This document shows, piece after piece, positions 1 through 64,000 of a stretch of 64,000 nt of DNA. The first letter of the stretch is position 1. The number at the start of each line of letters is the position of its first letter. The translations under genes were made by a program, and so were the position numbers. Source of the stretch: a bacterium. Lineage in GTDB: Bacteria > Auribacterota > UBA3054. The stretch lies in contig JAFZXZ010000032.1 in the NCBI GenBank assembly GCA_017616555.1, positions 115,862 to 179,861 of the forward strand. Reading direction: 5' to 3'. Under the pieces are notes generated by a model. The model was not told the DNA's origin and ran no database searches. It saw only the letters and a program-made list of their open reading frames with translations.

Positions 1-1
1 C

Positions 2-565
2 GACGAGGCCGACACGCTTACCCTTATGACGATCCACAACGCCAAGGGATTGGAATTCCCGGTCGTCTTCATCATGGGCATGGAGGAGGATCTCTTCCCG
101 CACATCAACGCCAAGGGCATCAAAGACGAGATTGAAGAAGAGAGAAGGCTCTGCTACGTCGGCATGACGCGCGCCAAGGAAAGGCTCTTTTTGTCCTGCG
201 CCCTGAAGAGAGTGATGTTCGGCGTCAACCAGTCCCGCGATCCCTCCCGTTTCTTAGGCGAGATCGCTTCGAACCACGTGGAGCGCCGCTTCAGCAGCCG
301 CAAGATCCTTCTCAGCGAATCTACAAGCGCCCAGAAGCTTCCCTCCAAGCCGGCCGGCACGGTGGACACCGGAGAACTGACGGTCGGAATGGCTGTCGTG
401 CACACGCACTTCGGCAACGGCGTGATCTCCTCTATTTCCGGTGAAGGCGAATCGGCAAGGCTTACGATCGAATTCGAGAACCTGCCGGCTCCCAAAGTCC
501 TTGTGGCGAAATACGCGAAACTGAAACCGCTTAAATCGGGGACGGGGAAACAATGTCGCAAGTAA
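2..565 (+). CDS. UvrD/PcrA/Rep-family DNA helicase, C-terminal fragment (5' end lies outside the window)
   Basis: The frame is open from nt 2. Motifs TIHNAKGLEFPVVF..., EERRLCYVGMTRAKERLFLS and a C-terminal VGMAVVHTHFGNGVI tail are typical of the UvrD-like helicase C-terminus. Confidence 0.75.
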   Translation, partial: DEADTLTLMTIHNAKGLEFPVVFIMGMEEDLFPHINAKGIKDEIEEERRLCYVGMTRAKERLFLSCALKRVMFGVNQSRDPSRFLGEIASNHVERRFSSRKILLSESTSAQKLPSKPAGTVDTGELTVGMAVVHTHFGNGVISSISGEGESARLTIEFENLPAPKVLVAKYAKLKPLKSGTGKQCRK

Positions 566-1734
566 CGATAGTCCGCGCGACCTACGAGGACGTTCTTCCG
601 AAACTGCGCGAACTTTTGGCCCCCTTGGGCGGCATAGAAACTTTTGTCAAACCGGGCCAGAAGGTTCTTCTTAAAGCCAATCTTCTTGGCTCCTACAACG
701 TGGCCAAAGCCGTTACCACCGATCCCAGAGTGGTCGAGGCTATGATCACCCTTGTCAAGGAAGCCGGAGGCATTCCAATGGTCGGCGACAGCCCGGGAAT
801 GGGCACGCTTAAGTCCGCCATCAAAGCCGGAGGTTTGGAAGAGATATTGGAAAGGGAGCAAGTCGCCGTAGCCGATTTCGAGAACGAGGACGTCTATCCC
901 AGGCCGGAGAACCGCGTTTCGCAGCGCCTTGTGCTGGCCAGGGCCATAAAGGAAGCCGACGTTATCATAACGCTCCCCAAACTGAAGACGCACGTCCAGA
1001 TGAATTTCACCGGCGCCATCAAGAACCAGTACGGCCTGATGGTCGGCGTCAGGAAGAGCAACTACCATCTGCGCTTGAGGGACAACGATCTCATGGGCGA
1101 ACTGATGGTGGAGATAAATAAGACCGCTCACGTCGCCCTGGCCGTGATGGACGGCATCGTCGCCATGGAAGGGGACGGCCCTTCCGGCGGCAGCCCCAGG
1201 GAACTCGGTCTGCTTCTGGCTTCAAGGGATCTTCTGGCCGTCGATATGGCGGCCTGCCGCATAATAGGCTTGGATCCCATGAAGGTCCCGACCGTTACGG
1301 CGGCCTTGCGTCTGAATTACGGCGAGGGCGAGGAGAAGACGACATTCCCGCTTCTTACGCCGGATGAAGTGAAAGTCAAAGACTTCAAGCAGGTCGCCCA
1401 CAGCAAGGACATCATAAGGATGCTGCCGATGCCGAAGTGGTTCATGCGCTGGTTCGGCGCCCAGTGGGCCCCGCATCCCCAGATCGATCCCACAAAATGC
1501 ATAAAGTGCTTCCGCTGCAGGAACGGCTGCCCTGTCAAGCCTCCCGCCATCGATCCAGAACGAGGAAAAAACGTCAGCAAGGACTGCATCCGCTGCTACT
1601 GCTGCCACGAGTTCTGTCCGGCCGACGCTATAAAATTGAAGCGTTCCTTCCTTGACCGCATTTTCCACTTCAATTCGCTCCTTAACTTTTTGAGCCGGGT
1701 TTTTGGTAAATTAATATCCAAATTCAGCATTTGA
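553..1734 (+). CDS. DUF362-family protein with C-terminal 4Fe-4S ferredoxin domain
   Basis: The N-terminal region resembles DUF362 (IITLPKLKTHVQMNFTGAIKNQYGLM, MDGIVAMEGDGP). The C-terminus has two Cys clusters (CIKCFRCRNGCP and CIRCYCCHEFCP). It overlaps the upstream helicase by 13 nt. Confidence 0.65.
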   Translation: MSQVTIVRATYEDVLPKLRELLAPLGGIETFVKPGQKVLLKANLLGSYNVAKAVTTDPRVVEAMITLVKEAGGIPMVGDSPGMGTLKSAIKAGGLEEILEREQVAVADFENEDVYPRPENRVSQRLVLARAIKEADVIITLPKLKTHVQMNFTGAIKNQYGLMVGVRKSNYHLRLRDNDLMGELMVEINKTAHVALAVMDGIVAMEGDGPSGGSPRELGLLLASRDLLAVDMAACRIIGLDPMKVPTVTAALRLNYGEGEEKTTFPLLTPDEVKVKDFKQVAHSKDIIRMLPMPKWFMRWFGAQWAPHPQIDPTKCIKCFRCRNGCPVKPPAIDPERGKNVSKDCIRCYCCHEFCPADAIKLKRSFLDRIFHFNSLLNFLSRVFGKLISKFSI

Positions 1735-1737
1735 AAA

Positions 1738-2508
1738 ATGGATCGCGAAACAACCACAGTTTTAGAAAATAGAGCGCTGGGAAAAGACCACCGCATGCTC
1801 GTCGTCAAGGCGCAAAAGCTTGCGATGTTGTCACGCCCCGGCCAGTTCGCCGAGCTTTCGACCGACGGCGCCACGCTTCTCAGGAAGCCCATCAGCATAG
1901 CGATGGCTAGTAAGGAGAAGGGGACGCTTACCTTTGTTTTCCGTATGATAGGGAAAGGGACGGAATATCTCGGCGCCCTAGAACCAGGATCAGCGCTAGA
2001 CATCATCGGCCCCCTTGGCAACGGCTTTGATACATGCTGCAAATCGGCTCTGCTCGTTGGAGGCGGCGTCGGGACCCCGCCGCTCCTCTATTTGGCGTCG
2101 CAGCTTAGAAAAGAAGGCAAAGAGGTGGCCGTAGTTCTGGGCGCACGCGACAAGGCGGACCTTCTCCTTCTGGACGAATTCGCCAAGCTTGGTATAGAGC
2201 CACTTTGCGCGACTGACAATGGTTCCTGCGGCGTCAAGGGTACGGTCGTGACCGCACTCACGGAAAAGGCCGCTTTAGACTTCGAAACGAAGCTTTACGC
2301 CTGCGGCCCCTGGCCCATGCTGAAAGCGCTGGCCTCTTTTGCGGAAGAGAAAGGAGTTAAGCTGGAAGTGCTTCTGGAAGCGTACATGGGCTGCGGCATG
2401 GGAATCTGCGTAGGCTGCACGGTGCCGACTACGGAAGGCATGAAAAGAGTTTGCAAGGAAGGGCCGGCCTTCAACGCTAAGGAGATCTTATGGAACAAAA
2501 TTCGTTAG
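1738..2508 (+). CDS. PyrK-like FAD/NAD(P)-binding oxidoreductase with 2Fe-2S cluster
   Basis: It resembles the dihydroorotate dehydrogenase electron-transfer subunit / ferredoxin-NADP reductase family. It carries GGGVGTPP and the C-terminal Cys cluster CGMGICVGCTV. Confidence 0.6.
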   Translation: MDRETTTVLENRALGKDHRMLVVKAQKLAMLSRPGQFAELSTDGATLLRKPISIAMASKEKGTLTFVFRMIGKGTEYLGALEPGSALDIIGPLGNGFDTCCKSALLVGGGVGTPPLLYLASQLRKEGKEVAVVLGARDKADLLLLDEFAKLGIEPLCATDNGSCGVKGTVVTALTEKAALDFETKLYACGPWPMLKALASFAEEKGVKLEVLLEAYMGCGMGICVGCTVPTTEGMKRVCKEGPAFNAKEILWNKIR

Positions 2509-3959
2509 GCGTCATCACCGACAGAGAGACGTCTTTCGGCAGGATCTTAGGAAAGGTGCTGTTCATCGCGATCCTCATCGCGCTCTTCTGGTCGCCTCTG
2601 TGGTTTGGCACTCCCCAGCATCCGGAATTGCAGAAGACCCTCGTGGAAAGAAGCGTCGATCTGATGCCTGAGAACGCTTCTTTTTCCACGCTCGTTTCGA
2701 ACGCTTACGTCGCGCTTTTCCAGTATTCTTATCCCAACCGCAACCTTGAGTATCTGCTCTTTTTCATCGGCGTTTTCGCCGTGCTTTCCCTTGTGGCCAA
2801 ATGCCGCGTTTTGAAAAAGAATCACAACGTGACTTACATCGGTTTGGGCTGGGCTTTTCTGATGCTTTCGATCATGGCCTCCTTCAAGATGGCCAAGGTC
2901 CCGGAATACAGGGATCCCTGGGGCGGCGCGCTCTTCATTCTGTACGGCGCTTTCTTTTACGCCTCCGCCATCGCCGCTCTGACTTCGAAACGGCGTCACG
3001 TCATGGCGGTCATAATTTGCCTTTCGATGCTTTTTGTGGCGCAGAACGCTTTTTTCCAACTGATGGGCGGGTTGGCCAAGACCAGGGAGCTCTTCGCTGA
3101 GGAGCATGGTTTTTCCAGTTTCGCGGCTTATACGAACGAATGGTTCAAAACGAGCCATGACGCCGCGGACACCTACACCATGAACCGCCTTCTCAGCCCC
3201 AGGATCACCGCCACTTTCACATCCCCTAATATCCTGGCAAGTTATGCCATGATGGTCTTTCTTTTAAGCCTGGGACTCTGGAAGACCAAGGGCGAAAAGA
3301 TCCTTCGCTATATCGGGCTCATTACGGCAGTCGTTTCCCTTGCAGTCCTGTTCTTCACAAGATCGAAATCCGTGATCGCGCTGACTTTCGTGCTTGCGCT
3401 TATTTGGAGCTTCGTCCTTTTCAAGGCGAAGGAAGTCTCGCTTAATTTCCTGATCTCAGTCTTCATAGTTGGCGCGGTCTTCACGACCTTGGGCTTCGTC
3501 TGGGGCTACGGCTCCAACCTTGGCAAAAAATTGAGCAGTTCCGGAGGCGCGAGGCTGACTTACTGGAAGGTCGCTTTCAAAATGATCAAGCAGAAAGCCC
3601 TGACCGGCTACGGCATCAACTCTTTCGCGAGGTGGTACAAGGTCTGGTCTCCCCAGGGATCCGAGCCGAGCAAGTTCGTGCACAACACCATTCTCCAGAT
3701 GTGGGCGGAATTCGGCATGTTCGCAGGTGTCGGCTGGCTTCTGGCCTGCTGCCTTCCCATCACCAACGGCTGGGACAATTTCAAAGCCTCCGTCAAGAAA
3801 GACGCGCTTCAGCTTTCCTGCATTCTGGCCGCCGGCGGGTTCTTCGTTCACAACCTGCTGGACTTTGATTTTTACGTTCCCGGCGTGACCGTGACCGCCC
3901 TGGCCGTCATGGCATTGGCGCTCTGCGGCCACGACGATCCCAAAGAAACCCAAAGCTAA
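2490..3959 (+). CDS. O-antigen ligase (Wzy_C)-like polytopic membrane protein
   Basis: It has about ten hydrophobic segments. The motif FVHNTILQMWAEFGMFAGVGWL is typical of O-antigen ligase/PglL-type proteins. Confidence 0.5.
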   Translation: MEQNSLGVITDRETSFGRILGKVLFIAILIALFWSPLWFGTPQHPELQKTLVERSVDLMPENASFSTLVSNAYVALFQYSYPNRNLEYLLFFIGVFAVLSLVAKCRVLKKNHNVTYIGLGWAFLMLSIMASFKMAKVPEYRDPWGGALFILYGAFFYASAIAALTSKRRHVMAVIICLSMLFVAQNAFFQLMGGLAKTRELFAEEHGFSSFAAYTNEWFKTSHDAADTYTMNRLLSPRITATFTSPNILASYAMMVFLLSLGLWKTKGEKILRYIGLITAVVSLAVLFFTRSKSVIALTFVLALIWSFVLFKAKEVSLNFLISVFIVGAVFTTLGFVWGYGSNLGKKLSSSGGARLTYWKVAFKMIKQKALTGYGINSFARWYKVWSPQGSEPSKFVHNTILQMWAEFGMFAGVGWLLACCLPITNGWDNFKASVKKDALQLSCILAAGGFFVHNLLDFDFYVPGVTVTALAVMALALCGHDDPKETQS

Positions 3960-3966
3960 AATTATT

Positions 3967-4377
3967 ATGTCTAAAGAATTGGAAGAAGGCTCTGAGCTGC
4001 AGCTTGATTTTACGAAACTGAAAAAAGTCGCCAACTGCGGAGCTGACGTCGTTCCGGTCGGCGTCCAGGACGCCGAGACAGGCGAACTTTTGATAATAGC
4101 CTACGCCAACCAGGCCGCTCTCGACCACACCATAAAGACCGGGCACGCCACTTTCTGGAGCACGTCCAGAAACGAACTTTGGGAAAAGGGCGCGACCAGC
4201 GGCGACGTCCTGGAGATAGTGGAGATCAGGGTGAACTGCGAGCAGAATTCGCTTCTTTACCTCGTCAGGCCCTTAGGCAAGGGCGCCTGCCACACCAAGG
4301 ACAAAAACGGCGTAGCGAGAAGCTCCTGCTATTACCGCAAACTGGTGGAGGGGAAGCTGGAAAAGCTTCCGGAATAA
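3967..4377 (+). CDS. hisI: phosphoribosyl-AMP cyclohydrolase
   Basis: VQDAETGELLIIAYANQAAL, TFWSTSRNELWEKGATSG and ACHT...SCY match monofunctional HisI. No other his genes are nearby. Confidence 0.8.
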   Translation: MSKELEEGSELQLDFTKLKKVANCGADVVPVGVQDAETGELLIIAYANQAALDHTIKTGHATFWSTSRNELWEKGATSGDVLEIVEIRVNCEQNSLLYLVRPLGKGACHTKDKNGVARSSCYYRKLVEGKLEKLPE

Positions 4378-4382
4378 AGCCG

Positions 4383-5150
4383 TCAGCGTTTCCCGGAGAA
4401 GAAGCTTGATTCGCCGCTCGCTTCCTCTTTGATCTCGGCTTCCAGCTTTTGGGAATCTATTTTGCCGCTTATTATCCTGCTTTTGTCGCGGCTTATCGCG
4501 GTGAATTTTCCCTTGTCGGCCACCCCGGAATAAAATTCGGCGCTGACGCTATCGGGTGTTTTATTTACCATTACGACAAGGTTCATGTTGTTGTTTTTGC
4601 CGTTTGAAAAAGTTGCTTTCAGTTCGGCGTCTTTTTCGCCTTCCTTGCCGGAAAGTTTTCCCTTGTAAGTGTAGATCTTGACATTTATAAGATCAGGCTT
4701 GCTCTCTTCGCAGGACTCCTCTCGCTTTATTTGCGGTTCAGGAGGGGCGGCGCCTGTGCTTTCGTCATCAGAGCGGCTGGAAGCGGCTTCTCCCATCATG
4801 CTTTCCCCGTCTTTGGCGGAAAGGCTGTACAAAAGTTCTTCGCCGTTCATAACACCGGCGTTGAATTCGTTTTTCTCCATGACTCCGTACAAGGAGAGGC
4901 GGCCGTCGGCGCTTTTGGCTTTGCACGCGTTTCCTTCCATTTCGCCGCGAAAGACCTGGGATCTTATTCTTGAATTGATCCTGCGGCGGATCTCACAGAA
5001 GAAACTGTTTTCCTCTGAACCGATCCTGAAGACGACAAGACAGTCGCCAGTCGAGCCATCCTTAAAGGAAAGCTCGCCGAACATCGTGCGCTCTTCATCG
5101 AAAGCGAAGAGGGAAAGAGCCAGGCAAAAAATGAACGCTAATCTTTTCAT
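4383..5150 (-). CDS. secreted hypothetical protein
   Basis: It has an N-terminal signal peptide (MKRLAFIFCLALSLFAF). It has no recognisable domain. GC is somewhat lower (~48%). Confidence 0.45.
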   Translation of the reverse strand: MKRLAFIFCLALSLFAFDEERTMFGELSFKDGSTGDCLVVFRIGSEENSFFCEIRRRINSRIRSQVFRGEMEGNACKAKSADGRLSLYGVMEKNEFNAGVMNGEELLYSLSAKDGESMMGEAASSRSDDESTGAAPPEPQIKREESCEESKPDLINVKIYTYKGKLSGKEGEKDAELKATFSNGKNNNMNLVVMVNKTPDSVSAEFYSGVADKGKFTAISRDKSRIISGKIDSQKLEAEIKEEASGESSFFSGKR

Positions 5151-5198
5151 ATCGCGAATATTCTACCATTAATCCAGGCGGTTTGCTAAAATTAGAAT

Positions 5199-5870
5199 AT
5201 GGAAAAAAGAAAAATAGAAGCTATTATTTTCGACCTGGACGGCTTGATGCTTAACACCGAGCCAGTCGCCATGCGCGCCATGGCGGAGGCGATACGGTTG
5301 AAGAACGGGCGCGAGATGACCTTCGCCTTCTTCAGGCAGCTAATAGGGCATGCCAGGTCCGACACTTACGGCTTCTTCGCCGAGGAATACGGCTTCAGCG
5401 TGGAGGAGACGAATTCCGTCCGCGACAAGTGCGCCGAACTGATAGTCGAGGCCATAGGAAGAGGGGAGGGAAAGCCCAAGCCGGGGCTTATAGAACTCCT
5501 GGACCTTCTGGACGAGCGCGCTATGCCGAGAGTGGTGGCGTCCAGTTCGCCGAGATCCCAGGTCTTGCAGAAGCTCAGGATGGTTGGCCTTCTTCACCGC
5601 GTGAACTCCGTTATCAGCGGCTGGGAGGTTCCGCAAAGCAAACCGGAGCCGGATATCTTTCTGAAGGCCGCCGAATTGATCGACGCGAAGCCTGAAGGAT
5701 GCCTGGTCTTGGAGGATTCCCCGGCCGGTATAGAAGCGGCCAAAAGAGCCGGCATGACGTCCATCATGGTTCCCGATCTTGTCGCCCCGGGAGAAGAGGA
5801 AAAGCAGCGCGCGCTAATGATCCTTCCCGACCTTTTCGCGGTCGCGGAAGCTGTTAAGGATATGCTATAA
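5199..5870 (+). CDS. HAD-superfamily hydrolase (beta-phosphoglucomutase-like, subfamily IA)
   Basis: It carries the IIFDLDGLMLNTEP motif I and the downstream HAD motifs (VVASSSP, LEDSPAGIEAAKRAGM). Confidence 0.75.
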   Translation: MEKRKIEAIIFDLDGLMLNTEPVAMRAMAEAIRLKNGREMTFAFFRQLIGHARSDTYGFFAEEYGFSVEETNSVRDKCAELIVEAIGRGEGKPKPGLIELLDLLDERAMPRVVASSSPRSQVLQKLRMVGLLHRVNSVISGWEVPQSKPEPDIFLKAAELIDAKPEGCLVLEDSPAGIEAAKRAGMTSIMVPDLVAPGEEEKQRALMILPDLFAVAEAVKDML

Positions 5871-5879
5871 TCTAAACCT

Positions 5880-7703
5880 ATGAAAGACGATAGACAGATA
5901 AAGCTCCTGCCCGAGGACGTGGCTAACAAGATAGCCGCGGGCGAGGTGGTGGAGCGCCCCGCTTCGGTGGTCAAGGAACTCGTTGAGAATTCCCTGGACG
6001 CCGGGGCGAAGCGCGTTTGCGTCGAAATAATGGAGGGCGGACGCAAACTCATATCTGTCTCGGACGACGGCTGCGGAATGTCGCGGGAAGACGCGAAAAT
6101 GTCTTTAATGCGCCATGCGACCAGCAAAATAAGGACCGCCGTCGATATCTCAAACGTCAGGACTTTGGGCTTCAGAGGCGAGGCGCTGCCATCTATCGCG
6201 AGCGTTTCGCGCTTCGAGATGACTACGGCCCCAGCCGACGGAGGCGCGCCTACCTGCATTAAGGTGGAAGGCGGCTCCGATATGTCGGTTTCCGATGCGG
6301 CGCGTTCCCAGGGCACGACGATCAGCGTCAGGAATCTTTTCTTCTGCGTGCCGGTCAGGGCCAAGTTTTTGAAGACCGACGCCACGGAATTAGGCCATAT
6401 CGCGCGCTTCATGCAGAACGCGGTGCTGACGCATCCTTACGTCGGGTTCCGCTATCTCGTTGACAAAACGGAAGTCTTCAACCTGCCTCCGCAAAATGAG
6501 ACGGTTCCTTTTATGGAAGCGGTCCAGGCCAGGCTCCGCCAATTGAGGGGGACGGATTTTACAAATTCCCTAATTCCTGTCGGCGCTTCTTTAGAAGGGC
6601 GCTTGATCGAGGGCTTCGTTTCGCCCTGGACCATTGCCAGCGGCACGAGGAGCGAGATCTTCCTTTTCGTCAACCGCAGGGCCGTGAGGTGCGTCTGGCT
6701 GTCGGCGCTTCTTAAAAGGGCTTACGGAACTTTGCTCAGTCCCGAACGCTATCCTTACGCCTTCCTTTTCCTTACCGTCGCCCCCAACACCATCGACATA
6801 AACGTGCATCCCGCCAAACTGGACATCCGTTTCAGAAGCGAGCATCTTGTCCAGGACCTTATTGCGCGCGCCGTCTCGGACGCTTTGCGCTCCGACATGG
6901 CTCCGCCGGAACTGTCACTTTCGGGTCCATTGGACGCAAACGCTCCGGAACTCGGCAGCAAGTCCTCGTTCAAAAAGCCGCAGGAACTTTCCATGATGCG
7001 GGGGGAGAAGCTTTCCGTAGAGGACTGGAAGAAGATCTACGCCGCGCCTGAAGAGGAGGCTTCTTCCGTCAGGGAAAAAGAGGAGGAAACTTACGAGGCG
7101 AAGGGGATTGGCACGCTTTCAAGTTCCAAAGCCCTGGCCCAGGCCGGCGGCATGTATATTTTGGCTGAGATCGAAGGAAAAGGTATCGGCATAGTTGACC
7201 AGCACGCGGCTCACGAAAGGATAAATTATGAGAAGGCGCTCCAGGCTTTTGAAAGCGCCAACGCTCCCAGCCAGCGTTTGCTCCTTCCCGAGACCTTGAC
7301 GCTCTCATATGAGCAGATGGCGGCCTTGAAGCCTTACCTTGGGGAGCTCATAAAAAGCGGTTTCGCACTGGAGGAATTCGGCAAGAACACGCTGAAAGTG
7401 GACGCCATTCCCGCCTTCCTGGAAGCCTCCGCGCTTTTGGAGCTCTTCACCGACATGGCTGAGGATCTTAAACTTTTGGGCTCGTCGTCCAGGACCGAGG
7501 AAGTAAGGCGGAGACTGGCCCTGGTCATGGTCTGCAGGAAGAGCATAAAGTTCCATCATCAGCTAAGCCTTGCCGACTGCCAGGCTCTCCTTGACGAACT
7601 GATGGCGGCGAAAACGCCCTGGACCTGCCCGCACGGCAGGCCGACCATCATAATGCTGACCTATTCCGAATTGGAAAAACGCTTCGGGCGAGCCGGGCTG
7701 TAA
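5880..7703 (+). CDS. mutL: DNA mismatch repair protein MutL
   Basis: The GHKL ATPase N-terminus is present (IKLLPEDVANKIAAGEVVERPASVVKELVENSLDAG). The C-terminal dimerisation domain is present. Length is 607 aa. Confidence 0.9.
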   Translation: MKDDRQIKLLPEDVANKIAAGEVVERPASVVKELVENSLDAGAKRVCVEIMEGGRKLISVSDDGCGMSREDAKMSLMRHATSKIRTAVDISNVRTLGFRGEALPSIASVSRFEMTTAPADGGAPTCIKVEGGSDMSVSDAARSQGTTISVRNLFFCVPVRAKFLKTDATELGHIARFMQNAVLTHPYVGFRYLVDKTEVFNLPPQNETVPFMEAVQARLRQLRGTDFTNSLIPVGASLEGRLIEGFVSPWTIASGTRSEIFLFVNRRAVRCVWLSALLKRAYGTLLSPERYPYAFLFLTVAPNTIDINVHPAKLDIRFRSEHLVQDLIARAVSDALRSDMAPPELSLSGPLDANAPELGSKSSFKKPQELSMMRGEKLSVEDWKKIYAAPEEEASSVREKEEETYEAKGIGTLSSSKALAQAGGMYILAEIEGKGIGIVDQHAAHERINYEKALQAFESANAPSQRLLLPETLTLSYEQMAALKPYLGELIKSGFALEEFGKNTLKVDAIPAFLEASALLELFTDMAEDLKLLGSSSRTEEVRRRLALVMVCRKSIKFHHQLSLADCQALLDELMAAKTPWTCPHGRPTIIMLTYSELEKRFGRAGL

Positions 7704-7721
7704 TTTTTAAAAACCATAGTT

Positions 7722-8111
7722 ATGACGACAGAAAGCGAAAAGAATCTTTTCGGGCCGACCAAGAGGGAAGAAGAAAGGCGCCTCATGGAGCTGCAGAAAA
7801 AGCAGCGCCAGGAATCGCTGGAGCTATTGGGCTTTGACGCTCTCGAATCCCACTGCCCCTATTGCGGCGAGAAATATTCCATGATGATAATCGACCCTGG
7901 AAAAGAGATCCCCGCTCATTTGAAATTCCTGTCTTTTCTCCTTCCGAGGCTGCGCCGGACAAGCGCGACGCTAAGATGCGTTTCCTGCGGCAAGGAGTAC
8001 AAGACGCCCTCGTTTTTGTCTGAAATAAGCGTTCCCGTCGTCGTTTTGGTGATGGTATCCCTCATAATCCTGGGAGATTGCATATTGCTCTCCTACCTTT
8101 GCAGATACTAA
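7722..8111 (+). CDS. hypothetical zinc-ribbon membrane protein
   Basis: It has two CxxC pairs (CPYCGEK and CVSCGKEY) and a C-terminal hydrophobic segment. Confidence 0.4.
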   Translation: MTTESEKNLFGPTKREEERRLMELQKKQRQESLELLGFDALESHCPYCGEKYSMMIIDPGKEIPAHLKFLSFLLPRLRRTSATLRCVSCGKEYKTPSFLSEISVPVVVLVMVSLIILGDCILLSYLCRY

Positions 8112-8112
8112 A

Positions 8113-8943
8113 ATGCCGTTCAGAATCCTAGAAAAAACCAAGCTTGCTGACAATGTTTTCTCCATGGTCGTGGAGGCCAAGAGGCTTGCGCAAGTCCGCA
8201 AGGCCGGGCAATTCGTCATCGTAAGGCCGAGAGAAACGAGCGAGCGCATCCCGCTCACGATGGTCGGCTCAGACCCAAGGGGCGGAGTGAAACTTATTTT
8301 CCAGACAGTCGGATATACCACGATGGAATTGGCCAGCCTTGAGGCAGGCGGTTTCGTCCACGATCTGGTCGGGCCTCTAGGACAGCCGACCGAGATACCC
8401 GAAAATGGCTCTGTGATCTGCGTAGGCGGCGGAATAGGCACCGCCCCTATACTTCCTATAGCCTCCGCCCTGAAAGAGGCCAATAACCACGTTTTGGGCA
8501 TCATCGGCGCCAGGACGCAGCAGCTCCTCATCCTCGAAAACGAGATGCGGGAAGTCTGCCATGAACTTAAGATAGCGACCGACGACGGCTCCTACGGCGA
8601 GAAAGGTTTTGTCACGACGATCCTGAAAAAAGAACTGGAGAAAGGCGGGGTCGATCACGTCTATATCGTCGGGCCTATTCCCATGATGAAAGCCTGCGCG
8701 GAACTGGCGAAAGAGTATGGCGTTCCGGCTACGGCCAGCCTCAACTCCATCATGATAGACGGAACGGGAATGTGCGGCGGCTGCCGCGTCACGGTCGGCG
8801 GCAAGATCCGCTACACTTGCGTGGACGGCCCTGAGTTCCCGGCTGACAAAATAGACTTCGACGAATTGCGGAGAAGGTCTGGGATCTACAGGGAGTACGA
8901 ACACAAGTGCCGCCTTCGCGCAGCTGAGGAGGGTCTCCTATGA
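8113..8943 (+). CDS. nfnA: NfnA / sulfide dehydrogenase beta-like FAD/NAD-binding 2Fe-2S subunit
   Basis: It is a PyrK-like ferredoxin-NADP reductase subunit with the C-terminal cluster GMCGGCRV. It overlaps the downstream GltD-like gene by 4 nt. Confidence 0.7.
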   Translation: MPFRILEKTKLADNVFSMVVEAKRLAQVRKAGQFVIVRPRETSERIPLTMVGSDPRGGVKLIFQTVGYTTMELASLEAGGFVHDLVGPLGQPTEIPENGSVICVGGGIGTAPILPIASALKEANNHVLGIIGARTQQLLILENEMREVCHELKIATDDGSYGEKGFVTTILKKELEKGGVDHVYIVGPIPMMKACAELAKEYGVPATASLNSIMIDGTGMCGGCRVTVGGKIRYTCVDGPEFPADKIDFDELRRRSGIYREYEHKCRLRAAEEGLL

Positions 8944-10340
8944 CCAATCAGGAAAAGATGCAGATCCCAAGGCAAGCAATGCCTGAGCAGAAGCCGGAAG
9001 TCAGGCGCCGTAACTTCAGCGAGGTGCCCTTGGGCTTTTCTTTTGACACCGCCGTTCTGGAAGCGACGCGCTGCCTCAACTGCCCGAATCCCCGCTGCGT
9101 CACAGGCTGCCCGGTGCACGTCAACATACCGAAGTTTATCGCCGCTCTGGCTAATAAGGATCTTGCCGCTTCTTATGCTTCCCTTATAGCGGACAACAGT
9201 CTGCCGGCCGTCTGCGGCCGCGTCTGCCCGCAGGAAGTTCAGTGCGAAAACAAATGCATAGTCGGCATAAAAGGCGAGCCTGTTTCCATCGGGAGATTGG
9301 AGCGTTTCGTCGCTGACTGGCACAGGGAAAACGCCAGCAATGAGGAAACGCCGAAAGCGGAAGGCAAAAAGTTAGCCAAAGTCGCCGTCATCGGATCCGG
9401 ACCTTCTGGTTTGGCCTGCGCTTACGAACTTCTGAAAGCCGGAGTGGACGTCACGGTCTTCGAGGCTTTGCATGAGCCGGGCGGCGTTCTCGTTTACGGC
9501 ATTCCGGAATTCCGTCTGCCGAAAGCGATCGTCGCTTCCGAGATCGAAGGATTGAAAAAACTGGGCGCCAAGTTCGAGCTCAATTCCATAATCGGCCGCC
9601 TTTACACCATTGACGAGCTCATGCGGGACGAGGGCTATTCCGCCGTTTTCATCGGCAGCGGCGCCGGCACTCCGAAGTTCCTTAGAATTGAGGGCGAGAC
9701 CCTAAACGGCGTATATTCCTCCAACGAATTCCTAACGAGGGTGAACCTGATGAAGGCCTTCCGCGAAGACGCCACTACTCCGCCCATAAGAGGAAAACGC
9801 GTCGCGGTCTTCGGAGCGGGCAACACCGCCATGGACTCCGCCAGAACGGCCCTCAGGATGGGGTATGAGGAAGTTAATATCGTTTACCGCCGCTCCAGGG
9901 ACGAGATGCCCGCGAGGAAAGAGGAAATACACCATGCGGAAGAAGAGGGCGTGAAGTTCCTGCTCCTTTCCAATCCCATAAAATTCACGGGTGACGAGAA
10001 CGGAGATCTCAAGTCTGTTGTCTGCCAGAAAATGTGTTTGGGCGAGCCGGACGCTTCCGGCCGCAGAAGGCCCGTGCCCATTGAGGGCGAGACCTTCGAA
10101 CTGGAAATAGACACGGCGATCGTGGCGCTTGGTACTGAGGCCAATCCTCTCATCCGCCAGACTACGCCTGACCTTCCATGCAACGAATGGGGCTACATCG
10201 TGGCGGACGAAGAGGGGAGGACCGGAAAGAAGAGCGTTTACGCGGGCGGCGACATCGTCACCGGCTCCGCTACGGTAATAAAAGCGATGGGCGCCGGCAA
10301 AAGCGCCGCCCAAACGATCATCAAGGATCTGAATTTATAA
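8940..10340 (+). CDS. nfnB: NfnB / glutamate synthase small-chain-like NAD(P)H oxidoreductase
   Basis: Two N-terminal 4Fe-4S Cys clusters are followed by the FAD/NAD Rossmann motifs VAVIGSGPSGLACA and VAVFGAGNTAMD. Confidence 0.75.
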   Translation: MTNQEKMQIPRQAMPEQKPEVRRRNFSEVPLGFSFDTAVLEATRCLNCPNPRCVTGCPVHVNIPKFIAALANKDLAASYASLIADNSLPAVCGRVCPQEVQCENKCIVGIKGEPVSIGRLERFVADWHRENASNEETPKAEGKKLAKVAVIGSGPSGLACAYELLKAGVDVTVFEALHEPGGVLVYGIPEFRLPKAIVASEIEGLKKLGAKFELNSIIGRLYTIDELMRDEGYSAVFIGSGAGTPKFLRIEGETLNGVYSSNEFLTRVNLMKAFREDATTPPIRGKRVAVFGAGNTAMDSARTALRMGYEEVNIVYRRSRDEMPARKEEIHHAEEEGVKFLLLSNPIKFTGDENGDLKSVVCQKMCLGEPDASGRRRPVPIEGETFELEIDTAIVALGTEANPLIRQTTPDLPCNEWGYIVADEEGRTGKKSVYAGGDIVTGSATVIKAMGAGKSAAQTIIKDLNL

Positions 10341-10342
10341 TT

Positions 10343-11182
10343 ATGCGAGTTTTAGCTTACTACGGAAAAAACGATATTCGCGACGAGGAGTGGCCGCGCC
10401 AGAAGAAACTGCCCGAAGGGTACGTCAGGGTCGAAGTGCGCGCCGTTACGCTCGGCGAAAACGACCGCTACGCATACCAGGCTTGTGTTTGGCCCACCCC
10501 ATACATAGTGGGAAGCGCTGCGGCCGGCATTGTCATAGAAAGCACAAAGGAAGATCTTAAAGCGGGCCAGCCGGTGGTTGTGTGGCTTCCCAAGGACGCA
10601 CCGCAGGGCCTGGCGGCGGAAAACGTCTCCGTACCCGCAGACCGCGTCTGCAAGGTGGAGAAGGCCCTAAGTTACGCTACCCTTTCGTTTGCCCCGCACA
10701 TCGCAGCCCTTTTGGTCGCTTTGCCCAAGACGGAAAACGGCGTTTGCTGCGCAGTCCTGGGAGAATCTCTGCAAGCGGAAATATTGAAGCAGCTTCTGCC
10801 TTTGAAAGGGTACTCTCTGGCAAAAGAGGGAGAGACAGCGGAAATCACCTTCTTAACGAACGCGGACGCAAAGCTCCTTGATTTGGCCGTAGAAGTTACT
10901 AACAGGGGTGGAAAAGTACAAGTTGTTTCAATTGGCGATGATAGCTCTTGGGAGAAATGGCCGCTTGCCATGAGTAAGGGTTTATGCTTCAATTTTGACA
11001 CTGCCTTCTCTGGAGCTGAAGTCGAAGAGGCTGTAAGGCTCCTTACCGAGGGCGGTCTTTCCTCTGCCGCGGGACGCAAAGCCTTCATCTGGGACGATGT
11101 GGACAAAGCTTTCCAGGCTTTGGGCGAAGGGTCAGCGGTGACTTTAGCCCAGGAAAGTTTTCCTGAACCATATTTCCCCTGA
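10343..11182 (+). CDS. MDR (zinc-dependent dehydrogenase)-like protein with degenerate motifs
   Basis: The start codon was reset to the ATG at 10343, preceded by TAA and a short spacer. It has an ADH-like fold signature (GSAAAGIVIES). The catalytic His/Cys ligands and the GxGxxG motif are degenerate. Confidence 0.4.
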   Translation: MRVLAYYGKNDIRDEEWPRQKKLPEGYVRVEVRAVTLGENDRYAYQACVWPTPYIVGSAAAGIVIESTKEDLKAGQPVVVWLPKDAPQGLAAENVSVPADRVCKVEKALSYATLSFAPHIAALLVALPKTENGVCCAVLGESLQAEILKQLLPLKGYSLAKEGETAEITFLTNADAKLLDLAVEVTNRGGKVQVVSIGDDSSWEKWPLAMSKGLCFNFDTAFSGAEVEEAVRLLTEGGLSSAAGRKAFIWDDVDKAFQALGEGSAVTLAQESFPEPYFP

Positions 11183-11190
11183 AAAATAAA

Positions 11191-11511
11191 ATGCGTTTCC
11201 TTCTCTCCCTTACCGCCATACTGCTCCTTTCTGGCTGCGCCAGCGAGTCGCCCGAAATTATCGCTTACTCTCTTGAAGAACAGGCTATGGTAATAGACGA
11301 CGTCTGTCTTGTTGAAACGAAAGCGGAAGAGGAAACGGTCGCTGATTACGAAGACGAGGAGATCTTCATTACGGCCACTGCCGCTCCGGAAGAAGGCGAG
11401 CAGTTCGCCCTCTCCATAGGCAACGAGATCGAGGACACCTTAAGATCCCTTAGGAAGAAGGAAGCCTTCATCGACAGGAAGGCGCGCTTCTTAGGCTACG
11501 ACGGGAAGTAA
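11191..11511 (+). CDS. small acidic lipoprotein
   Basis: It has a signal peptide with lipobox LLSGC. The mature part is highly acidic. Confidence 0.5.
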   Translation: MRFLLSLTAILLLSGCASESPEIIAYSLEEQAMVIDDVCLVETKAEEETVADYEDEEIFITATAAPEEGEQFALSIGNEIEDTLRSLRKKEAFIDRKARFLGYDGK

Positions 11512-11535
11512 AGAAAATTAAATTGAATAAAAAAA

Positions 11536-11563
11536 GCGGGGCTTCAAGCCCCGCTCTTTTTTT
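11536..11563. terminator. bidirectional rho-independent terminator
   Basis: The hairpin gcggggc-ttcaa-gccccgc is flanked by an A-run and a T-run. It sits between convergent genes. Confidence 0.7.
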
Positions 11564-11564
11564 A

Positions 11565-12719
11565 TCAGAAGATCGTCGATACCAAAAGGTAAACATAGTG
11601 CGCGAAAACGCCGGCGCACAGTCCGCCTATGGTGTGCGAGATCAAAGCCTTGCTGATGACGTTGCGGTATCCCAGGGCGTCTAACATCGCCGTGTGGGTG
11701 CTAAGGTATCCGCTCCAGCACATGCCGATGGCCGTGAAGACCGCGATGTCGTTCGGCTTGACATTAAGTTTCGGGACCAATCCCAAGGCGCTGCCGACGG
11801 AGCCCATGGCGGTAAGCGGGAAAGCGATGTTCTCGGGGCTTTCAAAACCGAAGAGCCAATATATGGGATACTTCAAAAAGCCGCAGATCTTCGGAAGCCA
11901 CTCGACGCCTTCGTAAGCGGCGCCGCAGTAACCGACGGCGGGATCCTTCGGGCCGAAGGTGATCATCATGACGAAGGTGCAGATGATGACGACGCCGGGG
12001 ATGATGGCCAGGCCGACTTCCACGCCGTTTTTGCCGCCGTCAAGGATGCCGTTCAAAAAGCGGGCGAAAAGATTCTCTTCCTTAAAAACGCCCTCCTCCT
12101 TTTCTTTTTCCTCGATCCTTCTAAGCTCTTCTTCCGTTATGGCCGGTTCGTCGCCGACTATCGGCTTAACAAGGAACTGCATTATCCTCGTAGAGACGAC
12201 GGCGCCGAAGACCGCGCCGAAAAAGCCTACGGCGGCGGCCGTGACGAAGCCTTCGCCCTCCAGGCTCATCATGTAGGTCAAAACGATAAGCCCCATACCG
12301 AAAGCCGTGCCGAAGTTCGTCAGCGAAACGAGCTGATACTTTTTGAAGAAACGGCTGAAGGCGCGATCCTTCGCCAGGGCTATGATCGAGGGATTGTCGG
12401 AGAAGAAAGTCATCACCCCGCCAAGCGCCGCGGCGCCGGGAAGATTGAAGATCGGCTTCATGAAGATCCTCAGGAGCTTTTCAAGGGCGGCAACGACGCC
12501 GAATTCAATAAGAAGGGCGGAAAGGGCGCCGGCCAGGACGCAGACCGCCATCAGATAAAAGCAGGTGTTGAGAAGAAGATCGTGGCCGGTGAACATGATC
12601 GTCCTGACCATGTTCTTGGCGCCCATGGTGTGGGCCATGGCTCCGAAAACCGCCAGGAACACTATAAGGAAGATGACGGGCTCCAGCGCCTTCGGTATCA
12701 GTTTTTTCTTTTCAGACAT
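11565..12719 (-). CDS. polytopic inner-membrane protein (putative transporter, nucleoside-recognition/Gate-like)
   Basis: It has about ten hydrophobic helices and a central EEELRRIEEKEKEE loop. No confident family assignment was made. Confidence 0.45.
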   Translation of the reverse strand: MSEKKKLIPKALEPVIFLIVFLAVFGAMAHTMGAKNMVRTIMFTGHDLLLNTCFYLMAVCVLAGALSALLIEFGVVAALEKLLRIFMKPIFNLPGAAALGGVMTFFSDNPSIIALAKDRAFSRFFKKYQLVSLTNFGTAFGMGLIVLTYMMSLEGEGFVTAAAVGFFGAVFGAVVSTRIMQFLVKPIVGDEPAITEEELRRIEEKEKEEGVFKEENLFARFLNGILDGGKNGVEVGLAIIPGVVIICTFVMMITFGPKDPAVGYCGAAYEGVEWLPKICGFLKYPIYWLFGFESPENIAFPLTAMGSVGSALGLVPKLNVKPNDIAVFTAIGMCWSGYLSTHTAMLDALGYRNVISKALISHTIGGLCAGVFAHYVYLLVSTIF

Positions 12720-12829
12720 AGATTTCCCTCATTATTTTGGGGGATATTATATTTTAAATTCCTTTCCCAGACAAGGGGAAAGATCACGCTGTATATTCTT
12801 AAACGGCATATTTAGTAAAATAAACAAAT

Positions 12830-14215
12830 ATGGATAATGAAATAAACACGAATGAGCAAGTGAAAGGCTGGGAGATCATGAAGAAGATCATCAAGGTCTC
12901 CTTCCCGATGCTCATAACCAACGCCTCTTTCGCGGTCCTTTTGTTCTGCGACCGCATGATGCTGGCCCATTATGAACTGGACGCCGCGGGCGCCTCCATG
13001 GGCGCCGGCGTCCTCTCCTTTACGGTTCAGAGCTTTTTCGCCGGCGTGGCGCTTTACACCACCACGCTGGTCGCGCAGTATTTCGGCGCCAAGGACAAGA
13101 AGATGGTCTCCGTCTCCGTCTGGCAGAGCCTTTATTTCGTCTGGCTGGTCGGCAGCACCGTGCCTTTCCTCACGAGGCCCTTGGGCATGTTCATTTTGGA
13201 GAAGGCAGCGCATTCCCCGAACATTCTCGTGATGGAGAAAGCCTATTTTTCCTACGTGGCTTTCTACATGATCATCCCTTTGACGAATATCGTGCTGTCG
13301 AGCTTTTTCAACGGCCGCTCAATGGTCTGGGTCTCCACCATCGCCAACGTTTTCGGCTGCATAGCCAACGTCTTTTTGAATTACGTCTTCATCTTCGGAA
13401 AATACGGTGTTCCGGAAATGGGTATTGAGGGCGCTGCAATAGCGACCATCATCGCCGGATTTATGACGACGCTGGCGCTTTTTTCCTTCATCGTCTGCAT
13501 GCCTTCCACGAGGGAATATTCCTTCTTTGGCGCCTGGCGTTTTAGGAAATCGTCATTCCTTAACCTTCTCAGGTTCGGACTTCCGACCGGCTTGATGTTC
13601 GGACTCGACAACGCCGCCTTCGCGGCGCAGATCCTTTTCACCGGGAGAATAAGCGACGACGCTCTGAACGCCACCACCGTGATCTTCAGCATACAGAACC
13701 TTATATTCCTGCCGATCCTTTCCGTGGCCCACGGCGCGGCCATCATAATGGCGCAGTTCATCGGCATGGACAGGAAGGATCTCGGGAAGAAGGCTGTTTA
13801 TCAGGGGCTTTTGCTCGGCGAGATCCTGGTCGTCGTAATCGCTGTTGTCATCATAGCTTTCACAAGGGAGATCTTCGACACTTTCTGCGGCGGGAAGCAT
13901 ACGGAAGCGATCTACGTGATGACGAGGAATCTTCTCTACACCATGATGATCTTCAACTTCGCGGACGTTTTCAACGTCGGCCTTAACAACGCCCTGCGCT
14001 CGGCAGGGGACACCGTCTTCCCGATGGTCACTTCTGTCTCTCTCAGCTGGCTCTTCTTCGTGCCGGCGCTTTATCTGGCGACGGAAGTCATGCACCTCGG
14101 CATCTACTCCGTGTGGTCCATAACGGGCGTGCTTTTTTTAGTCTCCGCGATCATTTACTGGGCTCGCTTCAAAAGCGGCAAGTGGCAGACGTTCCAGGTC
14201 ATGGAAAAGAATTAA
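12830..14215 (+). CDS. MATE-family multidrug efflux transporter
   Basis: It has 12 TM segments with a MATE-like N-terminus (IIKVSFPMLITNASFAVLLFCDRMMLAH). The start codon could be the M at 12881. Confidence 0.8.
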   Translation: MDNEINTNEQVKGWEIMKKIIKVSFPMLITNASFAVLLFCDRMMLAHYELDAAGASMGAGVLSFTVQSFFAGVALYTTTLVAQYFGAKDKKMVSVSVWQSLYFVWLVGSTVPFLTRPLGMFILEKAAHSPNILVMEKAYFSYVAFYMIIPLTNIVLSSFFNGRSMVWVSTIANVFGCIANVFLNYVFIFGKYGVPEMGIEGAAIATIIAGFMTTLALFSFIVCMPSTREYSFFGAWRFRKSSFLNLLRFGLPTGLMFGLDNAAFAAQILFTGRISDDALNATTVIFSIQNLIFLPILSVAHGAAIIMAQFIGMDRKDLGKKAVYQGLLLGEILVVVIAVVIIAFTREIFDTFCGGKHTEAIYVMTRNLLYTMMIFNFADVFNVGLNNALRSAGDTVFPMVTSVSLSWLFFVPALYLATEVMHLGIYSVWSITGVLFLVSAIIYWARFKSGKWQTFQVMEKN

Positions 14216-14286
14216 AAATATCGTTGGATTTGAGATCTGAAATTGATAAAATAATAGAAAAATCAAAAATATAAGGAGAAAAACTT

Positions 14287-15528
14287 ATGGCATTGACCGT
14301 CAATGAACTTAAAGGCAAAAAACTCGGCGTCTGCGTGTCAGGCGGCTTGGACAGCAAAACTATTTCCGTCAGGTTAAGGGAAGCCGGTGCGAAAGTTCTG
14401 TGCTTCACGGCTGACTTAGGCCAGCCCGACGAAAAGGACATCCGCGACGTGGCTAAGAAAATGGCCCCCTGCGGCGTCAAGACCGTCATAGTGGACGTCA
14501 AGAAAGAGATGGCGGAAGCCTGCTTCAAGACGATCATGGCGGAAGCCACTTACGACGGCGGCTACTGGAACTCCACCGGCATCGGCCGCGCCGTGACCGT
14601 GAAAAAGCTCGTTCTGGAAATGAAGAAGCGCGGCATCGACATCCTGGTCCACGGCGCCACCGGCCGCGGCAACGACCAGATGAGGTTCGAGCGCTACACC
14701 AACCAGTTCGCTCCCAAGATGACGGTTTACGCCCCCTGGCGCGACGGTGCGCTTTTGAAAGAATTCCCGGGCCGCACCCAGATGTGCGAATACCTAGCCA
14801 AGCACGGCATCATCGCTTTCCCGGGCGGCAAGAAGCGCTATTCCACCGACTGCAACGTCGCCGGCCTTTCCCACGAGGCTGAGGACCTTGAAAGCATGGA
14901 GACCGCCATGACGATCGTCGAACCGACCATGGGTGTCTGGCCCATGCAGGCTCCCAATAAGATCGAGAGCGTCGAGATCGAATTCAAGGAAGGCCGTCCC
15001 GTGGCCATCAACGGCGAGAAGCTGAAACCCTTCGACCTTCTGGTCAAGGCTAACGAAGTGGGCGGACGCAACGGCATCGGCATGAGCCACGCGCTGGAAA
15101 ACCGCATCATCGGCACCAAGAGCCGCGGCGTTTACGAAGCCCCGGGCATGGAGCTCTTGGGCAAATCTCTGCGCTACGTCTATCACGCCATTCTTGACAA
15201 GCGCGCCACCACCATGTTCGACCGTCTCTCCCGCTTCATCGCGGTGCAGATCTACGACGGCCGCTACTACGACCTCGCTACGAAAGCGGCCTTTGCGGCA
15301 ATCGACACCTTCGCCGCCAAAGCCACCGGCAAGGTCAAAGTCGGCCTCTACAAGGGCAACATCTTCTTCCAGTCCCTGACGGGCGTCAAAGCCAGCCTCT
15401 ACTTCGAAGCCGACGCCTCCATGGAAGCCAGCAAGGGATTGAATCCCGTGAGCTCCCAGGGCTTCGCCGAGATACAGAGCGTGGAAGCCCGCTCCATGGC
15501 CAAGGCCGGCCAGGTTTCCGAAGAATGA
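14287..15528 (+). CDS. argG: argininosuccinate synthase
   Basis: The PP-loop ATPase motif is present (GKKLGVCVSGGLDSK). The ArgG signature is present throughout. An RBS aaggag lies upstream. Confidence 0.9.
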   Translation: MALTVNELKGKKLGVCVSGGLDSKTISVRLREAGAKVLCFTADLGQPDEKDIRDVAKKMAPCGVKTVIVDVKKEMAEACFKTIMAEATYDGGYWNSTGIGRAVTVKKLVLEMKKRGIDILVHGATGRGNDQMRFERYTNQFAPKMTVYAPWRDGALLKEFPGRTQMCEYLAKHGIIAFPGGKKRYSTDCNVAGLSHEAEDLESMETAMTIVEPTMGVWPMQAPNKIESVEIEFKEGRPVAINGEKLKPFDLLVKANEVGGRNGIGMSHALENRIIGTKSRGVYEAPGMELLGKSLRYVYHAILDKRATTMFDRLSRFIAVQIYDGRYYDLATKAAFAAIDTFAAKATGKVKVGLYKGNIFFQSLTGVKASLYFEADASMEASKGLNPVSSQGFAEIQSVEARSMAKAGQVSEE

Positions 15529-15555
15529 TATCCTTAAAAAACGGCACAAAAAAAA

Positions 15556-15584
15556 GACGCGCTTCATGCGCGTCTTTTTTTTTT
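15556..15584. terminator. bidirectional rho-independent terminator
   Basis: The hairpin gacgcgc-ttcat-gcgcgtc has an A-run upstream and a 10-T run downstream. Confidence 0.7.
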
Positions 15585-15601
15585 GGCCGATAAACTTTGT
15601 C

Positions 15602-16447
15602 TTACAATTCTGCCGAAGCGCAGCGGGCGGCGTGGCAGTTGAGGCAGATCGCGACTGGAAGACTGGCAATGTGGCAGGGAGACGTTTCGATGAAAAGGTC
15701 GAGAACGGTGGGGGAGCCGCCTAAGCCCAGAGGTCCCTGTCCCGTTGCGTTCAATTCCGCCTTCAGCTCTTCTTCAAAGTCGGCGTAGAACTCGTTTTTA
15801 TTGCGTTCGCCGATCTTTCTTGTCAGGGCTTTTTTGGCGAGAGTCGGGGCTTTGGAGCCGTCGCCGCCTAGGCCTACGCCGACGACCAAGGGGGGGCAGG
15901 CGTTGCCGCCGGAATTTTTGACGGCTTCAATTACGGCTTTCTTTACGCCATCTTTCCCGTCGGCGGGGCGGAGCATTATTAGTTTCGTCATGTTCTCGCA
16001 GCCGGCGCCCTTGGGGAGGACGGTGACTTTCACCTTTTCGCCGTCAATTGGAATAACGGTAAGGGAGGCGGGAGTGTTGTCGTTGGTGTTCACTCTGTCA
16101 AGAGGATCTTTTACTATGGAGCGGCGGAGATAGGCTTCTTCCACGGCTTTTCTGACGCCGTTGTCAACCGCTTCCTGAAGCGTTCCTTTGTCCAGAGAGA
16201 CCTGCGCTCCCCACTCGATGAAGACAACGGTCGTGCCGGTGTCCTGGCAGACGGGGAGCTTGTCATTTTTGGCAAGCGAAGCGTTTTCGCAGATGAGTTC
16301 GAGGACCTGTTCTGAGCGGCTGCCGTCGTCGGCGCTGGCCAAGGCGGTTTTCAGGGCTTCGCTGACGTCTTCGGGCAAAACGACGCACGCCTCTTTAAGG
16401 AGGGAGCAGACGGTCGAGGTTAGCGCTTCGCTTGCAAGAACGCGCAT
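15602..16447 (-). CDS. class I fumarate hydratase / Fe-S hydro-lyase, alpha (N-terminal) subunit
   Basis: KLPVCQDTGTTVVFIEWGAQV and the overall match are typical of the tartrate/fumarate hydro-lyase alpha subunit. No beta subunit is adjacent. Confidence 0.7.
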   Translation of the reverse strand: MRVLASEALTSTVCSLLKEACVVLPEDVSEALKTALASADDGSRSEQVLELICENASLAKNDKLPVCQDTGTTVVFIEWGAQVSLDKGTLQEAVDNGVRKAVEEAYLRRSIVKDPLDRVNTNDNTPASLTVIPIDGEKVKVTVLPKGAGCENMTKLIMLRPADGKDGVKKAVIEAVKNSGGNACPPLVVGVGLGGDGSKAPTLAKKALTRKIGERNKNEFYADFEEELKAELNATGQGPLGLGGSPTVLDLFIETSPCHIASLPVAICLNCHAARCASAEL

Positions 16448-16450
16448 TTT

Positions 16451-16939
16451 TTACTGGGCGATGATGTCGTTGTTGCAGTAGGGGCAGCGGACTCTCTGGC
16501 CTTTCACATTGATGGTCACGAGTTTGCCGCAGTGCGGGCAGGCGTAAACGTTGTTGGCCTGCTGGGCGGTCGGAGCGATGGTGGCGGCGGGCACGGTGGT
16601 GTACTGCTGTTGCTGCTGGTACTGCTGCTGGTATTGCGTCTGCTGGGCGATCTGGAGGGCGGCGTCAGCCTTTTCGTTGGCTTCCTCGGCCTGGCCGGTG
16701 GCATAACCCTGGCTGGCGCCTAGCAGGGCGCCGATGCCGGCTCCCATGCCGCTTCCGATGGCGACGCCCGCGCCCGGGTGTCCGACCTGATTGCCGATGA
16801 TCGCACCGATACCGGCGCCTAAACCGGCGCCTAAAGTCGTGCCGATGGCCGTTCCGTAACCTACGTTTCTTTCAGTGGTGGTGCAGCCGGTGACCACAAG
16901 GATGGCTGCCAGAGCGATGATGGTAAAAATGCGGATCAT
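16451..16939 (-). CDS. glycine-zipper lipoprotein with Q-rich linker and C-terminal zinc ribbon
   Basis: It has a lipobox VVTGC and GxxxG repeats (GAGLGAGIGAIIGNQVG...). A QQYQQQQQY tract follows. The C-terminus has CPHCG...CPYCN. Confidence 0.55.
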   Translation of the reverse strand: MIRIFTIIALAAILVVTGCTTTERNVGYGTAIGTTLGAGLGAGIGAIIGNQVGHPGAGVAIGSGMGAGIGALLGASQGYATGQAEEANEKADAALQIAQQTQYQQQYQQQQQYTTVPAATIAPTAQQANNVYACPHCGKLVTINVKGQRVRCPYCNNDIIAQ

Positions 16940-16959
16940 AGTTCGTCTCTTTTTGTTTA

Positions 16960-18213
16960 TTATTCTTTGGGGCCGAAACCGTAGTGTTCGGCGACGTAGT
17001 CGATGTCTTTGTCGCCGCGGCCGCTTAAGTTCACAAGGATGCTTTCATAGGGGCGCTTCTTGGCTTCGCGCATGGCCAGAGCCAGGGCGTGGGAGCTTTC
17101 CAAGGCCGGGATGATGCCTTCCACTCTGGAAAGCGTGAAGAAAGCGTTGATGCATTCGTCGTCGGAGACGGTCTCGTACTTGGTGCGGCCGTTCTCCTTT
17201 AAGTAAACGTGCTCGGGGCCGATGCCGGGATAGTCGAGGCCGCTGGCGACGGAATGGACGGGAGCGGTCTCGCCCTTTTCGTCCTGGATGACGAGGGTGT
17301 TCATGCCGTGCAAAAGTCCGGGCTTGCCGATCGTCAGAGTCGCGGCGTTGTCGCCGATCTTCATGGAACGGCCGCCGGGCTCGGCGCCGATCAGTTCAAC
17401 GGACGGATCATTAAGGAAGCCCGAGAAGATGCCCATGGCGTTGCTGCCGCCGCCGACGCAGGCAGTCACCAGATCGGGCAGGTTGCCGGTCATTTCCAGG
17501 AACTGCTCCCTCGCTTCATGGCCGACCACGGACTGAAAGTCCCTGACGAGCATGGGGAAGGGGTGCGGTCCGCAGACGGAGCCGATGCAGTAGATGGCGG
17601 TGTCGAACTGTTTGATGTAATCCTTGAAAGCGACGTCAATGGCTTCTTTGAGGGCGCGTCCGCCTTCTTTGACGGCGATGACGTTGGCGCCCAGGATCTT
17701 CATTCTCGTAACGTTGGGAGCCTGCTTAAGAACGTCGATCTCACCCATGTACACGTCGCACTCCAAACCGAAATACGCGGCCGCGGTCGCGATGGCGACG
17801 CCGTGTTGGCCGGCGCCGGTCTCGGCGATGAGTTTCTTCTTGCCCATGTATTTGGCGAGCAATCCTTCGCCCATGCAGTGGTTAAGCTTGTGGGCGCCGG
17901 TGTGGTTCAGGTCTTCTCTCTTAAGATAGATCCTGGCGCCGCCAATTTTTTCCGAGAGGCGCTTGCAGTAATAGACCGGGGTGGGGCGGCCCTGGAAGTG
18001 GGTCCTGATGTCGCGGAGTTCCCTGATGAAATCGGCGGACTGGCTGATCTGGCGGTAGGCCGCGGCGATCTTCTTCATCTCCTCTTCCAGAGGACCGACG
18101 TTGATTATGCCGCCGTACGGGCCGTAAAAGCCGTCGGTGTTGGGGAAATCATGGAAATAATCGTAGGAATAACTCTTTTCTGACATTGTCGCTCCTCTTT
18201 GGAATTTAAGCAT
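16960..18213 (-). CDS. trpB: tryptophan synthase beta chain (stand-alone)
   Basis: It has the PLP-lysine region ([10 protein letters not shown]) and the GGGSNAMG motif. No trpA is adjacent. Confidence 0.8.
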
Positions 18214-18326
18214 AATTATCTACTGAATACTACCACAAAATTGGGATAAATTCAAGGTAAAAAGACTGATTGGCGAAGGATTTTCCGCCCCTTGGCACGC
18301 GCTCCTCAAATCATTTTTGATTATGG

Positions 18327-18372
18327 TATAATAAAAAATACTATTACTTTAAATTTAAGCGAAAATAAGGAG
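18327..18372 (+). promoter_or_regulatory. AT-rich putative promoter/RBS region upstream of the 18381 gene
   Basis: A tataat hexamer lies at ~18327-18332 and an aaggag RBS at 18367-18372. The -35 element is weak. Confidence 0.25.
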
Positions 18373-18380
18373 TACTTTAC

Positions 18381-19076
18381 ATGGGTATCGGAGATTTTTT
18401 CTCTGGCATCAAAGGGAAAGTGACGGAATCCGTCATGGAAAAAGCTATTGAGAACATGCGCGACATGAAGGCCCCCGTAAAGGAGGGGACCGTCAATGAT
18501 TTCATAGAAGAGTGCCTCTTCGGCAAGAACGGCATCAAGAAGGCGAGCGTTGACCTGAGCAGGGACGGCGTGGAAGTGAAGGTTTCCTATTCCGACGGCA
18601 GGGAAAGCACGAAGCGCAAACTGGAGTTTGAGAAGATGATCTGGACTCCGCAGAAAAAAGCCTTCAATTTCATCTGCGGCGACGAGCCCCTTGATTGGGC
18701 GACCTACGCCTGCATCTGCGTGACGCTGGCGACGCTTTTGCGTCAGATCATGGGCTTCAACGAAAAGAAGAAACCCTACAAGGATGAATTCTCCCGCGAG
18801 ATTCCGCCCATAATAGAGGGCATTCTCCAAAAGGACGGCAAGGTCAACTTCGACCTCAGAAGAGTGCCGTTTTTGAGGCAGTATTATTACTTCAAGGTCA
18901 TGGGGCAGGCCCCTCTGGATTACTTGAACGTTATCGACTGCTGGCTGGAAGGCGGCAAATTCATCGTGCGCATTGACAACAACGCGGTCGTTGACAAATT
19001 GAAATCCATGGACCCCAAGCAGCTCCAGGAAGCCATGAAGGGCATGAAGGACATCGACATCGAGGACGAGAACTAA
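18381..19076 (+). CDS. hypothetical protein (first gene of the rib-nusB-pur-tsaC operon)
   Basis: It has a strong RBS and coding-like composition. No domain was recognised. The antisense 353-aa ORF was rejected. Confidence 0.5.
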   Translation: MGIGDFFSGIKGKVTESVMEKAIENMRDMKAPVKEGTVNDFIEECLFGKNGIKKASVDLSRDGVEVKVSYSDGRESTKRKLEFEKMIWTPQKKAFNFICGDEPLDWATYACICVTLATLLRQIMGFNEKKKPYKDEFSREIPPIIEGILQKDGKVNFDLRRVPFLRQYYYFKVMGQAPLDYLNVIDCWLEGGKFIVRIDNNAVVDKLKSMDPKQLQEAMKGMKDIDIEDEN

Positions 19077-19077
19077 G

Positions 19078-20280
19078 ATGCCAAGTGACGTTTTTGTAGA
19101 AGCGCCGGAAGCTATCGAGATAATCCGCAAAGGCGGGATCCTCATAGTGACCGACGATGAAGACCGCGAGAACGAAGGCGACTTCATCATGGCGGCCGAC
19201 TGCGTCACGCCCGAGGCTATCAATCTGATGGTCACAAGGGGACGCGGATTGGTCTGTCTGCCGGCTTCCAGGGAGAAACTGGAAAAAGTCGGCATTCCCA
19301 TGATGGTATCCCGCAACACGGCCCGTTTGGGCACAGCCTTCACGGTCTCCATCGACGCGCTAAAAAACGCCACGACCGGCATCTCCGCTTACGATAGAGC
19401 CGAGACCATAAGGCAGTTCTGCAGTGAAAACGCCAATTCCGAGCAGTTCGGCATCCCCGGTCACATCTTCCCTTTGAGAGCGGAGAACGGCGGCGTATTG
19501 AAGCGCAGCGGACACACTGAGACGGCGGTGGATCTTGCCAGGATGGCCGGGAAATCGCCCTGCGGCGTTCTGTGCGAGATCCTTAACAACGACGGCACCA
19601 TGGCGCGGCTTGACACGCTGAAAGTTTTGGCAGAAGAACTCGGTTTGAAGATCTTCACGGTCGCGAAGCTAATAGAGTACCGCAGGCAGACCGAGCGTCT
19701 GATCGAAGAGACCGCGGAGGCGGCCCTGCCGACCAAGTTCGGCAATTTCAGGATCCATCTTTTCGAATCGAAGATCGATTCCCAGCATCATCTGGCCCTG
19801 ACGATGGGCGAAATAAAAGGCGACGATCCCGTCCTGGTGAGAGTGCATTCCGAATGTTTGACCGGCGACGCTTTAAGGTCGAGCCGCTGCGACTGCGGCG
19901 AACAGCTTGAAGCGGCTATGCAGAAGATCGCCGAGGAGGGCCGCGGAGTTATCGTTTATCTGCGCCAGGAAGGTCGCGGCATCGGGCTGCCGGCGAAGAT
20001 CAAAGCCTACGCCCTGCAGGACAAGGGCGAGGACACCGTGGAAGCGAACATCACGCTCGGCTTCCCGCCGGATCTCAGGGACTACGGCTACGGCGCACAG
20101 ATGCTCGCCGACCTCGGCGTCAGGAAGATGAGGCTGATGACGAACAATCCGAAAAAACTGGCTGGGCTTTCGGGCCACGGTCTTGAGATCGTGGAAAGAG
20201 TTCCCCTGAAGACCAAGCCGAACAAATACAACCAACATTACCTGGAAACCAAATCCGAGAAGATGGGACATCTTCTCTAA
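19078..20280 (+). CDS. ribBA: bifunctional 3,4-dihydroxy-2-butanone-4-phosphate synthase / GTP cyclohydrolase II
   Basis: The RibB motif is DDEDRENEGDFIMAAD. The RibA Cys triad is CLTGDALRSSRCDCG. Confidence 0.9.
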   Translation: MPSDVFVEAPEAIEIIRKGGILIVTDDEDRENEGDFIMAADCVTPEAINLMVTRGRGLVCLPASREKLEKVGIPMMVSRNTARLGTAFTVSIDALKNATTGISAYDRAETIRQFCSENANSEQFGIPGHIFPLRAENGGVLKRSGHTETAVDLARMAGKSPCGVLCEILNNDGTMARLDTLKVLAEELGLKIFTVAKLIEYRRQTERLIEETAEAALPTKFGNFRIHLFESKIDSQHHLALTMGEIKGDDPVLVRVHSECLTGDALRSSRCDCGEQLEAAMQKIAEEGRGVIVYLRQEGRGIGLPAKIKAYALQDKGEDTVEANITLGFPPDLRDYGYGAQMLADLGVRKMRLMTNNPKKLAGLSGHGLEIVERVPLKTKPNKYNQHYLETKSEKMGHLL

Positions 20281-20290
20281 AGGAGGCCTT

Positions 20291-20758
20291 ATGTATAAAA
20301 AATTGGAAGGCATGCTGAACGCTGAAGGCAAAAGGCTAGGCGTCGTTGTCAGCCGTTTCAACGAGATCATCACCGGCAAGCTTTTGGAAGGCGCCCTTGA
20401 CTGCTGGCGCCGCCACGGCGGCAAGGAAGACGACGTCACGGTCGTCTTCGTGCCCGGCGCCTGGGAGATTCCGCCCACCGCCGCAAAGCTGGCGAAAAGC
20501 GGGAAAGTCGACGCGGTCGTCTGCTTGGGCGCCGTCATAAGGGGCGCCACGCCGCACTTTGAATTTGTGGCGGCCGAAAGCGCCAAGGGCATTGCTCAGG
20601 CTTCCATGCAGCAGACGGAAGTTCCGATGACCTTCGGCGTTCTTACCTGCGACACCATCGAGCAGGCTGTGGAAAGAGCCGGCTCCAAATCCGGCAACAA
20701 GGGTTGGGACGCCACGCTTTCAGCTATCGAGATGCTTGGGATCTACAAGCAGCTCTAA
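20291..20758 (+). CDS. ribH: 6,7-dimethyl-8-ribityllumazine synthase
   Basis: GVVVSRFNEIIT and GAWEIP match the RibH signature. Confidence 0.9.
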   Translation: MYKKLEGMLNAEGKRLGVVVSRFNEIITGKLLEGALDCWRRHGGKEDDVTVVFVPGAWEIPPTAAKLAKSGKVDAVVCLGAVIRGATPHFEFVAAESAKGIAQASMQQTEVPMTFGVLTCDTIEQAVERAGSKSGNKGWDATLSAIEMLGIYKQL

Positions 20759-20767
20759 GGAGAATAA

Positions 20768-21442
20768 ATGCTTCCCAGACGCAAGTCGCGCATCTTAGCT
20801 CTTTGTATGCTCTACGCCCTGGATATGCAGAGGACGGACGATCTCTCGGTCGCTCTTAGGATCGAGCGCATCTTCTCCCGCCCTTTCCCCCAGTCCGTTA
20901 CCGATTACGCCTCTTTTTTGGCCAGGGGCGTCGTGAAGAACGCTGAAAGGATCGACGAACTGATCTTCAGCCACACGCACAATTGGGACAAGGAAAGGCT
21001 GGCTATGGTTGACAGGCAGATCATGCGCATAGCCATCTGCGAATTCACAATAAAGCGCAGCGCTCCGGCCGTGGTCGCCATAAACGAAGCGGTAGCCATC
21101 GCCAAAGTTTTCGGAACCGAAGAGTCCGGCCGTTTCGTCAACGGGATCCTGGACGCCGTGAACGTTGAAGTTAACAAGCTCGTCAGGGAGGAGGGCGCCA
21201 AGGAAGATACGGAAGAACCGGTTCTGGAACCGCCCAAAAAGGAAACCAAAATGGTGAAGTCGGCTTATCTGGCGAAGTACGCGGAGCAGGCCTCCATCAT
21301 AGCCAAGGAAAAAGAGGCGAAAAGGGCGGCGATCGAAGCCGAAAGGGAAGCCGAAAGGGAAGAGCGGCGCAAAGCAAGGGAAGCGGAGCGCGAGGCCAGA
21401 AGAGCTTTGAGAGAAGCTGAAAAACTCGAGGAAGAATCTTGA
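20768..21442 (+). CDS. nusB: transcription antitermination factor NusB with ~70-aa charged C-terminal extension
   Basis: It has a NusB core (ALDMQ..., FVNGILDAV). A K/E/R-rich repetitive tail follows (EAEREAEREERRKAREAEREARRALREAEKLEEES). Confidence 0.8.
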   Translation: MLPRRKSRILALCMLYALDMQRTDDLSVALRIERIFSRPFPQSVTDYASFLARGVVKNAERIDELIFSHTHNWDKERLAMVDRQIMRIAICEFTIKRSAPAVVAINEAVAIAKVFGTEESGRFVNGILDAVNVEVNKLVREEGAKEDTEEPVLEPPKKETKMVKSAYLAKYAEQASIIAKEKEAKRAAIEAEREAEREERRKAREAEREARRALREAEKLEEES

Positions 21443-21443
21443 C

Positions 21444-21965
21444 ATGTACGACATCATTCTGACAGAAATGCAGCTGAAGCAGGTCGTTGAAAGACTGGCT
21501 TCCGAAATCGCCGCAGATCTCGGCGGGAAACCTCTGATCATAACCGGCGTTCTCAAAGGCTGCATCCATTTCACGAGCGATCTCTCAAGGGCGCTTTCAA
21601 ATCTCGGAGTGGAAGCCGAGATCGATTTTATCGACTGCGCCTCCTATTCCGGAACGGAAAGCACCGGCGACGTGAAACTGCTGCTGGGCCCTTCTTTGGA
21701 CTGCAAGGGAAAATACGTGCTTTTGGTCGATACAATCTTGGAGAGCGGCAGAACGCTGAAAAAAGCTTTTGAAGTTTACGGCGGTCTGGGAGCGGAAAAA
21801 ATAGAAGCCTGTGTGCTTCTCGACAAAAAGGCCAAGAGGAAAGTCGATCTGCAGGCCAAGTTCGTTGGAATGGATGCCGGCAACGATTTCATAATCGGCT
21901 ACGGGTTGGACTTTGATCAGCAGTATCGCAATCTGCCTTTCGTGGCAAAATTAATACAGGAGTAA
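21444..21965 (+). CDS. hpt: hypoxanthine(-guanine) phosphoribosyltransferase
   Basis: The PRPP-binding motif is VLLVDTILESGRTL. Length is 173 aa. Confidence 0.8.
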   Translation: MYDIILTEMQLKQVVERLASEIAADLGGKPLIITGVLKGCIHFTSDLSRALSNLGVEAEIDFIDCASYSGTESTGDVKLLLGPSLDCKGKYVLLVDTILESGRTLKKAFEVYGGLGAEKIEACVLLDKKAKRKVDLQAKFVGMDAGNDFIIGYGLDFDQQYRNLPFVAKLIQE

Positions 21966-21969
21966 ATTT

Positions 21970-22422
21970 ATGGAAACCAAAGTTGGCATAGTTTACGGAA
22001 GCGTTTCCGACGAAGCGGTCATGAAGAACACCAAGGAGATCTTGGAAAGCTACGGAATAGGCTGCGAAGTCTCCGTGATGTCGGCCCACCGCACTCCGGA
22101 CAAAGTTGCGGAGTATGCCTCCAAGGCTCACGAAAGGGGAATTAAGGTCCTTATCGCCGGAGCGGGCCTGGCGGCTCATCTGGCTGGCGCCGTGGCGGCT
22201 CGCACGATCCTGCCCGTTATAGGCGTTCCTTTGGAATGCGGAGGATTGGGCGGATTGGACGCTCTGCTGTCAACTGTTATGATGCCAAAAGGCGTTCCGG
22301 TGGCGACGGTGGCAATAGGAAGCCACGGCGCCAAGAACGCCGCTTACCTTGCGCTCCAGATCTTAGCGCTGCAGGACGAAGCTTTGGCCGCAAGGCTCTG
22401 GAAGGAAAAAAGAGGCGAATAA
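21970..22422 (+). CDS. purE: N5-carboxyaminoimidazole ribonucleotide mutase
   Basis: VGIVYGSVSD...VMSAHRTPD...IAGAGLAAHLAG match PurE. Confidence 0.9.
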   Translation: METKVGIVYGSVSDEAVMKNTKEILESYGIGCEVSVMSAHRTPDKVAEYASKAHERGIKVLIAGAGLAAHLAGAVAARTILPVIGVPLECGGLGGLDALLSTVMMPKGVPVATVAIGSHGAKNAAYLALQILALQDEALAARLWKEKRGE

Positions 22423-22424
22423 AA

Positions 22425-22970
22425 GTGCATATTTACGATCTCAGAAAGGATAGGGATGAAGCCATTAATGCCGCCGCAGACGCACTGAGAAGCGGGCGTT
22501 TGGCGATATTCCCGACCGAGACGGTCTATGGGCTTTTCTTCACGGAAAAGGCAAGGGCTTTGGCTTATGCTTTGAAGGGAAGAGAGCAGGGGAAGCCCTG
22601 CGCCTATCACGTCGGTTCCTTTGACGCGCTTTATTCCGTTGCGGGAAAGCAGAGCGCCAAGATCAGAAAAAAATTGGAAGAAAAACTGCCGGGCCCCTAC
22701 ACTTTTCTGCTGCCGAAGGGCAAGGAAAAGACAGGCGTCCGTTATCCTGATCACAAGGATGTCTGCGCGATGTTGGAAAAAGTTGGCGAACCGGTCTTCG
22801 GGACGAGCGCTAACAAAAGCGGAGAAGTTCCGCCGACGGACGTCGAAGGTACGAAAGCTTTGTGGGACGGAGCGTCCGTTGTTGTTGACGGCGGAAGAGT
22901 CAGGGGCGTGGCTTCGGAAGTCATCGATCTGACGGGAAGTGAACCTAGAACAATCAGAAAAGCGGAATAA
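22425..22970 (+). CDS. tsaC: L-threonylcarbamoyladenylate synthase (YrdC/Sua5 family)
   Basis: The GTG start at 22425 is immediately after the purE stop. FPTETVYGLFF and FGTSANKSGE match YrdC motifs. Confidence 0.7.
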   Translation: MHIYDLRKDRDEAINAAADALRSGRLAIFPTETVYGLFFTEKARALAYALKGREQGKPCAYHVGSFDALYSVAGKQSAKIRKKLEEKLPGPYTFLLPKGKEKTGVRYPDHKDVCAMLEKVGEPVFGTSANKSGEVPPTDVEGTKALWDGASVVVDGGRVRGVASEVIDLTGSEPRTIRKAE

Positions 22971-22972
22971 AT

Positions 22973-23263
22973 ATGGAAGAAAAGAAACCTGAAAAACAGT
23001 CCATGGAAGACGTCATGCACGAACTGCAGAGCAGGACGAAGTGCCCTTACGCCGAAGAGAAACTTTTTATCTATGCCCAGGCGATGGACCCCTACAACAG
23101 GCGCTACATAGTCTTGGAGTGCCCTGCCCGCCGCAACACCATAAGCGACAGCAAGAAGTGGAAAGTTTACCAGGAAGAGATAAATGAACTTTGCTGCAAC
23201 CCTTACTTCGCCTACAAATGCGAAAGCTACAAATTGGTGAAGGAGCTCGACAAAAAAGGTTAA
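22973..23263 (+). CDS. small Cys-rich hypothetical protein
   Basis: It is 96 aa with 6 Cys. No family was recognised. Confidence 0.4.
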   Translation: MEEKKPEKQSMEDVMHELQSRTKCPYAEEKLFIYAQAMDPYNRRYIVLECPARRNTISDSKKWKVYQEEINELCCNPYFAYKCESYKLVKELDKKG

Positions 23264-23267
23264 TCTT

Positions 23268-24917
23268 ATGAAACGCACACTATTTCTTACGGCGCTTCTT
23301 TTGAGCGCGTCCGTCTTCGCGGCCGAAGTGGCTAAGCCGGCCAAGGGCAACGCAGCCCCTCCTGCACCCCCGAACCCCAATCTGATGACCAGCGCGGACT
23401 TCACTCCGAACGTCAAGGTCGACAATCTTTGGGACGGCGTGAACAAAGACGGCGAGATCCAGCTTTTGCCCATAGAGATCTACCATTTCAAGGAAGACAG
23501 GAACGTTGGTCCCGGCAGACTCGGTAATCCGATCTGCTATGCCGACGCTGACAACGACGGCAGAATGGAGCTCGTGGCCGCTTCCGAAAGCGGTTTCGTC
23601 TGGATCTTCAAGAGAGAAGGCAAGACCTGGCCTCCCAAATTTTCTTCCGGGCGTTTTCTCCATGCTTTCTTAGGCTGCGCCGTAACTGGTGTTGACGTCC
23701 ACGACATGGACGGCGACGGCATCCAGGACATAGTTGTGGGCGCCGACAACGGCCGCATCTTCTTCCTGAAAGGCAAAGGCGAAGGTCTCTTCAACGTTGC
23801 GGAAAACGCGCAGATCCAGCTGAACGGCAACGGCGAGAACGGTGAACTGTACACCGGGCGCCAGTTATCTCCCAGGATCTACGACTGGAACGGCGACGGC
23901 AACTACGATCTTATCTATGGCGAGGGCTCCTATTCGGCCAACGCCATCTACATCCTTTTCAACAAGGGCAGCAGCTCCGCCCCCAACTTCCGCAACCAGA
24001 AGCCGCAGTGGCTCGCCTACGGCTACGGCAGGGAACAATTGGCCCCCACGATCGCGGACTTCAACGGCGACGGCAAGCCTGACATTCTGACGGGCGCCCT
24101 TGACGGCGGCCTTCATCTTTATATGAACGTCGGCTTCAAGGAAGATCAGACCGACGCCCAGTATCTTTTGGAATACAAGGGCGAAGCCAAATTCGCCGAC
24201 ACGCCGAAGAAATTCTTCGGAATCGGCACGCGCCCCTTCCTTGCCGACCTCACCGGAAACAAAAAGCCTGATCTTCTCATCAGTTCCGTTGACGGGAAAG
24301 TTTACGCCTCCCAGTTCGTGGGTCCGATGGAGCGCTGCGAATTCACAAAGCCCGTCATAGTGAAAGGCCAGGATAGGCTGAAACCCTATTTCGGCCCCAT
24401 GAAAAAGACCTGGTACGGGCATCATGAGGACGACTCATACACCTATTGGAACCCGGCGCGCTACGGCGGCAACACCGGCTGCAACGTCAAATTTATGAGC
24501 GAGACCGACGTTGAGACCGGAGCGAAGTACAGTTTCGCGAGGGCCTATTACGAGGACGGCTACACGGGAACGGACTCCTACCTCGCCAAGTATTACGACG
24601 ACACCATAAACAACATGGATTACGGCACGACCTACCGCCTTTCCTTCAAGGTCAGGGGCCGCGCGGTCAAGCCAATTCTGCACATAAGGCAGATCTATGA
24701 AAAGATCGTGAAAGGCGACACCGAATACGACGAGAGCTTCACGAAGGATTTCGACCTTTCCGCCGGCAACGAGTGGACCGACTGCTCTTTCCTTTACACT
24801 CCGGAATTCGTGAGCAACCGCCGCGAACATCCGGCCGTTTCCGTAAGCTTCAAGATGAACCCCGGCGCGACAAACGCTTTCTTAGATATCAGAGACATTA
24901 AATTCCAAAGGCAGTAA
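23268..24917 (+). CDS. secreted FG-GAP-repeat beta-propeller protein with C-terminal beta-sandwich domain (paralog 1)
   Basis: It has a signal peptide. Repeated DxDxDG FG-GAP-like motifs are present (DADNDGRMELV, DMDGDGIQDIVVG, YDWNGDGNYDLIYG, ADFNGDGKPDIL). Confidence 0.65.
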   Translation: MKRTLFLTALLLSASVFAAEVAKPAKGNAAPPAPPNPNLMTSADFTPNVKVDNLWDGVNKDGEIQLLPIEIYHFKEDRNVGPGRLGNPICYADADNDGRMELVAASESGFVWIFKREGKTWPPKFSSGRFLHAFLGCAVTGVDVHDMDGDGIQDIVVGADNGRIFFLKGKGEGLFNVAENAQIQLNGNGENGELYTGRQLSPRIYDWNGDGNYDLIYGEGSYSANAIYILFNKGSSSAPNFRNQKPQWLAYGYGREQLAPTIADFNGDGKPDILTGALDGGLHLYMNVGFKEDQTDAQYLLEYKGEAKFADTPKKFFGIGTRPFLADLTGNKKPDLLISSVDGKVYASQFVGPMERCEFTKPVIVKGQDRLKPYFGPMKKTWYGHHEDDSYTYWNPARYGGNTGCNVKFMSETDVETGAKYSFARAYYEDGYTGTDSYLAKYYDDTINNMDYGTTYRLSFKVRGRAVKPILHIRQIYEKIVKGDTEYDESFTKDFDLSAGNEWTDCSFLYTPEFVSNRREHPAVSVSFKMNPGATNAFLDIRDIKFQRQ

Positions 24918-24923
24918 AAGAAG

Positions 24924-26531
24924 ATGACAAATTTGGAAAAGAAACTATTGTTCGCATCCTTTTTGGTTCTTTCTCTTTCCGTTTCGTTTCTGTATGCAGA
25001 GGAGGAAGAGAAGGACAAACCGAAAGAGCACCTTTTGGACAAGAAATTCATCAGCAAGGACAAATACGAAACGCGCGAGAACCTTTGGGACGGCGTGACC
25101 AAGGAAGGCTTCCTTAAGGTCAAAGGCGGAGATCTCTATACCTTAAAGCACGGAGCTTACAGCGGCTGGTACAGAGTCGGTCCCTCCGTTTGTTTCGCCG
25201 ACGTTACGGAAGACGGCAAACCGGATCTGGTGGTCGGCGGCGAGGGCGGCTTCATCTGGTACTTTGACCAGACCAGCAAAAACGGCACCTTCCCTCCGCG
25301 CTTTTCATTCGGCAAGTTTTTGCACAATCAGTACTCGAAGTGGTCGCTTCTGCACGTTGACGTCCAGGATTTCGAGGACGACGGCAAGAACGATATCGTC
25401 TATACTTCGGAGAATGGCGAGATATATGTCATTAGGGCCTTGGGCAACGGATTCTTCAAAACTTCCGCCGCGACGCTTGTTTTCGGAAAAGAGCCTTACC
25501 GCGGGCGCGGCCTGACGCCTCGCTTTTACGACTGGGACAACGACGGCAATTTCGACATGTATTTCGGCGACGCCTCTTATTCCGCCAACGCTGTTTACTT
25601 TTTCAAGAACTGGGGGACGAAATCCAATCCGCGCTTCAAGCCCGAGGATGACAGGCAGTGGCTGGCTTACGGCTACGGCCGCGAGATGCTGGACCCCTGC
25701 CACGGAGATCTGAACGGCGACGGCAAGATGGACATTCTTGTCGCCGATTCCGATGGCAAGCTGCTCTTGTACTATTCCCCGGAACAGCCTGATCCCGAAA
25801 ACCCGAAACTTCTGAATTACGCCGGCGAACTGACTGTCAACGGCTCCACGACGCCAGTAGGCGAGGGAGCACGCTGTTACCTTTATGATATAGACAGGGA
25901 CGGCCTCCTCGACCTTCTGCTAAGCGATAAGGAGGGTTATTTTTACGTTGCCCGCAACATCGGCGTAAAGCAACGCCCGGCCTTCGGGCCAACCACCCAG
26001 CTGAAAGGCAAGGACACTTACAAGCCTTACAAAGCGCTGGCTGGTTGGAACGAAGAGCAGCTCTGGGACCGCAACGCCGCTCCGGTCGCCGATCTGAAGA
26101 GCGAGACGGTTATCGTTGACCGCATGTCCGGACAGACAGCCCTCATCGACTATGTTCACATTACTTACGCGGACGGCTATATCGGCGGCACCGGCGGCAT
26201 CCACAAATCTCACCTCAAGGTCTTTGACGGCAAGAATTATCGCATTAGCTTCAAGGCCAGAGGCCGCGGCGGCAAAGGCCGCATACGTTTTGAGCAGGAT
26301 TGGGAGGACGAGATAAGAGGGGACACCCTTGAGCCGACCAAGATCGACAGGAGCGAGGATTTTTCCATCAGCGAAGATTTTGCCGACTTGAGTTTCGTCT
26401 ATCACGCCGAGCACTCCAGCAAAACAATAAAAAGCGACACTATAGGACTGGCGCTGCACTTCTACCTGGACGGCCAGGCTACCAACTGTTTCCTCGACAT
26501 CTACGACGTGACCATGACCAGGGAAAACTGA
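24924..26531 (+). CDS. secreted FG-GAP-repeat beta-propeller protein (paralog 2)
   Basis: It has the same architecture and collinear motifs as the upstream gene (YDWDNDGNFDMYFG, GDLNGDGKMDILV). It has a signal peptide. Confidence 0.65.
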   Translation: MTNLEKKLLFASFLVLSLSVSFLYAEEEEKDKPKEHLLDKKFISKDKYETRENLWDGVTKEGFLKVKGGDLYTLKHGAYSGWYRVGPSVCFADVTEDGKPDLVVGGEGGFIWYFDQTSKNGTFPPRFSFGKFLHNQYSKWSLLHVDVQDFEDDGKNDIVYTSENGEIYVIRALGNGFFKTSAATLVFGKEPYRGRGLTPRFYDWDNDGNFDMYFGDASYSANAVYFFKNWGTKSNPRFKPEDDRQWLAYGYGREMLDPCHGDLNGDGKMDILVADSDGKLLLYYSPEQPDPENPKLLNYAGELTVNGSTTPVGEGARCYLYDIDRDGLLDLLLSDKEGYFYVARNIGVKQRPAFGPTTQLKGKDTYKPYKALAGWNEEQLWDRNAAPVADLKSETVIVDRMSGQTALIDYVHITYADGYIGGTGGIHKSHLKVFDGKNYRISFKARGRGGKGRIRFEQDWEDEIRGDTLEPTKIDRSEDFSISEDFADLSFVYHAEHSSKTIKSDTIGLALHFYLDGQATNCFLDIYDVTMTREN

Positions 26532-26560
26532 TAAATGCTCAGATCAGGAACACAAAAAAA

Positions 26561-26585
26561 GAGCCGCGTTTGCGGCTCTTTTTTT
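26561..26585. terminator. bidirectional rho-independent terminator
   Basis: The hairpin gagccgc-gtt-tgcggctc has a flanking A7 run and a T-run. It serves the FG-GAP operon on + and the tRNA on -. Confidence 0.7.
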
Positions 26586-26595
26586 ATTGCCTCGG

Positions 26596-26671
26596 TGGAG
26601 CGGGCGACCGGACTCGAACCGGCAACCAACAGCTTGGAAGGCTGTGACTCTGCCAATTGAGTTACACCCGC
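26596..26671 (-). tRNA. tRNA-Gly (anticodon UCC)
   Basis: The reverse complement folds as a cloverleaf. The acceptor stem is GCGGGTG/CGCCCGC. The anticodon loop is CTTCCAA. The T-arm is GCCGG-TTCGAGT-CCGGT. A 3' CCA is encoded. Confidence 0.8.
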
Positions 26672-26711
26672 GCAATACCGAAGGATGATATGCCGATATA
26701 CGGCGGTATCT

Positions 26712-27212
26712 TTAACGCTTCGAGAACTGGAAGCGGGCGCGGGCACCACGCTGACCGTATTTCTTGCGCTCTTTCTCGCGGGCGTCCCTGGTAAGGAGGC
26801 CGTTCGTTTTGACGAGGGCGCGGGTGGCGTCGTCTATCAGAGCCAAAGCTCTGGCGATGCCGTGACGGATGGCGCCGGCCTGGCCGGAAATGCCGCCGCC
26901 GCTGACGGTGGCGACAACGTCGAACTTGCCGATGATCTTGGCGGCTTCAAAAGCTTCCTGGACCAGTTGCCTCATAGTGTCGACGGGGAAGTAATCCTCG
27001 AAGGTGCGGCCGTTGACGGTGATGGTGCCGCTGCCGGGCTTCAGGACCACGCGGGCACTTGACCTTTTACGGCGGCCGGTGGCGGAATAGCTGGACGTGA
27101 AGACGCGGGTGTCAGGAACGGGAGCGGCCTGGACTTCAGGCGTTTTCTCGACTTCGGGAACCTCAACGGCTTCCGGGGTGACGGTGCTGTTTTCGCTCAT
27201 ATTTTCGCTCAT
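26712..27212 (-). CDS. rpsI: 30S ribosomal protein S9 with ~35-aa N-terminal extension
   Basis: ATGRRKRSSARVVLKPGSG and the C-terminal GQRGARARFQFSKR match S9. An acidic N-terminal extension precedes the conserved core. Confidence 0.85.
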   Translation of the reverse strand: MSENMSENSTVTPEAVEVPEVEKTPEVQAAPVPDTRVFTSSYSATGRRKRSSARVVLKPGSGTITVNGRTFEDYFPVDTMRQLVQEAFEAAKIIGKFDVVATVSGGGISGQAGAIRHGIARALALIDDATRALVKTNGLLTRDAREKERKKYGQRGARARFQFSKR

Positions 27213-27224
27213 ATTTCAGATGTG

Positions 27225-27671
27225 TTACAGGGTGATCTCAACTGGTTTCTGCGCGGTGTGCGGATGTTCCGGGCCGGCGTACACTTTGAGTTTGGCAAGG
27301 ATGGAGTATCCGAGCTTGTTCTTGGGGAGCATGCCCTTCACGGCGTGCAGAATGACACGTTCCGGATGGGAGGAGATGACATCCGCGAAATTACGGCGCT
27401 TGAAGCCGCCGGGATAACCGGAGTGGCTGGTGTAAGACTTATCGGTCGCTTTACGGCCGGTAACGCTCACTTTCTCGGCGTTGATGACGACGCAGTAGTC
27501 GCCGCCATCCACATTCGGTGTGAAGGTGGCTTTGTTTTTGCCGCGCAGAATGTCGGCCACTTTAGTGGCGAGTCGACCGAGGTTCTGGCCCTCGGCGTTG
27601 ATCAGATACCATTTCTGATCTACGTCGGAAGCTTTGAGAACGAAGGTCTTGTTGACGTCTTGCTGTTTCAT
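27225..27671 (-). CDS. rplM: 50S ribosomal protein L13
   Basis: The full-length L13 signature is present (KTFVLKASDVDQKWYLINAEGQNLGRLA). Confidence 0.9.
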   Translation of the reverse strand: MKQQDVNKTFVLKASDVDQKWYLINAEGQNLGRLATKVADILRGKNKATFTPNVDGGDYCVVINAEKVSVTGRKATDKSYTSHSGYPGGFKRRNFADVISSHPERVILHAVKGMLPKNKLGYSILAKLKVYAGPEHPHTAQKPVEITL

Positions 27672-27837
27672 AATTTCCTTAAGTTAAATAAAGAAAAGTA
27701 CTCTTTTTTCCGTACCAAAAAAGCGGAACAATCGTCATGCTCGGAAACGCTTATTCCCTTTTAAAGGTTTAGGCTTAAGATAATACCACTTTGCCTTTTC
27801 AAAGTCAACCCGCTCTTGACTTGGGAGATGGGGGACG

Positions 27838-27866
27838 GCCCTTGCGCCGAAAATAAGGTTATGCTA
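27838..27866 (+). promoter_or_regulatory. candidate sigma70-type promoter upstream of gap
   Basis: ttgcgc, a 17-nt spacer, then tagaat, about 70 nt upstream of the gap ATG. This is weak evidence. Confidence 0.2.
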
Positions 27867-27928
27867 GAATAACCAACACATTTTTATAACTTAATCTGCC
27901 CATTGGGCAAAAACCTCTATATCCATAG

Positions 27929-28957
<1,029 letters not shown>

Positions 28958-28983
28958 GCGAATAAAAGCGATCCTAGTCATAG

Positions 28984-29016
28984 GGGCGGGAGGCGTCAGC
29001 CGCCCGCCCCTTTTTT
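28984..29016 (+). terminator. rho-independent terminator after gap
   Basis: A GC-rich hairpin ggggcggg...cccgcccc is followed by tttttt. Confidence 0.65.
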
Positions 29017-29040
29017 CATAAAACTTAAAAGGAATTTTTT

Positions 29041-30333
29041 ATGAACAAGAAAACTTTAAGAGACGTTGATCTCAAAGGCAAAAGAGTCGTCATGCGCGTG
29101 GACTTCAACGTCCCGATGGCCAAGGACGGCTCCGGCAAAATAACGGATGACACCCGTATCGTGGCCGCTCTCCCCAGCATCAAGTACGTGCTTGAACAGG
29201 GCGGATCTTTGGTACTCATGAGCCATCTCGGCCGTCCCAAAGGCAAAGGCTATGAACCGGAATTCACCCTGAAGCCCGTGGCCGAAGCGCTGAGCGCCAA
29301 GCTGGGCCTTGAAGTGAAATTCGTTCCCGACTGCATGGCCGCTGACGACGTTGTCAAAGCCCTGAAGCCCGGCGAAGTCGCTTTGCTTGAAAACACCCGC
29401 TTCTACAAAGCCGAAGACGGCAAAGTCAAAAAAGACGACGAGAAGAAGGGCATCCATCTGACGGAAGAGGAATACCAGCAGAAGAAAGCCGAACTGAAGA
29501 CCAAGCGGGCTGAAATGGCCAAGAAGCTTGCTTCTTACGGCGACCTTTACTGCAACGACGCTTTCGGCACGGCCCACCGCGCCCACGCCAGTACGGCCGT
29601 CATCGCCGATTATCTTAAACCCGCCGTTTCCGGCTTCCTGCTTGAAAAAGAGATCCAGTTCCTGGGCGACGCCGTCGAGAATCCCGTGCGTCCCTTCGTC
29701 GCTATTTTGGGCGGCGCCAAGGTCAGTGACAAACTGGCGGTCGTTAAAGCCCTTCTCGCCAAAGTTGACACCCTCATCATCGGCGGCGGCATGGCCTACA
29801 CTTTCAAGAAAGCCCAGGGCATGAAGATCGGCAACTCTCTCTGCGAAGACGAACAGGTCGCCTACTGCAAGGATATGCTTGACGAAGCCGAGAAGAAAGG
29901 CGTCAAGATCCTTCTGCCTGTCGACAACCTCATCGCCGACAAATTCCCCGAGACCAAAGACGCTTCCGACATCCAGATCAAGGAATGCGAAGGCGATATT
30001 CCTGACGGCTGGATGGGCCTCGATATCGGCCCCAAGAGCGTCGCTCTCTTCAGCGAAGCTCTGAAAGGCGCCAAGACCGTGGTCTGGAACGGCCCGATGG
30101 GCTGCTTTGAGTTCGCCCCCTTGTCCAAGGGCACATACGGCGTCTGCGACGCTGTGGCGACCGTCAAGGCTAACGGCGGCGTTTCCATTATCGGCGGCGG
30201 CGACTCTGTCAGCGCTGTCAAGAAGAGCGGCAAGGCTGCCGAGATGAGCCACGTCTCCACCGGCGGCGGCGCTTCCCTTGAATTCCTGGAAGGCAAAGTC
30301 CTCCCCGGCGTGGCCTGCCTCGACGAAAAGTAA
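29041..30333 (+). CDS. pgk: phosphoglycerate kinase with ~30-aa charged insertion
   Basis: The PGK signature is present (RVDFNVP, GGGASLEFLEGKVLPG). It is 430 aa versus the typical ~395. The insertion is KVKKDDEKKGIHLTEEEYQQKKAELKTKRAEM. Confidence 0.9.
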   Translation: MNKKTLRDVDLKGKRVVMRVDFNVPMAKDGSGKITDDTRIVAALPSIKYVLEQGGSLVLMSHLGRPKGKGYEPEFTLKPVAEALSAKLGLEVKFVPDCMAADDVVKALKPGEVALLENTRFYKAEDGKVKKDDEKKGIHLTEEEYQQKKAELKTKRAEMAKKLASYGDLYCNDAFGTAHRAHASTAVIADYLKPAVSGFLLEKEIQFLGDAVENPVRPFVAILGGAKVSDKLAVVKALLAKVDTLIIGGGMAYTFKKAQGMKIGNSLCEDEQVAYCKDMLDEAEKKGVKILLPVDNLIADKFPETKDASDIQIKECEGDIPDGWMGLDIGPKSVALFSEALKGAKTVVWNGPMGCFEFAPLSKGTYGVCDAVATVKANGGVSIIGGGDSVSAVKKSGKAAEMSHVSTGGGASLEFLEGKVLPGVACLDEK

Positions 30334-30336
30334 GCA

Positions 30337-31143
30337 ATGCCAAAAAAAGCGCTCAGCATAGCCGGCTCCGACAGCGGGGGCGGCGCGGGGATCCAGGCGG
30401 ACCTCAAAACTTTCACAAGCCTGAAAGTTTTCGGCACCACCGCGATCACCGCCGTCACCGTTCAGAACACTTTGGGAGTCAGTGGCTATGAGCTTATGCC
30501 GCCAAAACTCGTTTCCGACCAAATAGAAGCGGTCTTGGAAGACATAGGCACAGACGCCGTGAAATCCGGCATGCTGGGCAGCGCAGCTATAATTGCGGCG
30601 GTGGCGCGGACTCTGCGTCACCGCCGCCTTACTTATGTACTCGACCCCGTGATGATCGCCAAGGGCGGCGCAAAACTCCTAGCCCCCGACGCGATCCAAA
30701 ATCTCAAGGATCAACTCATTCCGCTCGCGACCGTAGTCACACCCAATATTCCGGAAGCTGAGGAGATCAGCGGAGTCAAGATCGACTCCGAAGAAAAGAG
30801 AATTTTAGCCGCCCAGAAGATCCTTTCTCTAGGCCCCAAGGCCGTCATTATAAAAGGCGGCCACGGCAAATCTGAGCAGGGGAGTCACGCCTTCGACGAT
30901 CTCGTTCTCATCAACGAGCCAGACTCAGTAAAACAATTCTATCTCCCCACCGAGCGTATCGACACGCGCTGCGATCACGGCACCGGCTGCACCTTCTCGG
31001 CAGCCCTGACAGCTTATCTAGCTAAAGGCGAAGACATCTATTCCGCCGCCCAAAACGCCAAAGCCTACTTGACCGCCGCCCTAAAAGCCGCCGAACCCAA
31101 CGGAAGCGGCCACTGCTCGGTCGATCATACTTTCGCGCTTTAA
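30337..31143 (+). CDS. thiD: hydroxymethylpyrimidine / phosphomethylpyrimidine kinase
   Basis: ALSIAGSDSGGGAGIQADLKT and the ribokinase-like C-terminus (DTRCDHGTGCTFSAAL) match ThiD. Confidence 0.8.
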   Translation: MPKKALSIAGSDSGGGAGIQADLKTFTSLKVFGTTAITAVTVQNTLGVSGYELMPPKLVSDQIEAVLEDIGTDAVKSGMLGSAAIIAAVARTLRHRRLTYVLDPVMIAKGGAKLLAPDAIQNLKDQLIPLATVVTPNIPEAEEISGVKIDSEEKRILAAQKILSLGPKAVIIKGGHGKSEQGSHAFDDLVLINEPDSVKQFYLPTERIDTRCDHGTGCTFSAALTAYLAKGEDIYSAAQNAKAYLTAALKAAEPNGSGHCSVDHTFAL

Positions 31144-31147
31144 TAAC

Positions 31148-31244
31148 GCAAAAAAATCACATACCCTTCGTTCACGGACTACGCGCTCAATTTTAAATGA
31201 GCTCCTCCTCCGTGAGTTCACTACAGGGTATGTGATTTTTTTGC
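31148..31244. terminator. long inverted repeat / bidirectional terminator-like element
   Basis: A perfect 20-bp inverted repeat (gcaaaaaaatcacataccct / agggtatgtgatttttttgc) encloses 57 nt. The enclosed region contains a nested 7-bp stem (tcacgga/tccgtga). Confidence 0.5.
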
Positions 31245-31249
31245 TACCG

Positions 31250-31729
31250 TTAGCGAGCGTTTGCTTTGCGGCCGACCTCGAAGGCGATCGTGTTCGATTC
31301 CCGGAGTTTTTCGGGGAAGTTGTTTTCCAAAGCTTTCTGCCAGTTCTCTTCCGGAATTTCCGGAAGCATTTTGGAAAGATAGCCCAGCAGCGCTACGTTC
31401 AGTCCTTTCGGATTCGGAAGCGATTCTATTTTTATTACCTCCGGCTCGATGACAACGGTCTTTTCGTTGCAGCATAGCGCGTTCGGGTCTTTTTGCGAAG
31501 CATCCAGAAGGACGAGGAAATCAGCCGTGCCTGCGGGGATCATTGGGCTTTTGATACCTTCTCCGAAACGCACGTCGGAACTCACTGAACCGCCGCGCTG
31601 GCTCATGCCGTGCACTTCCGCTTTCTTAACGTCGAAGCCTGTCAAGAAAGCGGCTTCCGCGGTGATGTCGGATGCTCTCAAAACGCCCTGGCCGCCGAGG
31701 CCCGCAAAAACTATATTGATATTCTTCAT
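31250..31729 (-). CDS. iorB: indolepyruvate:ferredoxin oxidoreductase, beta subunit
   Basis: IVFAGLGGQGVLRASDI is typical of the pyruvate/ketoisovalerate oxidoreductase gamma-like family. It lies downstream of iorA. Confidence 0.7.
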   Translation of the reverse strand: MKNINIVFAGLGGQGVLRASDITAEAAFLTGFDVKKAEVHGMSQRGGSVSSDVRFGEGIKSPMIPAGTADFLVLLDASQKDPNALCCNEKTVVIEPEVIKIESLPNPKGLNVALLGYLSKMLPEIPEENWQKALENNFPEKLRESNTIAFEVGRKANAR

Positions 31730-31739
31730 TGTTTTCTCC

Positions 31740-33338
31740 TTAATTTTTCTTTTCCTCAGCCTGAGCTTTTTCCCTGTCTTTAAGATGTTTCAAGGCTAAG
31801 AGGCAGGAGCGTTTCATGATTATCATACAGACGTCTTCTTTATCCAGCTGTTCCTGGATGAAGTCTTTCAGCGTATCCTTCATGGCAAGTGGATCGACTT
31901 CCTCGACTCTCACGCCGATGGCTCTGGCGACGGCGGCGGGATCGACTCTCACGGTCTCTGTATGGTCGAGCCTGCGGCCTGTGCCCGGATGTTCCTGCAG
32001 ACCGGTCATGGCGGTGGTGGAGTTGTCAAGCAATATCACGACGTGGCCGTGGGGCGGTCTGTTATAGACCATGTCCACGAGTCCCGTAAGTCCGCTGTGC
32101 ATGAAGGTAGAGTCGCCGATGACGGAGACGATCCTCTTTGCCTGCTCGGCGGGCAAGACTTCGCGCATGCCGAGAGCCGCGCTGATGGAGGCGCCCATAC
32201 AGACGCAGGTGTCCATGGCTTCATAGGGAGGCAGGACGCCAAGGGTATAGCAGCCGATGTCGCCGCAGACCGTGCAGCCCAGGTCATGCAAAGCCTGGAA
32301 GGTAAGCCTGTGCGGACAGCCCGGGCAGAGCTGAGGGGGTTTTCCGGGAGCGGGCGCGGGATCGGGAGTAACGTCGTCAGCGGCGAGTTTTTTAACTCTG
32401 GCCACGTTCAGTTCGCCAAAGCGGAAGGCTTCCTTTTTGCCACGGACATTCATGCCGTTGGCCAGTAAGGTTTCCACTACGATGGGGTCGCCTTCTTCCA
32501 CGACGAGATTGTCTTCATGGGAATTCACGAATTCTTTGATCTTGGCCAGGGGCAGGGGATACGTCATGCCGGGCTGCATGATCCTCGCTTCGGGCAAAGC
32601 TTCCGCAGCGTGCATGGCGGAGATGCCGGTGGCGATGACGCCGGATTTGGCGCCTTCAGGACCAAGGAAGGTGCAGGGGCCGTTCTCACAGTTCCATTCC
32701 TCCAGGTCTTTCAATCTTTTTCTTAATCTCACATGCGCCAGTCTCGCGAAGGCCGGGACCATGACGTGGCTCTTGGCATCCTTAGTATAGGAGGGCGTCT
32801 CGGGCTCGCTGAAAGTTCCGATCGAAACGATGGTCTTACTGTGGCAGACCCTGGTGGTCAGGCGCAGGATTACCGGCGTTCCGAAACGCTTGGACAATTC
32901 CGTCGCCAGGATGAAGTAATCGTAGCACTGCTGGGAATCGGCGGGTTCCAGCATCGGGAGTCCAGCGGCCACGGCGTAGCGGCGGGAATCCTGCTCGTTC
33001 TGGCTGGAAGCCATGCCGGGGTCGTCCGCGGCGCAGATGACAAGCGAGCCCTTGACTCCGGTGTAGGCGGCGGTGAAGAAGGGGTCCGCGGCCACGTTCA
33101 TGCCCACGTGCTTCATGGTGACCACGGCCTTGCCGCCCGCCAGCGCCGCGCCGATGGCGACTTCCGCCGCCACTTTCTCATTGGGCGCCCACTGGGCGTA
33201 GCCGCCCAGGGCGGAGAAAGTCTCCAAAATTTCCGTGGAGGGAGTTCCCGGATAACCTATCCCGAGGTTCACTCCGGCCACTCTGGCGGCGTGGGCGATA
33301 GCCTCGTCGCCGTTCAAAAGCTTCTTCATTGGATCCAT
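31740..33338 (-). CDS. iorA: indolepyruvate:ferredoxin oxidoreductase, alpha subunit
   Basis: The TPP-binding region and the C-terminal ferredoxin Cys motifs (CPGCPH, CVCMG) are present. Length is 532 aa. Confidence 0.8.
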   Translation of the reverse strand: MDPMKKLLNGDEAIAHAARVAGVNLGIGYPGTPSTEILETFSALGGYAQWAPNEKVAAEVAIGAALAGGKAVVTMKHVGMNVAADPFFTAAYTGVKGSLVICAADDPGMASSQNEQDSRRYAVAAGLPMLEPADSQQCYDYFILATELSKRFGTPVILRLTTRVCHSKTIVSIGTFSEPETPSYTKDAKSHVMVPAFARLAHVRLRKRLKDLEEWNCENGPCTFLGPEGAKSGVIATGISAMHAAEALPEARIMQPGMTYPLPLAKIKEFVNSHEDNLVVEEGDPIVVETLLANGMNVRGKKEAFRFGELNVARVKKLAADDVTPDPAPAPGKPPQLCPGCPHRLTFQALHDLGCTVCGDIGCYTLGVLPPYEAMDTCVCMGASISAALGMREVLPAEQAKRIVSVIGDSTFMHSGLTGLVDMVYNRPPHGHVVILLDNSTTAMTGLQEHPGTGRRLDHTETVRVDPAAVARAIGVRVEEVDPLAMKDTLKDFIQEQLDKEDVCMIIMKRSCLLALKHLKDREKAQAEEKKN

Positions 33339-33463
33339 ATGAATTCCTATTATTTTTAGACTGTTTATAAATCTAAACTATACCACAGCGAGGAAGAAAA
33401 AGCAACTTGACATTGGCCTCCGGAAGCGTTTGGAAGGGATTTGCGAAACATGTTTGCCTCTTT

Positions 33464-33502
33464 TTTGCTAAAATATATTAAAGTATGTACAGAGAGGTTT
33501 TT
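33464..33502 (+). promoter_or_regulatory. extended -10 promoter plus RBS leader of FGE-domain gene 1
   Basis: ttTGcTAAAATata is an extended -10 element. agagaggtttttATG is the RBS and start. It is near-identical to 36568..36607. Confidence 0.4.
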
Positions 33503-36500
33503 ATGAAACGCTTTTTTTCTTTCGCCGCCATCATTTTCACGGCCAGCTCGCTTTTTGCCGGATCTATTTGTACCCAGAAAGTAGTGACAGCGCAGGGTTT
33601 TGTGAAAGGCTCCACAACGGTCAGTTTGAGCGGGCAGATGACGGAATCCGCCATGGACGGTATTGCCGGAGGCGAAACCATAGCCGTCTATAACTCTCTC
33701 GACAGTTATTTGGTTTTTCCAACGCTGCTTCAAAAGACCAAGACAGGTTACGGAAAAAAGTTCAACACAAAGAACGTTTCCGTAAACGCGAAGAACGGAA
33801 AATTCCAGTGGACGGAAAAGGACGTCACAAAATATCTTTGCTTCGCTGTTGGAAGAGAAAGAATAAAGCCTGACAAAGCCACTTTAAAATCCAGCGGCAC
33901 GGTGGACACCGCGGATCTTGCAAAACTTGACGACAAAAAGCTAACCGTTTACGATTATTCCTGCGCGGAAAAAGGGCTGGGGCATCTCGCTTCGCTATCT
34001 TGTCCCCTTGAGAAGAAAGGCAAAAATTACAAGTATTCAAAAAAAGATCAGGATCTGCAGGTGAAGTTGTCCGCCAACTCCAACGGCAAGGTAAGCGCTT
34101 CTTATAAACTTCAGCCTAACGTCGCTTCTCCGGCTTTTATAGACAACGAGTATGTGTTTACGAACAAATACGATTATTCTTTGGTAATTGTCGGCGAAGG
34201 CGAAGTGTATTCCGATTTCTACGGACCTGATCAAGTCGAATTCGACGTAACCAAAAACAGTGACAAGTTTCGCTTTTTTTACTGCAAAGGGGTAAATGTC
34301 ACGAACAACCTCATGACTTTGGAGCTGAATGAAGACACTGAGGTCACGGCGGTTTTCGGAAACTATGATTTTAGGCTAAACGTAATTGGCGGCGGTTCTG
34401 CCAAATTTGAATTCACCGGGCCGGACGAGGTGGCGATTGGAGCGCTGAAAGACAGTGCGCCTTTCCGTCACTTCTTGGTGAACGGGAGAATATATACCAG
34501 CAGTAACATTCATCTTATGCTGACAAAGGATACGGTCGTGGAAGCGGTCTTCGGGACTTATGATTTCACGACGAGGGTCATTGGAGGCGGCTACATAAAT
34601 TATGAATTCACCGAACCGGATCTCGTGAAGATCAAAGCGCTGGATGGAAACAAGTTCTTCCGTTATTTCTTGGTGAACGGTCAGAAACGCACGGAAAAGT
34701 CGCTGCAGCTTTCGCTGCAGGAAAACACCGTGGTCGAGGCGGTCTTTGGAAATTACGACCTCTCGTTCGAAATTGAAGGAAACGGTTCGGTGGATTATGA
34801 ATTCACAGGACCGGACAATGTGGAAGTGAGAGTTCTGGATGGCGACGCGCCGTTCCGTAACTTTACGGTCAACGGAGAATATTGCGCGGATGAGACCATG
34901 TCTCTTGTCTTGTGGGAAGACACGGTGGTTAAAGCTGTTTTTGGAACTTACGCCTTCAGAACGGAAGTTTTAGGCAACGGATCGGAAGAGCATGAATTTT
35001 TGGGACCGGATCTAGTGGAAGTCCGCGTTCCCCAAAACAGCGCCTTCTGGCGCTACTTTACGGTGAACGGCGAAACACGCAAGAACACGACGACGCTGCT
35101 TCTTTATTTGAAAGAAGACACCGTGGTCGAGGCGGTCTTCGGAATATACGCCTTATATTTGGGTGTCGTCGGCCCCGGGCAGGTGAGCCGCGAGTTCACA
35201 GGGCAGGATGAAGTTGAGATAAAAGTGACCGAGGGCAGCGATCTTTTCCGCTTCTTTAATGTGAACAGGATAATTTGCAGCGATAGTTCGATCCAGCTCT
35301 CTTTGGAGCATGACACGGTTGTCAATGCGGTTTTCGGCAGATACCGTCTCTCGGTGGAGATCGTTGGCGACGGCTCTCTGGATTACGAGTTTAAAGGGCA
35401 GGACGATGTGGAAATAAAAATCCCCGAGGATGCGGAGCACTTCCGTTATTTAACGGTCAACGGAAACAAAAGCTTTGAAAAGAATTTGCTTGTCAAAATG
35501 ACAGGGGACACCGCGGTCAAAGCGTTCTTTGGGAAATATGACTGTGAAACTGTCGTTGTTGGAAGCGGGATCTTAAAAAGCGAGTTCACGGGAGCCGACG
35601 AGATAACTCTCCGCGCGATCAACGAAGAAGATATATTCAGCCATTTTGAATGGAATGGCTGCGTCACAAATCTGTCGCCTGTTTCCATCCAGCTTGTTTC
35701 CGACACCGTCATCACCGCGGTGTTTTCGGCGGCCAATTATATGGTAGTTGATCTAAGCCGCGGAACTTCGGCCAAAACATGGTCGTCCAGGATCACGACT
35801 GACAAACCGGATGTCACGAGCGACACATGCAGAGGCGAAGAACTTTGGTTAAGGTATGTGCCGCCCGGCGTCTACATGATGGGATCGCCCCAAAACGAAG
35901 CGGGCCGCGGAAATAGGGAAGATCAGCATGAGGTAACTATAACCAAAGGTTTTTACATAGGTATTTTTGAAGTGACTCAAAAGCAATTCAAATACATCAC
36001 GGATACGAGTTATCACTCAGACAAGGAAGCAACCTATCCAGTCCGCAGTGTTAACTATAATCAGTTGAAAAGCGATGCCAGCATTACTTCGAAATCCGTC
36101 ATTAAAGTCATGAGAGACAAAACAAGGCTTCAGTTTGACCTTCCAACTGAAGCACAATGGGAGTATGCCTGCCGCGCTGGCACGACCACGGCCTACAACA
36201 GCGGAAACAACATGGGTGACAAAGGCTTCGACCTAACGGAGATCTGCATAGATATTTATGTCGGGTCGCCCCAGAAAGTCGGAATTAAAAAGCCTAACAA
36301 ATGGGGCCTTTACGATATGCACGGCAACGTTTGGGAATGGTGCCTTGACTGGTATACCGACAATTTGGGTTTCGATTCTGTCGTCGACCCAACTGGCCCT
36401 GAAACGGGCGAAAAGAAAGTTTTGCGCGGCGGTTGTTATCGGAGCTGGGAGAATGAGTGCCGCTCCGCTTACAGATCCTATCTCGAGCCAGACCATTATG

Positions 36501-36556
36501 TTTCTCCTAATGAGGATCACCGTTTCGGCTTCCGATTCGTAATCAACGAAAAGTAG
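33503..36556 (+). CDS. giant secreted protein: N-terminal domain, 8 InlB-B-like repeats, C-terminal FGE-sulfatase (SUMF1-like) domain
   Basis: It has a signal peptide (MKRFFSFAAIIFTASSLFA). There are 8 repeats of ~66 aa (YDF..VIGGG...EFTGPD.VE......FR.F.VNG......L.L.EDTVVEAVFG). The C-terminus carries FGE-family motifs (WGLYDMHGNVWEWCLDWY, RGGCYRSWENECRSAYR, HRFGFRFV). Confidence 0.7.
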   Translation: MKRFFSFAAIIFTASSLFAGSICTQKVVTAQGFVKGSTTVSLSGQMTESAMDGIAGGETIAVYNSLDSYLVFPTLLQKTKTGYGKKFNTKNVSVNAKNGKFQWTEKDVTKYLCFAVGRERIKPDKATLKSSGTVDTADLAKLDDKKLTVYDYSCAEKGLGHLASLSCPLEKKGKNYKYSKKDQDLQVKLSANSNGKVSASYKLQPNVASPAFIDNEYVFTNKYDYSLVIVGEGEVYSDFYGPDQVEFDVTKNSDKFRFFYCKGVNVTNNLMTLELNEDTEVTAVFGNYDFRLNVIGGGSAKFEFTGPDEVAIGALKDSAPFRHFLVNGRIYTSSNIHLMLTKDTVVEAVFGTYDFTTRVIGGGYINYEFTEPDLVKIKALDGNKFFRYFLVNGQKRTEKSLQLSLQENTVVEAVFGNYDLSFEIEGNGSVDYEFTGPDNVEVRVLDGDAPFRNFTVNGEYCADETMSLVLWEDTVVKAVFGTYAFRTEVLGNGSEEHEFLGPDLVEVRVPQNSAFWRYFTVNGETRKNTTTLLLYLKEDTVVEAVFGIYALYLGVVGPGQVSREFTGQDEVEIKVTEGSDLFRFFNVNRIICSDSSIQLSLEHDTVVNAVFGRYRLSVEIVGDGSLDYEFKGQDDVEIKIPEDAEHFRYLTVNGNKSFEKNLLVKMTGDTAVKAFFGKYDCETVVVGSGILKSEFTGADEITLRAINEEDIFSHFEWNGCVTNLSPVSIQLVSDTVITAVFSAANYMVVDLSRGTSAKTWSSRITTDKPDVTSDTCRGEELWLRYVPPGVYMMGSPQNEAGRGNREDQHEVTITKGFYIGIFEVTQKQFKYITDTSYHSDKEATYPVRSVNYNQLKSDASITSKSVIKVMRDKTRLQFDLPTEAQWEYACRAGTTTAYNSGNNMGDKGFDLTEICIDIYVGSPQKVGIKKPNKWGLYDMHGNVWEWCLDWYTDNLGFDSVVDPTGPETGEKKVLRGGCYRSWENECRSAYRSYLEPDHYVSPNEDHRFGFRFVINEK
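34169..35745 (+). repeat. 8 in-frame tandem coding repeats (~198 nt each)
   Basis: The protein-level periodicity is YD(F/L)...AVFG, repeated 8 times. The repeats are diverged at the nucleotide level. Confidence 0.6.
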
Positions 36557-36567
36557 GTGATCAAATT

Positions 36568-36607
36568 TTTGCTAAAATATACGCATAATCCGAATAGAGA
36601 GGTTCTT
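36568..36607 (+). promoter_or_regulatory. extended -10 promoter plus RBS leader of FGE-domain gene 2
   Basis: tttgctaaaatata...atagagaggttcttATG is conserved with the paralog leader. Confidence 0.4.
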
Positions 36608-39085
36608 ATGAAACGCATTCTTGTTTTCGCCGCCATCCTTTTCATGGCTAATTCGCTCTTCGCCGGCTCCGTTTTGACCCAGAGAGTCGTAAGGGCCCAG
36701 GGCTTTTTGAAAGGCTCCACAACGATCAGCTTGAGCGGACAGCTTGACCAAGCCTTCTTGGACAGCCTGGCTGCCGGAAACGGCATGGCGATCTATAATT
36801 ACCTGGACAGCTATTTGACTTTCCCGATTTTGCTTCCCAAGACCAAGGGGGGTTACGGTACGAAATCCAAAACTCAGAGCATTTCCGTCAGCACGAAGAA
36901 CGGCAAGTTTTCCTGGACGGAAAAAGACGTGACGCCTTACTTCGCTTTCGCCAGCGGCTTTGAAAAAATTAAACCTCTCAAGGCAACTTTCAAATCATCC
37001 GGCACGCTACAGGGCGGCGGCCTTGACGATCTCAGCACGAAGAAATTTGTGGTCTTCGACTTTCCTTGCGATCGCCAGGGCTTAGGTTACCTCGGTTCCT
37101 TGGCCTTCTCGCCGGAAAAGAAAGGCAAAAACTACAAGTTTACCTACAAAGAGGATAATTGGCAGGTGAAGGTCTCCGCCAATGCCAAGGGCAAGGCCAC
37201 AGCTTCCTACAAGCTGCCGCCCGATGCAGCCTCTCCCGCGTTTGTCACAGACGAGTATGTTTTCACCAACCTATATGATTACACTTTCGAGCAGATCGGC
37301 GAAGGAACAGTCGAGCACGGTTTCGTCGGCCCTGATCAGGTCGAACTGCAAGTGACCGAAAACAATGACAAATTCCGCTATTTCCTCTTCAACGGGGAAA
37401 AGATCACAAACGACTATCTCCTGGCCGACCTTGAGCAAGACTCCGAGTTCACAGCCGTCTTCGGAACGTACGACCTCACTGTGGACGTTGTTGGGGAAGG
37501 TAACGTTGTGACTGATTTCATCGGCCCTGATGAAGTAGTTGTCACGATTGGAGAAAGTGAGGGGATTTACCGTTACTCATATGTCGACGATGAAAAAACC
37601 ACGGAGACGAGCCTGACGCTTCAGCTTGAGAAGGACACGCAGTTCACCGCGGTCTTCGGAACATACGATCTTGCCGTAGGCACGGTGGGCGACGGATCTG
37701 TGGAGGTTGAATTTGTCGATCAAGATAAGGCTGAGGTGCGCATTGTGGAACAGGGCGGCCTCTACCGCTACGCACTGGTCGGCGGAGAGAGGACCACGGA
37801 GACGAGCTTCACCATTCAGCTTGACGGCAACACCGACATCACCGCTGTTTTCGGACAATACGCCCTTTCCGTTACCGTAGTTGGCGAGGGTTCGGTGGAT
37901 TACGAATTCATAGGAGCTGACAAAGTGGAAGTCAGAGTTACGGAGGGCGACGCGCTTTTCCGTTATTTTGATGTGAATGGCGTAAAATATTATGACAACC
38001 CGATGACCGTTGTGCTTACGAAAAACACCGAAGTCGAAGCGGTCTTTGGGACTTATAAACTCGAAGTGGTGATTTCTGGAAAAGGTTCTGCTGATACAAA
38101 GTTCACAGGCACTGACAGCGTTAGGATCACTCCCATTGGCGGAGAGGAAGCTTTCCAAAGCTTCTCCTGGAATGATTGCGTTAGTTATGAATCTCCTCTG
38201 CTCCTCGATCTGATGGCGGATACTGTTGTCACAGTGACTTTTGTCAAGGTGAATTATCTGGTCGTTGATATCAGCGGCGGATATACGGCGGAAAGCTGGC
38301 CGCATAAGATCTCAGAATCCGGTCCGGACGTTGGAAGCGACGTCTGCAGGACTAAGGAATTGTGGCTCAAATTTGTTCCCTCCGGTGAATTCAGAATGGG
38401 TTCTCCAGAGAGCGAGTACGGCCGCGGAACCAGGGAAGTTGCGCATCAGGTAACTCTGACCAAGGGTTTTTACATCGGCGTTTTCGAATTGACCAGAAAG
38501 CAGTACGCGCTGATCGCGGGAACAGTTCCCGCGAGTTCTGATGATGACCTCTGCCCTGTCACTAAGGTGACTTTTGATTCTTTGAGAGGAACATCCAAAG
38601 GAGCTAATTGGCCTGCTGACGATGAAGTTGACGCCGGGTCCTTTATGGGCATATTAAGAGCGAAGACCGGCTTGCGTTTCGACCTGCCCACAGAGGCGCA
38701 ATGGGAATACGCTTGCCGTGCCACGACGACTACGGCTTTCAACAACGGCAAGAATCTGGACGACGACGATCTCAATTTGTTTGAAATAGCCTATTACAAG
38801 GGAAACGCTAGTTATCCTCAGAAAGTCGGCAGTCTGAATCCCAATGCCTGGGGCCTTTACGACATGCACGGCAATGTCTGGGAATGGTGCCTCGACTGGT
38901 ATACGAATGATTTGGGCACAGCCCCTGTTACTGATCCGGTCGGTTTGGCAACAGGCTATGAGAAAACATTACGCGGCGGCAGCTTCAATGACGAAGCGAG
39001 CGCCTGCCGTTCCGCTTACCGAGCTCATACGGAAACAGACCATACAATGGACCGTCTCGGCTTCAGGCTGGTAATCAATCAGTAA
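36608..39085 (+). CDS. giant secreted protein, paralog: N-terminal domain, 5 InlB-B-like repeats, C-terminal FGE-sulfatase domain
   Basis: The N-terminal ~220-aa domain is collinear with paralog 1. There are 5 repeats. The C-terminus has WGLYDMHGNVWEWCLDWY and RGGSFNDEASACRSAYR, with a single Cys in the FGE catalytic region. Confidence 0.7.
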   Translation: MKRILVFAAILFMANSLFAGSVLTQRVVRAQGFLKGSTTISLSGQLDQAFLDSLAAGNGMAIYNYLDSYLTFPILLPKTKGGYGTKSKTQSISVSTKNGKFSWTEKDVTPYFAFASGFEKIKPLKATFKSSGTLQGGGLDDLSTKKFVVFDFPCDRQGLGYLGSLAFSPEKKGKNYKFTYKEDNWQVKVSANAKGKATASYKLPPDAASPAFVTDEYVFTNLYDYTFEQIGEGTVEHGFVGPDQVELQVTENNDKFRYFLFNGEKITNDYLLADLEQDSEFTAVFGTYDLTVDVVGEGNVVTDFIGPDEVVVTIGESEGIYRYSYVDDEKTTETSLTLQLEKDTQFTAVFGTYDLAVGTVGDGSVEVEFVDQDKAEVRIVEQGGLYRYALVGGERTTETSFTIQLDGNTDITAVFGQYALSVTVVGEGSVDYEFIGADKVEVRVTEGDALFRYFDVNGVKYYDNPMTVVLTKNTEVEAVFGTYKLEVVISGKGSADTKFTGTDSVRITPIGGEEAFQSFSWNDCVSYESPLLLDLMADTVVTVTFVKVNYLVVDISGGYTAESWPHKISESGPDVGSDVCRTKELWLKFVPSGEFRMGSPESEYGRGTREVAHQVTLTKGFYIGVFELTRKQYALIAGTVPASSDDDLCPVTKVTFDSLRGTSKGANWPADDEVDAGSFMGILRAKTGLRFDLPTEAQWEYACRATTTTAFNNGKNLDDDDLNLFEIAYYKGNASYPQKVGSLNPNAWGLYDMHGNVWEWCLDWYTNDLGTAPVTDPVGLATGYEKTLRGGSFNDEASACRSAYRAHTETDHTMDRLGFRLVINQ
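37274..38260 (+). repeat. 5 in-frame tandem coding repeats (~198 nt each)
   Basis: It has the same repeat family as in 34169..35745. Confidence 0.6.
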
Positions 39086-39106
39086 AGCGATTGGATTCAG
39101 AAAAAA

Positions 39107-39137
39107 ATCCCGGAGTTTCGCTCCGGGATTTTTTTTT
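39107..39137. terminator. bidirectional rho-independent terminator
   Basis: aaaaaaatcccggag-tttcg-ctccgggatttttttt sits between convergent genes. Confidence 0.75.
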
Positions 39138-39825
39138 AGCGAGTGAAGAGAAGGCCCAATTCGAAGAGGGCATAGGCGGGAAGGAAAAGCAAAAGCTGGC
39201 TGACTACGTCCGGGGGAGTGGCGATCGCCGCAAGGATCAATAGGGCGACTATGACGTAGGGTCGCGCTTTTTTCATTTTGGCGTGGTCGATGATCCCGAA
39301 GCGGTTGAGGACGATAACTACAAGCGGAAGCTGGAAGAAGAGTCCGCCTGCCAGCATGAGTCCTCCTGCGAGTCCCAGGAAATTCGCGAGCCCGAAGGTG
39401 GGCTGAAGAGTGGGGCTGGCGAAACTGAAGGCGAAGCGCATCAGGATGGGAAGAATGACGTAGAAAATGAAGGCGGCCCCGGCGATGAAGAGAAGGGAGG
39501 AAAAGACAACGGCTTTGCCAAGAACTTTCTTTTCTTTCTTGTAGAGAGCCGGAGCGACGAATGTCCAGAATTGCCAGGCGATGAAAGGGAAAGCGATGGC
39601 GAAGGACATGATGGCGCCCATTTTTAGTTCCGCGATGAAGGCCTCCATTGGAGAGAAATAATGGAGAGTCGCCTGCTCGGGTGGAAGAAGGAGATTCGTG
39701 AAAACGGGGATCAGTTTGCCGGCTAAAAACCAGCAGACTGGGAAAAGAACAGCGACCGCTAAGAGGGAGCGGAGAAGGACTTTTCTCAGGGCTTCAAGGT
39801 GTCCTAGAAAAGAGTTTTCTTCCAC
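39136..39825 (-). CDS. tatC: Sec-independent translocase subunit TatC
   Basis: HLEALRKVLLRSLL and six TM segments are present. The proposed GTG start at 39825 lies just after the tatA stop. The track's upstream K/R-rich extension is the antisense frame of tatA. Confidence 0.75.
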   Translation of the reverse strand: MEENSFLGHLEALRKVLLRSLLAVAVLFPVCWFLAGKLIPVFTNLLLPPEQATLHYFSPMEAFIAELKMGAIMSFAIAFPFIAWQFWTFVAPALYKKEKKVLGKAVVFSSLLFIAGAAFIFYVILPILMRFAFSFASPTLQPTFGLANFLGLAGGLMLAGGLFFQLPLVVIVLNRFGIIDHAKMKKARPYVIVALLILAAIATPPDVVSQLLLFLPAYALFELGLLFTR

Positions 39826-39829
39826 AGTT

Positions 39830-40033
39830 TCAGTTTTCTTTCTTTTCTTCGGTTTTGGAAGAGCTGTCGTCGGACGCGACTTCTTCCACTTCGGTCTCCA
39901 CTTCGTCTTTGGCTTTCTGGAATTCCTTTTTGGCTTTGCCCAGAGCCCTGGCCAGTTCGGGAATGCGCTTGGCGCCAAAAAGGAGGAGCACCACAATGAT
40001 GATAAGGATTATTTCTGGATAGCCTAAACTCAT
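39830..40033 (-). CDS. tatA: Sec-independent translocase subunit TatA/E
   Basis: The N-terminal TM (IILIIIVVLLLFGAKRIPELARALGKA) and an amphipathic helix are present. Length is 67 aa. Confidence 0.8.
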   Translation of the reverse strand: MSLGYPEIILIIIVVLLLFGAKRIPELARALGKAKKEFQKAKDEVETEVEEVASDDSSSKTEEKKEN

Positions 40034-40042
40034 ATTTGTCTC

Positions 40043-41425
40043 CTAGAAGGAAGTGTTTGCTAAGGTTATGGGAACTTTTTCAATGCAGGTGAAGCGCGGA
40101 GTCAGCATCGCTTCGGGATGTCTTCTGCCGTAGAGGCCGGTCAGGTTAAGAGCTGCCCTTCTCTGGGAGATCCACTTGATGTTGGCAAATAGGTCTCTTA
40201 AGGAGGCGGTGAAGCGCATGTTGTAGGGAACGGATATTGTGCCGTCCTTTTTCAAGTAGAGCGCGCCGAAGCGGGTGGAACCGGTGACAATGCCCTTGGC
40301 GGCGTTCACAATGCCCATATAGTGCAGATAAGGTATGTAGAGTATATCTTTCTCCCTAGGGGCCGCCAGAAGGTCGCTGAGCGTGTTTACGGGGGTGTTG
40401 CCGGATCCGATGGCGATCGACATGGAGGGCACGTCGTGTCCGGTCGGTTCGCCGCCGAATTCTTCCACGGTCTCCTTGTTCCAGAAGAAGTTCTGGAAGA
40501 CGCCTTCTTTTATAAGCGGGAAGGCCTGGCGCTCGATGCCGTTGGCGTCGAAAGCGTAAGGATAGGTGTCTGAGAAGGAGGGGTCGTCCATGACCGTGAG
40601 CAGCGGGCTGAAGATCTGTTTGCCGAGATCTTCTTCCTTTAGGAAGCTCATGTCGTGCTTTAGGCTGCGGCCGTTGTAGCCGATCCAGCTGAAATAAGCC
40701 AAAAGGTTCGAGATGGCGTCTCTTCCGAAGACCACTTCGTATTCACCGAGAGGAACGCTCATGCGCTCTTTATTTTTGTATTGCTCAAGGAGCAGGGCGA
40801 ACTCTTCCCTGAGCTCCTCGGGGGCGAACTGGCTGAACCTGACAGCGGACTGGGAAGACTGGATCTCCCATTTCTCCTTGTCATTCGTTATGACGAGCTC
40901 CATGTTCGCGTCGGTCCCGGCGTGATAGAGAAGATTGTTGTTAAGCGTGTTGGCCCAGGCTTCGTAGATGGCGCCGCTAGATACCATGCCGGCAAGGGAA
41001 AGGCCGTCTCCCAAAAGGTCGTCCGTCGCCTGGCCTACGAGGTCGAGGGCGTCGGCTGTCGTCATGTTCTCGATGCGCTGGTCGAAATTAGAATCGTCGG
41101 GTAGTCTTTCCGGAAGGATGGGGATCTTGCGCTCAAAGCTTACCGGGACGGCGAATTTGGCTATCTCGGCGGCCCTTAGGAGCGCGATCTTCATTCCGTC
41201 GATGTCTTTGGGAGAAGTCGTGGTGGAAAAGGAGCCCTTGGCGCGGCCTAAGGTGACGTCCACGTCCAAGGAAAAAGTGTCCTCGTTGGTGTTCAGTGAG
41301 ACGCCGGAATTGGCGAAGCGGACAAGCTTGGAAACGCCGCGGTGAAAGGTGAATTCCGCCGCGATGTTGCGTTCGCGGGCGAAATTGCGGAGTTCATTAG
41401 CTGCTGCAGCGAAAGTTTCTTTCAT
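40043..41425 (-). CDS. pmbA: TldD/PmbA-family metalloprotease (PmbA/TldE-like)
   Basis: It has the PmbA_TldD fold. The start codon was reset to the ATG at 41425, preceded by aaggagat and just after the tldD stop. Confidence 0.7.
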   Translation of the reverse strand: MKETFAAAANELRNFARERNIAAEFTFHRGVSKLVRFANSGVSLNTNEDTFSLDVDVTLGRAKGSFSTTTSPKDIDGMKIALLRAAEIAKFAVPVSFERKIPILPERLPDDSNFDQRIENMTTADALDLVGQATDDLLGDGLSLAGMVSSGAIYEAWANTLNNNLLYHAGTDANMELVITNDKEKWEIQSSQSAVRFSQFAPEELREEFALLLEQYKNKERMSVPLGEYEVVFGRDAISNLLAYFSWIGYNGRSLKHDMSFLKEEDLGKQIFSPLLTVMDDPSFSDTYPYAFDANGIERQAFPLIKEGVFQNFFWNKETVEEFGGEPTGHDVPSMSIAIGSGNTPVNTLSDLLAAPREKDILYIPYLHYMGIVNAAKGIVTGSTRFGALYLKKDGTISVPYNMRFTASLRDLFANIKWISQRRAALNLTGLYGRRHPEAMLTPRFTCIEKVPITLANTSF

Positions 41426-41438
41426 ATCACATATCTCC

Positions 41439-42914
41439 TTATAGACCGATTTGGACGTTGTCGAAGCGGCAGACGGGAACAAGGTGTCCGAGCCTCATGA
41501 CCTGGCTGGGAAGGCCCTTGCCGCAGTTCGCGACCTGGACAAGCTCGCAGGTCGAGGCGTTGCCGACGGCGGACATCGAGCGCCAGAAGGGCAGCGTCGG
41601 GCTTGAGTAAGTGGGATTGCGGACGATGCCCTTTATGGCGCCGTCCTCCACGAGCCAGCCGATCTCGCAGGCGAAGTGGAACTGCTCTCGGTTGGAGCCG
41701 ATGGACCAGGAGCGGTCTCCGTCCATGATTATGCCTTTCTTGGTGGACTTAACGATATCCTCAAGCGTTCCGTCCGTGCCGGGCAGAATGTTGATGTTAG
41801 TCATACGCTCGATAGGAGCCCTGGTAAAGTCCGTGGCGCGGTTAGAGGCGCCGGACTTTTCGAAGATGATCATGCCGGCTTTCTCGTTGGCTTCTGTGAT
41901 TGTTTGGCGGGAAGTCAAGGCGCTCTGGAGAATGCCGTTTTTTATCAACGTGACGTTCTGGCAGGGGACGCCGTCGTCGTCGAAACCGAAAGAACCCGGG
42001 GAGTTGGGAAGCGTGGCGTCGGCCGCCACGTTCATCTTGTCCGAACCGTAGCGCAAAGTTCCGAAGTCCTCCAGCCTGACGAAGGAGCCGCCGGCGAAGG
42101 AGAGCTCGTAGCCCAGGATGCGGTCGAGTTCCAGCGCATGGCCTACGACTTCGTGAGTCTGCAGGAACATGATGCCGGGCTTAAGGATGACGGAGCGGAC
42201 GTCTTTGGGACAGACAGGAGCGGAGAGAACGGACTCCAGTTCATTGACGATCCTTTCCGCATGATTTAAGAAGCATTTTGGATCCTGCAGGAGTTCCCAG
42301 CCTCTTGTACCCCTGGGATCAAGCGTAAGATTGTAGGTGCGTTCCTGGCTCAAGCCGTCAACGTCGAGGCCGACCACGCGCATGCCGGCGAAGATATCGA
42401 CGATGTCGCGGACGCCGTAGGAGCCTTCGGTGTCAAGAAAGTGGATCTGGCGGTGCTCGGATTCATAGCTCAAAAAGCGCTGCTTGACGAAATCTTTCTG
42501 AAGCTTGGCGTCCACGCTTTTGAAGAACTCAATCTTTTCAGAGAGGGGAATGTCGAAAGGATCGACCTTGCAGGGGGATTTGAAGCGCACGTTGCAAAGC
42601 ACGTCCCTGGGGGCGAGGCGGATCGGACGTTCAAGGCATTTGGCGGCTTCCTTGGCGGATCTCAGAGCTCTTTGGAAAGTGCCGTCCAGATCGTTGAGGG
42701 AGGAGGCGGAGGCGAAGCCCCAGGCGCCGTCCGCAAGGACTCTGACGCCAATGCCGAACTTGGAGTTCTGTTCGCAGCCTCTCAGTTCGCCTTGCAAAAA
42801 GAAAAGCGATTCCGATTCGTCGTAATCATGGAACCTGACGTCGGCGTATTCGGCGCCGGCGGCTTTCAAGCGCGCGAGCTGATCGCGCAGAAGGGGAAGG
42901 TAAACGCTATTCAT
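41439..42914 (-). CDS. tldD: metalloprotease TldD
   Basis: HEVVGHALELD is the TldD HExxxH motif. Length is 491 aa. Confidence 0.85.
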   Translation of the reverse strand: MNSVYLPLLRDQLARLKAAGAEYADVRFHDYDESESLFFLQGELRGCEQNSKFGIGVRVLADGAWGFASASSLNDLDGTFQRALRSAKEAAKCLERPIRLAPRDVLCNVRFKSPCKVDPFDIPLSEKIEFFKSVDAKLQKDFVKQRFLSYESEHRQIHFLDTEGSYGVRDIVDIFAGMRVVGLDVDGLSQERTYNLTLDPRGTRGWELLQDPKCFLNHAERIVNELESVLSAPVCPKDVRSVILKPGIMFLQTHEVVGHALELDRILGYELSFAGGSFVRLEDFGTLRYGSDKMNVAADATLPNSPGSFGFDDDGVPCQNVTLIKNGILQSALTSRQTITEANEKAGMIIFEKSGASNRATDFTRAPIERMTNINILPGTDGTLEDIVKSTKKGIIMDGDRSWSIGSNREQFHFACEIGWLVEDGAIKGIVRNPTYSSPTLPFWRSMSAVGNASTCELVQVANCGKGLPSQVMRLGHLVPVCRFDNVQIGL

Positions 42915-43027
42915 AGATCCTTAAGATGTAAGTTTAATAATCTACTTTATTTTACTAATCCAGCGCCTTTTTGTCAAAGCGGGAAGAGGTTAAAAACGCG
43001 CCGGTTGATTTTGCTATAATTCTCCCC

Positions 43028-45037
43028 ATGAGAGTTGATCTAGGAGGACTTAATTCCCGCCAGAGAGAGGCGGCGGAGACTATAGAAGGGCCGGTTCTGG
43101 TGCTTTCCGGAGCCGGGACAGGCAAGACCCGCACCATCACTTACAGAATAGCCAATATGCTTTCCCACGGCATCGCTCCAAATAAGATCTTGGCCGTGAC
43201 TTTTACGAACAAGGCTGCCGCGGAAATGGCGGAAAGGATAAGGTCCCTTGCGGGGGAGGCGGCCAAGGAGATGCAGATCTCGACTTTCCACAGTCTGGGC
43301 CTCAAGATCATCAGGGAAAACACGGAATATTTCGGGCTTCCTTCCGCTTTCACTATTTATGACACGGCCGATCAAGTCGCGGTGGCCAGGAAAGGGTTGA
43401 GGGAACTGAAAGTTCCCAACAAGAAGTTCGATCCCGACAAGATCCTGTGGCAAATGCAAAACGCCAGGACTGCCGATTACGACAAAATATCTCCCAATTG
43501 TCAGGACCCCGAGGACACCTGGGCCATCCAGCACCTCTGGCCGTATTACCGCGACACGTTATCCAAGTGCGGGGCGGTCGATTTCGAGGACTTGCTTTTC
43601 ATGCCTCTTAGGCTTTTCAAGGAGCGGAAAGATATCCTGGCGGAATACCAGAAACGCTTCCAATACGCGCTGGTGGACGAATACCAGGACACTAATGAAG
43701 CGCAATTCGAGATCATGCGGCTCTTGACGATGAAGAGCCGCAACCTCTGCGCGGTCGGCGACGACGACCAGTCCATTTACGGCTGGCGCGGCGCGGTCAT
43801 CAAAAATATTCTTGATTTCGAGAAGAATTACAAGGAAGCCAAAGTCATAAGGCTGGAGGAGAACTACCGCTCCACCCAGACGATCCTGGACGCCGCCAAC
43901 TGCGTCATTAAAAACAACAAGTTCCGCAAATCCAAGAAACTCTTCACCGCCAACGGCCGCGGGGAGAAAGTTAAGCTCTACTGTGCTGAGAACGAAGAGT
44001 CGGAGTGCGCAAGATTGACGGAGCTTATAGCCGATCTGCACGCGAAAAAGGTTCCCTACGGCGACATGGCTATCCTTATGCGCACCAACACGCAGTCGAT
44101 GCGCTATGAAGAAGCTTTGCGGCGCGCGAGGATCCCTTACGTTCTGAAGGGCAACTTAAGTTTTCTGGACCGCAAGGAAATGCGTGACTTTTTGGGCTAT
44201 CTCAAGCTTATGGTCAACACTTTGGACGAAGAAGCGATCATGCGCGTCATCAACATTCCGAAGAGGAAGATCGGCGCGACAAGTTTGAAAAAACTTTCCG
44301 ATTTCGCGGGCGAGCACAACTGGGACCTTTACACCGCGTTGGGGCATATAGAGGAATGCAAGGAGATAAAAGGCCAGACGAGGGAAGCGATGAAATCCTT
44401 CCACGATCTCGTCGAAAGGTACCGCGGCCTTGTCAAGCCCGGGAACTACGCGCGCTTCGTAAGAGACCTCTGGGAGGATCTGAACTACGAGCAGGAGATC
44501 AGTGAACTCGATACGGCGGACAGGGAGGAGCGTCTTGGCAACGTCAGCCAGCTCATCGAAAGCATCAGTTACTTTGAAAGGGAGAATCCCAATTTAGGCC
44601 TGGACGACTACCTTCAGCAGCTGCATCTCAAGGAAGAGGACGAAGAAGAGGACGACGACAAGGACATGAAAGACAAGAACAAGGTCAAGATGATGACCAT
44701 CCATTCCAGCAAAGGTTTGGAGTTCCCTTACGTTTTTCTGGTCGGCGTGAACGACGGGATCATTCCTCACGAGCGTTCCGTCAATGAAGGCAGCCTGGAA
44801 GAGGAGCGCCGACTTTTCTACGTCGCCGTGACCAGGGCGAAATCCGACCTATATCTGCTTTATCCGGCGGAAAGGACCAGATACGGCGTCACGGAAGCCT
44901 GTGAGAAGTCGCGCTTCATAGACGAGATCGAACCTGAACTTCTTGAAATTTACGACGAGACGGTCCCCAGCGAAGTGACGGACGACGAAGAAGACGAGAT
45001 CTTCGCGAAACTGAAAGGAATGTTCGATAAGAAGTAG
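43028..45037 (+). CDS. UvrD/PcrA-family ATP-dependent DNA helicase
   Basis: The Walker A motif is SGAGTGKTRTITYRIA. Helicase motifs run through TIHSSKGLEFPYVFLVG and a C-terminal Tudor-like tail. An acidic insert EEDEEEDDDKDMKDKNK is present. The start could be at 42971. Confidence 0.8.
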   Translation: MRVDLGGLNSRQREAAETIEGPVLVLSGAGTGKTRTITYRIANMLSHGIAPNKILAVTFTNKAAAEMAERIRSLAGEAAKEMQISTFHSLGLKIIRENTEYFGLPSAFTIYDTADQVAVARKGLRELKVPNKKFDPDKILWQMQNARTADYDKISPNCQDPEDTWAIQHLWPYYRDTLSKCGAVDFEDLLFMPLRLFKERKDILAEYQKRFQYALVDEYQDTNEAQFEIMRLLTMKSRNLCAVGDDDQSIYGWRGAVIKNILDFEKNYKEAKVIRLEENYRSTQTILDAANCVIKNNKFRKSKKLFTANGRGEKVKLYCAENEESECARLTELIADLHAKKVPYGDMAILMRTNTQSMRYEEALRRARIPYVLKGNLSFLDRKEMRDFLGYLKLMVNTLDEEAIMRVINIPKRKIGATSLKKLSDFAGEHNWDLYTALGHIEECKEIKGQTREAMKSFHDLVERYRGLVKPGNYARFVRDLWEDLNYEQEISELDTADREERLGNVSQLIESISYFERENPNLGLDDYLQQLHLKEEDEEEDDDKDMKDKNKVKMMTIHSSKGLEFPYVFLVGVNDGIIPHERSVNEGSLEEERRLFYVAVTRAKSDLYLLYPAERTRYGVTEACEKSRFIDEIEPELLEIYDETVPSEVTDDEEDEIFAKLKGMFDKK

Positions 45038-45045
45038 CCTGGTTC

Positions 45046-46263
45046 TCAACGGCAAAGCTCAAGCAGCGCTTCGCTCAGAATGGCGGTCGTATTCTTTGAG
45101 GAGAAGAAAGAGCTCTCCTCTTCCGTATAGCGGTAAGCTTTCAAATCACAGTCCTGTTCCCAGGCTTTTGCGAGCGTTTCAAGTTTTTCCGCGATGTCGT
45201 TAATGTCAGACTGTTCGGCGGTCAGGCCGTGAAGCTTTTCGACGTATTTCCAGGTCGGGCTGCCTTTGTCCGAAACGGCCAGGATAGGCTTGCCGGAGCC
45301 GACGTAGTCTGGCAGTTTTGAAAGCAGGGAATTTTTGACGACGTCGATGGAAAAGAGCGCGGTGGCTTTTTTCATCCATCCGAGGCTTTCGAAGTAGGGA
45401 ACTTTCGCTATGAAGTCAAGGTTTTCTTCCAGACCTAGCGCTTTTGCTTCGCTACGGTACTTGCCTGGATCAAGGCCTACGAAATGCGCGGTTATTTGCT
45501 TGCGGAATCTCGGCTCTTTGTCCAAAAAGATCTTGAGGGCTTGGAAAAAGTTTAATGGATTATGCCTGCCGTAGAAGGAGCCGACGTGAACGAGGTGAAG
45601 TTTGTCAAAAAAAGGCTCGACTTCAGGATAGAGCGTCTTGTCAAAGCAGTGGGGGACGGTTAGCCCTTTTTTCTGAATTTCGGGAGAGTATTTCCCTAAG
45701 ACAAGCTTTTGCGTCGCTTCGGTCGTGAAGCAAAGCTTGTCAGCCAATTCAACTACTGAGCGTTCCTGGACTCGGTTCACAGCGGAAATAGGCCAAAATC
45801 TTCTGTGGTAGGCGTTGTCCACCCAGGGATCGCTGAAATGGGCCAGCCATGGCAGATTGTAAAGTTTCTTTATTTCCCTGGCGAGAAGATGGCTCGACCA
45901 CTGCAGGCCGAAGGAAGCCAGGCAGTCGAAACTTTCTTTTTCAAGCAGTTTTTTCAGTGCTTTTTTGCCAGCAAAACGCCAGACATATTTGTCATCCGGC
46001 ATGCCGAGGGAAAGGCTGGCCGTAACGTTGGAGAAAAGCCAGTTCTCGAAGGTATAGCCCGGAATGAGCTTTATGCTTTTGTCAAGTTTTTCGCCAAGTG
46101 CCGGGTCGAGCTTGTCTTTCAAAAGCTTGGGATCGGCAGTATAGACCGTAAGCTTCCAGCCCGCTAATGAAAGCGCGTTGGCGGTCTTCAATAGCTGAAG
46201 CGAGCGCGCCAGAAGCTGTGGCGGGAAAATGAATGAGATTATCAAAAGCCTTTTATTCGGCAT
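45046..46263 (-). CDS. glycosyltransferase (GT-B fold, GT4-like)
   Basis: Its size and two-domain organisation fit. It is the last gene of the gcvT-membrane protein operon. Confidence in the family is moderate. Confidence 0.5.
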   Translation of the reverse strand: MPNKRLLIISFIFPPQLLARSLQLLKTANALSLAGWKLTVYTADPKLLKDKLDPALGEKLDKSIKLIPGYTFENWLFSNVTASLSLGMPDDKYVWRFAGKKALKKLLEKESFDCLASFGLQWSSHLLAREIKKLYNLPWLAHFSDPWVDNAYHRRFWPISAVNRVQERSVVELADKLCFTTEATQKLVLGKYSPEIQKKGLTVPHCFDKTLYPEVEPFFDKLHLVHVGSFYGRHNPLNFFQALKIFLDKEPRFRKQITAHFVGLDPGKYRSEAKALGLEENLDFIAKVPYFESLGWMKKATALFSIDVVKNSLLSKLPDYVGSGKPILAVSDKGSPTWKYVEKLHGLTAEQSDINDIAEKLETLAKAWEQDCDLKAYRYTEEESSFFSSKNTTAILSEALLELCR

Positions 46264-47524
46264 TTTTCCTGGAAAAGCAAAGAGCGAGCGTTAGGAGGGA
46301 AAGCAGCGGAAGGAAAACGATGTGCGAATAATCGCAGATGATCGAGCTAAGGTCGCGCTTACTGAAAACGAAAGTCACTTTGTGACGGCCCTTGGGAACA
46401 AGGACCGCCTGCTGCATAAGGTTGCAGCGGACGACGTCTGTTTTCACGCCGTCAACTAGAGCTTTCCAACCTTCCAAGGGTTCGCAAACGAGGACCGCAT
46501 AGCCCGGGAAGTCGAAATTCGCCTGCAGCTCAACTTTTTCCGGCGTGAAATTCACAAGGGAAACAGTGTTTGTGCCATCGCCTTTTTCCGTCGGTTCGCC
46601 AGATTGAATGAGGCAGACGGCGACAGGATCGGTCTCGGCTTTGTTCATAACTGCAAGCGCATCCTCAATTTTGGATATAAGGACGGCGCTTTGCGGAGCG
46701 TAGAAGCGAGGCAGAGTTTTCTCCAGTTCGCCGATAGTCTGGCGCTGGCCCTGGAAGCTGAAATTGCCGACAGGCTTATAGGCAACTCCTTCGCTCTTTA
46801 GATATGCGAGTTCCTCCGCGCCGCCCAAAACGTAGCGGACGTTCGCGTAGAGCAGGCGCTTTGCGATTTTGAGATCGTCGCCGTAGAAGAACGCTTTGCG
46901 CCAGACGCTGGGACGTGAATCCGCCGGCACGTCGATCGTAGGAATATCGTAAAGCGGGAAATACTCCGAGATCCAGGGATTGTAGAAAGCCTTGTTTATG
47001 GCGTGCACTCTGTAGAGCTTGTCAAGCTTCGCAAGCTTTTTGACGCCGTCCGGGCAGGAGAGATCGCGGTAATCGGGAATGATGTAGCGCGTCGCAGTGT
47101 ACAGGCCCTGAATGATAAGAACGGCAATGATCGCGCCGAGAACGAAGGCGCGCTTCTCTTTTCCTATATTGGCTCCGGAGCGAAGCAGGAGAATGGCGGC
47201 GCCGACAACGATCAAAGCGACGCTTCCCCAAAGCACAGCCCGAGAGCGCTGGGCGACGATCAAGCCAAGCTTACCGTCCGTCATCTGGGTAAGCTGGTTG
47301 TCTATCGCGCTCTTGGGCACGCCGCGCTGCCTAAGGATCTGGACCTGGCTCTGGATCATGGGATTCTGATTGAGGTCAGAGATCATTTCAGCGCGTTTAT
47401 TTGAAGAGAAACTTCCGCTTACGACGGAGAGGAAAATTAGCGTTCCCCAAAGCAGCAATACAAGCCAGAAAATAGTGAAGAGCTTGTCGCCGTTGCCTAA
47501 ATTTTGCCAGAAGCGCTTAAGCAT
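46253..47524 (-). CDS. YfhO-like membrane protein, C-terminal part
   Basis: It has three N-terminal TM segments, a large extracytoplasmic domain and a final TM. The 8-nt ATGCTTAA overlap with the upstream ORF suggests translational coupling. Confidence 0.4.
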   Translation of the reverse strand: MLKRFWQNLGNGDKLFTIFWLVLLLWGTLIFLSVVSGSFSSNKRAEMISDLNQNPMIQSQVQILRQRGVPKSAIDNQLTQMTDGKLGLIVAQRSRAVLWGSVALIVVGAAILLLRSGANIGKEKRAFVLGAIIAVLIIQGLYTATRYIIPDYRDLSCPDGVKKLAKLDKLYRVHAINKAFYNPWISEYFPLYDIPTIDVPADSRPSVWRKAFFYGDDLKIAKRLLYANVRYVLGGAEELAYLKSEGVAYKPVGNFSFQGQRQTIGELEKTLPRFYAPQSAVLISKIEDALAVMNKAETDPVAVCLIQSGEPTEKGDGTNTVSLVNFTPEKVELQANFDFPGYAVLVCEPLEGWKALVDGVKTDVVRCNLMQQAVLVPKGRHKVTFVFSKRDLSSIICDYSHIVFLPLLSLLTLALCFSRKNAE

Positions 47525-48755
47525 TGCTTTCCTCCCGGCAGAGTTTTGAAAATCCCAGGGCGCTCAAAGCTGAAAGGGCGAGCATTACCGGGTAGAGGAA
47601 CTTTATGGGGTTGCGCATGTCGCTCATCATCGGCAGATGATAGAAGATCCTGTACGGTCCGAAGCCCGAGGCGCTCCCCGGCGAAACGTCGCAGTAGCGT
47701 CCGTAGGAAAGCAAAAGCCCGATCAAAAAAACGATCGTCCAGAAGATCGCCAGGCCTTTTTCCTTCTCAAAGAAGAGAGAGGCGATGGCCAGGAGCGCCA
47801 GAAGAATTACGACGGCGCCTTCAGCTTGAGTGTTCAGGGAGAAATTCTCCATCCCGCCCTTGGGCCAGGACAGGCTTTGCCCGATCCTGCCGTAGTAGGG
47901 TCCGGTTTCGTCCTGGTTGCCCCAGCCCATGATGCCGGGGAAGACGAGCGAACCGGTTTCCGTAATCGGCAGCGACCACTGCGTCGCCCAGTCCCATTTC
48001 TGCAAGGGCGTTTCCGTCACAGTCTGGACTTCCGCGCCCTTTGCGCTCTTCGAGATCCCCAGCACGTAGAAGAAAGCGTGGGAGCCGAACGAGGCGAAGA
48101 CCAGGGCGGCTAGAACAAATCCCAAAAAGAGTTTGCCGAAGGCTTTTTTCTCCCAAGTCTTCCAGAGCAGGAAGAGCCCGAAAAAGAAAAGCACGATGAG
48201 CATGATGAATCCGATGTCGAACTGGTAGCGCAGGACCAGGGCAGAAAGCACGCCGCTCCAGACCATCGCCACGACGCTTCTTTTGTTAAGCGCTTTCGCC
48301 AGAGCGAAGAGGTCGAACATAAAGGCGGCCCACATCATGAACGTTCCGGCGTGACCACTAAAAACGCAGGTGATGTAGTGGCCCGAGAAAAGCAAAGAAA
48401 GCGCGCCGACAAAGGCTGGTAGGGCGGAAAGCCCCGTCTCCAGAAGGAAAAAGTAAAAGCCCAGCGCCGCCAAAAAGGCGCAGAGCGAAAAGACTACGGT
48501 GTTGTAAAAAGCGGGCGGCACAAACCGCCTGATAGGGGAATAGACTTCGTAGTTGGCCGTGTGTCCGTTTCCCAGGTAGCCGTCCTCCGACCACATTACT
48601 CCGCTCGGTTTGGCGGCTATCTGGGCTTTCCTTACGATCTGATGGAAAGGGGAATCGTTGGCCACTACGGGTTTCGGCGGCAGCAGCACGTTGTGAAAGA
48701 CTGCCGCCGTAACGACAAGAAGACCTAAGATGGAAAGAAGATGTTTGCGCATCAA
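47517..48755 (-). CDS. YfhO/ArnT-like polytopic membrane protein, N-terminal part
   Basis: It has about ten TM helices. Together with 46253..47524 it would give ~835 aa, the length of an intact YfhO-type protein. Confidence 0.4.
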   Translation of the reverse strand: MMRKHLLSILGLLVVTAAVFHNVLLPPKPVVANDSPFHQIVRKAQIAAKPSGVMWSEDGYLGNGHTANYEVYSPIRRFVPPAFYNTVVFSLCAFLAALGFYFFLLETGLSALPAFVGALSLLFSGHYITCVFSGHAGTFMMWAAFMFDLFALAKALNKRSVVAMVWSGVLSALVLRYQFDIGFIMLIVLFFFGLFLLWKTWEKKAFGKLFLGFVLAALVFASFGSHAFFYVLGISKSAKGAEVQTVTETPLQKWDWATQWSLPITETGSLVFPGIMGWGNQDETGPYYGRIGQSLSWPKGGMENFSLNTQAEGAVVILLALLAIASLFFEKEKGLAIFWTIVFLIGLLLSYGRYCDVSPGSASGFGPYRIFYHLPMMSDMRNPIKFLYPVMLALSALSALGFSKLCREESNA

Positions 48756-49852
48756 GCGGTGGTCTTGCGTCTGGCCGTGCCTTCTTTGTAGAAGGGCGTG
48801 GGAACGACTTCGGCTTCAAGAAGCTTGCGGCCGTTGTCGATCGCGAGTTTCGTGCCTAATTCGCAATAGTCTTTGTCAACGTAGGCGAAAGCGATGGCGT
48901 AGCCAAGTGAGGGAGCCAGGGATCCGCTCGTCACGGTGCCGACGACTTTGTCGCCGCTAAGAACGTTCTGGCCGTTGCGGCCGCTCTGCTTGGTCGTGAG
49001 CTGAAGTCCGACGAGTTTCCTCGGGGTGCCTTCCGCCAGCTCTTTCATGACGATGTCTCTGCCGATGTAATTCTCTTTCTCTTTGGCGATGGCGAAGGTT
49101 AGGCCGCTGGCGACGGGGGACATCGTGTCGTTCATCTCATGGCCGTAGAGCGGAAGCCCGCATTCCAATCTCAGGGTGTCCCTGGCGCCAAGGCCGGCGG
49201 GAACGGGAACGCCCGTTGCGAGCAGCGCGTCCCAAACGGGCTTGCACATTTCGACGTCGATGTAGATCTCGAAACCGTATTCGCCGGTGTAGCCGGTGCG
49301 GGAAACGATGGCGCGCTTGCCTAGAACTTTCGTCTCCACGAAGGTGTAATATTTCATCTCTTTGAGGTCGTATTCGCAGATCGGCTGCAAGGCTTCCGCG
49401 GAAGCGGGGCCCTGAAGGTCGAGTTTCGCGACCTGGCTGGAAGCCTCGTCGAATTTGGTGTCGGGGGAGAGGCGGGCGCTGATCCATTTGGCGTCGTTCT
49501 CACGCGTTCCGGCGTTCACCACCACCATGAATTTTTCTTCAGAGAGACGGTAGGTGATAAGGTCGTCCTGAGTTCCGCCCTGCTCGTTGAGAAGGAAGCC
49601 GTAACGGCAGCGGCCGATGGCCAGCGTGGAAAGCTCGCAGGTGAAGAGCTTGTTAAGGTCACTTAAAGCGTTGGGGCCGGAAACGAAAAATTCGCCCATG
49701 TGGCAGATATCGAAAAGAGCGGCTTTCGTGCGGCAGGCGGTGTGTTCCTCAACGATGGAAGTGTACTGGATGGGCATGTCCCATCCGCCGAAGGGAGCCA
49801 TCTTGGCGCCCATAGCGACGTGAACGTCATACAAGGGGGTTTTCAGGCACAT
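48752..49852 (-). CDS. gcvT: glycine cleavage system aminomethyltransferase T
   Basis: PLYDVH...GGWDMPIQY is the GcvT signature. Length is 366 aa. Confidence 0.85.
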   Translation of the reverse strand: MCLKTPLYDVHVAMGAKMAPFGGWDMPIQYTSIVEEHTACRTKAALFDICHMGEFFVSGPNALSDLNKLFTCELSTLAIGRCRYGFLLNEQGGTQDDLITYRLSEEKFMVVVNAGTRENDAKWISARLSPDTKFDEASSQVAKLDLQGPASAEALQPICEYDLKEMKYYTFVETKVLGKRAIVSRTGYTGEYGFEIYIDVEMCKPVWDALLATGVPVPAGLGARDTLRLECGLPLYGHEMNDTMSPVASGLTFAIAKEKENYIGRDIVMKELAEGTPRKLVGLQLTTKQSGRNGQNVLSGDKVVGTVTSGSLAPSLGYAIAFAYVDKDYCELGTKLAIDNGRKLLEAEVVPTPFYKEGTARRKTTA

Positions 49853-49882
49853 ATTTGTTTCCTTAGATTGTGTGGTTGGTTG

Positions 49883-50542
49883 CTATTTCTGGGGAACGTA
49901 GAGGACGTCGCCGATCTGCAAAGAGCTCTTTTCAGTGTTGTTCATCTTCATCAGAGTGGCGGAGGCGACGCCGAAAGTTCTGGCGATCTTGGAGAAAGTG
50001 TCGCCCGGCACTACGGTGTAGGTCGTGACGTCCGGGGCCTGGCTGATCTCGGAAGTGTCCGCTCTGAGAAGCAGGACTTTCCCGACAGAAAGAGTGGATC
50101 CGGGTCTCAGGCCGTTCAGATTGCAGAGCAATTTCTCATCGATGCCGTAGGCTTTGGCGATGCTTTCCGTGGTGTCGCCATTCATGCACTTGTGCAGGTA
50201 ATTCTTGGAATTGACGGCTGAGCCTTTGCTGACGTTGAGTCCGGCGGAAGCCGGAACCAACAGATCAGTGTCCGGTCCGCTCTTGTCGTCCTTGCTTACG
50301 GTGACCGTAGGCCCGGCGTTGCTGTCGGGAACGCTGATTGGTTTCTCAACGGCCGGACTGATGGTAGTCTCGGTCAGCAGGGCGGGCTTAAGGATAGGTT
50401 CGGGCGGTTCCGTCGGGGCGGAAAGCATAACTTCCGAGCTCTTGCGGCAGCCTAAAAAGGTCAGGGCAAGAGCAGCGGCCAAAAATAGATATAATTTCAA
50501 GGTATTCATACTCTTTATTCTACCAAAAGAGCGGATTTTCAT
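49883..50542 (-). CDS. LysM-domain lipoprotein
   Basis: It has a lipobox FLGC and two LysM motifs (YTVVPGDTFSKIARTFGV..., GDTTESIAKAYGI). Confidence 0.7.
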   Translation of the reverse strand: MKIRSFGRIKSMNTLKLYLFLAAALALTFLGCRKSSEVMLSAPTEPPEPILKPALLTETTISPAVEKPISVPDSNAGPTVTVSKDDKSGPDTDLLVPASAGLNVSKGSAVNSKNYLHKCMNGDTTESIAKAYGIDEKLLCNLNGLRPGSTLSVGKVLLLRADTSEISQAPDVTTYTVVPGDTFSKIARTFGVASATLMKMNNTEKSSLQIGDVLYVPQK

Positions 50543-50586
50543 ACAATTGCCTTGCTAAAAAACCGTCCTTTTCTTACAATATAAGT

Positions 50587-51942
50587 GTGAAAAGAAGTGT
50601 GTTTTACCGATGTGTGTGGGGTTTAAGGCTCCTTCTTTCCGCCCTGACGGTCGCTTGGGGCCTTTTCGTCTTCATTGGCTCAAATGAGTTTCTTCAAAAC
50701 TTGCCGATGTGCCAGCTGGGGCCGGCCGTTTTGCGCTCCTTCTTTGCTTTCGGTCTTAGCGCTATTGCGGTCGTTCTCACCATAGTGCTTCTGACGCTTT
50801 TCTTCGGCCGCCTGTTCTGCTCCTTCATGTGTCCTTTGGGCTCAGCTTTGAGTTTTATCGCGCTCTTTTTCAAAAAAGGGAAGAAAAAGATCTATCCCTT
50901 TATCGGCGGATCTATACTCGGCTTGTTCATCGGTTCTTTGGTTTTCGGAGTAGCCTTCGTTTTCCGTCTGCTCGACCCTTATTCGCTCTTCGGCCGAACG
51001 CTTACCGCGCCGCTTTGGTTCGGCGTTATTTTCCTTGCCGTTATTCTTGCCGTAACGTTTTTCTTCGGCAGGATCTTCTGCGCCAGCATATGTCCAGTCG
51101 GCCTGCTTCTCAGCCTTATCGCCAGAAGATCTGTTTTCGGCATGATCATTCCCAAAGAGTGCGTGCACTGCGGCAAATGCGAGAAGGTCTGCCCGACAGG
51201 CTGCATAGACCAAAAGCAAAGCAAAGTTAGCAACGCATACTGCGTCATGTGCCTGGATTGCCTGACGGTCTGCCCTAAGACCGGACCGACTTTTTCTTTC
51301 CTTTGGAAAAAATCGCAAGAGGAGAAAGCGCCGAACTTGGAGCGCAGACAATTTCTTATTTCCCTTTCCGTGGGCGCCGCGGTCGGCTTGATGGGCGGCG
51401 GACTTTTCAAGGCGGTCTCGAAGAAGCGCGCCAAAGAAGAAGGCGAAAAGGAACTTTTGGTAAGGCCTCCCGGCGCCATAACAGAAAGCTCTTTCTTAGC
51501 GAAGTGCACCGCCTGCGGGCTATGCGTTTCAAAATGCCCGCAGAAAGTGCTGACCTTGGGCCCGGCCGGTTTCGGCGCTCCGCGCCTTGATTTCAAAAAG
51601 GGCTCCTGCTCGCTTGATTGTACGCTTTGTTCCTCGATCTGCCCGACCGGCGCGCTGAGATCGATCGCGCCTGAAAAGAAGAAAACTTTCGTTATCGGCA
51701 AGGCAAATTTCAATGCAAAGAAATGCATCGTATTCCAGGGCGAAGGAGCCTGCGGGAAATGCGCCGCGTCCTGTCCGACCGCAGCCATAACCTTAAGAGC
51801 CAACGGCGCGCCGAAACTGGAAGCTGAAGCGTGCCTCGGCTGCGGCAAATGCCAGAATGTCTGTCCTATCGGTGCCATGCATGTCGCCGGCGCAGCGATA
51901 CAACATTATCTAGATGACCTGAACCAAGGAGCCTCACTATGA
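50587..51942 (+). CDS. membrane polyferredoxin, NapH-like N-terminus fused to NapG-like C-terminus
   Basis: There are four TM helices with two CX3CP motifs (CSFMCP and CASICP). Two cytoplasmic-type CxxCxxCxxxCP clusters follow. An internal Tat-like RRQFLISLSVGAAVG segment is followed by four more 4Fe-4S motifs. It has a GTG start. Confidence 0.6.
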   Translation: MKRSVFYRCVWGLRLLLSALTVAWGLFVFIGSNEFLQNLPMCQLGPAVLRSFFAFGLSAIAVVLTIVLLTLFFGRLFCSFMCPLGSALSFIALFFKKGKKKIYPFIGGSILGLFIGSLVFGVAFVFRLLDPYSLFGRTLTAPLWFGVIFLAVILAVTFFFGRIFCASICPVGLLLSLIARRSVFGMIIPKECVHCGKCEKVCPTGCIDQKQSKVSNAYCVMCLDCLTVCPKTGPTFSFLWKKSQEEKAPNLERRQFLISLSVGAAVGLMGGGLFKAVSKKRAKEEGEKELLVRPPGAITESSFLAKCTACGLCVSKCPQKVLTLGPAGFGAPRLDFKKGSCSLDCTLCSSICPTGALRSIAPEKKKTFVIGKANFNAKKCIVFQGEGACGKCAASCPTAAITLRANGAPKLEAEACLGCGKCQNVCPIGAMHVAGAAIQHYLDDLNQGASL

Positions 51943-53165
51943 ACAGACGCGAATTCCTAAAGACCGCCGCAGCCGTAGCGGCGCTCATCGCCCTGGGCGG
52001 CTGTAAGAAGGAAGCGAAGACCTCGGAGAAAAAACGGGGGACTATGACCTGTCGGGAATTCCCAGGCATTGGCGCGAAAGTTTCGCTTCTCGGCTACGGT
52101 CTCATGCGCATGCCGAAAGTCGGCAACGGTCCTGAGATCGACAAGGAAAAGGGCTTCGCTCTCATCGACGAAGCCATGAAGGGCGGCATCAACTACTACG
52201 ACACCGCTTGGTTCTATCATGACGGTCTTTCCGAAACTTTTGCCGGCGAAGCGCTCTCACGCTATCCGAGAGACAGCTACAACCTCGCCAGCAAGCTTCC
52301 CATGCGCCTCCTTGAAAGCGGCGAGCAGGCAGAGGAGATCTTCAATAAGCAGCTTGAGAAATGCAAGGTCGATTACTTTGACTTCTACCTTCTGCATAAT
52401 CTGAACGGCCCGCTTTGGGAAAAGACGCTTCATAACGGCGCGGTGGATTTTGCCATGACTTTGAAAGGCAAGGGCAAGATAAAACGCCTGGGCTTCAGTT
52501 TCCACGGCGACAATAAGGATTTTCCGAAGATCTTGGACTACACCAAGTGGGATTTCGTCCAGATTCAGGCCAATTACTTCGACTGGGATAATTTCTCCAA
52601 AGAGCAGTATGAGGAGGCGACCAAAAGAGGCATCCCGGTGGTCGTAATGGAACCTCTGAGAGGAGGGGAACTGGCCAACAATCTGAGACCGGCCGCCGTG
52701 GAAGTCTTGGAAGAAGCCAAGCCGGGCTCTACCCCGGCGCAGTGGGCCTTCAGGTTCATCGCCTCGAAGCCTAATGTCCTGACGGTCCTTTCCGGCATGA
52801 CGAAGATGGAGCACCTTAAAGAAAACCTCACCACTTTCTCGCCCTTCGAGCCCATAACGCAGGAGGAAGAGCAGGTCTTGGCGAAAGCTCTCCAGATCTA
52901 CAAAGAGGACGGCAAAGTGCCCTGCACCGGCTGCCGCTACTGCACGCCCTGTCCGGCGGGCGTCGCCATTCCCGACATCTTCAAACTTTACAACGAGTAC
53001 AGGACGAAGATGAGAAAGAGGGACGCCATGAGAGAATATGAAAACCTGGGCAAGGACGCCATGGCCACGGCCTGCGTAGAATGCGGCGCCTGCTTGAAAA
53101 AATGTCCGCAGAGCATCGACATTCCCAAGGAACTCAAACGCATTCATAAAGAACTGAAAGGATAA
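51939..53165 (+). CDS. Tat-exported lipoprotein aldo/keto reductase with C-terminal 4Fe-4S domain
   Basis: It has a twin-arginine motif (NRREFLK) and lipobox ALGGC. It has an AKR core (GINYYDTAWFY, DYFDFYLLHNL) and C-terminal CTGCRYCTPCP...CVECGACLKKCP. Confidence 0.7.
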   Translation: MNRREFLKTAAAVAALIALGGCKKEAKTSEKKRGTMTCREFPGIGAKVSLLGYGLMRMPKVGNGPEIDKEKGFALIDEAMKGGINYYDTAWFYHDGLSETFAGEALSRYPRDSYNLASKLPMRLLESGEQAEEIFNKQLEKCKVDYFDFYLLHNLNGPLWEKTLHNGAVDFAMTLKGKGKIKRLGFSFHGDNKDFPKILDYTKWDFVQIQANYFDWDNFSKEQYEEATKRGIPVVVMEPLRGGELANNLRPAAVEVLEEAKPGSTPAQWAFRFIASKPNVLTVLSGMTKMEHLKENLTTFSPFEPITQEEEQVLAKALQIYKEDGKVPCTGCRYCTPCPAGVAIPDIFKLYNEYRTKMRKRDAMREYENLGKDAMATACVECGACLKKCPQSIDIPKELKRIHKELKG

Positions 53166-53168
53166 ACT

Positions 53169-54419
53169 ATGAACAGAAGAGATTTCATCAAAGGCTCCCT
53201 GGCTATCGCCGCTCTGGCGGCCCTGGGCGGCTGCAAAGAAGGAAAGGAACCCACCGACGTGAAAGCAGGTAATAGCGAGAAAAAGCAAGGCGAAATGACT
53301 AAACGCAAACTCGGAAACATCGCCAGCGGCGTTTCCCTTTTGGGCTACGGCTTAATGAGGCTTCCCCTCAAAGACCGCAGGAATCAGGCGGAAATTGACA
53401 AGGAAAAAGCCCAGGAGCTTATCGACAGAGCTATGGCTGGCGGTGTCAACTACTACGACACCGCCTGGGTCTATCACCAGGGCATGTCGGAAAGATTCGC
53501 CGGCGAGGCTCTGAAAAAATATCCGAGAGAATCCTTCAATCTGGCGGACAAGATGCCGGTCTGGGAAGTCAAAAGCTTGGACGACGCCCAAAGGATCTTT
53601 CAGGAACAGCTGGACCGCTGCCAAGTGGATTACTTTGATTTCTATCTTCTGCACTCTCTTAACGGCGGCGCCTGGCCGAACGTCAGGGACCTGGGCGCTT
53701 TGGAATACGCCAGGAAGATGAGAGAGGAAGGCAAGGTTAAATACCTGGGCTTCAGTTTTCACGGCGACAATAAAGATCTGGCTGTCATAGCCGACGAGGG
53801 CGGCTGGGACTTCGCCCAGATACAATTGAACTACTTCGACTGGGACGACTACTCCAAAGAGCAGTACGAGATCCTAACCAGCCACAACATTCCCGTCATC
53901 GTCATGGAGCCTCTTAAAGGCGGCGAACTCGCCAATCTTCAGCCCAAGACGCTGGAGATGCTGACGAACGCCAGGCCCGGGACTACCGGCGCGCAGTGGG
54001 CTTTCGAATTCATCGCCTCGCTGCCAAACGTGCTGACCATCCTATCCGGCATGACTTTTATGGAGCATGTGGAAGAGAACCTCAAGACCTTCTCTCCCAT
54101 AGAGCCTCTTGGCGAGGAAGGCAAAGAGCTTCTTGTGAAGGTCAAGGAATTCATGAAGGAAGAAGGGAAGATCCCCTGCACCACCTGCCGCTACTGCACG
54201 CCCTGCCCGGTTGGCGTAGCCATCCCCGACATCTTCAAGATGTACAACAACTATCGCTCGTCTCTCATTAAGTGGATGTCCCAGCGGGAGTATTTCCAGC
54301 TTGACAAAGGCGCCCGCGCCGACGCCTGCGTGGAGTGTGGCGCGTGCCTGAAAAAGTGCCCGCAGAAGATCAACATCCCCGAAGAATTGAAGCGCGTGCA
54401 CAAAGAGTTCACAAGCTAA
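53169..54419 (+). CDS. Tat-exported lipoprotein aldo/keto reductase with C-terminal 4Fe-4S domain (paralog)
   Basis: It has NRRDFIK and ALGGC. The AKR and Fe-S motifs are collinear with the upstream paralog. Confidence 0.7.
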   Translation: MNRRDFIKGSLAIAALAALGGCKEGKEPTDVKAGNSEKKQGEMTKRKLGNIASGVSLLGYGLMRLPLKDRRNQAEIDKEKAQELIDRAMAGGVNYYDTAWVYHQGMSERFAGEALKKYPRESFNLADKMPVWEVKSLDDAQRIFQEQLDRCQVDYFDFYLLHSLNGGAWPNVRDLGALEYARKMREEGKVKYLGFSFHGDNKDLAVIADEGGWDFAQIQLNYFDWDDYSKEQYEILTSHNIPVIVMEPLKGGELANLQPKTLEMLTNARPGTTGAQWAFEFIASLPNVLTILSGMTFMEHVEENLKTFSPIEPLGEEGKELLVKVKEFMKEEGKIPCTTCRYCTPCPVGVAIPDIFKMYNNYRSSLIKWMSQREYFQLDKGARADACVECGACLKKCPQKINIPEELKRVHKEFTS

Positions 54420-54420
54420 T

Positions 54421-55125
54421 ATGGGAAAAGCTTTTCTTCTCATAGTTTGTTTTTCTTTTGCTCTTTTTGGCGCTGATGGACAAGACTTCTCCCAATCGTC
54501 TGACAATTGCGCAAAAACAGAGCAGCCGGAGTGGGTGCCTCCTCTGGAAAAGCGATTGTTATCGGAAAACATGGAGGAGGCTCTTACCAACTGGTTTGTT
54601 TTTGTCAAAGATTCTCTCAAAGAACTTAAAGACGAGGACAGAAATAGAATAAGGGAAAACTTCTTGAAAGAATGTGCCAAACCAGGACATTTTTCTCTTT
54701 CAGGTTTTTTGAAAGAGGCGGAAAAATTTTCCAAAAACAAAAATGCTCTTCATCTCAGCGGAGTGCATATGCTCTGCTACGATGTGTTAGATTCCAAACG
54801 TTATCTTGAAAGACTGGGCTTATACGAAAAGGTTTTGGCGATAGACATTTTTTTCAATGACTTGGAAGCGTTCTCAAAAAACATGGACAGATTTCTGGCG
54901 CTCGCCGAAGCGAGCCGTACTGCTCCATATAAGGTTAACGAAGTCAGTTCTCTTATGCCTGGCAGTTACTCTTGGGATATCAGGTTTTATGTTTCGAGAA
55001 CCGCTAACAAATACGACACATATTTGACGCAAAAGCAGCAAGCAAAAGTTAAGAGACTATCCTCGGATTTGCCAACTTTTAAAGAATTTTTAATATTTAT
55101 TTTCCGAAGTATTATTAGAATCTAA
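54421..55125 (+). CDS. hypothetical protein with N-terminal hydrophobic segment (low-GC islet)
   Basis: GC is ~40% against the ~58% background. The N-terminal MGKAFLLIVCFSFALFGA is signal-like. No domain was recognised. Confidence 0.4.
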   Translation: MGKAFLLIVCFSFALFGADGQDFSQSSDNCAKTEQPEWVPPLEKRLLSENMEEALTNWFVFVKDSLKELKDEDRNRIRENFLKECAKPGHFSLSGFLKEAEKFSKNKNALHLSGVHMLCYDVLDSKRYLERLGLYEKVLAIDIFFNDLEAFSKNMDRFLALAEASRTAPYKVNEVSSLMPGSYSWDIRFYVSRTANKYDTYLTQKQQAKVKRLSSDLPTFKEFLIFIFRSIIRI

Positions 55126-55159
55126 TTGATGATTTTTGCTTACTTTGTAAAATTATAAA

Positions 55160-55187
55160 AACGCATGCCTACCGGCGTGCGTTTTTT
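55160..55187 (+). terminator. rho-independent terminator
   Basis: The hairpin aacgcatgcc-tacc-ggcgtgcgtt is followed by tttttt. Confidence 0.6.
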
Positions 55188-55369
55188 GTCTCTTTTTTCC
55201 TACATTGAATATCTATAATGATAGTTTTTTCAAAAAAGCTATCAAAAATAGACTAGATCTGATAATATTTGCAATTGAAGAAAACTCACGTAGCAAAAAA
55301 ATCAAGAAAAAGGTCTGTGACTCAATTGTGATATAATTATGTCATAAACATAAAAGGAGGTTATATCAT

Positions 55370-55633
55370 ATGCCGACGATCATACCAATCAGGGACCTAA
55401 GAAAAACCAGCGAAATATCAGAAATGGCACACAGCAAAAAAGAACCTATTTTCGTGACGAAGAACGGTTACAGCGATCTTGTCATAATGAGCGCAGAATT
55501 GTATGACCGCCTTGTTAGAATAAGCAAGATAGACCAGGCTATCTTTGAAGCCGAAAAAGAAGTGGAGAAAGGCGGCAAAACAGTCGAGCTAAAGAAAGCT
55601 TGGAAAAAATTGGACAAAAAATATTATGGATAA
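55370..55633 (+). CDS. Phd/YefM-family type II antitoxin (no cognate toxin gene adjacent)
   Basis: MPTIIPIRDLRKTSEISEM...EPIFVTKNGYSDLVIMSAELYDRL is the Phd/YefM signature. An aaaggagg RBS is present. GC is ~42%. The 3' end overlaps a convergent gene by 10 nt. Confidence 0.7.
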   Translation: MPTIIPIRDLRKTSEISEMAHSKKEPIFVTKNGYSDLVIMSAELYDRLVRISKIDQAIFEAEKEVEKGGKTVELKKAWKKLDKKYYG

Positions 55634-56772
55634 ATAAGAGCGAGGTGGCGGCGCGCTTGGGCGGCGAAGCGGAAGGAGAGATCTTCGATGCCGAAGACGC
55701 GGCGGCCTATGAGGTAGCTTTCCTGGATGTCGTTGAAAGGCTTGTACCAGTGCTCTGAGAGCGTGGCGTTTCCCCAGGCCGCACCCGCGATCGAGCCGGC
55801 GGTGGCGGCGGTACAGTCGCAGTCGTGGGCCATGGCGACGCACTGCGAGATGACGGTGTCAACTGACTTCGTTTCGTGGCCGAGGCCCAGGGCGAATATG
55901 GTCAGGCAGGCGTTGTTGATGGTATGGACGGGAGACATTTCGGGGAAGCGTTCATCGACTAGTTTCGCGGCTTCTCTGTAGTCTTTTACTTTGCCGTAAA
56001 GGGAGAGGGCCCATTTAATCGCTTCCGCCAGGTCGCAGTTTTCCGGGATCTCAAATAATCCCGCTTCCAAGGCGGATGAGGGATCTTTCAAGGCGAAGGC
56101 TGCGGAGATGACGGCTGCAAAATACATTTCCCCGTAGATGCCGTTTTTGCGGTGGCTGATGTAGGCGTCGGTGTAGGCTAATTTGGCGGCTAATCTCGGG
56201 TTGCCGGGGGCCATGTAGGCGAAGCCGTCGCAGCGGATGTCGGCGCCGATCCATTCGTCGTAATGGTTGTTTATCTCAGCGGCTTTTTCGGGAGCAACGC
56301 CGGCTTTTAGATTGTCCAAGGTCACTTTCTCAGCGGTGCAGGCCATGGGCAGGTATTTGAGCCAGGCATTTGCCACGTCTTCGAGAGCAAAAGGGAAATT
56401 CTTCGCTTCTTCGGCAATGAGGAGTCCCAGAATGGTGTAGGTGGTGTCGTCATCCACGGGAGAATATCTCATCTCTCCCTTGGTGTACTGGCGGTTTCTG
56501 CCGAGAATGTAGCGCGGTTCCTCAGGATCAGGGGAAGAGGGCCAGTAGTCGGTCATGGGGTAGGGGACGCCGATCTCCTTGGCGTAATTTTCCATTTTTA
56601 TGAGAGACCAGCCTTCCACTATGGCTCCCAGGTTGCAGCCGGCTATACGGGCCAAGAGGGAGCTTAAAACCATGCTCTGGTAATCGTCAGGGATCTCGGT
56701 CCAATATTTTTTGCTGCCTTGGGGAGAGGCGGCGACTATTTCTTCGTAAGCGTTGGGTTCGCGGTCAGGCAT
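55624..56772 (-). CDS. ADP-ribosylglycohydrolase family protein (DraG/ARH-like)
   Basis: It has the ADP-ribosylglycohydrolase fold signature (DDDTTYTILGLL, GGDCDCTAATAGSIAGA...). It is the last gene of the minus-strand operon. Confidence 0.65.
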   Translation of the reverse strand: MPDREPNAYEEIVAASPQGSKKYWTEIPDDYQSMVLSSLLARIAGCNLGAIVEGWSLIKMENYAKEIGVPYPMTDYWPSSPDPEEPRYILGRNRQYTKGEMRYSPVDDDTTYTILGLLIAEEAKNFPFALEDVANAWLKYLPMACTAEKVTLDNLKAGVAPEKAAEINNHYDEWIGADIRCDGFAYMAPGNPRLAAKLAYTDAYISHRKNGIYGEMYFAAVISAAFALKDPSSALEAGLFEIPENCDLAEAIKWALSLYGKVKDYREAAKLVDERFPEMSPVHTINNACLTIFALGLGHETKSVDTVISQCVAMAHDCDCTAATAGSIAGAAWGNATLSEHWYKPFNDIQESYLIGRRVFGIEDLSFRFAAQARRHLALIYP

Positions 56773-57070
56773 TCTGCTTTTCCTTGCGGCGGGCGATGAA
56801 GGCGAGTGTTACCTGGATAAGCTCGGCGGCGGCGAAGCCGGTCCAGCTGATGACGAGAAGGCCGTTGCTGGCGGCCTCGGCGTTCCAGAGCTTGATAACG
56901 TTGGCTTTCAGTTCGTTTGTGATGGTGGGGGCGTTCTGGAAAGCCGCTACTGCTTCCTCATGTAATGAGGTGAAGTTGGCGAACCTGGGAGCGAAGGCGA
57001 TGAGCATGGCGATGGCCCAGAGAAAAACCACTACCGCCAGCGCATCCGCGGCTTTGCGGTAAGCGTTCAT
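56765..57070 (-). CDS. small two-TM membrane protein
   Basis: It is 101 aa with two hydrophobic helices. It has an ATGCCTGA overlap with the downstream ARH gene and a 2-nt gap from the upstream gene. Confidence 0.45.
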   Translation of the reverse strand: MNAYRKAADALAVVVFLWAIAMLIAFAPRFANFTSLHEEAVAAFQNAPTITNELKANVIKLWNAEAASNGLLVISWTGFAAAELIQVTLAFIARRKEKQNA

Positions 57071-57071
57071 G

Positions 57072-57797
57072 TCAGGGCTCCTCGACTTCGGATGGTGAGA
57101 AGAGGCTCACGGATTCCACGCACTTTAAGCCCATCAGCTGGGCGGTGGCGTATTCCTCGCTGACCCTGAACCTCAGACGGAAGGAGTAGGTGGCCTCGAT
57201 GGCGGTGCCGGATTTTATGGTGCGGGAGTGCAGCATTTTTATGGAAGTGCCGAGTTGCTTCATGCGGCCCATGATCTCAGCGCCAGAATCAAGCTTGCTC
57301 TCTGGATTCTCGGTGCTGAAAATGATCTTGGCGATTATCTCTCTGTGGCGGAGGCTCCAGGGAGTGTATTCCGTGAAGACGAAGGAGAGCCAGATGATGA
57401 CGAAGCCGATGGCGCCGATCCTGTGCTGGCCGGTGCCGGCAGCCATGCCAAGGGCCACGGCCATGAAGACGAAAGCGGTGTCGCGGTTGTCCTTTATGAT
57501 GGTGCGGAACCTGACGACGCTCATGGCGCCCATCAATCCGAAGGCCACGGCCACGGCGGAGGAGCCCCTGACGTTCAGGATGACCATCATCACAAGCGTT
57601 ATGATGATCTCCATCATGACAAGCGTTTGCATGAAGGTCTTGTTGCCGTGCACGCCGCGGCAGAAGCGGTAGAGCAAAACCAAGAGGAACGCGAAGAGCG
57701 CGGCTACGGCGAAGTTGTTGACCACGTCTATCCAGGTGGTCGGCGCCAGGGCGTTCAGCGTCCACTGCATCATTTCATATTCGGCAGTCTGGTTCAT
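57072..57797 (-). CDS. DUF4956-family membrane protein
   Basis: Four TM helices in the N-terminal half are followed by a soluble C-terminus. It is the typical partner of VTC-domain proteins. Confidence 0.6.
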   Translation of the reverse strand: MNQTAEYEMMQWTLNALAPTTWIDVVNNFAVAALFAFLLVLLYRFCRGVHGNKTFMQTLVMMEIIITLVMMVILNVRGSSAVAVAFGLMGAMSVVRFRTIIKDNRDTAFVFMAVALGMAAGTGQHRIGAIGFVIIWLSFVFTEYTPWSLRHREIIAKIIFSTENPESKLDSGAEIMGRMKQLGTSIKMLHSRTIKSGTAIEATYSFRLRFRVSEEYATAQLMGLKCVESVSLFSPSEVEEP

Positions 57798-57800
57798 AAA

Positions 57801-58544
57801 TTAACTTTCCTCCTCGCGCAATATGACTTTTTCTATGCAGTGCGCGTATTTGGATATGGAAGTCTGGGTGATCTCGAATTTGGTCAAAAAGCGCCGCATC
57901 CATTCCGGCATGAGGCGGTCGAATTTCAGTTCCAGTATGGCTCCGGGAAGCGCGATCTGCTCCTCCTCGTATGGCTCGAAAAGCGTGTAGGAATAGGAAT
58001 GATCCACAGCCCTTAAATTAGTGTCGATGGTGAACCTCACTTCGCCGTCGTCTTTTCCGATGAAGGGGTTGCGGTCGTAGATGACGGTGGTCATGGGACG
58101 ATACCCTTTGACGAAGCAGTTGTGCAAAAAGCGGTGGGCGTTGGCCCTCAGGTAGTCGGTGGGAAACTCCACTTCATCGAGAGTCTTGCTGCGGTCCATG
58201 ATCTCCTGAAGCTCGCTTAATTTCATGGGCGCGCGGTCTTTGCCGACCTGCTGGCGGGAGCGGTATTTTATTTCCAGGAAAACATTGTTCTCAGGCGTGA
58301 CGTTGGCGTAACCTCTGACGCGGAATTTTCTGCGGTCTTTCAAGCCTATGAGTTTTTCTTTGTAAAGCGTCAGGTTGTCGTCATCGAAATAAACGGAGCG
58401 GATGGTGTAGCCGGGGACGCCCAGGCCGTTGGGCTTGGCGTGCTGGTCGGGCTGAACGTAAGGCGATGCGTACGCTATGGCCTTGTCTATAAGGTCATAG
58501 GGAAGAAAATACTTCAGCTCATAGCGGCCGTGGAAATTCGCCAT
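57801..58544 (-). CDS. VTC-domain (CYTH-like, polyphosphate-polymerase-domain) protein
   Basis: The N-terminal YELKYFLPYD and the size (247 aa) match bacterial VTC domain proteins. Confidence 0.6.
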   Translation of the reverse strand: MANFHGRYELKYFLPYDLIDKAIAYASPYVQPDQHAKPNGLGVPGYTIRSVYFDDDNLTLYKEKLIGLKDRRKFRVRGYANVTPENNVFLEIKYRSRQQVGKDRAPMKLSELQEIMDRSKTLDEVEFPTDYLRANAHRFLHNCFVKGYRPMTTVIYDRNPFIGKDDGEVRFTIDTNLRAVDHSYSYTLFEPYEEEQIALPGAILELKFDRLMPEWMRRFLTKFEITQTSISKYAHCIEKVILREEES

Positions 58545-58547
58545 TTT

Positions 58548-59642
58548 TCACTCCTTGCGAAGGGAGTTGTTGAATTTCTGATAGAGAGAGCGCAGAGCCG
58601 CAAGAGAGGAGTGGTAAGGGTCTATCTTGATGGAGGGGATGATGGCTTCGCCGGTCATGGAGGAGATGGCGGAGAAGGGGACGTCCCTTATGGGGATGAG
58701 AGCGTGCACGACGGAAAGGCCCATCAAGGGGACCGGAACGATGGAAACGGATTCCACTTTGCCGGTGACGGTCAGATTCTCATTGTGGAAAGACAAAACA
58801 GCTTCGAGGCCGGGCTGGATCTCGTTGGAGAAATTCAGTGGGGCCACCACGCGGGCGTAGATGGGATCCTCGTTGACAACTCTTAGGATGGTCTTGACTT
58901 CCGGGTCAAGCGAGACCTGCGTGACGCGCCCGTTTACAGGGGTCGTAACCGTCCTGGCTTCCAGGCGGTCGTTGACCATTTCCAACTCTTTCTGCGCGAC
59001 GCGCAGTTCCGCTTTGGCCGTATTTATGACGTTGGAGGAGCAGGCCATTTTGCGGGCGTTCAGGTCGGCTTCCGCCACGCTGATCTCCGCGAAACGGCTG
59101 TTCAGCTCCTCCTCCGCCTGCTGCACCTCGTCGTTGGAAATGTAGCCGGTGTTGTAGAGCACGCGGCGGCGCTCCACGAGGGGAAGGTAGCTGTAATAAT
59201 TCGTGTAGGCCAGGGAGACGAGTTTTTCGCCTTCCGTGACGCGCTCCTGCAATTCGCCGGAGAGAAGATTGTCCAAGGTGGCCTGGTACATATCGACTTT
59301 GGCCTGGAGCATCTTCTTCTGCGATTCGTCGTAGAGGGAGTGGAAGGTCAGGACATGGTCGCCAACTTTGACTAGGGACCCTTCTTTAATGCCGGGCGCC
59401 AGTTCCGTATTGACCACGTCGTAGCGGTCAAAGCGGAAGGTCGTGACGCCGGCCAGGGCCTGCATGCGGCCTTTCAGGTGCTTGGCTATAAAGTCCCCGG
59501 GCCTTTCCTGCTGGATGGTCCATTGCTCGGATGCCTCCAATTCAAAAGGACACTTCAAAGCGGCGACGTCGGTCTGCAAAATAAAATACAGAACGACGCC
59601 GGAAATGGCGATGATGAGGAAATATCTAAGCCAAAGCCACAC
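58548..59642 (-). CDS. HlyD-like membrane-fusion / periplasmic adaptor family protein
   Basis: It has an N-terminal TM, a lipoyl-like beta-hairpin (VKEGSLVKVGDHVLTF), a long coiled-coil and a beta-barrel (PVNGRVTQVSL). No cognate ABC/RND pump gene is adjacent. Confidence 0.55.
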   Translation of the reverse strand: MWLWLRYFLIIAISGVVLYFILQTDVAALKCPFELEASEQWTIQQERPGDFIAKHLKGRMQALAGVTTFRFDRYDVVNTELAPGIKEGSLVKVGDHVLTFHSLYDESQKKMLQAKVDMYQATLDNLLSGELQERVTEGEKLVSLAYTNYYSYLPLVERRRVLYNTGYISNDEVQQAEEELNSRFAEISVAEADLNARKMACSSNVINTAKAELRVAQKELEMVNDRLEARTVTTPVNGRVTQVSLDPEVKTILRVVNEDPIYARVVAPLNFSNEIQPGLEAVLSFHNENLTVTGKVESVSIVPVPLMGLSVVHALIPIRDVPFSAISSMTGEAIIPSIKIDPYHSSLAALRSLYQKFNNSLRKE

Positions 59643-59658
59643 TTAAGAACTCTCTTAA

Positions 59659-61113
59659 CTACCTTCTGAGGAAAGCGCCGGCAAGAGCCAGCAGAGCCAT
59701 CAGGGCGAAAGCCGGTTCGGGAACACTGTTGGTCTCGCAGGGCGTTCCGTAGATCGCGACCGATGCGGCCCAGGCGTTGGGCTGAGTGTTGTCGGCGTTG
59801 GGATCGCTCAACTCAAGACTTGGGCCGAGTCCGGCGCAGCCGGTAGGCCAGGGAGCGGTGGAGCGGTAGGTGACAACGTCCACTTCCTGTCCGTTGGCAT
59901 TCTGGAGAGAGATAGTGTCGCCGGTGTTGGAGAGGCCGAAGTCGAATTCGTAGATGGCGGCGCCGACAGGGAGGGCGTAAACCGTCTCAATGGCGGCCTG
60001 GCGGTCGGTGATGAGCAGGAATTCCCTGGCGCCCAACACAGTGTCCTTGGGCAGACGGTACTTGTCGTCGCTCGTCTCAAAACGCCAGTAGCTGACGTCA
60101 ATGTCTTCGTCGGTGCGGTTGAAGAGCTCCACGTATTCGTAGTTCTTGCAGTTGCCCTTCGTGTTGGTGTAGGCTATGTCGAGGCACTGGTACATGATCT
60201 CGTTGATGACGACGCCGGAATAAACGGGATCGTTAGTGACGACGTACATGTAGGGAGCTCTGTAGGCGTTCCAGTATTTTCTAAGGGTGTTGCCGCTGTA
60301 ATCTTCGACCAGGGCGTAATAGAAGACGGTGGTGCCTTCTTCCATAGCAGGAAGATTGCAGACCCATTCGTTGCCTTCCAGGATGGTCATGCTCTTGGCG
60401 GTGTAATCGCCGTTTTCGGAAGTGGAGTAGAAGATCTTGGCGCTCTTTACAGCTTTGTCATCCCTGCTGTTGTCATAGGCCCAGATGTGTATTTCCGGGG
60501 AGGTGACGGAGGTGGGGGCGTTGGGGTTGCGGCTGTGCTTGCCGACATAGAGTCCGCAGGTCTCGGGATTTTTCGTGCCGGGGGAGCCGCCTTCCGCATT
60601 GCTGACATTCCAGGTCTGCCAGGTGTTGTTGTAGTCGGCGTAGGGATAGACGAGCACGTTGGAATAAGCGGAGCCGTCCGGCCATTCGCCGCCGTCAGAG
60701 ATGGTGGAATATTCGATCTTGTGCTGAACTTTGCCGGTCTTGTCAATTAAGACCACGTCGTCGCTGTTTTTGCCAAAGCCGATGCCGGTGGGGCCGAGGA
60801 TATTAGACACAGTGGGATAGATGTCGCAGAAGGCCGCGTCGGAATAAAGGACTACGCATTCGCCGGCGGCAAGAGTCGTGCCTTCCGGGATAGTGTACAG
60901 CGTTCCGCCCTCGTCGTATTTGTCGTCGCCGAGCTTCCAGCCGGAGATATTGACAGCGCCGTCGCCGTAGTTGCAGATCTCCACCCAGTCGTCGCTCTTA
61001 AAAGGCTTCTTGGCGTCGTAGGTGAATTCGCTGATGAGGACATCAGCCAAAAGGCCGACGGACATAAGGCCAGCGAGCAGAGCCGGGAGGTATTTGTGAA
61101 GTTTCATGACCAT
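59659..61113 (-). CDS. secreted protein with two lamin-tail (LTD) domains and a C-terminal PEP-CTERM sorting signal
   Basis: LISEFTYD...WVEICNYGDGAVNISGWKLGD and VINEIMYQ...EYVELFNRTDEDIDVSYWRF are LTD signatures. The C-terminus is VPEPAFALMALLALAGAFLRR. Confidence 0.65.
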   Translation of the reverse strand: MVMKLHKYLPALLAGLMSVGLLADVLISEFTYDAKKPFKSDDWVEICNYGDGAVNISGWKLGDDKYDEGGTLYTIPEGTTLAAGECVVLYSDAAFCDIYPTVSNILGPTGIGFGKNSDDVVLIDKTGKVQHKIEYSTISDGGEWPDGSAYSNVLVYPYADYNNTWQTWNVSNAEGGSPGTKNPETCGLYVGKHSRNPNAPTSVTSPEIHIWAYDNSRDDKAVKSAKIFYSTSENGDYTAKSMTILEGNEWVCNLPAMEEGTTVFYYALVEDYSGNTLRKYWNAYRAPYMYVVTNDPVYSGVVINEIMYQCLDIAYTNTKGNCKNYEYVELFNRTDEDIDVSYWRFETSDDKYRLPKDTVLGAREFLLITDRQAAIETVYALPVGAAIYEFDFGLSNTGDTISLQNANGQEVDVVTYRSTAPWPTGCAGLGPSLELSDPNADNTQPNAWAASVAIYGTPCETNSVPEPAFALMALLALAGAFLRR

Positions 61114-61273
61114 TCTCCTGTTTGGGATGAATTAGAGCGTAGCTATCAATTTTATTTCAGTATCTTTTTATTCTATCCAAAAAGGGGAAATGAAACAAGG
61201 TGCAGGGGACTCAAAATTTGTCAGAAGCCCAAAATTTGATAAAATGAGTGAAATAATCCCTAGGAGGTTTTTT

Positions 61274-64000
61274 ATGCGCAAGCACTACCAGATCCTGGCC
61301 GCCGTTATCGCGGTCATCTTTGCCGTGACGTCTTTCGCCGCGGATTTCTGCCTTACTCTTGACCCCAACGGGGCCAAGACAGCCCAAATTTCCTCGACGT
61401 ACCCCGGCGCTCCGGAACCGAAGGTCGAGAATGCTATGTTTTCCCTCGCCGAACTTAAGATCGGCGACACGGTGACATTCCTGACGCCCCAGGGCGAACT
61501 GAAGGGTGACGTCACTTACGCTGTCAAAGACGTGAACGGCATAGTCTGCCGAGCCGGCAATCTGGACAATTTCGCCGGCCAGTGGCGCATCGCGGCCGGT
61601 CCCAACGTGCTTTTCGGCGTTGTGGAAGACCTTACGGCCGACGCCCGCTATGAGATCAGCGGCACCAAGCAGAAAGGCGTTTACGAGGTTAAGGAATGCT
61701 CCTATAGCGAGCGCTGCGCCCAGATGTCTAACCCGGAGGACCACGAGGCGCCCGTCTGGGAAGAGCAGAACTCTATCGCAGGCTTCGGCGTTCCCGCCGC
61801 TGACCTTACTCCCGAGCAGTCTGCCTGGGCCGCCAACTGGGACGACGACGAAGTGGTGGAGCTGACCATCATAGTCCTTTTCTCCAACCAAACAATCGAA
61901 TCCGCCGGCAGCCTGGAAGCCGCCAATACTAAAGTGGCCGCAGGCATTGCGGTCTGCAACCAGGCTATGCAGAACAGCCTTATCAAAGCGAAGCTGACCT
62001 GCGTCGGAACGTACCTTTGCGACTACGAGGAGACGAAGGACTCGAGCCTTGACCTCTCCCGCATGCAGCAGGGCAAGGAAGGCTTCGAGTTCGTGCCTGC
62101 CTTGAGAAACAAGCTGGGCGCTGACTTCGTCTGCTACGCTCCGAGATACATGACTTCCGGCTGGGCCGGCTTGGGATATGTCCACGGCAGTCCGACAGGC
62201 GCGGAAGGCTGCGGTTTCCATATCGTGCTCTATAGCTACTTGGAAGATCTTTCCTGGGTCCACGAGTGGGGCCACAATATGGGCTGCAACCACTCCGCCG
62301 AACAGTCATCCAGTCCCGGCCCCTCCGACGGCGGCCTTTTCGGACACAGCCTGGGCTGCTACTTCTACGCCACCAACCTTACCCAGAGATGCCTTTCCAT
62401 CATGACCTACCACGGCAGCTGGAACGGCACTTACTACGGCTACAGGGTGCCTTACTTCTCCGAACAGTTCCTCAACTACGGCGGCTCCGCGGTCTATTAC
62501 AACAGTAAGACAAGATGCGCCACCGTCTGGCAGAAGATCAGAAAGTACGCCTCTCTGTACCGCACGCCTCCCGTCCTTTCCGAATTCAACTGCGGATTCG
62601 AAGCGGACGAAGACTTCTATCTGGGCGACGCCACCTGGCAGCAGGGCATAATCAATCTTAGCGCCACCGGCCAGATCAAGGAAGAGAGCGGCAACTATTA
62701 CCTCCACAGCCAGGGCGGCAACGGCTTCCAGGTTCCCGTTAACGTCAGGTCCGACAACGGGTATGGCACCTACAAGGTCAGCGTAAGGGTCAAGCCGACT
62801 TTCGGCGGCACCTACTTTGACATCAGGGGCGCCAAGGACGCCCTCTGCTACGCTTACGTCACCAGCGACGGAAAGCTGAGCCTGGCCTGTTCTTCCACTC
62901 CCGGCGGCAGCGTCAACAAATCCACCACTCTGCAGCAGATCTCTACCGGCTGGCAGACCTGGACCTTCTTCATCGACGAAAACAACAAGGAGTTCATAGG
63001 CTGGTCCGTCAATAACGAGTACCACAGCGCGACCGAATGCTACGTCGCGGGTTCCGACGACGTTTACGTCAGTTCCGTCTGGCTCAAAGACGTCAGCTCG
63101 GGCGGCGCCGATTTCGACGACATCCATGTGGACTGCGGCATCGGCGATCTTAAGCTTTCTGCCAAGCCGATGGAAATAGGCTCCACCCTTACCGCCATCA
63201 CTCTGACGAACTGCCACGAGAACACCACCATAAAATACAAAGCCAAGATCGTAAAAGGCGCCGATCACTTCACGATCTCCCCGGTGGAAGGCCTTTTCAA
63301 GAGCGACGCCACGATCCAGGTGGAAGCTTTCGATCTTCCCACCACTCCCCAGTTCCTGGAATGCGTGGTGGAAGTGGAAGCCGGTTACGCCGGCACAAAG
63401 AGAGTGCGCCTTGGCGCGCCCTGCGGCAACGAAACTGACGGCTACGGTCTCTATTCCGCCGATCTTTCCACGTTCCCGAAAGGCGATCCCGGCGATTACG
63501 ACTGCCTCTGGGAAGACGGCGGCAGTCTCGATTACGCTTTCGACCACTATGTGACGGAAGTCTTGCTTGACGAAGACTTCGAAGATTATCCCGGCAACAC
63601 CAACCTTGGCGGCATCGGCGGCTGGGGAAGCGGATACGGCACCATAGACAGGGACGGCTCCATCTACGTCAGGGAAAGATTCGGCAACAGGTATTGCGAG
63701 ATCGCCTACGTCAACAATCTCTTCGGCGCTCACAAGACCCTTGACAAGACAATGAAGCCCAACTGGTGGGCCGGCCACACCAAAGGCTACTTCCGCATCA
63801 GCTTCGACGCGATGCTGACCGGCACTTCCAGCAAGTTCTTCGGACTCTGGGATCCCCAGATGGTGGAAGGCAACTTCGAGTATGTCAACGGCAGCGGCTA
63901 CCGCTTCCGCAGCAACGCCAGTGACGCCAACCATACGGAGTTCGTTTCCCAGAATTACATTTCCCAGGCCAGCTGGACGAGAGTCAGCATGATCATAGAG
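61274..64000 (+). CDS. large secreted metzincin-type zinc metalloprotease (3' end beyond window)
   Basis: It is not in the ORF track because no stop occurs before the window end. RBS aggagg lies at 61263. It has a signal peptide (MRKHYQILAAVIAVIFAVTSFAA). The frame stays open for 909 codons with GC3-rich codon usage. HEWGHNMGCNH is an HExxHxxGxxH motif. Confidence 0.65.
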   Translation, partial: MRKHYQILAAVIAVIFAVTSFAADFCLTLDPNGAKTAQISSTYPGAPEPKVENAMFSLAELKIGDTVTFLTPQGELKGDVTYAVKDVNGIVCRAGNLDNFAGQWRIAAGPNVLFGVVEDLTADARYEISGTKQKGVYEVKECSYSERCAQMSNPEDHEAPVWEEQNSIAGFGVPAADLTPEQSAWAANWDDDEVVELTIIVLFSNQTIESAGSLEAANTKVAAGIAVCNQAMQNSLIKAKLTCVGTYLCDYEETKDSSLDLSRMQQGKEGFEFVPALRNKLGADFVCYAPRYMTSGWAGLGYVHGSPTGAEGCGFHIVLYSYLEDLSWVHEWGHNMGCNHSAEQSSSPGPSDGGLFGHSLGCYFYATNLTQRCLSIMTYHGSWNGTYYGYRVPYFSEQFLNYGGSAVYYNSKTRCATVWQKIRKYASLYRTPPVLSEFNCGFEADEDFYLGDATWQQGIINLSATGQIKEESGNYYLHSQGGNGFQVPVNVRSDNGYGTYKVSVRVKPTFGGTYFDIRGAKDALCYAYVTSDGKLSLACSSTPGGSVNKSTTLQQISTGWQTWTFFIDENNKEFIGWSVNNEYHSATECYVAGSDDVYVSSVWLKDVSSGGADFDDIHVDCGIGDLKLSAKPMEIGSTLTAITLTNCHENTTIKYKAKIVKGADHFTISPVEGLFKSDATIQVEAFDLPTTPQFLECVVEVEAGYAGTKRVRLGAPCGNETDGYGLYSADLSTFPKGDPGDYDCLWEDGGSLDYAFDHYVTEVLLDEDFEDYPGNTNLGGIGGWGSGYGTIDRDGSIYVRERFGNRYCEIAYVNNLFGAHKTLDKTMKPNWWAGHTKGYFRISFDAMLTGTSSKFFGLWDPQMVEGNFEYVNGSGYRFRSNASDANHTEFVSQNYISQASWTRVSMIIE

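Follow-up and report, generated by a model that had tools for sequence, protein, structure and literature searches.

Two adjacent genes, here called G1 and G2, lie on the forward strand of the 64,000-nucleotide stretch of DNA that was analyzed (the window). They encode secreted proteins of the same unusual build: a signal peptide, an N-terminal domain, an array of tandem repeats and a C-terminal domain of the FGE-sulfatase fold. With moderate confidence, we consider both to be members of a lineage-specific family of Sec-exported, non-enzymatic binding proteins from ruminant-gut Kiritimatiellae. A literature search returned no account of this architecture, nor of FGE-like proteins from Kiritimatiellae of the rumen.

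The tandem gene pair and its setting

G1 extends over positions 33503-36556 of the forward strand and codes for 1017 aa, with eight repeats between the N-terminal and FGE-fold domains; G2 follows in the same orientation at positions 36608-39085 and codes for 825 aa, with five repeats. Both genes start with ATG after a conserved AGAGAGG ribosome-binding site, and the start of G1 was also set from the N-termini of its homologs. The two products are 45-51% identical in BLASTP alignments, with E values down to 2e-178. A preliminary description of this DNA had presented the genes as tandem paralogs with a common signal peptide and N-terminal domain, and the alignments bear this out, the domain comprising approximately 200 aa. 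The sizes given there are also correct; the word "giant" is somewhat strong for lengths of 825-1017 aa.

The possibility that an assembly error had fused two open reading frames is ruled out by the TAG stop codon and the 51-nt spacer that separate G1 from G2, by tandem family genes found at the same locus in three independently assembled MAGs (L001-L003), and by an ENA contig from an independent public assembly, which carries both genes and on which the lengths of 1017 and 825 aa were likewise called. The exact G2 protein is present on five public contigs.

The phosphoglycerate kinase (PGK) of the window shares 85-87% identity with proteins from Kiritimatiellae MAGs, and all family members found come from metagenomes and MAGs of the ruminant gut. 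The genes flanking the pair encode Fe-S enzymes and enzymes of the ferredoxin type and, judging from them, the host organism looks anaerobic. These neighbors are housekeeping genes that offer no functional hint for G1 or G2.

The N-terminal domain and the repeat array

The G1 precursor begins with what looks like a Sec signal peptide of the signal peptidase I type (MKRFFSFAAIIFTASSLFA, followed by GS; positions 33503..33562, forward strand), recognized by eye in the sequence. It is followed by the N-terminal domain, which spans residues 21-222 in both proteins (33563..34168 in G1 and 36668..37273 in G2, forward strand). This domain of about 200 aa is the most conserved part of the family and its defining feature. 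Neither Pfam nor NCBIfam contains a matching model, no fold match was found in the PDB, and a search of a 5.8-billion-protein set with the N-terminal alignment as a profile returned three short fragments only. We define it here as a new domain. A lipoprotein anchor was considered for G1 and rejected: the Cys at position +3 of the mature protein lies outside any lipobox and is not conserved. No recognized anchor was detected in the proteins, be it a lipobox, an LPXTG or PEP-CTERM signal, a T9SS C-terminal domain or an autotransporter barrel. As an alternative to a surface location, the proteins could be periplasmic or freely secreted.

The repeats form a divergent Flg_new_2 array of eight units in G1 (34169..35731) and of five units in G2 (37274..38248), both on the forward strand. 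These copy numbers agree with the preliminary description, and the unit measures 65 aa (195 nt) rather than the approximately 66 aa stated there. Compared with the first repeat, the copies show 28-51% identity, and Tyr1, Gly9, Gly11, Phe17, Asp21 and Phe63 are invariant. The array is not of low complexity.

The relationship to the InlB B-repeat family, suggested at the outset, became visible with profile searches. The Pfam models Flg_new and Flg_new_2 match neither the whole proteins (E <= 0.1) nor single repeats (E <= 10), and a PDB sequence search with single repeats returned nothing. When a profile of the repeats was run against 1.84 billion representative sequences, however, 922 representative proteins were retrieved at E <= 1e-3, and all ten distant matches that were tested turned out to be Flg_new_2 arrays. 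Positions 1-64 of the profile align in register with Pfam-defined Flg_new_2 units, and hhalign of the profile against Flg_new_2 gave a value of 96.6% with E 4.7e-10. On the strength of these alignments, the window repeats are truly related to Flg_new_2 (PF18998) through a link that profile-based searches alone can detect. The resemblance to InlB-type repeats thus stands at the level of profiles, direct Pfam matches being absent.

Several features are common to the two repeat types, namely the Y-x-L-x-V and G-x-G-x-V motifs, a central aromatic pair and a terminal (A/T)-x-F; both types also build long arrays of tandem units within secreted proteins. The units of Flg_new_2 are longer, however (approximately 70-73 aa compared with 65 aa), and carry a GW-F-GW motif where the window repeats have FRYF-VNG. 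The present arrays widen Flg_new_2 to include a divergent 65-aa variant that is missed by the current Pfam model. According to PMC9723798, gut microbes have putative adhesin-like proteins that contain Flg_new, a relative of Flg_new_2.

The structure prediction proposed for the repeat was carried out on a repeat pair. The AF2 model, with a pLDDT of 95, displays two 7-strand beta-sandwiches whose best matches in the PDB are pilins, PKD domains, FN3 domains and tandem FN3 pairs. The predicted fold is therefore of the Ig/FN3/PKD-like beta-sandwich type. The solved InlB B-repeat (PDB code 2y5p) has a beta-grasp fold, and InlB is absent among the PDB matches listed for the model.

The FGE-fold head

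The C-terminal domains (35858..36541 in G1 and 38372..39073 in G2, forward strand) match PF03781 with E values of 3.4e-35 and 1.3e-34; the scores of 122.4 and 120.5 bits exceed the gathering cut-off of 23.3, and the alignments cover positions 7/8-254 of the 255 in the profile. The C-terminal FGE-sulfatase domain of the preliminary description is thus confirmed at E ~1e-35 and almost full length. The closest solved relatives by sequence are formylglycine-generating enzymes (SUMF1; PDB codes 1y1e, 2q17 and 5nxl; E ~1e-19), and the fold motifs and a Ca-site-like motif are common to the heads and to human and bacterial FGE. By contrast with FGE, three residues are deleted from the active-site loop of the heads, which follow large N-terminal additions and lack the catalytic Cys pair. 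Alignment to human FGE places the canonical C336-x4-C341 pair in the loop past the RGG motif; this loop reads GGSFNDEASAC in G2, with a single Cys as in most family members. In G1 the loop reads GGCYRSWENEC; it contains no C-x4-C, and its two Cys residues are spaced as C-x7-C, not as the C-x8-C first reported, the first of them being C, S or Y in G1 orthologs. Across 83 heads of the family, the generic fold motifs alone are conserved (LPTEAQWEYACRAG, YDMHGN.WE, RGG, C.S..R and GFR), and the loops vary. Without the catalytic Cys pair, the head is better read as non-catalytic or as a binding domain, in support of the earlier suggestion of a non-canonical or binding role instead of sulfatase maturation. 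Judged from sequence alone, Cys-independent catalysis by the FGE fold is possible.

Such catalysis underlies the best of the alternatives, one that we nevertheless regard as unlikely: the proteins would be non-canonical enzymes, the FGE-fold domain performing an oxidative or other reaction that needs no Cys pair and the repeats merely serving to place the head, be it on a substrate or in the periplasm. PvdO (proposed) and the EgtB-type enzymes serve as precedents. PvdO is the best NCBIfam match of the heads (NF051459; E 1.3e-29 for G2), the relatives carry the NCBI label 'SUMF1/EgtB/PvdO family nonheme iron enzyme', and the Ca-site-like motif YDMHGNVWEW is kept. The PvdO scores of 72.6 and 103.1 bits, however, fall far short of the equivalog cut-off of 500, as do those of EgtB, OvoA and SenA (27-50 bits; cut-offs 360-420), of GldK (71-80 bits; cut-off 350) and of GldJ (26-28 bits; cut-off 458). 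EgtB and OvoA further need a DinB-like iron-binding domain, and a Pfam scan of G1 and G2 gave PF03781 only. Pocket residues are not conserved family-wide past the generic fold motifs, and the apparently anaerobic organism is another argument against this alternative. PorK/GldK, GldJ and PvdO have the same fold, also lack the Cys pair and give weak NCBIfam and PDB matches to the heads; G1 and G2 differ from them in having neither a lipoprotein signal nor a T9SS or pyoverdine gene context, with no T9SS genes among the window ORFs scanned.

We see a still smaller chance that G1 and G2 are immunity or decoy proteins of the periplasm or cell surface, acting like Tsi3 against contact-dependent toxins or as decoys of phage receptors. 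FGE-domain proteins are known as T6SS immunity proteins that bind their own effector, and variable heads in a multigene family are compatible with an arms race. The known immunity proteins have no long repeat stalk, however, and no T6SS, toxin or defense genes adjoin the pair among the window ORFs scanned; PADLOC gave no match to a defense system. Tsi3 nonetheless provides a precedent for non-catalytic binding by the FGE fold (bioRxiv 10.1101/2021.05.21.445229), as does TvpA, a variable protein of a Treponema denticola diversity-generating retroelement (DGR), which has the FGE-sulfatase fold, reportedly lacks formylglycine-generating activity and is thought to bind ligands (PMC5758913).

The resemblance to TvpA raises the further idea that G1 and G2 are themselves DGR targets, their C-terminal loops being rewritten by mutagenic retrohoming. 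FGE-sulfatase-type proteins make up the largest class of DGR targets (PMC5758913). TvpA (PDB code 2y3c) is a close structural-family match of the heads (E 1e-15), the variable loops are C-terminal, like the variable regions in TvpA and other targets of that class, and loop residues differ strongly among G1 orthologs. Apart from paralogous coding regions, however, a search of the window and of 18 related loci gave no second copy of either 3' end, and a Pfam scan of 46 window ORFs gave no reverse transcriptase. Some of the codon differences are synonymous changes in the third position, and changes also fall outside NNC-type and A sites, and the loops are identical in relatives at 95-96% identity. 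With neither a template repeat nor a reverse transcriptase in the scanned ORFs, and with ordinary codon changes, the idea is very improbable and was rejected. TvpA also lacks the Flg_new_2 stalk and any counterpart of the N-terminal domain, and variation in G1 and G2 arises instead by ordinary substitution, paralogy and recombination.

Least credible of all is a reading of the pair as genuine formylglycine-generating enzymes for sulfatase maturation in sulfatase-rich Kiritimatiellae, as the PF03781 match and the source annotation 'formylglycine-generating enzyme required for sulfatase activity' would have it: the missing Cys pair refutes this function. G2, like most family members, lacks the C-x4-C, and in G1 a C-x7-C that is not conserved stands in its place; FGE also requires O2 and Cu, at odds with an anaerobic-looking organism. 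The enzyme-type names of the family in public databases, which besides the label quoted above include 'formylglycine-generating enzyme family protein', are very probably wrong on function. The error matters whenever the sulfatase-maturation capacity of sulfatase-rich PVC bacteria is inferred.

A proposed binding model and the variation of the family

In the non-enzymatic binding model that we prefer, G1 and G2 would be exported to the cell surface, where the conserved N-terminal domain may retain the protein at the envelope or dock to a conserved partner. The 2-11 Flg_new_2-type beta-sandwich repeats would form a beads-on-a-string stalk whose length sets the reach of the head, and the head would bind its ligand through the variable C-terminal loops. 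As ligand, a glycan or a protein would be most plausible, carried by feed particles, by host mucus or by other cells. In terms of rumen ecology, G1 and G2 are candidates for a role in attachment or recognition in a lineage of uncultured Kiritimatiellae. Intimin and invasin have a comparable layout, in which an N-terminal anchoring module is followed by Ig-like repeats in variable number and by a receptor-binding head of C-type-lectin-like build at the C-terminus. The correspondence with these inverse autotransporters is one of analogy only, and the N-terminal part of G1 and G2 does not have the characteristics of their 12-strand outer-membrane beta-barrel.

Diversification of the family probably follows three routes: genes are duplicated in tandem at the iorA-tatC locus, repeat units are gained or lost whole, and recombination between paralogs exchanges N-terminal, stalk and head modules. 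Among syntenic relatives, the iorA-tatC locus contains one, two or three copies, with 2, 5, 7 or 8 repeats. Protein lengths in the family are quantized by 65 aa, corresponding to 2-11 repeats, and one same-locus MAG (L003) shows a fairly recent duplication of a 3-unit block. Repeat number therefore varies between relatives, as the preliminary description had anticipated. The repeats within G1 and G2 share at most 62% nucleotide identity and are old; the difference of eight versus five copies thus does not stem from recent slippage.

Values of dS differ up to approximately 50-fold between the domains of one gene pair, a mosaic of synonymous divergence that points to module shuffling. In one related locus (L016), a near-identity tract of about 150 nt ends at the start of the variable loops. 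Because of this tract and the mosaic dS, we tentatively entertain a further reading, which we judge to be possible rather than likely, of a DGR-independent, recombination-driven repertoire of surface receptors, in which a conserved new anchoring fold is combined with adjustable stalks and FGE-fold lectin heads, and paralogs exchange their head and stalk cassettes through gene conversion. If this were true, the adhesins or receptors of uncultured rumen Kiritimatiellae would make up a combinatorial system, equivalent in purpose to DGR diversification and different in mechanism.

In G1 orthologs, the C-terminal loops have dN/dS values of 0.4-0.89 (0.82-0.89 in two of the three pairs), which were obtained from 35 codons and remain below 1, and the head core has values of 0.19-0.27. 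The loops of the G2 type are conserved, with dN/dS of 0.04-0.08, so that a diversifying head fits the G1 type at most.

The two genes also have an upstream motif in common. The sequence TTTTTGCTAAAATAT is located at positions 33462..33476 of the forward strand, 27 nt 5' of the G1 start and ahead of the AGAGAGG ribosome-binding site, and again at positions 36566..36580 of the same strand, 28 nt 5' of the G2 start and inside the 51-nt spacer past the G1 stop. A simple promoter and terminator scan found no more sites than in shuffled sequences. When the whole window was searched for TTTTTGCTAAAATAT with a tolerance of 0-2 mismatches, these two matches were obtained, both exact and one per gene, against a chance expectation of 0.11. 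We infer that the motif is an extended -10-like element (TGnTAAAAT) with a putative promoter function; it is also kept 5' of the same-locus genes in L001-L003.

Gene pair, start codons and upstream motif

Two adjoining open reading frames were called on the + strand at 33485–36556 and 36557–39085. In-frame ATG codons preceded by AGAGAGG place the corresponding genes, termed G1 and G2, at 33503–36556 and 36608–39085 of the same strand. The resulting products of 1017 and 825 amino acids agree with the sizes of the preliminary description and with the gene calls of an independent ENA assembly, which contains the exact G2 protein beside a 1017-aa neighbour. The proposed tandem paralogy is borne out by BLASTP (45–51% identity, E-values down to 2e-178). 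A fusion of the two frames by assembly error is ruled out by the stop codon and 51-nt spacer between the genes, and by the recurrence of tandem family genes at this locus in genomes assembled independently; the identical pair is also present on an ENA contig.

The 15-mer TTTTTGCTAAAATAT lies 27–28 nt 5' of each start codon (33462–33476 for G1 and 36566–36580 for G2). These are its only matches in the whole window, against 0.11 expected by chance, and it is also kept upstream of the same-locus genes in three other MAGs. The motif resembles an extended -10 element (TGnTAAAAT), and each of the tandem genes may have its own promoter.

N-terminal domain and repeat array

Both proteins start with a hydrophobic signal peptide ending ...SLFA|GS, followed by a domain of ~200 residues. 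This N-terminal domain is the best-conserved part of the protein (dN/dS 0.10–0.18), with a mean pairwise identity among G1 orthologs of 0.85, where the repeats reach 0.75 and the C-terminal head 0.68, and it is the hallmark of the family. Related genomes combine it with no repeats and two FGE domains, with three repeats and two or three FGE domains, or with two repeats and four FGE domains. A member of ~1767 aa (L010:9905-15208, a related locus of MAG RGIG7520) carries the domain, two repeats and four FGE-fold matches, apparently in tandem, and paralogs at the related loci L013–L017 have two FGE-fold matches and no repeats.

The domain is followed by an array of eight repeats in G1 and five in G2, the copy numbers described previously, with a unit of 65 aa (195 nt) rather than the ~66 aa first given. 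Identities to the first repeat range from 28 to 51% and six positions are invariant; the repeats are thus real domains, and a low-complexity artefact is excluded. Scans of the whole proteins at E ≤ 0.1 and of individual repeats at E ≤ 10 gave no Pfam match to the array, and a search of PDB sequences with a repeat profile was equally negative. A profile built from 32 diverse repeats of the family, run against 1.84 billion representative proteins, gave 922 matches at E ≤ 1e-3, chiefly long multi-repeat proteins. All ten distant matches that were scanned proved to be arrays of Flg_new_2 (PF18998, 'divergent InlB B-repeat'; E 1e-58 to 1e-176), Pfam-defined Flg_new_2 units align end to end with the profile, and hhalign relates the two alignments with 96.6% probability (E 4.7e-10). 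The earlier assignment of InlB B-like repeats is therefore right at the family level, although not as a direct Pfam match. The window repeats represent a short, divergent form of Flg_new_2 that escapes the current Pfam HMM. For proteins with the related Flg_new repeats, an adhesin-like role in adaptation to the gut has been put forward (PMC9723798).

C-terminal head and proposed role

As anticipated, the heads match the FGE-sulfatase domain (PF03781) over nearly its full length (E 3.4e-35 in G1 and 1.3e-34 in G2). The closest solved relative is human FGE (E ~1e-19), along with bacterial FGEs (~1e-14 to 1e-16), TvpA, a variable protein of a Treponema denticola diversity-generating retroelement (DGR; 1e-15), PvdO (1.7e-12) and PorK (~1e-8). 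No NCBIfam equivalog scores near its cut-off against G1 or G2. In human FGE, the loop after RGG is SYMCHRSYCYRYRC, with the catalytic pair C336-x4-C341. By contrast, the loop is three residues shorter in G1 (CYRSWENEC), where the cysteines are spaced C-x7-C and not C-x8-C as first described, and reads SFNDEASAC in G2, which has the single cysteine reported. The second loop cysteine belongs to a family-wide C-R-S-A-x-R motif. The first cysteine of G1 is replaced by S or Y in its orthologs and is, therefore, not a conserved catalytic residue. A comparison of 83 family heads revealed conservation only in generic fold motifs, with variable intervening loops. The C-terminal loops of G1 type evolve fast: over 35 codons, dN/dS is 0.82–0.89 for two of the three ortholog pairs and 0.40 for the remaining one, compared with 0.19–0.27 for the head core; G2-type loops are conserved (0.04–0.08).

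The best-supported reading is that G1 and G2 are Sec-exported, non-enzymatic binding proteins. The conserved N-terminal module would dock the protein onto the envelope or a conserved partner, the Ig-like Flg_new_2 stalk of variable length would project the head, and the head, of C-type-lectin type (FGE subclass), would use its C-terminal loops to bind a ligand. Where the proteins reside, the part played by the N-terminal module in anchoring and what the head binds are all inferred; known anchor signals are absent from both proteins. Intimin and invasin have a parallel layout, by analogy only. Non-catalytic use of the FGE fold for binding has precedents in TvpA, together with the most numerous DGR target class (PMC5758913), and in the T6SS immunity protein Tsi3 (10.1101/2021.05.21.445229). 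Less probable rival readings are that the proteins are non-canonical enzymes, or that they serve in immunity or as decoys. A DGR target was considered because of the TvpA match and the variable loops, and is rejected: apart from paralogous coding regions, neither 3' end recurs in the window or related loci, a scan of 46 window ORFs revealed no reverse transcriptase, the codon differences in the loops are ordinary substitutions, some of them synonymous, and the loops are identical between relatives at 95–96% identity. A true FGE is very unlikely, as is sulfatase maturation by these heads, given the missing cysteine pair, the loop variation, neighbouring genes typical of an anaerobe (ferredoxin-type oxidoreductases and Fe-S proteins) and the requirement of FGE for O2.

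The literature searches found no paper on this combination of N-terminal domain, repeats and FGE fold. The three building blocks are all of known kinds; new are the N-terminal domain, the divergent 65-aa variant, the joining of both to an FGE-fold head and the dynamics of the locus. The public names 'FGE' and 'nonheme iron enzyme' are probably misleading for this family.

Variation at the iorA–tatC locus and neighbouring genes

The family comprises 89 clusters among 5.8 billion proteins searched, and its protein lengths vary in 65-aa steps equivalent to 2–11 repeats. GTDB species representatives contain 18 matching loci in seven genomes (up to six per genome), all seven being ruminant gastrointestinal MAGs (yak, sheep, goat, water buffalo). 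The window phosphoglycerate kinase (PGK) is 85–87% identical to proteins labelled Kiritimatiellae bacterium, making this the likely taxon. The PGK gene (29041–30333, 430 aa) has abundant metagenomic homologs of 85–99% identity, some so labelled, and its Pfam match (residues 6–419 against a 379-position model) implies inserted residues.

The locus is flanked by iorA and tatC, a synteny kept in relatives. One-gene versions have 5, 2 or 7 repeats, two-gene versions 8+5 (the window), 8+2 or 8+8, and a three-gene version 8+7+7. Repeat pairs within the window genes share at most 62% nucleotide identity, so these arrays are old. At the same locus of a sheep-rumen MAG, the second gene (L003:3621-6743) has eight repeats, corresponding to the five of G2 plus a duplicated three-unit block of 585 nt (repeats 3/6 83% and 4/7 74% identical in nucleotides). 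Whole repeat units are thus gained or lost, as the preliminary description had proposed, although the window arrays themselves are not recent.

Divergence is also uneven along the genes. Between G1 and the first gene of L003, dS is 0.12 in the N-terminal domain, 0.05 in the repeats and 0.44 in the head, and between G2 and the second gene it is 0.06, 0.68 and ~3. Across comparisons of 33503–39085 with L001, L003 and L004, module dS within one 'orthologous' pair differs up to ~50-fold, which indicates module shuffling by recombination among family members. In MAG RGIG7520, the FGE domains of two paralogs (L016:12120-12370 and L016:16093-16343) are ~75–80% identical, but along a ~150-nt patch the identity rises to ~100%; this patch ends near the RGG codons, at the onset of the variable C-terminal loops. 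It resembles a gene-conversion tract that abuts the variable region, and is not DGR-like, because adenines are identical inside it and synonymous differences occur downstream.

A second tandem pair may be formed by the adjoining FG-GAP repeat (beta-propeller) genes at 23268–24917 and 24924–26531 (PF13517/PF01839). Tandem paralogous aldo/keto-reductases with C-terminal 4Fe-4S domains and TAT signal peptides are encoded at 51939–53165 and 53169–54419, just downstream of a multi-ferredoxin-domain protein (50587–51942) and about 12 kb downstream of tatC (39136–39996). On the - strand, three consecutive ORFs of 405, 423 and 412 aa (45046–48755) have neither a Pfam match nor mutual similarity, and a 484-aa protein (59659–61113) with a signal-peptide-like N-terminus and two stretches of lamin-tail domain (PF00932) adjoins VTC-domain and DUF4956 genes (57072–58544).

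Follow-up and report, generated by a model that had tools for sequence, protein, structure and literature searches.

Described systems closest to the locus

A fused NapH-NapG polyferredoxin with a twin-arginine before the fifth transmembrane domain (TMD5) has been described and reporter-tested (Tooke et al. 2017, eLife 6:e26577; PMC5449189). By the description in that paper, Q1NSB0 of the delta proteobacterium MLMS-1 has five TMDs and carries its twin-arginine directly before TMD5, which is weakly hydrophobic with positive charges after it. Two ferredoxin motifs and two CX3CP motifs lie inside, and four motifs lie outside. The paper treats membrane insertion alone, and the catalytic partner is unnamed. 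NapGH, cited there as a quinol dehydrogenase, is a precedent for outward electron flow. In the NapGH of periplasmic nitrate reductase (E. coli, Wolinella succinogenes), the same domain content is split over two proteins: NapH has four TM helices, two CX3CP motifs and two cytoplasmic clusters, and Tat-exported NapG has four clusters. They connect the membrane with a redox enzyme in the periplasm, and NapC/NapAB is the acceptor.

That NapH-like modules serve diverse extracytosolic oxidoreductases is an established concept (Meheust et al. 2021, eLife 10:e66878; PMC8238504). In NosR, PceC/RdhC and relatives, a PF12801 NapH-like Fe-S membrane protein combines in modular fashion with extracytosolic reductases or oxidases, and such systems carry an ApbE-flavinylated FMN-binding domain. 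NapH-like modules that serve reductases are a further precedent for outward electron flow. The paper makes no mention of aldo-keto reductases (AKRs) as partners (PMC8238504).

Among AKRs, the COG1453-type Fe-S forms with a Fer4_17/Fer4_8 C-terminus are cytoplasmic and uncharacterised. AKR11C1 of B. halodurans, L-galactose dehydrogenase and Tm1743 are soluble cytoplasmic (alpha/beta)8 barrels with neither Fe-S domain nor signal peptide. In another fold, Zymomonas mobilis glucose-fructose oxidoreductase (GFOR) is a Tat-exported periplasmic oxidoreductase translocated with its bound nicotinamide cofactor, a precedent for extracytoplasmic NAD(P). It has a Gfo/Idh/MocA Rossmann fold, no Fe-S clusters and no membrane partner.

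The window analysed here, a stretch of 64,000 nucleotides of DNA from an anaerobic gut bacterium, encodes a polyferredoxin (PFD) that resembles Q1NSB0 in all the above features, and its partners are Tat-exported Fe-S AKRs (AKR1 and AKR2). Compared with NapGH, PFD is fused and would have an AKR as acceptor instead. Unlike the NosR- and PceC/RdhC-type systems, it has a NapG-like polyferredoxin in place of the FMN-binding domain. AKR1 and AKR2 share architecture and invariant residues with the cytoplasmic Fe-S AKRs, but have the Tat/lipoprotein signal and PFD link that those lack. To AKR11C1, L-galactose dehydrogenase and Tm1743 they are 20-26% identical, sharing the barrel, the tetrad and similar cofactor-loop motifs. 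No published description of an exported Fe-S AKR with a PFD was found. The module had been proposed as undescribed in the initial annotation; this holds for the AKR/PFD pairing and not for the NapH-NapG fusion, which is already known, so the novelty is the Fe-S AKR partner.

Gene layout

Positions 50587-55125 on the forward strand are one operon of PFD, AKR1, AKR2 and a species-specific secreted ORF. The three genes initially annotated were all found where they had been placed: PFD (50587..51942, GTG start, 451 aa), AKR1 (51939..53165, 408 aa) and AKR2 (53169..54419, 416 aa), as supported by ORF, Pfam and NCBIfam assignments with homolog alignments for PFD and motif scans for the AKRs. AKR1 begins within PFD, sharing 4 nt (ATGA) with it, as had been noted, and the tandem AKR2, 3 nt downstream, is indeed a paralog of AKR1 with 62% identity and identical architecture. 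A promoter-like site, TTGCTA-17-TACAAT (50552..50580, +), lies just 5′ of the PFD start, and a terminator-like hairpin (55157..55186, +), its 13-bp stem preceding a T run, marks the operon end; the former is a pattern match only from a consensus scan, and the latter is likewise a pattern match only.

The fourth gene, ORF4 (54421..55125, +; 234 aa with a signal peptide), follows AKR2 after a 1-nt gap. It is co-transcribed judging by position, yet is no conserved part of the module. Its homologs are confined to same-species contigs, and Pfam and NCBIfam searches gave no match. No nap genes are near the locus.

Membrane topology of the polyferredoxin

As initially annotated, PFD combines a NapH-like membrane module, an internal twin-arginine and a NapG-like domain. 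Pfam finds two NapH-type Fer4_5 matches and multiple Fer4 domains. NCBIfam places NapH on aa 59-245 and NapG on aa 245-428, both below cutoff (85.6 vs 234 and 77.3 vs 269, respectively).

The topology was derived from our own hydropathy, charge and motif scan, and hydropathy gives five TM helices. TM1-TM4 (aa 13-31, 52-72, 106-126 and 141-161; 50623..51069, +) include, on a K/R-rich cytoplasmic loop, the first CX3CP (aa 78-83). The second CX3CP (aa 165-170) and the cytoplasmic 2x[4Fe-4S] motifs (aa 192-229) follow at 51079..51273 (+), so that both expected CX3CP motifs were found, at aa 78 and 165. The cytoplasmic clusters correspond to two CX2CX2CX3C motifs at aa 192 and 219. Next come an internal ERRQFL (R253-R254), the weakly hydrophobic TM5 (aa 257-275) and KAVSKKRAK (51343..51411, +; scan and alignment). 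Of the five segments, TM5 is the one whose approximate insertion energy is least favourable, and these predicted features match the Sec-to-Tat handover in PMC5449189. The predicted periplasmic NapG-like domain has four Cys motifs at aa 307, 341, 380 and 416 (51466..51876, +; NCBIfam, scan and alignment). Its PDB sequence matches are the polyferredoxins MvhB and FwdF only. The AF2 model of PFD has a pLDDT of 84.

Among 40 PFD homologs (31-86% identity), the twin-arginine is at least 90% conserved, and the Cys of the second CX3CP and of the cytoplasmic ferredoxin motifs are invariant; every Cys motif is conserved. Public gene calls start PFD at aa 39 or 41 of the 451-aa form. TM1 is kept in all AKR-linked homologs, and because this helix, upstream of the public starts, is conserved in all homologs, the long form is correct. 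The exact start is uncertain among 50587, 50599 and 50614. PFD homologs also pair with DUF362 proteins; therefore, PFD is a generic conduit and is little informative on AKR chemistry.

Exported Fe-S aldo-keto reductases

Both AKRs carry a Tat signal, a lipobox and a C-terminal 2x[4Fe-4S] domain, in agreement with the initial annotation. The N-termini, MNRREFLK...ALGGC in AKR1 (aa 1-22; 51939-52004, +) and MNRRDFIK...ALGGC in AKR2 (53169-53234, +), contain the Tat motif RRxF(L/I)K and then an LGGC lipobox with Cys22. Pfam TAT_signal scores 26.5 bits in AKR1 and 27.5 bits in AKR2 (cutoff 22.7), and TIGR01409 exceeds its cutoff in both. The Pfam barrel (aa 51-310 of AKR1, within 51939..53165, +) matches Aldo_ket_red with E = 4.6e-37 in AKR1 and 3.4e-35 in AKR2. 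The 8-Cys 2x[4Fe-4S] domain, where Pfam finds Fer4_9/Fer4_17/Fer4_8, spans aa 329-390 of AKR1 (52923-53108, +) and aa 337-398 of AKR2 (54177-54362, +).

The tetrad D88/Y93/K119/H153 is invariant in exported and cytoplasmic forms, as are S187, H189, N212, D215, M237, G242-G243, S285-G286-M287 and N296. Because the pocket residues are identical, the chemistry would be unchanged between the two forms, with location alone differing. The eight Fe-S Cys and their flanking residues are invariant in 81 AKR sequences.

Of the 120 closest AKR homologs, all carry the Tat RR motif apart from four with missing or incomplete N-termini, and RR, h-region and a lipobox or AxA site are kept in essentially all close homologs, including those of other phyla. 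The RR signals are beyond chance, because they are conserved in both the AKR (120) and PFD (40) homologs. The Tat signals of Victivallaceae homologs (~50% identity) are of the non-lipoprotein kind, and the predicted lipid anchoring is lineage-specific.

The window also contains, elsewhere and on the reverse strand, tatA (39830-40033; Pfam TatA_B_E, E = 1.6e-18) and tatC (39136-39852; Pfam TatC, E = 4.2e-58), as initially annotated. Both AKRs, and the C-terminal domain of PFD, would depend on the export machinery that these genes encode. In five loci of two phyla, tatA-tatC continue the module's own gene string, as AKR-PFD-tatA-tatC in four Gastranaerophilales-type loci and as PFD-YitT-AKR-tatA-tatC in one Bacteroidales locus.

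If the twin-arginines had arisen by chance, both the AKRs and the C-terminal domain of PFD would lie on the cytoplasmic side, as might suit the few Lentisphaeria AKR paralogs without signal (L036, L038). This is contradicted by the Tat-signal models above cutoff in both AKRs, by the RR, h-region and lipobox/AxA conservation across phyla, by the PFD twin-arginine, by the tatAC strings and by the positive-inside charge distribution of PFD, which fits a periplasmic C-terminal domain. The homologous MLMS-1 fusion is, moreover, shown to be Tat-dependent (PMC5449189). We consider a cytoplasmic location highly improbable, and the periplasmic placement initially proposed for the NapG-like domain and the AKRs is upheld.

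Linkage of exported AKRs to PFD

The co-occurrence of AKR and PFD in related genomes, on which the initial annotation had staked its proposal, was examined in 80 species-level Fe-S AKR loci, 27 Tat-bearing and 53 cytoplasmic. It turned out strong and cross-phylum: a PFD homolog is near 19 of the 27 Tat-bearing loci vs none of the 53 cytoplasmic ones (Fisher p = 1.9e-12, loci counted without regard to phylogeny). Seventeen of the linked pairs are adjacent (within about 130 bp) and two are within 3.6 kb, on the same strand. Carriers are Victivallales, Elusimicrobiota, Gastranaerophilales, Bacteroidota, Desulfovibrio, Megasphaera and “Myxococcota” MAGs, and the gene order differs between phyla. 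Tandem or duplicated AKRs round a single PFD recur (L012, L046, L083).

Fe-S AKRs are normally cytoplasmic, as had been assumed; besides the 53 of 80 loci, about 135 of the best 150 cluster representatives are of this form, leaving ~10% exported. Cytoplasmic Fe-S AKRs have no conserved neighbour and are stand-alone genes, which fits the use of soluble donors. Counted against the module reading, one Lentisphaerae homolog adjoins an unrelated membrane protein.

Eight of the 27 Tat-bearing loci have no PFD in reach, with full flanks in L018, L021 and L031. The exported AKRs, AKR1 and AKR2 included, could be self-sufficient, shuttling hydride between two substrates via tightly bound NAD(P) like Zymomonas GFOR, a precedent for an oxidoreductase that passes through Tat loaded with NADP. 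In that case the role of the Fe-S domain would be structural or regulatory, while PFD would act for some other partner or only help in maturation; the PFD family does have further partners such as DUF362, and in alignment the AKR pocket is similar in its motifs to NADPH-binding AKR11C1. However, the invariance of all eight Cys with their flanking residues speaks against this, and so does a PFD linkage that is strong, confined to exported forms, cross-phylum and inclusive of overlapping genes, since a purely structural dicluster domain needs no polyferredoxin neighbour by itself. Self-sufficiency is rather unlikely.

Electron direction and chemistry

To our knowledge, all characterised AKRs transfer hydride from NAD(P)H. 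A [4Fe-4S] chain carries single electrons, and the module has no flavin domain, hence no converter between one-electron and hydride transfer. Either the mechanism or the class of substrate must therefore differ from theirs. In the initial annotation the module was read as a putative respiratory-type carbonyl/aldehyde reductase fed by quinol, a reading that is conjectural. In thermodynamic terms menaquinol is a doubtful reductant of simple carbonyls, the reaction being uphill by standard potentials (about -74 mV for menaquinol and about -200 mV for aldehyde/alcohol).

Oxidation of a sugar hemiacetal by quinone is strongly downhill, unlike quinol-driven carbonyl reduction. Electrons could flow inward, with the AKRs as periplasmic dehydrogenases of aldoses, polyols or alcohols from glycan breakdown, passing electrons through their diclusters and PFD to the quinone pool or cytoplasmic acceptors. 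The nearest solved relatives include L-galactose dehydrogenase and arabinose dehydrogenases. Glycan fermentation, with glycoside hydrolases nearby, characterises the host lineage (Victivallales) and many other carriers. Both points fit this direction. NapH-like modules have also been proposed to accept electrons from an extracytosolic alcohol oxidase (PMC8238504). Inward flow, however, faces the same flavin problem, as hydride must become single electrons, and the gain for strict fermenters from filling a quinone pool is uncertain. NapGH itself is a quinol dehydrogenase (PMC5449189). Sugar transporter and catabolic genes show no conservation round the module. Its neighbours in other phyla, among them MerR and LysR regulators, a canonical AKR with an SDR, exported flavodoxin-like proteins and a protein of the MBL fold, lean to carbonyl/electrophile stress and have the look of stress or detoxification functions, not of catabolism. 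Inward flow is possible, though on balance unlikely.

Proposed mechanism

Judged from sequence, the module is a real, conserved and uncharacterised extracytoplasmic oxidoreductase system. We give about an even chance to its being a two-component system in which electrons move outward and reduce an electrophile of the carbonyl or quinone type in the periplasm.

On sequence and comparative evidence, four PFD helices are inserted via Sec, with the two CX3CP motifs and the 2x[4Fe-4S] domain on the cytoplasmic face, and Tat places the twin-arginine helix 5 and the folded four-cluster NapG-like domain on the periplasmic side. AKR1 and AKR2 are exported folded by Tat, their two [4Fe-4S] clusters preinserted, and lipid-anchored at Cys22 in the window lineage. 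The genes of exported Fe-S AKRs and PFD are inherited jointly across phyla. In the outward-flow mechanism proposed on this basis, the AKR dicluster would dock on the NapG-like domain, so that Fe-S clusters would run without a break from the membrane to the AKR site (Asp88, Tyr93, Lys119, His153). Electrons would flow outward as in NapGH-type systems, from the quinol pool or from a cytoplasmic donor via the cytoplasmic clusters, and the tetrad would give protons to the electrophile being reduced. Reduction at the AKR site may use NAD(P) that stays tightly bound, or may go stepwise without NAD(P), and the two paralogs could cover different substrates.

The most likely role of the module is detoxification or electron disposal, not energy-conserving respiration. 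If the proposal is true, an enzyme type that is normally NADPH-driven and cytoplasmic would work outside the cytoplasm on membrane electrons.

Gene organization of the locus

The plus strand carries a head-to-tail array of four genes. The first encodes a 451-aa polytopic polyferredoxin (PFD, 50587-51942), the next two encode the Fe-S aldo-keto reductases AKR1 (51939-53165, 408 aa) and AKR2 (53169-54419, 416 aa, 62% identical to AKR1), and the last, ORF4 (54421-55125), encodes a secreted protein of 234 aa. Read directly, the PFD/AKR1 junction is an ATGA overlap, AKR1 and AKR2 are separated by 3 nt, and AKR2 and ORF4 by 1 nt. By pattern match only, the operon is preceded by a promoter-like site whose last position is 50580 (+), and ORF4 is followed at 55157-55186 (+) by a hairpin with a 13-bp stem and a T run. 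At least 16 metagenome contigs in public databases carry the locus with an identical AKR1. The genomes that match it most closely are a MAG from yak omasum (83% identity) and Victivallaceae/Victivallales MAGs, so that the host is probably an uncultured gut bacterium of Victivallales-like (Lentisphaerota) affinity.

ORF4 was ruled out as a conserved fourth component, as its homologs occur in same-species contigs only; it has no family match in Pfam or NCBIfam. The 2 kb around it (54-56 kb region) may be a variable insert, since its GC content of 0.45 is below the roughly 0.54 elsewhere. A Phd/YefM antitoxin gene is found at 55370-55633, with its ParE toxin partner absent in the window. Among otherwise syntenic loci of our homolog scan (L numbers denote its species-level loci), ParE is found in L001, L003 and L006 (about 13688-13990) but is missing from L002 and L004, so the toxin-antitoxin locus is strain-variable. 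Elsewhere, at 33485-39085, the window encodes two large tandem paralogous secreted proteins of 1023 and 842 aa, the second of which ends in an FGE-sulfatase (formylglycine-generating enzyme-like) domain.

Architecture and start of the polyferredoxin

In Pfam searches, PFD has two Fer4_5 domains of the NapH type along with many Fer4 domains. In NCBIfam alignments, NapH covers aa 59-245, and positions 3-198 of the NapG profile align to aa 245-428. The layout was obtained with our own hydropathy, charge and motif script. TM1 (aa 13-31) and TM2 (aa 52-72) are followed by a CX3CP motif (aa 78) on a K/R-rich loop, TM3 (aa 106-126) and TM4 (aa 141-161) are followed by a second CX3CP motif (aa 165) and two CX2CX2CX3C motifs (aa 192 and 219), and an ERRQFL segment (twin-arginine at aa 253-254) is followed by TM5 (aa 257-275), KAVSKKRAK and four more Cys motifs (aa 307, 341, 380 and 416). 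From the charge distribution, the four-cluster domain is predicted to lie outside, and the first ferredoxin domain, the two CX3CP motifs and the N-terminus to be cytoplasmic. Membrane insertion is least favourable for TM5 among the five helices, with an energy of approximately +1.44 versus -3.0, -0.3 and -2.9 for TM2-4, where the sums are position-independent and use approximate Hessa-scale values.

TM1 and all the Cys motifs are conserved in PFD homologs, both in the AKR-linked set and in 40 database homologs of 31-86% identity. In the 40 homologs, every Cys of the Fe-S motifs is invariant and R253-R254 is at least 90% conserved; the pair is kept in the AKR-linked homologs too. Public gene calls start PFD at aa 39 or 41 (413 or 411 aa). 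Because these short forms cut off TM1, which all homologs conserve, the long form is right, and the true start is predicted to be an upstream GTG at 50587, 50599 or 50614. An AF2 model of PFD (pLDDT 84) shows five long helices. Among solved structures, Foldseek matched only ferredoxin subdomains (RnfB, FwdF) and no NapH-type membrane structure.

Comparison with known polyferredoxin families

PFD has features of NapH (NF007013 / TIGR02163), namely four TM helices in an N-in/C-in arrangement, two CX3CP motifs, and the two C-terminal cytoplasmic 4Fe-4S motifs of the NapH module, which its homologs conserve. It resembles NapG/MauM (NF007012 / TIGR00397) in having a twin-arginine followed by four Cys cluster motifs, although the signal is internal in PFD and N-terminal in NapG/MauM. 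The scores are 85.6 bits (cutoff 234) and 71.0 bits (cutoff 213.05) against the NapH models, and 77.3 bits (cutoff 269) and 57.1 bits (cutoff 178.85) against the NapG models. As for a napA/napB/napC context, no molybdopterin or cytochrome c genes were found within 10 kb on either side on the identical public contigs or among the surveyed ORFs of the window. With scores far below the cutoffs and the nap genes absent, PFD is not an ortholog of NapH or NapG, and NapGH orthology was ruled out.

A flavinylated NapH-like system was ruled out as well. NapH-like proteins of the NosR/PceC type have an FMN-binding domain, whereas PFD has no FMN_bind domain by Pfam or NCBIfam, and no ApbE-like gene is present in the operon or in the gene tables for 10 kb on either side.

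The protein type is one already described. Tooke et al. 2017 (PMC5449189) reported polytopic polyferredoxins in which a twin-arginine precedes the last of five TMDs, and termed them NapH-NapG fusions. Reporter fusions showed that the MLMS-1 polyferredoxin (Q1NSB0) needs both Sec and Tat, and the low hydrophobicity of TMD5 and the positive charges after it were held responsible for the handover between the two. PFD shares the five TMDs and the conserved twin-arginine directly before TMD5, and its TMD5 is likewise of relatively low hydrophobicity with positive charges after it. The Fe-S motifs of the described family number three inside and four outside; PFD has two ferredoxin motifs and the CX3CP pair inside, and four motifs outside. 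At the sequence level PFD appears to belong to this family.

Fe-S aldo-keto reductases

The N-termini of AKR1 and AKR2 consist of a consensus Tat motif (NRREFLK and NRRDFIK, respectively), an A/L-rich h-region and an LGGC lipobox (Cys22), and both proteins score above cutoff with Pfam TAT_signal and TIGR01409. The Tat signals, AKR domains and Fe-S domains that the initial annotation had read from the sequence alone were thus recovered with Pfam and NCBIfam, and tatA and tatC, which it had also placed in the window, lie at 39136-40033 (-) by Pfam.

Both proteins match the (alpha/beta)8 barrel of PF00248. The catalytic tetrad (D88, Y93, K119, H153) is invariant in 31 close and 81 wider sequences and aligns with that of AKR11C1, an NADPH-binding enzyme whose cofactor-loop motifs are also resembled in the alignment. 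The C-terminal 80 residues hold CX2CX2CX2CP (aa 329) and CX2CX2CX3CP (aa 379) with Fer4_9/17/8 matches, and this domain weakly resembles HdrC and the C-terminal domain of SdhB. COG1453-type Fe-S AKRs have the same order, an AKR domain and then a dicluster domain with eight conserved Cys. However, these are normally cytoplasmic proteins of stand-alone genes, while AKR1 and AKR2 have Tat-lipoprotein signals and an adjacent PFD. No solved structure spanning the AKR and Fe-S domains was found. Judged by fold, tetrad and domain order, AKR1 and AKR2 look like members of the superfamily and of its Fe-S group.

Scanning all 1.84 billion cluster representatives returned 1,078 clusters at E <= 1e-30. 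A credible Tat signal occurs in about 15 of the best 150 representatives, most with a lipobox Cys, so the family is mostly cytoplasmic, as had been supposed at the outset. The twin-arginine is present in the 120 closest AKR homologs except four with missing or incomplete N-termini. The nearest homologs have the lipobox; Victivallaceae/Lentisphaerae homologs of about 50% identity have ordinary Tat signals. In L082 (7001-8233) and L085 (4858-6108), two ORFs stand in place of one Tat-AKR gene; the break could be a frameshift, an error of assembly or the mark of a pseudogene.

Exported and cytoplasmic forms were compared in an alignment of 81 sequences (28 exported, 53 cytoplasmic). Invariant in both are the tetrad, S187, H189, N212, D215, M237, the G242-G243 pair, S285-G286-M287, N296, the eight Cys and Y334. 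The exported Fe-S AKRs would then be relocated versions with the same chemistry as the cytoplasmic forms. A neighbor-joining tree of the 81 places the Tat-bearing forms in roughly three groups; its shape is star-like, so origins are not countable from it. The neighbourhoods of cytoplasmic Fe-S AKRs, examined for a substrate clue, have no conserved neighbour.

Linkage of exported AKR and polyferredoxin genes

Linkage was examined in 80 loci, one genome per species, by calling ORFs and searching them with PFD, AKR1 and AKR2. A PFD homolog is found on the same strand in 19 of the 27 Tat-AKR loci and in none of the 53 cytoplasmic-AKR loci (Fisher p = 1.9e-12, not phylogeny-corrected). The co-occurrence in related genomes on which the initial reading, Tat-exported Fe-S AKRs wired to a NapGH-type polyferredoxin, depended is therefore observed. 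Seventeen of the linked PFDs overlap the AKR gene or lie within about 130 bp of it, and the remaining two are at 1.5 and 3.6 kb. Five of the eight Tat-AKR loci lacking PFD are at contig ends; the other three (L018, L021, L031) have full flanks. One Lentisphaerae AKR homolog comes after an unrelated proline-rich membrane protein.

Gene order varies among phyla. PFD is upstream of AKR in Victivallaceae and 'Myxococcota' MAGs, and downstream in Elusimicrobiota/Endomicrobia, Gastranaerophilales, Marinifilaceae, Tidjanibacter, Megasphaera and Desulfovibrio. Duplicated AKRs surround a single PFD in L012, L046 and L083. By comparison of the loci, the AKR and PFD genes are co-inherited across phyla, and only where the AKR is exported.

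The string AKR-PFD-tatA-tatC occurs in four Gastranaerophilales-type loci, and regulator-PFD-YitT-AKR-tatA-tatC in a Bacteroidales locus. The tatA-tatC pair lies directly 3′ of AKR-PFD in L046 (5476-6427), L064, L084, L085 and L087 (8818-9680), so that the Tat system looks like a part of the AKR-PFD operon.

Other neighbours and possible other clients

The exported module has no conserved catabolic or transport context; its neighbours are heterogeneous. Among the accessory genes in other phyla are regulators of the MerR and LysR types, a canonical AKR together with an SDR, and genes for an MBL-fold protein, exported lipoproteins resembling flavodoxin and a secreted protein with DUF1893. The secreted DUF1893/TM1506-domain protein adjoins the AKR in Elusimicrobiota and Gastranaerophilales loci (L022 6492-6977; L046 6405-6926 (-); L064 5139-6932; L085 2993-4780), and the domain is fused to PFD in one homolog of 627 aa (P0141). 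It may be a third component of the module.

More distant PFD homologs stand alone or overlap DUF362 genes, the latter in Bacteroidota loci L089 and L090. This points to PFD as a generic conduit, with DUF362 proteins as a possible further client of the family. Such a conduit fits the modular use of NapH-like proteins, in an account that does not mention AKRs (Meheust et al. 2021, PMC8238504). At 553-2508, the window itself has a gene for a cytoplasmic protein with DUF362 and Fer4 domains, and the gene after it encodes an FAD/NAD/[2Fe-2S] electron-transfer subunit of the DHOD-B type.

Proposed working and direction of electrons

PFD crosses the membrane and has Fe-S motifs on either side of it, and the outer domain of PFD and both AKRs have Tat determinants. 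We consider this architecture quite probable. The AKR dicluster domain would dock on the NapG-like domain, so that a chain of Fe-S clusters would reach the active site of the AKR. Electrons would move outward, as in NapGH, to a periplasmic carbonyl- or quinone-type acceptor. For this reductive direction we see about even chances. The accessory genes hint at a role in detoxification or electron disposal.

Fe-S clusters deliver single electrons, AKRs transfer hydride, and menaquinol is too weak a reductant for ordinary carbonyls. The module lacks a flavin, which is a problem for coupling single electrons to AKR hydride transfer. Three ways out are possible. First, the substrate takes electrons singly, as a quinone does. 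Second, a low-potential cytoplasmic donor feeds the inner clusters of PFD. Bearing on the second, the window encodes an NfnAB/GltD-like pair and a 2-oxoacid:ferredoxin oxidoreductase (8113-10340 and 31250-33338 (-)), which would mark the host as a ferredoxin-centred anaerobe. As to a quinol donor, a published survey of quinone distribution lists nothing usable for the carrier taxa.

Exported Flavodoxin_4 proteins are found near the AKR-PFD pair in L066 (3980-6906), L086 (13754-14518 (-)) and L022 (4645-5256 (-)); those of Megasphaera have lipoprotein signals, that of Desulfovibrio has a Tat signal, and that of an Elusimicrobiota MAG has a TM anchor. An extracytoplasmic FMN protein could be the missing one-/two-electron converter.

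The third way out is that electrons flow the other way, with the AKRs acting as periplasmic sugar or alcohol dehydrogenases that feed the membrane. Similarity to L-galactose dehydrogenase and a glycan-degrading lifestyle make this plausible, and we hold it to be less likely than outward flow. Returning to outward flow, a still bolder version, which we regard as a long shot, is a flavin-free, NAD(P)H-independent AKR class fed single electrons by its own dicluster, with PFD as a quinone-independent wire that takes low-potential electrons of cytoplasmic ferredoxin through its inner clusters to the outside, giving fermentative gut anaerobes an extracytoplasmic sink on host or diet carbonyls or quinones.

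Implications

AKRs are textbook soluble, NAD(P)H-dependent, cytoplasmic enzymes. Literature searches on exported, periplasmic or Fe-S AKRs, on COG1453 and on Tat plus AKR found no description of this module; the sole match for COG1453 lists the protein as of unknown function. We class the module as a NapGH/NapH-like extracytoplasmic electron-transfer system with a type of catalytic partner not seen before in that role.

If the proposal is true, exported, lipid-anchored enzymes would carry out AKR chemistry in an NAD(P)H-free compartment, tied to membrane electron transfer through polyferredoxin Fe-S clusters. It would provide a first functional handle on the Fe-S AKRs (about 1,000 clusters at 50% identity) and on the dual Sec/Tat polyferredoxins, previously without a known partner. 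The carriers (Victivallales, Elusimicrobiota, Gastranaerophilales, Bacteroidota, Desulfovibrio, Megasphaera) are mostly diderm anaerobes of the gut, rumen and termite gut, and therefore the substrate may be a carbonyl, quinone or sugar compound that comes from host or diet and matters for gut redox ecology.

Follow-up and report, generated by a model that had tools for sequence, protein, structure and literature searches.

The operon on the minus strand of the window, the whole 64-kb stretch of DNA analysed, contains a conserved unit of four genes, which encode an LTD surface protein, a periplasmic adaptor, a VTC-domain protein, and a DUF4956 membrane protein, and to which the genus of the window adds genes for a small membrane protein and for an unrelated hydrolase of the ARH fold. 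There is about an even chance that this cassette forms a machine that spans both membranes, makes polyphosphate, and exports it to the cell surface. In such a machine, the VTC protein would polymerise polyphosphate from ATP in the cytoplasm, like the tunnel domain of yeast Vtc4, and dock on the MgtC-like DUF4956 protein, which would pass the growing chain through the inner membrane, much as the yeast VTC complex couples synthesis to translocation. The membrane-anchored adaptor would act as a periplasmic duct, the RLS motif at its hairpin tip would dock a TolC-type outer-membrane channel encoded elsewhere, and the PEP-CTERM-anchored LTD protein, whose counterparts in other phyla appear fused to a CotH kinase, would receive or use the polymer at the cell surface. 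The CotH/VTC/DUF4956 cluster is already known, though uncharacterised; a description of the present arrangement was not found in the searchable literature, as the initial annotation had claimed.

According to the ORF coordinates of the window, the operon comprises six co-directional minus-strand genes, with that of the LTD surface protein (59659..61113; 484 aa) first and that of the cytoplasmic ARH-fold glycohydrolase (55624..56772; 382 aa) last. Between them lie the genes of the HlyD-like (MFP) adaptor (58548..59642; 364 aa, GTG start), the VTC-domain protein (57801..58544; 247 aa), the DUF4956 inner-membrane protein (57072..57797; 241 aa), and the small membrane protein (56765..57070; 101 aa). 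The adaptor lies 16 nt from the LTD gene upstream on the same strand, the spacing is 3 nt between adaptor and VTC, 3 nt between VTC and DUF4956, and 1 nt between DUF4956 and the 101-aa gene, which shares an 8-nt overlap with ARH, and no strong minus-strand terminator was found between the genes. The five closely packed ORFs of the initial annotation are thus exact in their coordinates, and its count is incomplete, as the LTD gene upstream of the adaptor had been overlooked.

An adaptor gene directly upstream of VTC, with DUF4956 where the contig allows, occurs in 13 loci outside the genus (L007, L022, L023, L025, L046, L047/48, L049, L037–L041, and L044), with VTC identities of 29–72% and GC contents of 33–67%, and is usually accompanied by an LTD or CotH+LTD surface protein. 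DUF4956 is always directly downstream of VTC. The adaptor–VTC junction shows gaps of 0–12 nt or overlaps across very distant lineages, and of the eight members of the adaptor family whose context could be read, seven are linked to VTC, the eighth being a solo paralogue whose genome also carries the full cassette. Four Gram-positive loci (Erysipelotrichaceae, Pseudobutyrivibrio, Planococcus, and Nonomuraea) carry CotH–VTC–DUF4956 with no adaptor detected even at E<0.1, and Gram-positive Pel loci as published likewise lack it (PMC7112168). This contrast between one- and two-membrane organisms compares four loci with 13, most adaptor-bearing loci coming from metagenomic taxa whose outer membrane is deduced from PEP-CTERM, type IX secretion, or lipoprotein signals. 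In one Bacteroidota locus, the adaptor position is occupied by DUF2490, presumably an outer-membrane barrel.

The LTD protein matches Pfam LTD (4.7e-35) in two stretches and is organised as a signal peptide, an LTD, a central Ig-like region, a second LTD, and a PEP-CTERM-like anchor (VPEPAFALMALLALAGAFLRR), with hydrophobic segments at both the N- and the C-terminus. LTD-only partners with a PEP-CTERM tail are found in the window, L007, L023, L040, and L041, the orthologues in the latter four loci keeping a tail of VPEP/TPEP, TM segment, and RR. In L044, the partner is a small LTD protein whose N-terminus is lipobox-like, while L022 and L025 encode a CotH+LTD protein with a type IX secretion tail and L047 a CotH+LTD protein. 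No CotH domain was found in the window, and its LTD protein aligns to CotH+LTD proteins in their LTD parts only; the gene corresponds to the LTD portion of the CotH+LTD proteins found beside adaptor–VTC–DUF4956 in other phyla. The cluster had initially been viewed as an alternative to the CotH association, a view that this correspondence does not bear out. A secreted kinase requires an extracellular donor, and CotH+LTD genes flank adaptor–VTC–DUF4956 in L022, L025, and L047 and VTC–DUF4956 in the Gram-positive loci, so the cassette could supply phosphoryl donors to CotH-type kinases outside the cytoplasm, the window lineage being a degenerate remnant without the kinase. Nevertheless, this seems distinctly improbable, given that at least five lineages have LTD-only partners of ~480 aa with intact frames and conserved PEP-CTERM tails. 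Because these LTD-only partners are intact and the window lacks CotH, the kinase is dispensable, and the constant element is LTD and not CotH.

The adaptor matches the NCBIfam models HlyD/MdtN/EmrA at 1e-10 to 1e-8, far under their curated cut-offs, and nothing in Pfam at E<=0.01; its AlphaFold (AF2) model (pLDDT 85.9) retrieves MacA, EmrA, AcrA, and MexA as top Foldseek matches (E~1e-14), and for this reason the HlyD-like call is correct. Thus, whereas VTC, DUF4956, and ARH pass their Pfam gathering scores, the remaining domain call of the initial annotation fails the HMM thresholds and is supported by the predicted fold. As in MacA/EmrA/HlyD, the protein has an N-terminal TM anchor, followed by beta domains and alpha-hairpin arms of ~60 residues, with an RLS motif (R158-L162-S169) at the predicted hairpin tip whose residues are kept in 135, 131, and 100 of the 138 adaptor-family members, respectively. 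This motif is defined as the TolC-docking motif (PMC3391258), and it is shared, together with the adaptor fold and the long hairpin, with MacAB-TolC, EmrAB-TolC, and HlyBD-TolC. Unlike the adaptors of tripartite efflux, that of the window scores under the family cut-offs, and, in contrast to tripartite efflux and type I secretion, no ABC, MFS, or RND gene adjoins it in any locus with flanks; the adaptor stands alone, as first annotated, with no ABC/RND partner within the 64-kb window. The sole encoded membrane partner is DUF4956 and the sole nucleotide-using protein is VTC. No outer-membrane factor gene was found in the window or in the related loci, which counts against the export model.

The VTC protein matches Pfam VTC (2.6e-41, above the gathering score) and aligns by profile to Vtc4 (3g3q) at 2.9e-19, with K11, R75, R77, K93, Y156, R158, E205, and S231-K232 corresponding to Vtc4 K200, R264, R266, K281, Y359, R361, E426, and S457-K458. 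It is a putative cytoplasmic polyphosphate polymerase with a triphosphate-tunnel fold and an intact Vtc4-type active site, three of whose residues are those changed in the standard inactive Vtc4, R264A/R266A/E426N (PMC9911596). The literature searched contains no bacterial VTC-domain protein demonstrated to make polyphosphate, which counts against this product. In the VTC complex of yeast and protists, the Vtc4 catalytic tunnel domain is joined to a Vtc1/2/3 transmembrane channel. The window enzyme shares all the Vtc4 catalytic residues, and its gene is linked to that of a multi-pass membrane protein, a linkage that points to synthesis coupled with translocation (PMC9911596). However, the enzyme lacks the SPX sensor domain and is a polypeptide of its own, distinct from the membrane part, which is an MgtC-like DUF4956 protein with no Pfam match to a Vtc1-type family, and the polymer would be directed to the periplasm or the cell surface instead of the vacuole.

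A TolC-type duct offers no obvious route for a dense polyanion, which counts against polyphosphate export. The cassette could instead be a three-part exporter of a new kind, in which VTC is only a nucleotide-driven motor, DUF4956 the membrane unit, and the adaptor the duct, the cargo being something other than polyphosphate, such as a different anionic polymer, a small molecule, or a compound linked to a lipid. The strict adjacency of adaptor, VTC, and DUF4956 without any ABC/RND/MFS gene is consistent with this possibility, as are the adaptor fold and RLS motif and the position of Gram-positive relatives within exopolysaccharide or glycosyltransferase clusters, both in the loci collected here and as published (PMC7112168). 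Nevertheless, the conserved VTC residues match those of Vtc4, a polyphosphate polymerase, the K200/K458 equivalents among them, and no glycosyltransferase lies near the window cassette. Moreover, no triphosphate-tunnel enzyme is known to act as a transport motor, and such an exporter is considered unlikely.

The DUF4956 protein (Pfam DUF4956, 5.7e-16, above the gathering score) has ~5 TM helices according to its hydrophobic segments, plus a soluble C-terminal domain and an invariant RFRTxxKDxxD loop. It is proposed as a membrane partner or channel for VTC. Its similarity to MgtC is weak (0.12 in the window and 2.5e-4 in the L022 homologue), and its single-sequence structure model has a pLDDT of 47.6, too low to be of use. 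MgtC is not known to be a channel, which counts against the channel step. The MgtC likeness, the H+-pyrophosphatase gene upstream of the cassette in L047/L048, and the lack of an outer-membrane factor gene in the loci would also suit an intracellular role, in which VTC and DUF4956 would serve to store polyphosphate in the cytoplasm or to regulate phosphate and energy homeostasis in the manner of MgtC, with the adaptor and the LTD protein as co-regulated envelope proteins that form no conduit. However, such a role is given a rather low probability, since the adaptor is tightly joined to VTC in very distant lineages, retains its docking motif, and is absent where an outer membrane is lacking, and since the third partner is constantly a secreted surface protein.

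Polyphosphate export can also be viewed against the Gram-positive CotH–VTC–DUF4956 clusters, namely the Pel loci of streptococci, clostridia, and bifidobacteria and C. perfringens NELoc-2, where VTC is termed a 'polyphosphate polymerase domain'. VTC and DUF4956 follow in identical order there, and a secreted LTD-bearing protein adjoins some clusters. Nevertheless, the window differs in its PEP-CTERM-anchored, LTD-only protein without a CotH kinase domain, in the MFP-type adaptor directly upstream of VTC, and in the absence of polysaccharide genes next to the cassette, with the small membrane protein and ARH appended. In Streptococcus intermedius, Pel levels were altered and Pel-dependent aggregation was reduced in mutants of the DUF4956 and CotH genes (SIR_1592 and SIR_1594; PMC12345266).

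The 101-aa protein, with a strong and a weaker hydrophobic segment, probably has two TM helices and gave no match in Pfam, NCBIfam, or PADLOC. Its gene is restricted to the window genus and one sister lineage (a 102-aa orthologue in L007) and was not detected downstream of DUF4956 in L022, L039–L041, or L047. ARH matches Pfam ADP_ribosyl_GH (1e-37, above the gathering score) and belongs to the fold family of DraG/ARH1-3/Tri1, its C-terminal DxD metal motif and N-terminal Glu aligning with DraG; a single-sequence search found no relative in the PDB. Unlike DraG and Tri1, it reaches only 20–26 bits against equivalog cut-offs of 337 and 490 and has family-invariant Cys in place of Asp/Thr at two motif positions. 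It accompanies the cassette in a single ruminant-gut genus, in all its sampled species, and is absent from the sister lineage (L007–L010) and all 13 distant adaptor–VTC loci, while its relatives in Firmicutes and Phycisphaerae, at 54–60% identity, stand alone in unrelated surroundings. ARH is thus a lineage-specific last gene outside the conserved module: the five-gene order that had been taken as the unit holds within the genus and not beyond it. Most likely, ARH was recently appended and functions independently of the cassette, although its 8-nt coupling to the 101-aa gene, kept in at least eight species-level genomes, might mark a genuine functional connection within this genus.

This overlap, together with a strain-variable region that flanks the ARH 3' end and carries a toxin–antitoxin remnant, is also what could speak for the initial proposal of a five-gene, membrane-associated module, centred on ARH, that would signal through ADP-ribose or nucleotides or protect against phage. 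That proposal is largely refuted by the synteny above and appears extremely improbable: none of the six operon proteins matches PADLOC, no ADP-ribosyltransferase was found near the operon, and the surrounding genes are housekeeping ones. Upstream of the LTD gene, an AT-rich divergent intergenic region (61114..61273), presumed to be the promoter region, contains a single sigma-70-like match, on the plus strand only. Beyond it, a divergent plus-strand gene (61274..64000, leaving the window) encodes a Reprolysin-like metalloprotease of ~1700 aa, with HEWGHNMGCNH in its open frame and with Reprolysin_5 and a C-terminal PEP-CTERM tail found in the L001 copy. This gene is absent from L022, L023, and L047 and present in L007; it is not part of the core and adjoins the operon only in the window lineage and its sister.

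The operon lies on the minus strand and comprises, from its upstream end, genes for a 484-aa lamin tail domain (LTD) surface protein (59659-61113; two Lamin Tail Domains, 4.7e-35), an HlyD-like adaptor of the membrane-fusion protein (MFP) type (58548-59642), a VTC protein (57801-58544), a DUF4956 protein (57072-57797), a 101-aa protein (56765-57070), and an ADP-ribosylglycohydrolase (ARH; 55624-56772). The five ORFs from the adaptor to the ARH were all found where the initial annotation had placed them, separated by 3, 3, and 1 nt and then overlapping by 8 nt, whereas the sixth, co-directional LTD gene, only 16 nt upstream of the adaptor gene, had been overlooked. The VTC, DUF4956 (5.7e-16), and ADP_ribosyl_GH (1e-37) calls of that annotation pass the Pfam gathering scores, but the HlyD-like call fails by profile. 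A promoter and terminator scan of the locus had no decisive outcome. The window comes from an uncultured bacterium of the ruminant gut, and outside the operon it has the look of ordinary chromosome, with genes for GAPDH, PGK, MutL, NusB, RibBA, ArgG, UvrD, TldD/PmbA, TatC, and GcvT.

The VTC protein matches Pfam VTC (PF09359) at profile positions 2-234 of 235 (142.2 bits, cut-off 23; E 2.6e-41), and a six-sequence bacterial VTC profile spans the full catalytic domain of yeast Vtc4 (3g3q; 2.9e-19). In the profile alignment, K11, R75, R77, and K93 of the window protein align with Vtc4 K200, R264, R266, and K281, and Y156, R158, E205, and S231/K232 align with Y359, R361, E426, and S457/K458. K11, R75, R77, K93, Y156, R158, and E205 are invariant in 6/6 bacterial homologues, at identities down to 27%, and the S231/K232 motif is kept in all five that reach that far, the sixth sequence being truncated; the R264A/R266A/E426N variant of Vtc4 is the standard catalytically dead form (PMC9911596). 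Thus, the window protein shares all the catalytic residues of yeast Vtc4, but it consists of the tunnel domain alone (247 aa) and has no attached Vtc1-type channel or SPX domain, neither of which was matched in it or in the adjoining DUF4956 protein. Polyphosphate in bacteria is ascribed to PPK1 and PPK2, and a literature search found no assayed bacterial VTC-domain member for ATP-dependent polyphosphate synthesis. Polyphosphate would be the product expected from the shared residues, while a rival explanation is that the same architecture exports a cargo other than polyphosphate.

In the DUF4956 protein, some five hydrophobic helices are accompanied by a soluble domain at the C-terminus and by an RFRTxxKDxxD loop that is invariant, and similarity to MgtC is weak; these traits agree with the description of a streptococcal homologue as MgtC plus ACT (PMC12345266); a single-sequence AlphaFold model was unusable (pLDDT 47.6). 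Its gene follows that of the VTC protein after 3 nt in the window, and VTC directly precedes DUF4956 in every locus examined.

The adaptor has no Pfam match at E ≤ 0.01 and reaches the NCBIfam HlyD, MdtN, and EmrA models at 1e-10 to 1e-8, with 32-41 bits against cut-offs of 95-393. Nevertheless, its predicted fold sustains the HlyD-like assignment that these cut-offs withhold. An AF2 model (pLDDT 85.9) presents, from the N- to the C-terminus, a transmembrane helix (residues 2-26), beta domains, an alpha-hairpin (103-164/170-228) whose arms are each ~60 residues long, a beta-barrel, and a C-terminal helix. In Foldseek searches with this model, MacA, EmrA, AcrA, and MexA rank first (E~1e-14), and these four and ZneB are matched with a probability of 1.00 and E from 3.6e-14 to 1e-9. 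Some family members at 21-24% identity pass HlyD_D23 or HlyD_3, and the family merges gradually into canonical HlyD proteins. The tip of the hairpin, around the turn at 165-169, carries R158-x3-L162-x6-S169, that is, the RLS motif (RxxxLxxxxxxS), whose residues are conserved across the family (R in 135/138 members, L in 131/138, and S in 100/138, with T in 8 more); this motif has been defined as the element by which MacA, AcrA, and HlyD dock to TolC (PMC3391258). As first noted from the sequence, the adaptor has no ABC or RND partner in the 64-kb window, where no ABC, RND, or MFS transporter gene lies by the operon and the sole transporter-family match is a MatE (MATE-family) gene at 12830-14215, some 40 kb away. 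Neither was an ABC, RND, or MFS gene found beside the adaptor in the sister lineage (L007) or at three distant adaptor-VTC loci (L022, L023, and L047). No gene for a TolC/OEP-family outer-membrane factor occurs within the 64-kb window, and TolC genes are commonly unlinked to those of their partners.

Within the ruminant-gut genus to which the window belongs, the six genes and a Reprolysin-like neighbour are syntenic in eight genomes at the species level and in numerous metagenomic contigs, and so the proposed five-gene unit holds at this level, but not beyond it, apart from having missed the LTD gene upstream: the sister lineage, whose adaptor is 72% identical, retains LTD, adaptor, VTC, DUF4956, and a 102-aa counterpart of the 101-aa protein, lacks the ARH, and continues with convergent, unrelated genes. 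A word-indexed homologue search with the adaptor returned relatives at ≥72% identity only, and a profile built from 16 family members brought up little other than generic MFPs, whereas exhaustive phmmer searching delimited a family of ~350-aa proteins with 84 cluster representatives at E<1e-10. Of the eight members with readable context, seven (P0015, P0138, P0156, P0145, P0167, P0207, and P0264) are directly followed by VTC, with DUF4956 next where the contig continues, and the eighth is a solo paralogue whose genome also has a full cassette. From the VTC side, with a three-sequence VTC alignment as the query, the adaptor was found directly upstream in 6/6 metagenomic relatives with upstream sequence (29-52% identity) and an LTD protein preceded it in 3/3 with enough flank; a scan of genome contigs with the VTC protein alone yielded mainly same-genus matches. 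At two distant loci (L039 and L041), DUF4956 is the last gene of the cassette and adjoins a putative tRNA gene, as judged from reading-frame shape. Since the partners recur and the cassette ends at DUF4956 in these two loci, the conserved core is (CotH-)LTD, adaptor, VTC, and DUF4956. Among the loci compared, the 101-aa protein appears restricted to the window lineage and its sister, and the ARH to the genus.

By contrast with these adaptor-bearing loci, no adaptor was detected, even at E<0.1, in four Gram-positive CotH-VTC-DUF4956 loci (an Erysipelotrichaceae MAG, Pseudobutyrivibrio pNP95, a Planococcus plasmid, and Nonomuraea), and descriptions of Gram-positive Pel loci in the literature mention none either (PMC7112168). 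A 308-aa protein upstream of VTC in Planococcus was considered and rejected as an adaptor. The adaptor is fixed to the VTC-DUF4956 pair in diverse bacteria with PEP-CTERM or type IX secretion signals, which point to the presence of an outer membrane; this adaptor-bearing, kinase-free form appears suited to outer-membrane bacteria. A rival explanation is that the VTC-DUF4956 pair serves intracellular phosphate homeostasis and that the envelope genes, despite their recurrent linkage, are merely co-regulated with it.

Several neighbourhoods vary around this core. In a Lishizhenia MAG of the Bacteroidota (L021, 9093-11212), the order is DUF2490, VTC, DUF4956, sulfotransferase, and phosphodiesterase/TPR, with a divergent CotH+LTD protein bearing a type IX secretion signal. 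This cluster lacks the adaptor, whose position is occupied by DUF2490, probably a family of the outer-membrane beta-barrel clan. In a metagenomic lineage of 66% GC (L047, 4247-6460; L048, 2209-4449), a gene for a membrane H+-pyrophosphatase, a second phosphoanhydride enzyme beside the cassette, lies ~400 nt upstream of adaptor-VTC-DUF4956-(LTD+CotH). In GCA_012514975.1, genes for a phage-type integrase and an HTH_17 protein (L023, 5939-7678) precede the LTD gene of the cassette at a distance of ~400 nt, which hints at mobility; in the same genome, a solo adaptor paralogue (L024) adjoins rpmF-plsX-fab genes.

Besides a signal peptide and its two Lamin Tail Domains, the LTD protein has a C-terminus (...NSVPEPAFALMALLALAGAFLRR) of the kind that typifies PEP-CTERM sorting, a VPEP-hydrophobic-RR pattern that combines the PEP motif, a hydrophobic helix, and a basic tail. 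The protein matches no NCBIfam PEP-CTERM model at E ≤ 0.01; the pattern recurs in its orthologues and in the adjoining Reprolysin-like protein. LTD-only partners with such a tail occur in the window, in the sister lineage (L007), and at three distant loci (L023, L040, and L041), and another locus (L044) encodes an LTD protein that is small and has a lipobox-like N-terminus. CotH kinase is joined to LTD at L022 and L025, with a type IX secretion sorting domain, and at L047, where a sorting domain was not detected. No CotH domain was found in the upstream window protein, for which Pfam gives LTD alone, and a tblastn search for CotH elsewhere in the window with two CotH+LTD proteins matched only LTD segments. 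These domain comparisons identify the lamin-tail domain, rather than the CotH kinase, as the extracellular partner that stays constant. The rival explanation that the cassette provides a phosphoryl donor for CotH kinases, which would fit the loci with CotH+LTD proteins, is weakened because several lineages retain intact LTD-only partners.

The ARH drew attention in the initial annotation, which saw in the five genes a module for ADP-ribose or nucleotide signalling or defence, although it is the least conserved part of the locus. It is a clear member of Pfam ADP_ribosyl_GH (130.8 bits, cut-off 26.2) but far below the models for DraG (TIGR02662; 26.2 bits, cut-off 337) and Tri1 (NF041672; 20.1 bits, cut-off 490). 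A single-sequence search of the PDB found no relative, and with a family profile only the C-terminal ~60 residues, containing the metal motif, align, with DraG and ARH3. The acidic residues E53, D107-D109, D317, and D319, candidates for di-metal binding, do not vary among 18 homologues, and D317/D319 align with the DxD of DraG, whereas the family-invariant C46 and C320 stand in place of the usual Asp and Thr. A word-index search gives 2876 relatives, of which those nearest to the window protein beyond its own genus, at 54-60% identity, belong to Firmicutes, Phycisphaerae, Latescibacterota, and other groups. In the two contexts examined, the homologue is a solitary gene in a neighbourhood of unrelated metabolism genes that includes neither VTC nor DUF4956. 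PADLOC-DB protein models gave no match to the six proteins at E ≤ 0.01. Synteny, the solitary homologues, and the empty PADLOC scan contradict the ADP-ribose or defence reading, and we conclude that the ARH is most probably an appended gene. A genus-specific functional link with the cassette may exist, since every species sampled retains the 8-nt overlap. The gene has no compositional signal of foreign DNA (GC 0.56, GC3 0.70, like its neighbours).

With the whole case built on genomic data and structure prediction, we tentatively propose, as a possibility to which we give somewhat less than even weight, a fourth class of two-membrane machine, in which a Vtc4-type polymerase on an MgtC-like DUF4956 channel replaces the ABC/RND/MFS engine and extrudes polyphosphate via an MFP/TolC-type duct, while surface lamin-tail domains, alone or CotH-fused, capture it. 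The chain of steps behind it fits the observations taken together, and we hold it about as likely as not: the cytoplasmic VTC protein would make polyphosphate, DUF4956 would move it across the inner membrane, the adaptor, in putative contact with the other parts, would carry it over the periplasm to an unlinked outer-membrane channel, and the LTD-bearing surface protein would use it. If such a machine exists, extracellular polyphosphate would have a dedicated bacterial route that does not depend on PPK, the tripartite-pump repertoire would gain a new inner-membrane engine, and the polyphosphate on the surface of rumen and gut bacteria would have a source. The association of VTC and DUF4956, with or without CotH, is on record, uncharacterised, in Pel loci (PMC7112168) and in C. 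perfringens NELoc-2 (PMC2879425); this widespread pair occurs in biofilm and virulence loci. Pel levels were altered, and Pel-dependent aggregation was reduced, in S. intermedius mutants in the DUF4956 and CotH genes (PMC12345266). Compared with the CotH/VTC/DUF4956 cluster, the locus studied here is kinase-free and adaptor-bearing. The arrangement seems to be undescribed, as initially suggested, in that a literature search of incomplete coverage found no paper in which VTC-domain proteins are linked with adaptors of the HlyD or MFP kind. The adaptor link turns the uncharacterised dyad into a testable model of synthesis coupled to two-membrane export, and the locus opens the function of bacterial VTC proteins to direct testing.

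Divergent from the operon, a gene for a Reprolysin-like zinc metalloprotease of ~1700 aa (HEWGHNMGCNH) occupies 61274-64000 (+) and runs past the window edge; at full length in a closely related strain (L001, 2182-7269), its product ends in a PEP-CTERM tail, and the gene adjoins the cassette in the sister lineage too, but not elsewhere. At the opposite end, an orphan Phd/YefM antitoxin gene (55370-55633, +) is convergent with the ARH gene, with a 10-nt overlap between its 3' end and the stop codon of the ARH gene. In one related strain (L006), a ParE toxin gene adjoins the antitoxin gene, and in two same-species strains (L001 and L002) the ARH protein ends differently at its C-terminus (379 vs 382 aa), with a gap of ~300 nt between the two genes. 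In these two strains, a 234-aa ORF without family (54421-55125, +), located in a low-GC patch (GC 0.45 vs 0.54 for the window), is missing or replaced. Lying just past the operon's 3' end, the 54-56 kb region has the appearance of a strain-variable islet. The genes at 50587-54419 (+) encode a polyferredoxin-like membrane protein and then two aldo/keto reductases, paralogues that carry TAT signals and have 4Fe-4S domains at the C-terminus, which looks like an exported redox module; one reductase copy is disrupted in another strain (L003). Two neighbouring, very large proteins of 1023 and 842 aa (33485-39085, +) each have a C-terminal FGE-sulfatase (formylglycine-generating enzyme-like) domain and a long N-terminal region with no family match. 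Adjacent 423-aa and 412-aa proteins with no Pfam family (46253-48755, -), encoded between a glycosyltransferase-like gene and gcvT, are kept in related strains.
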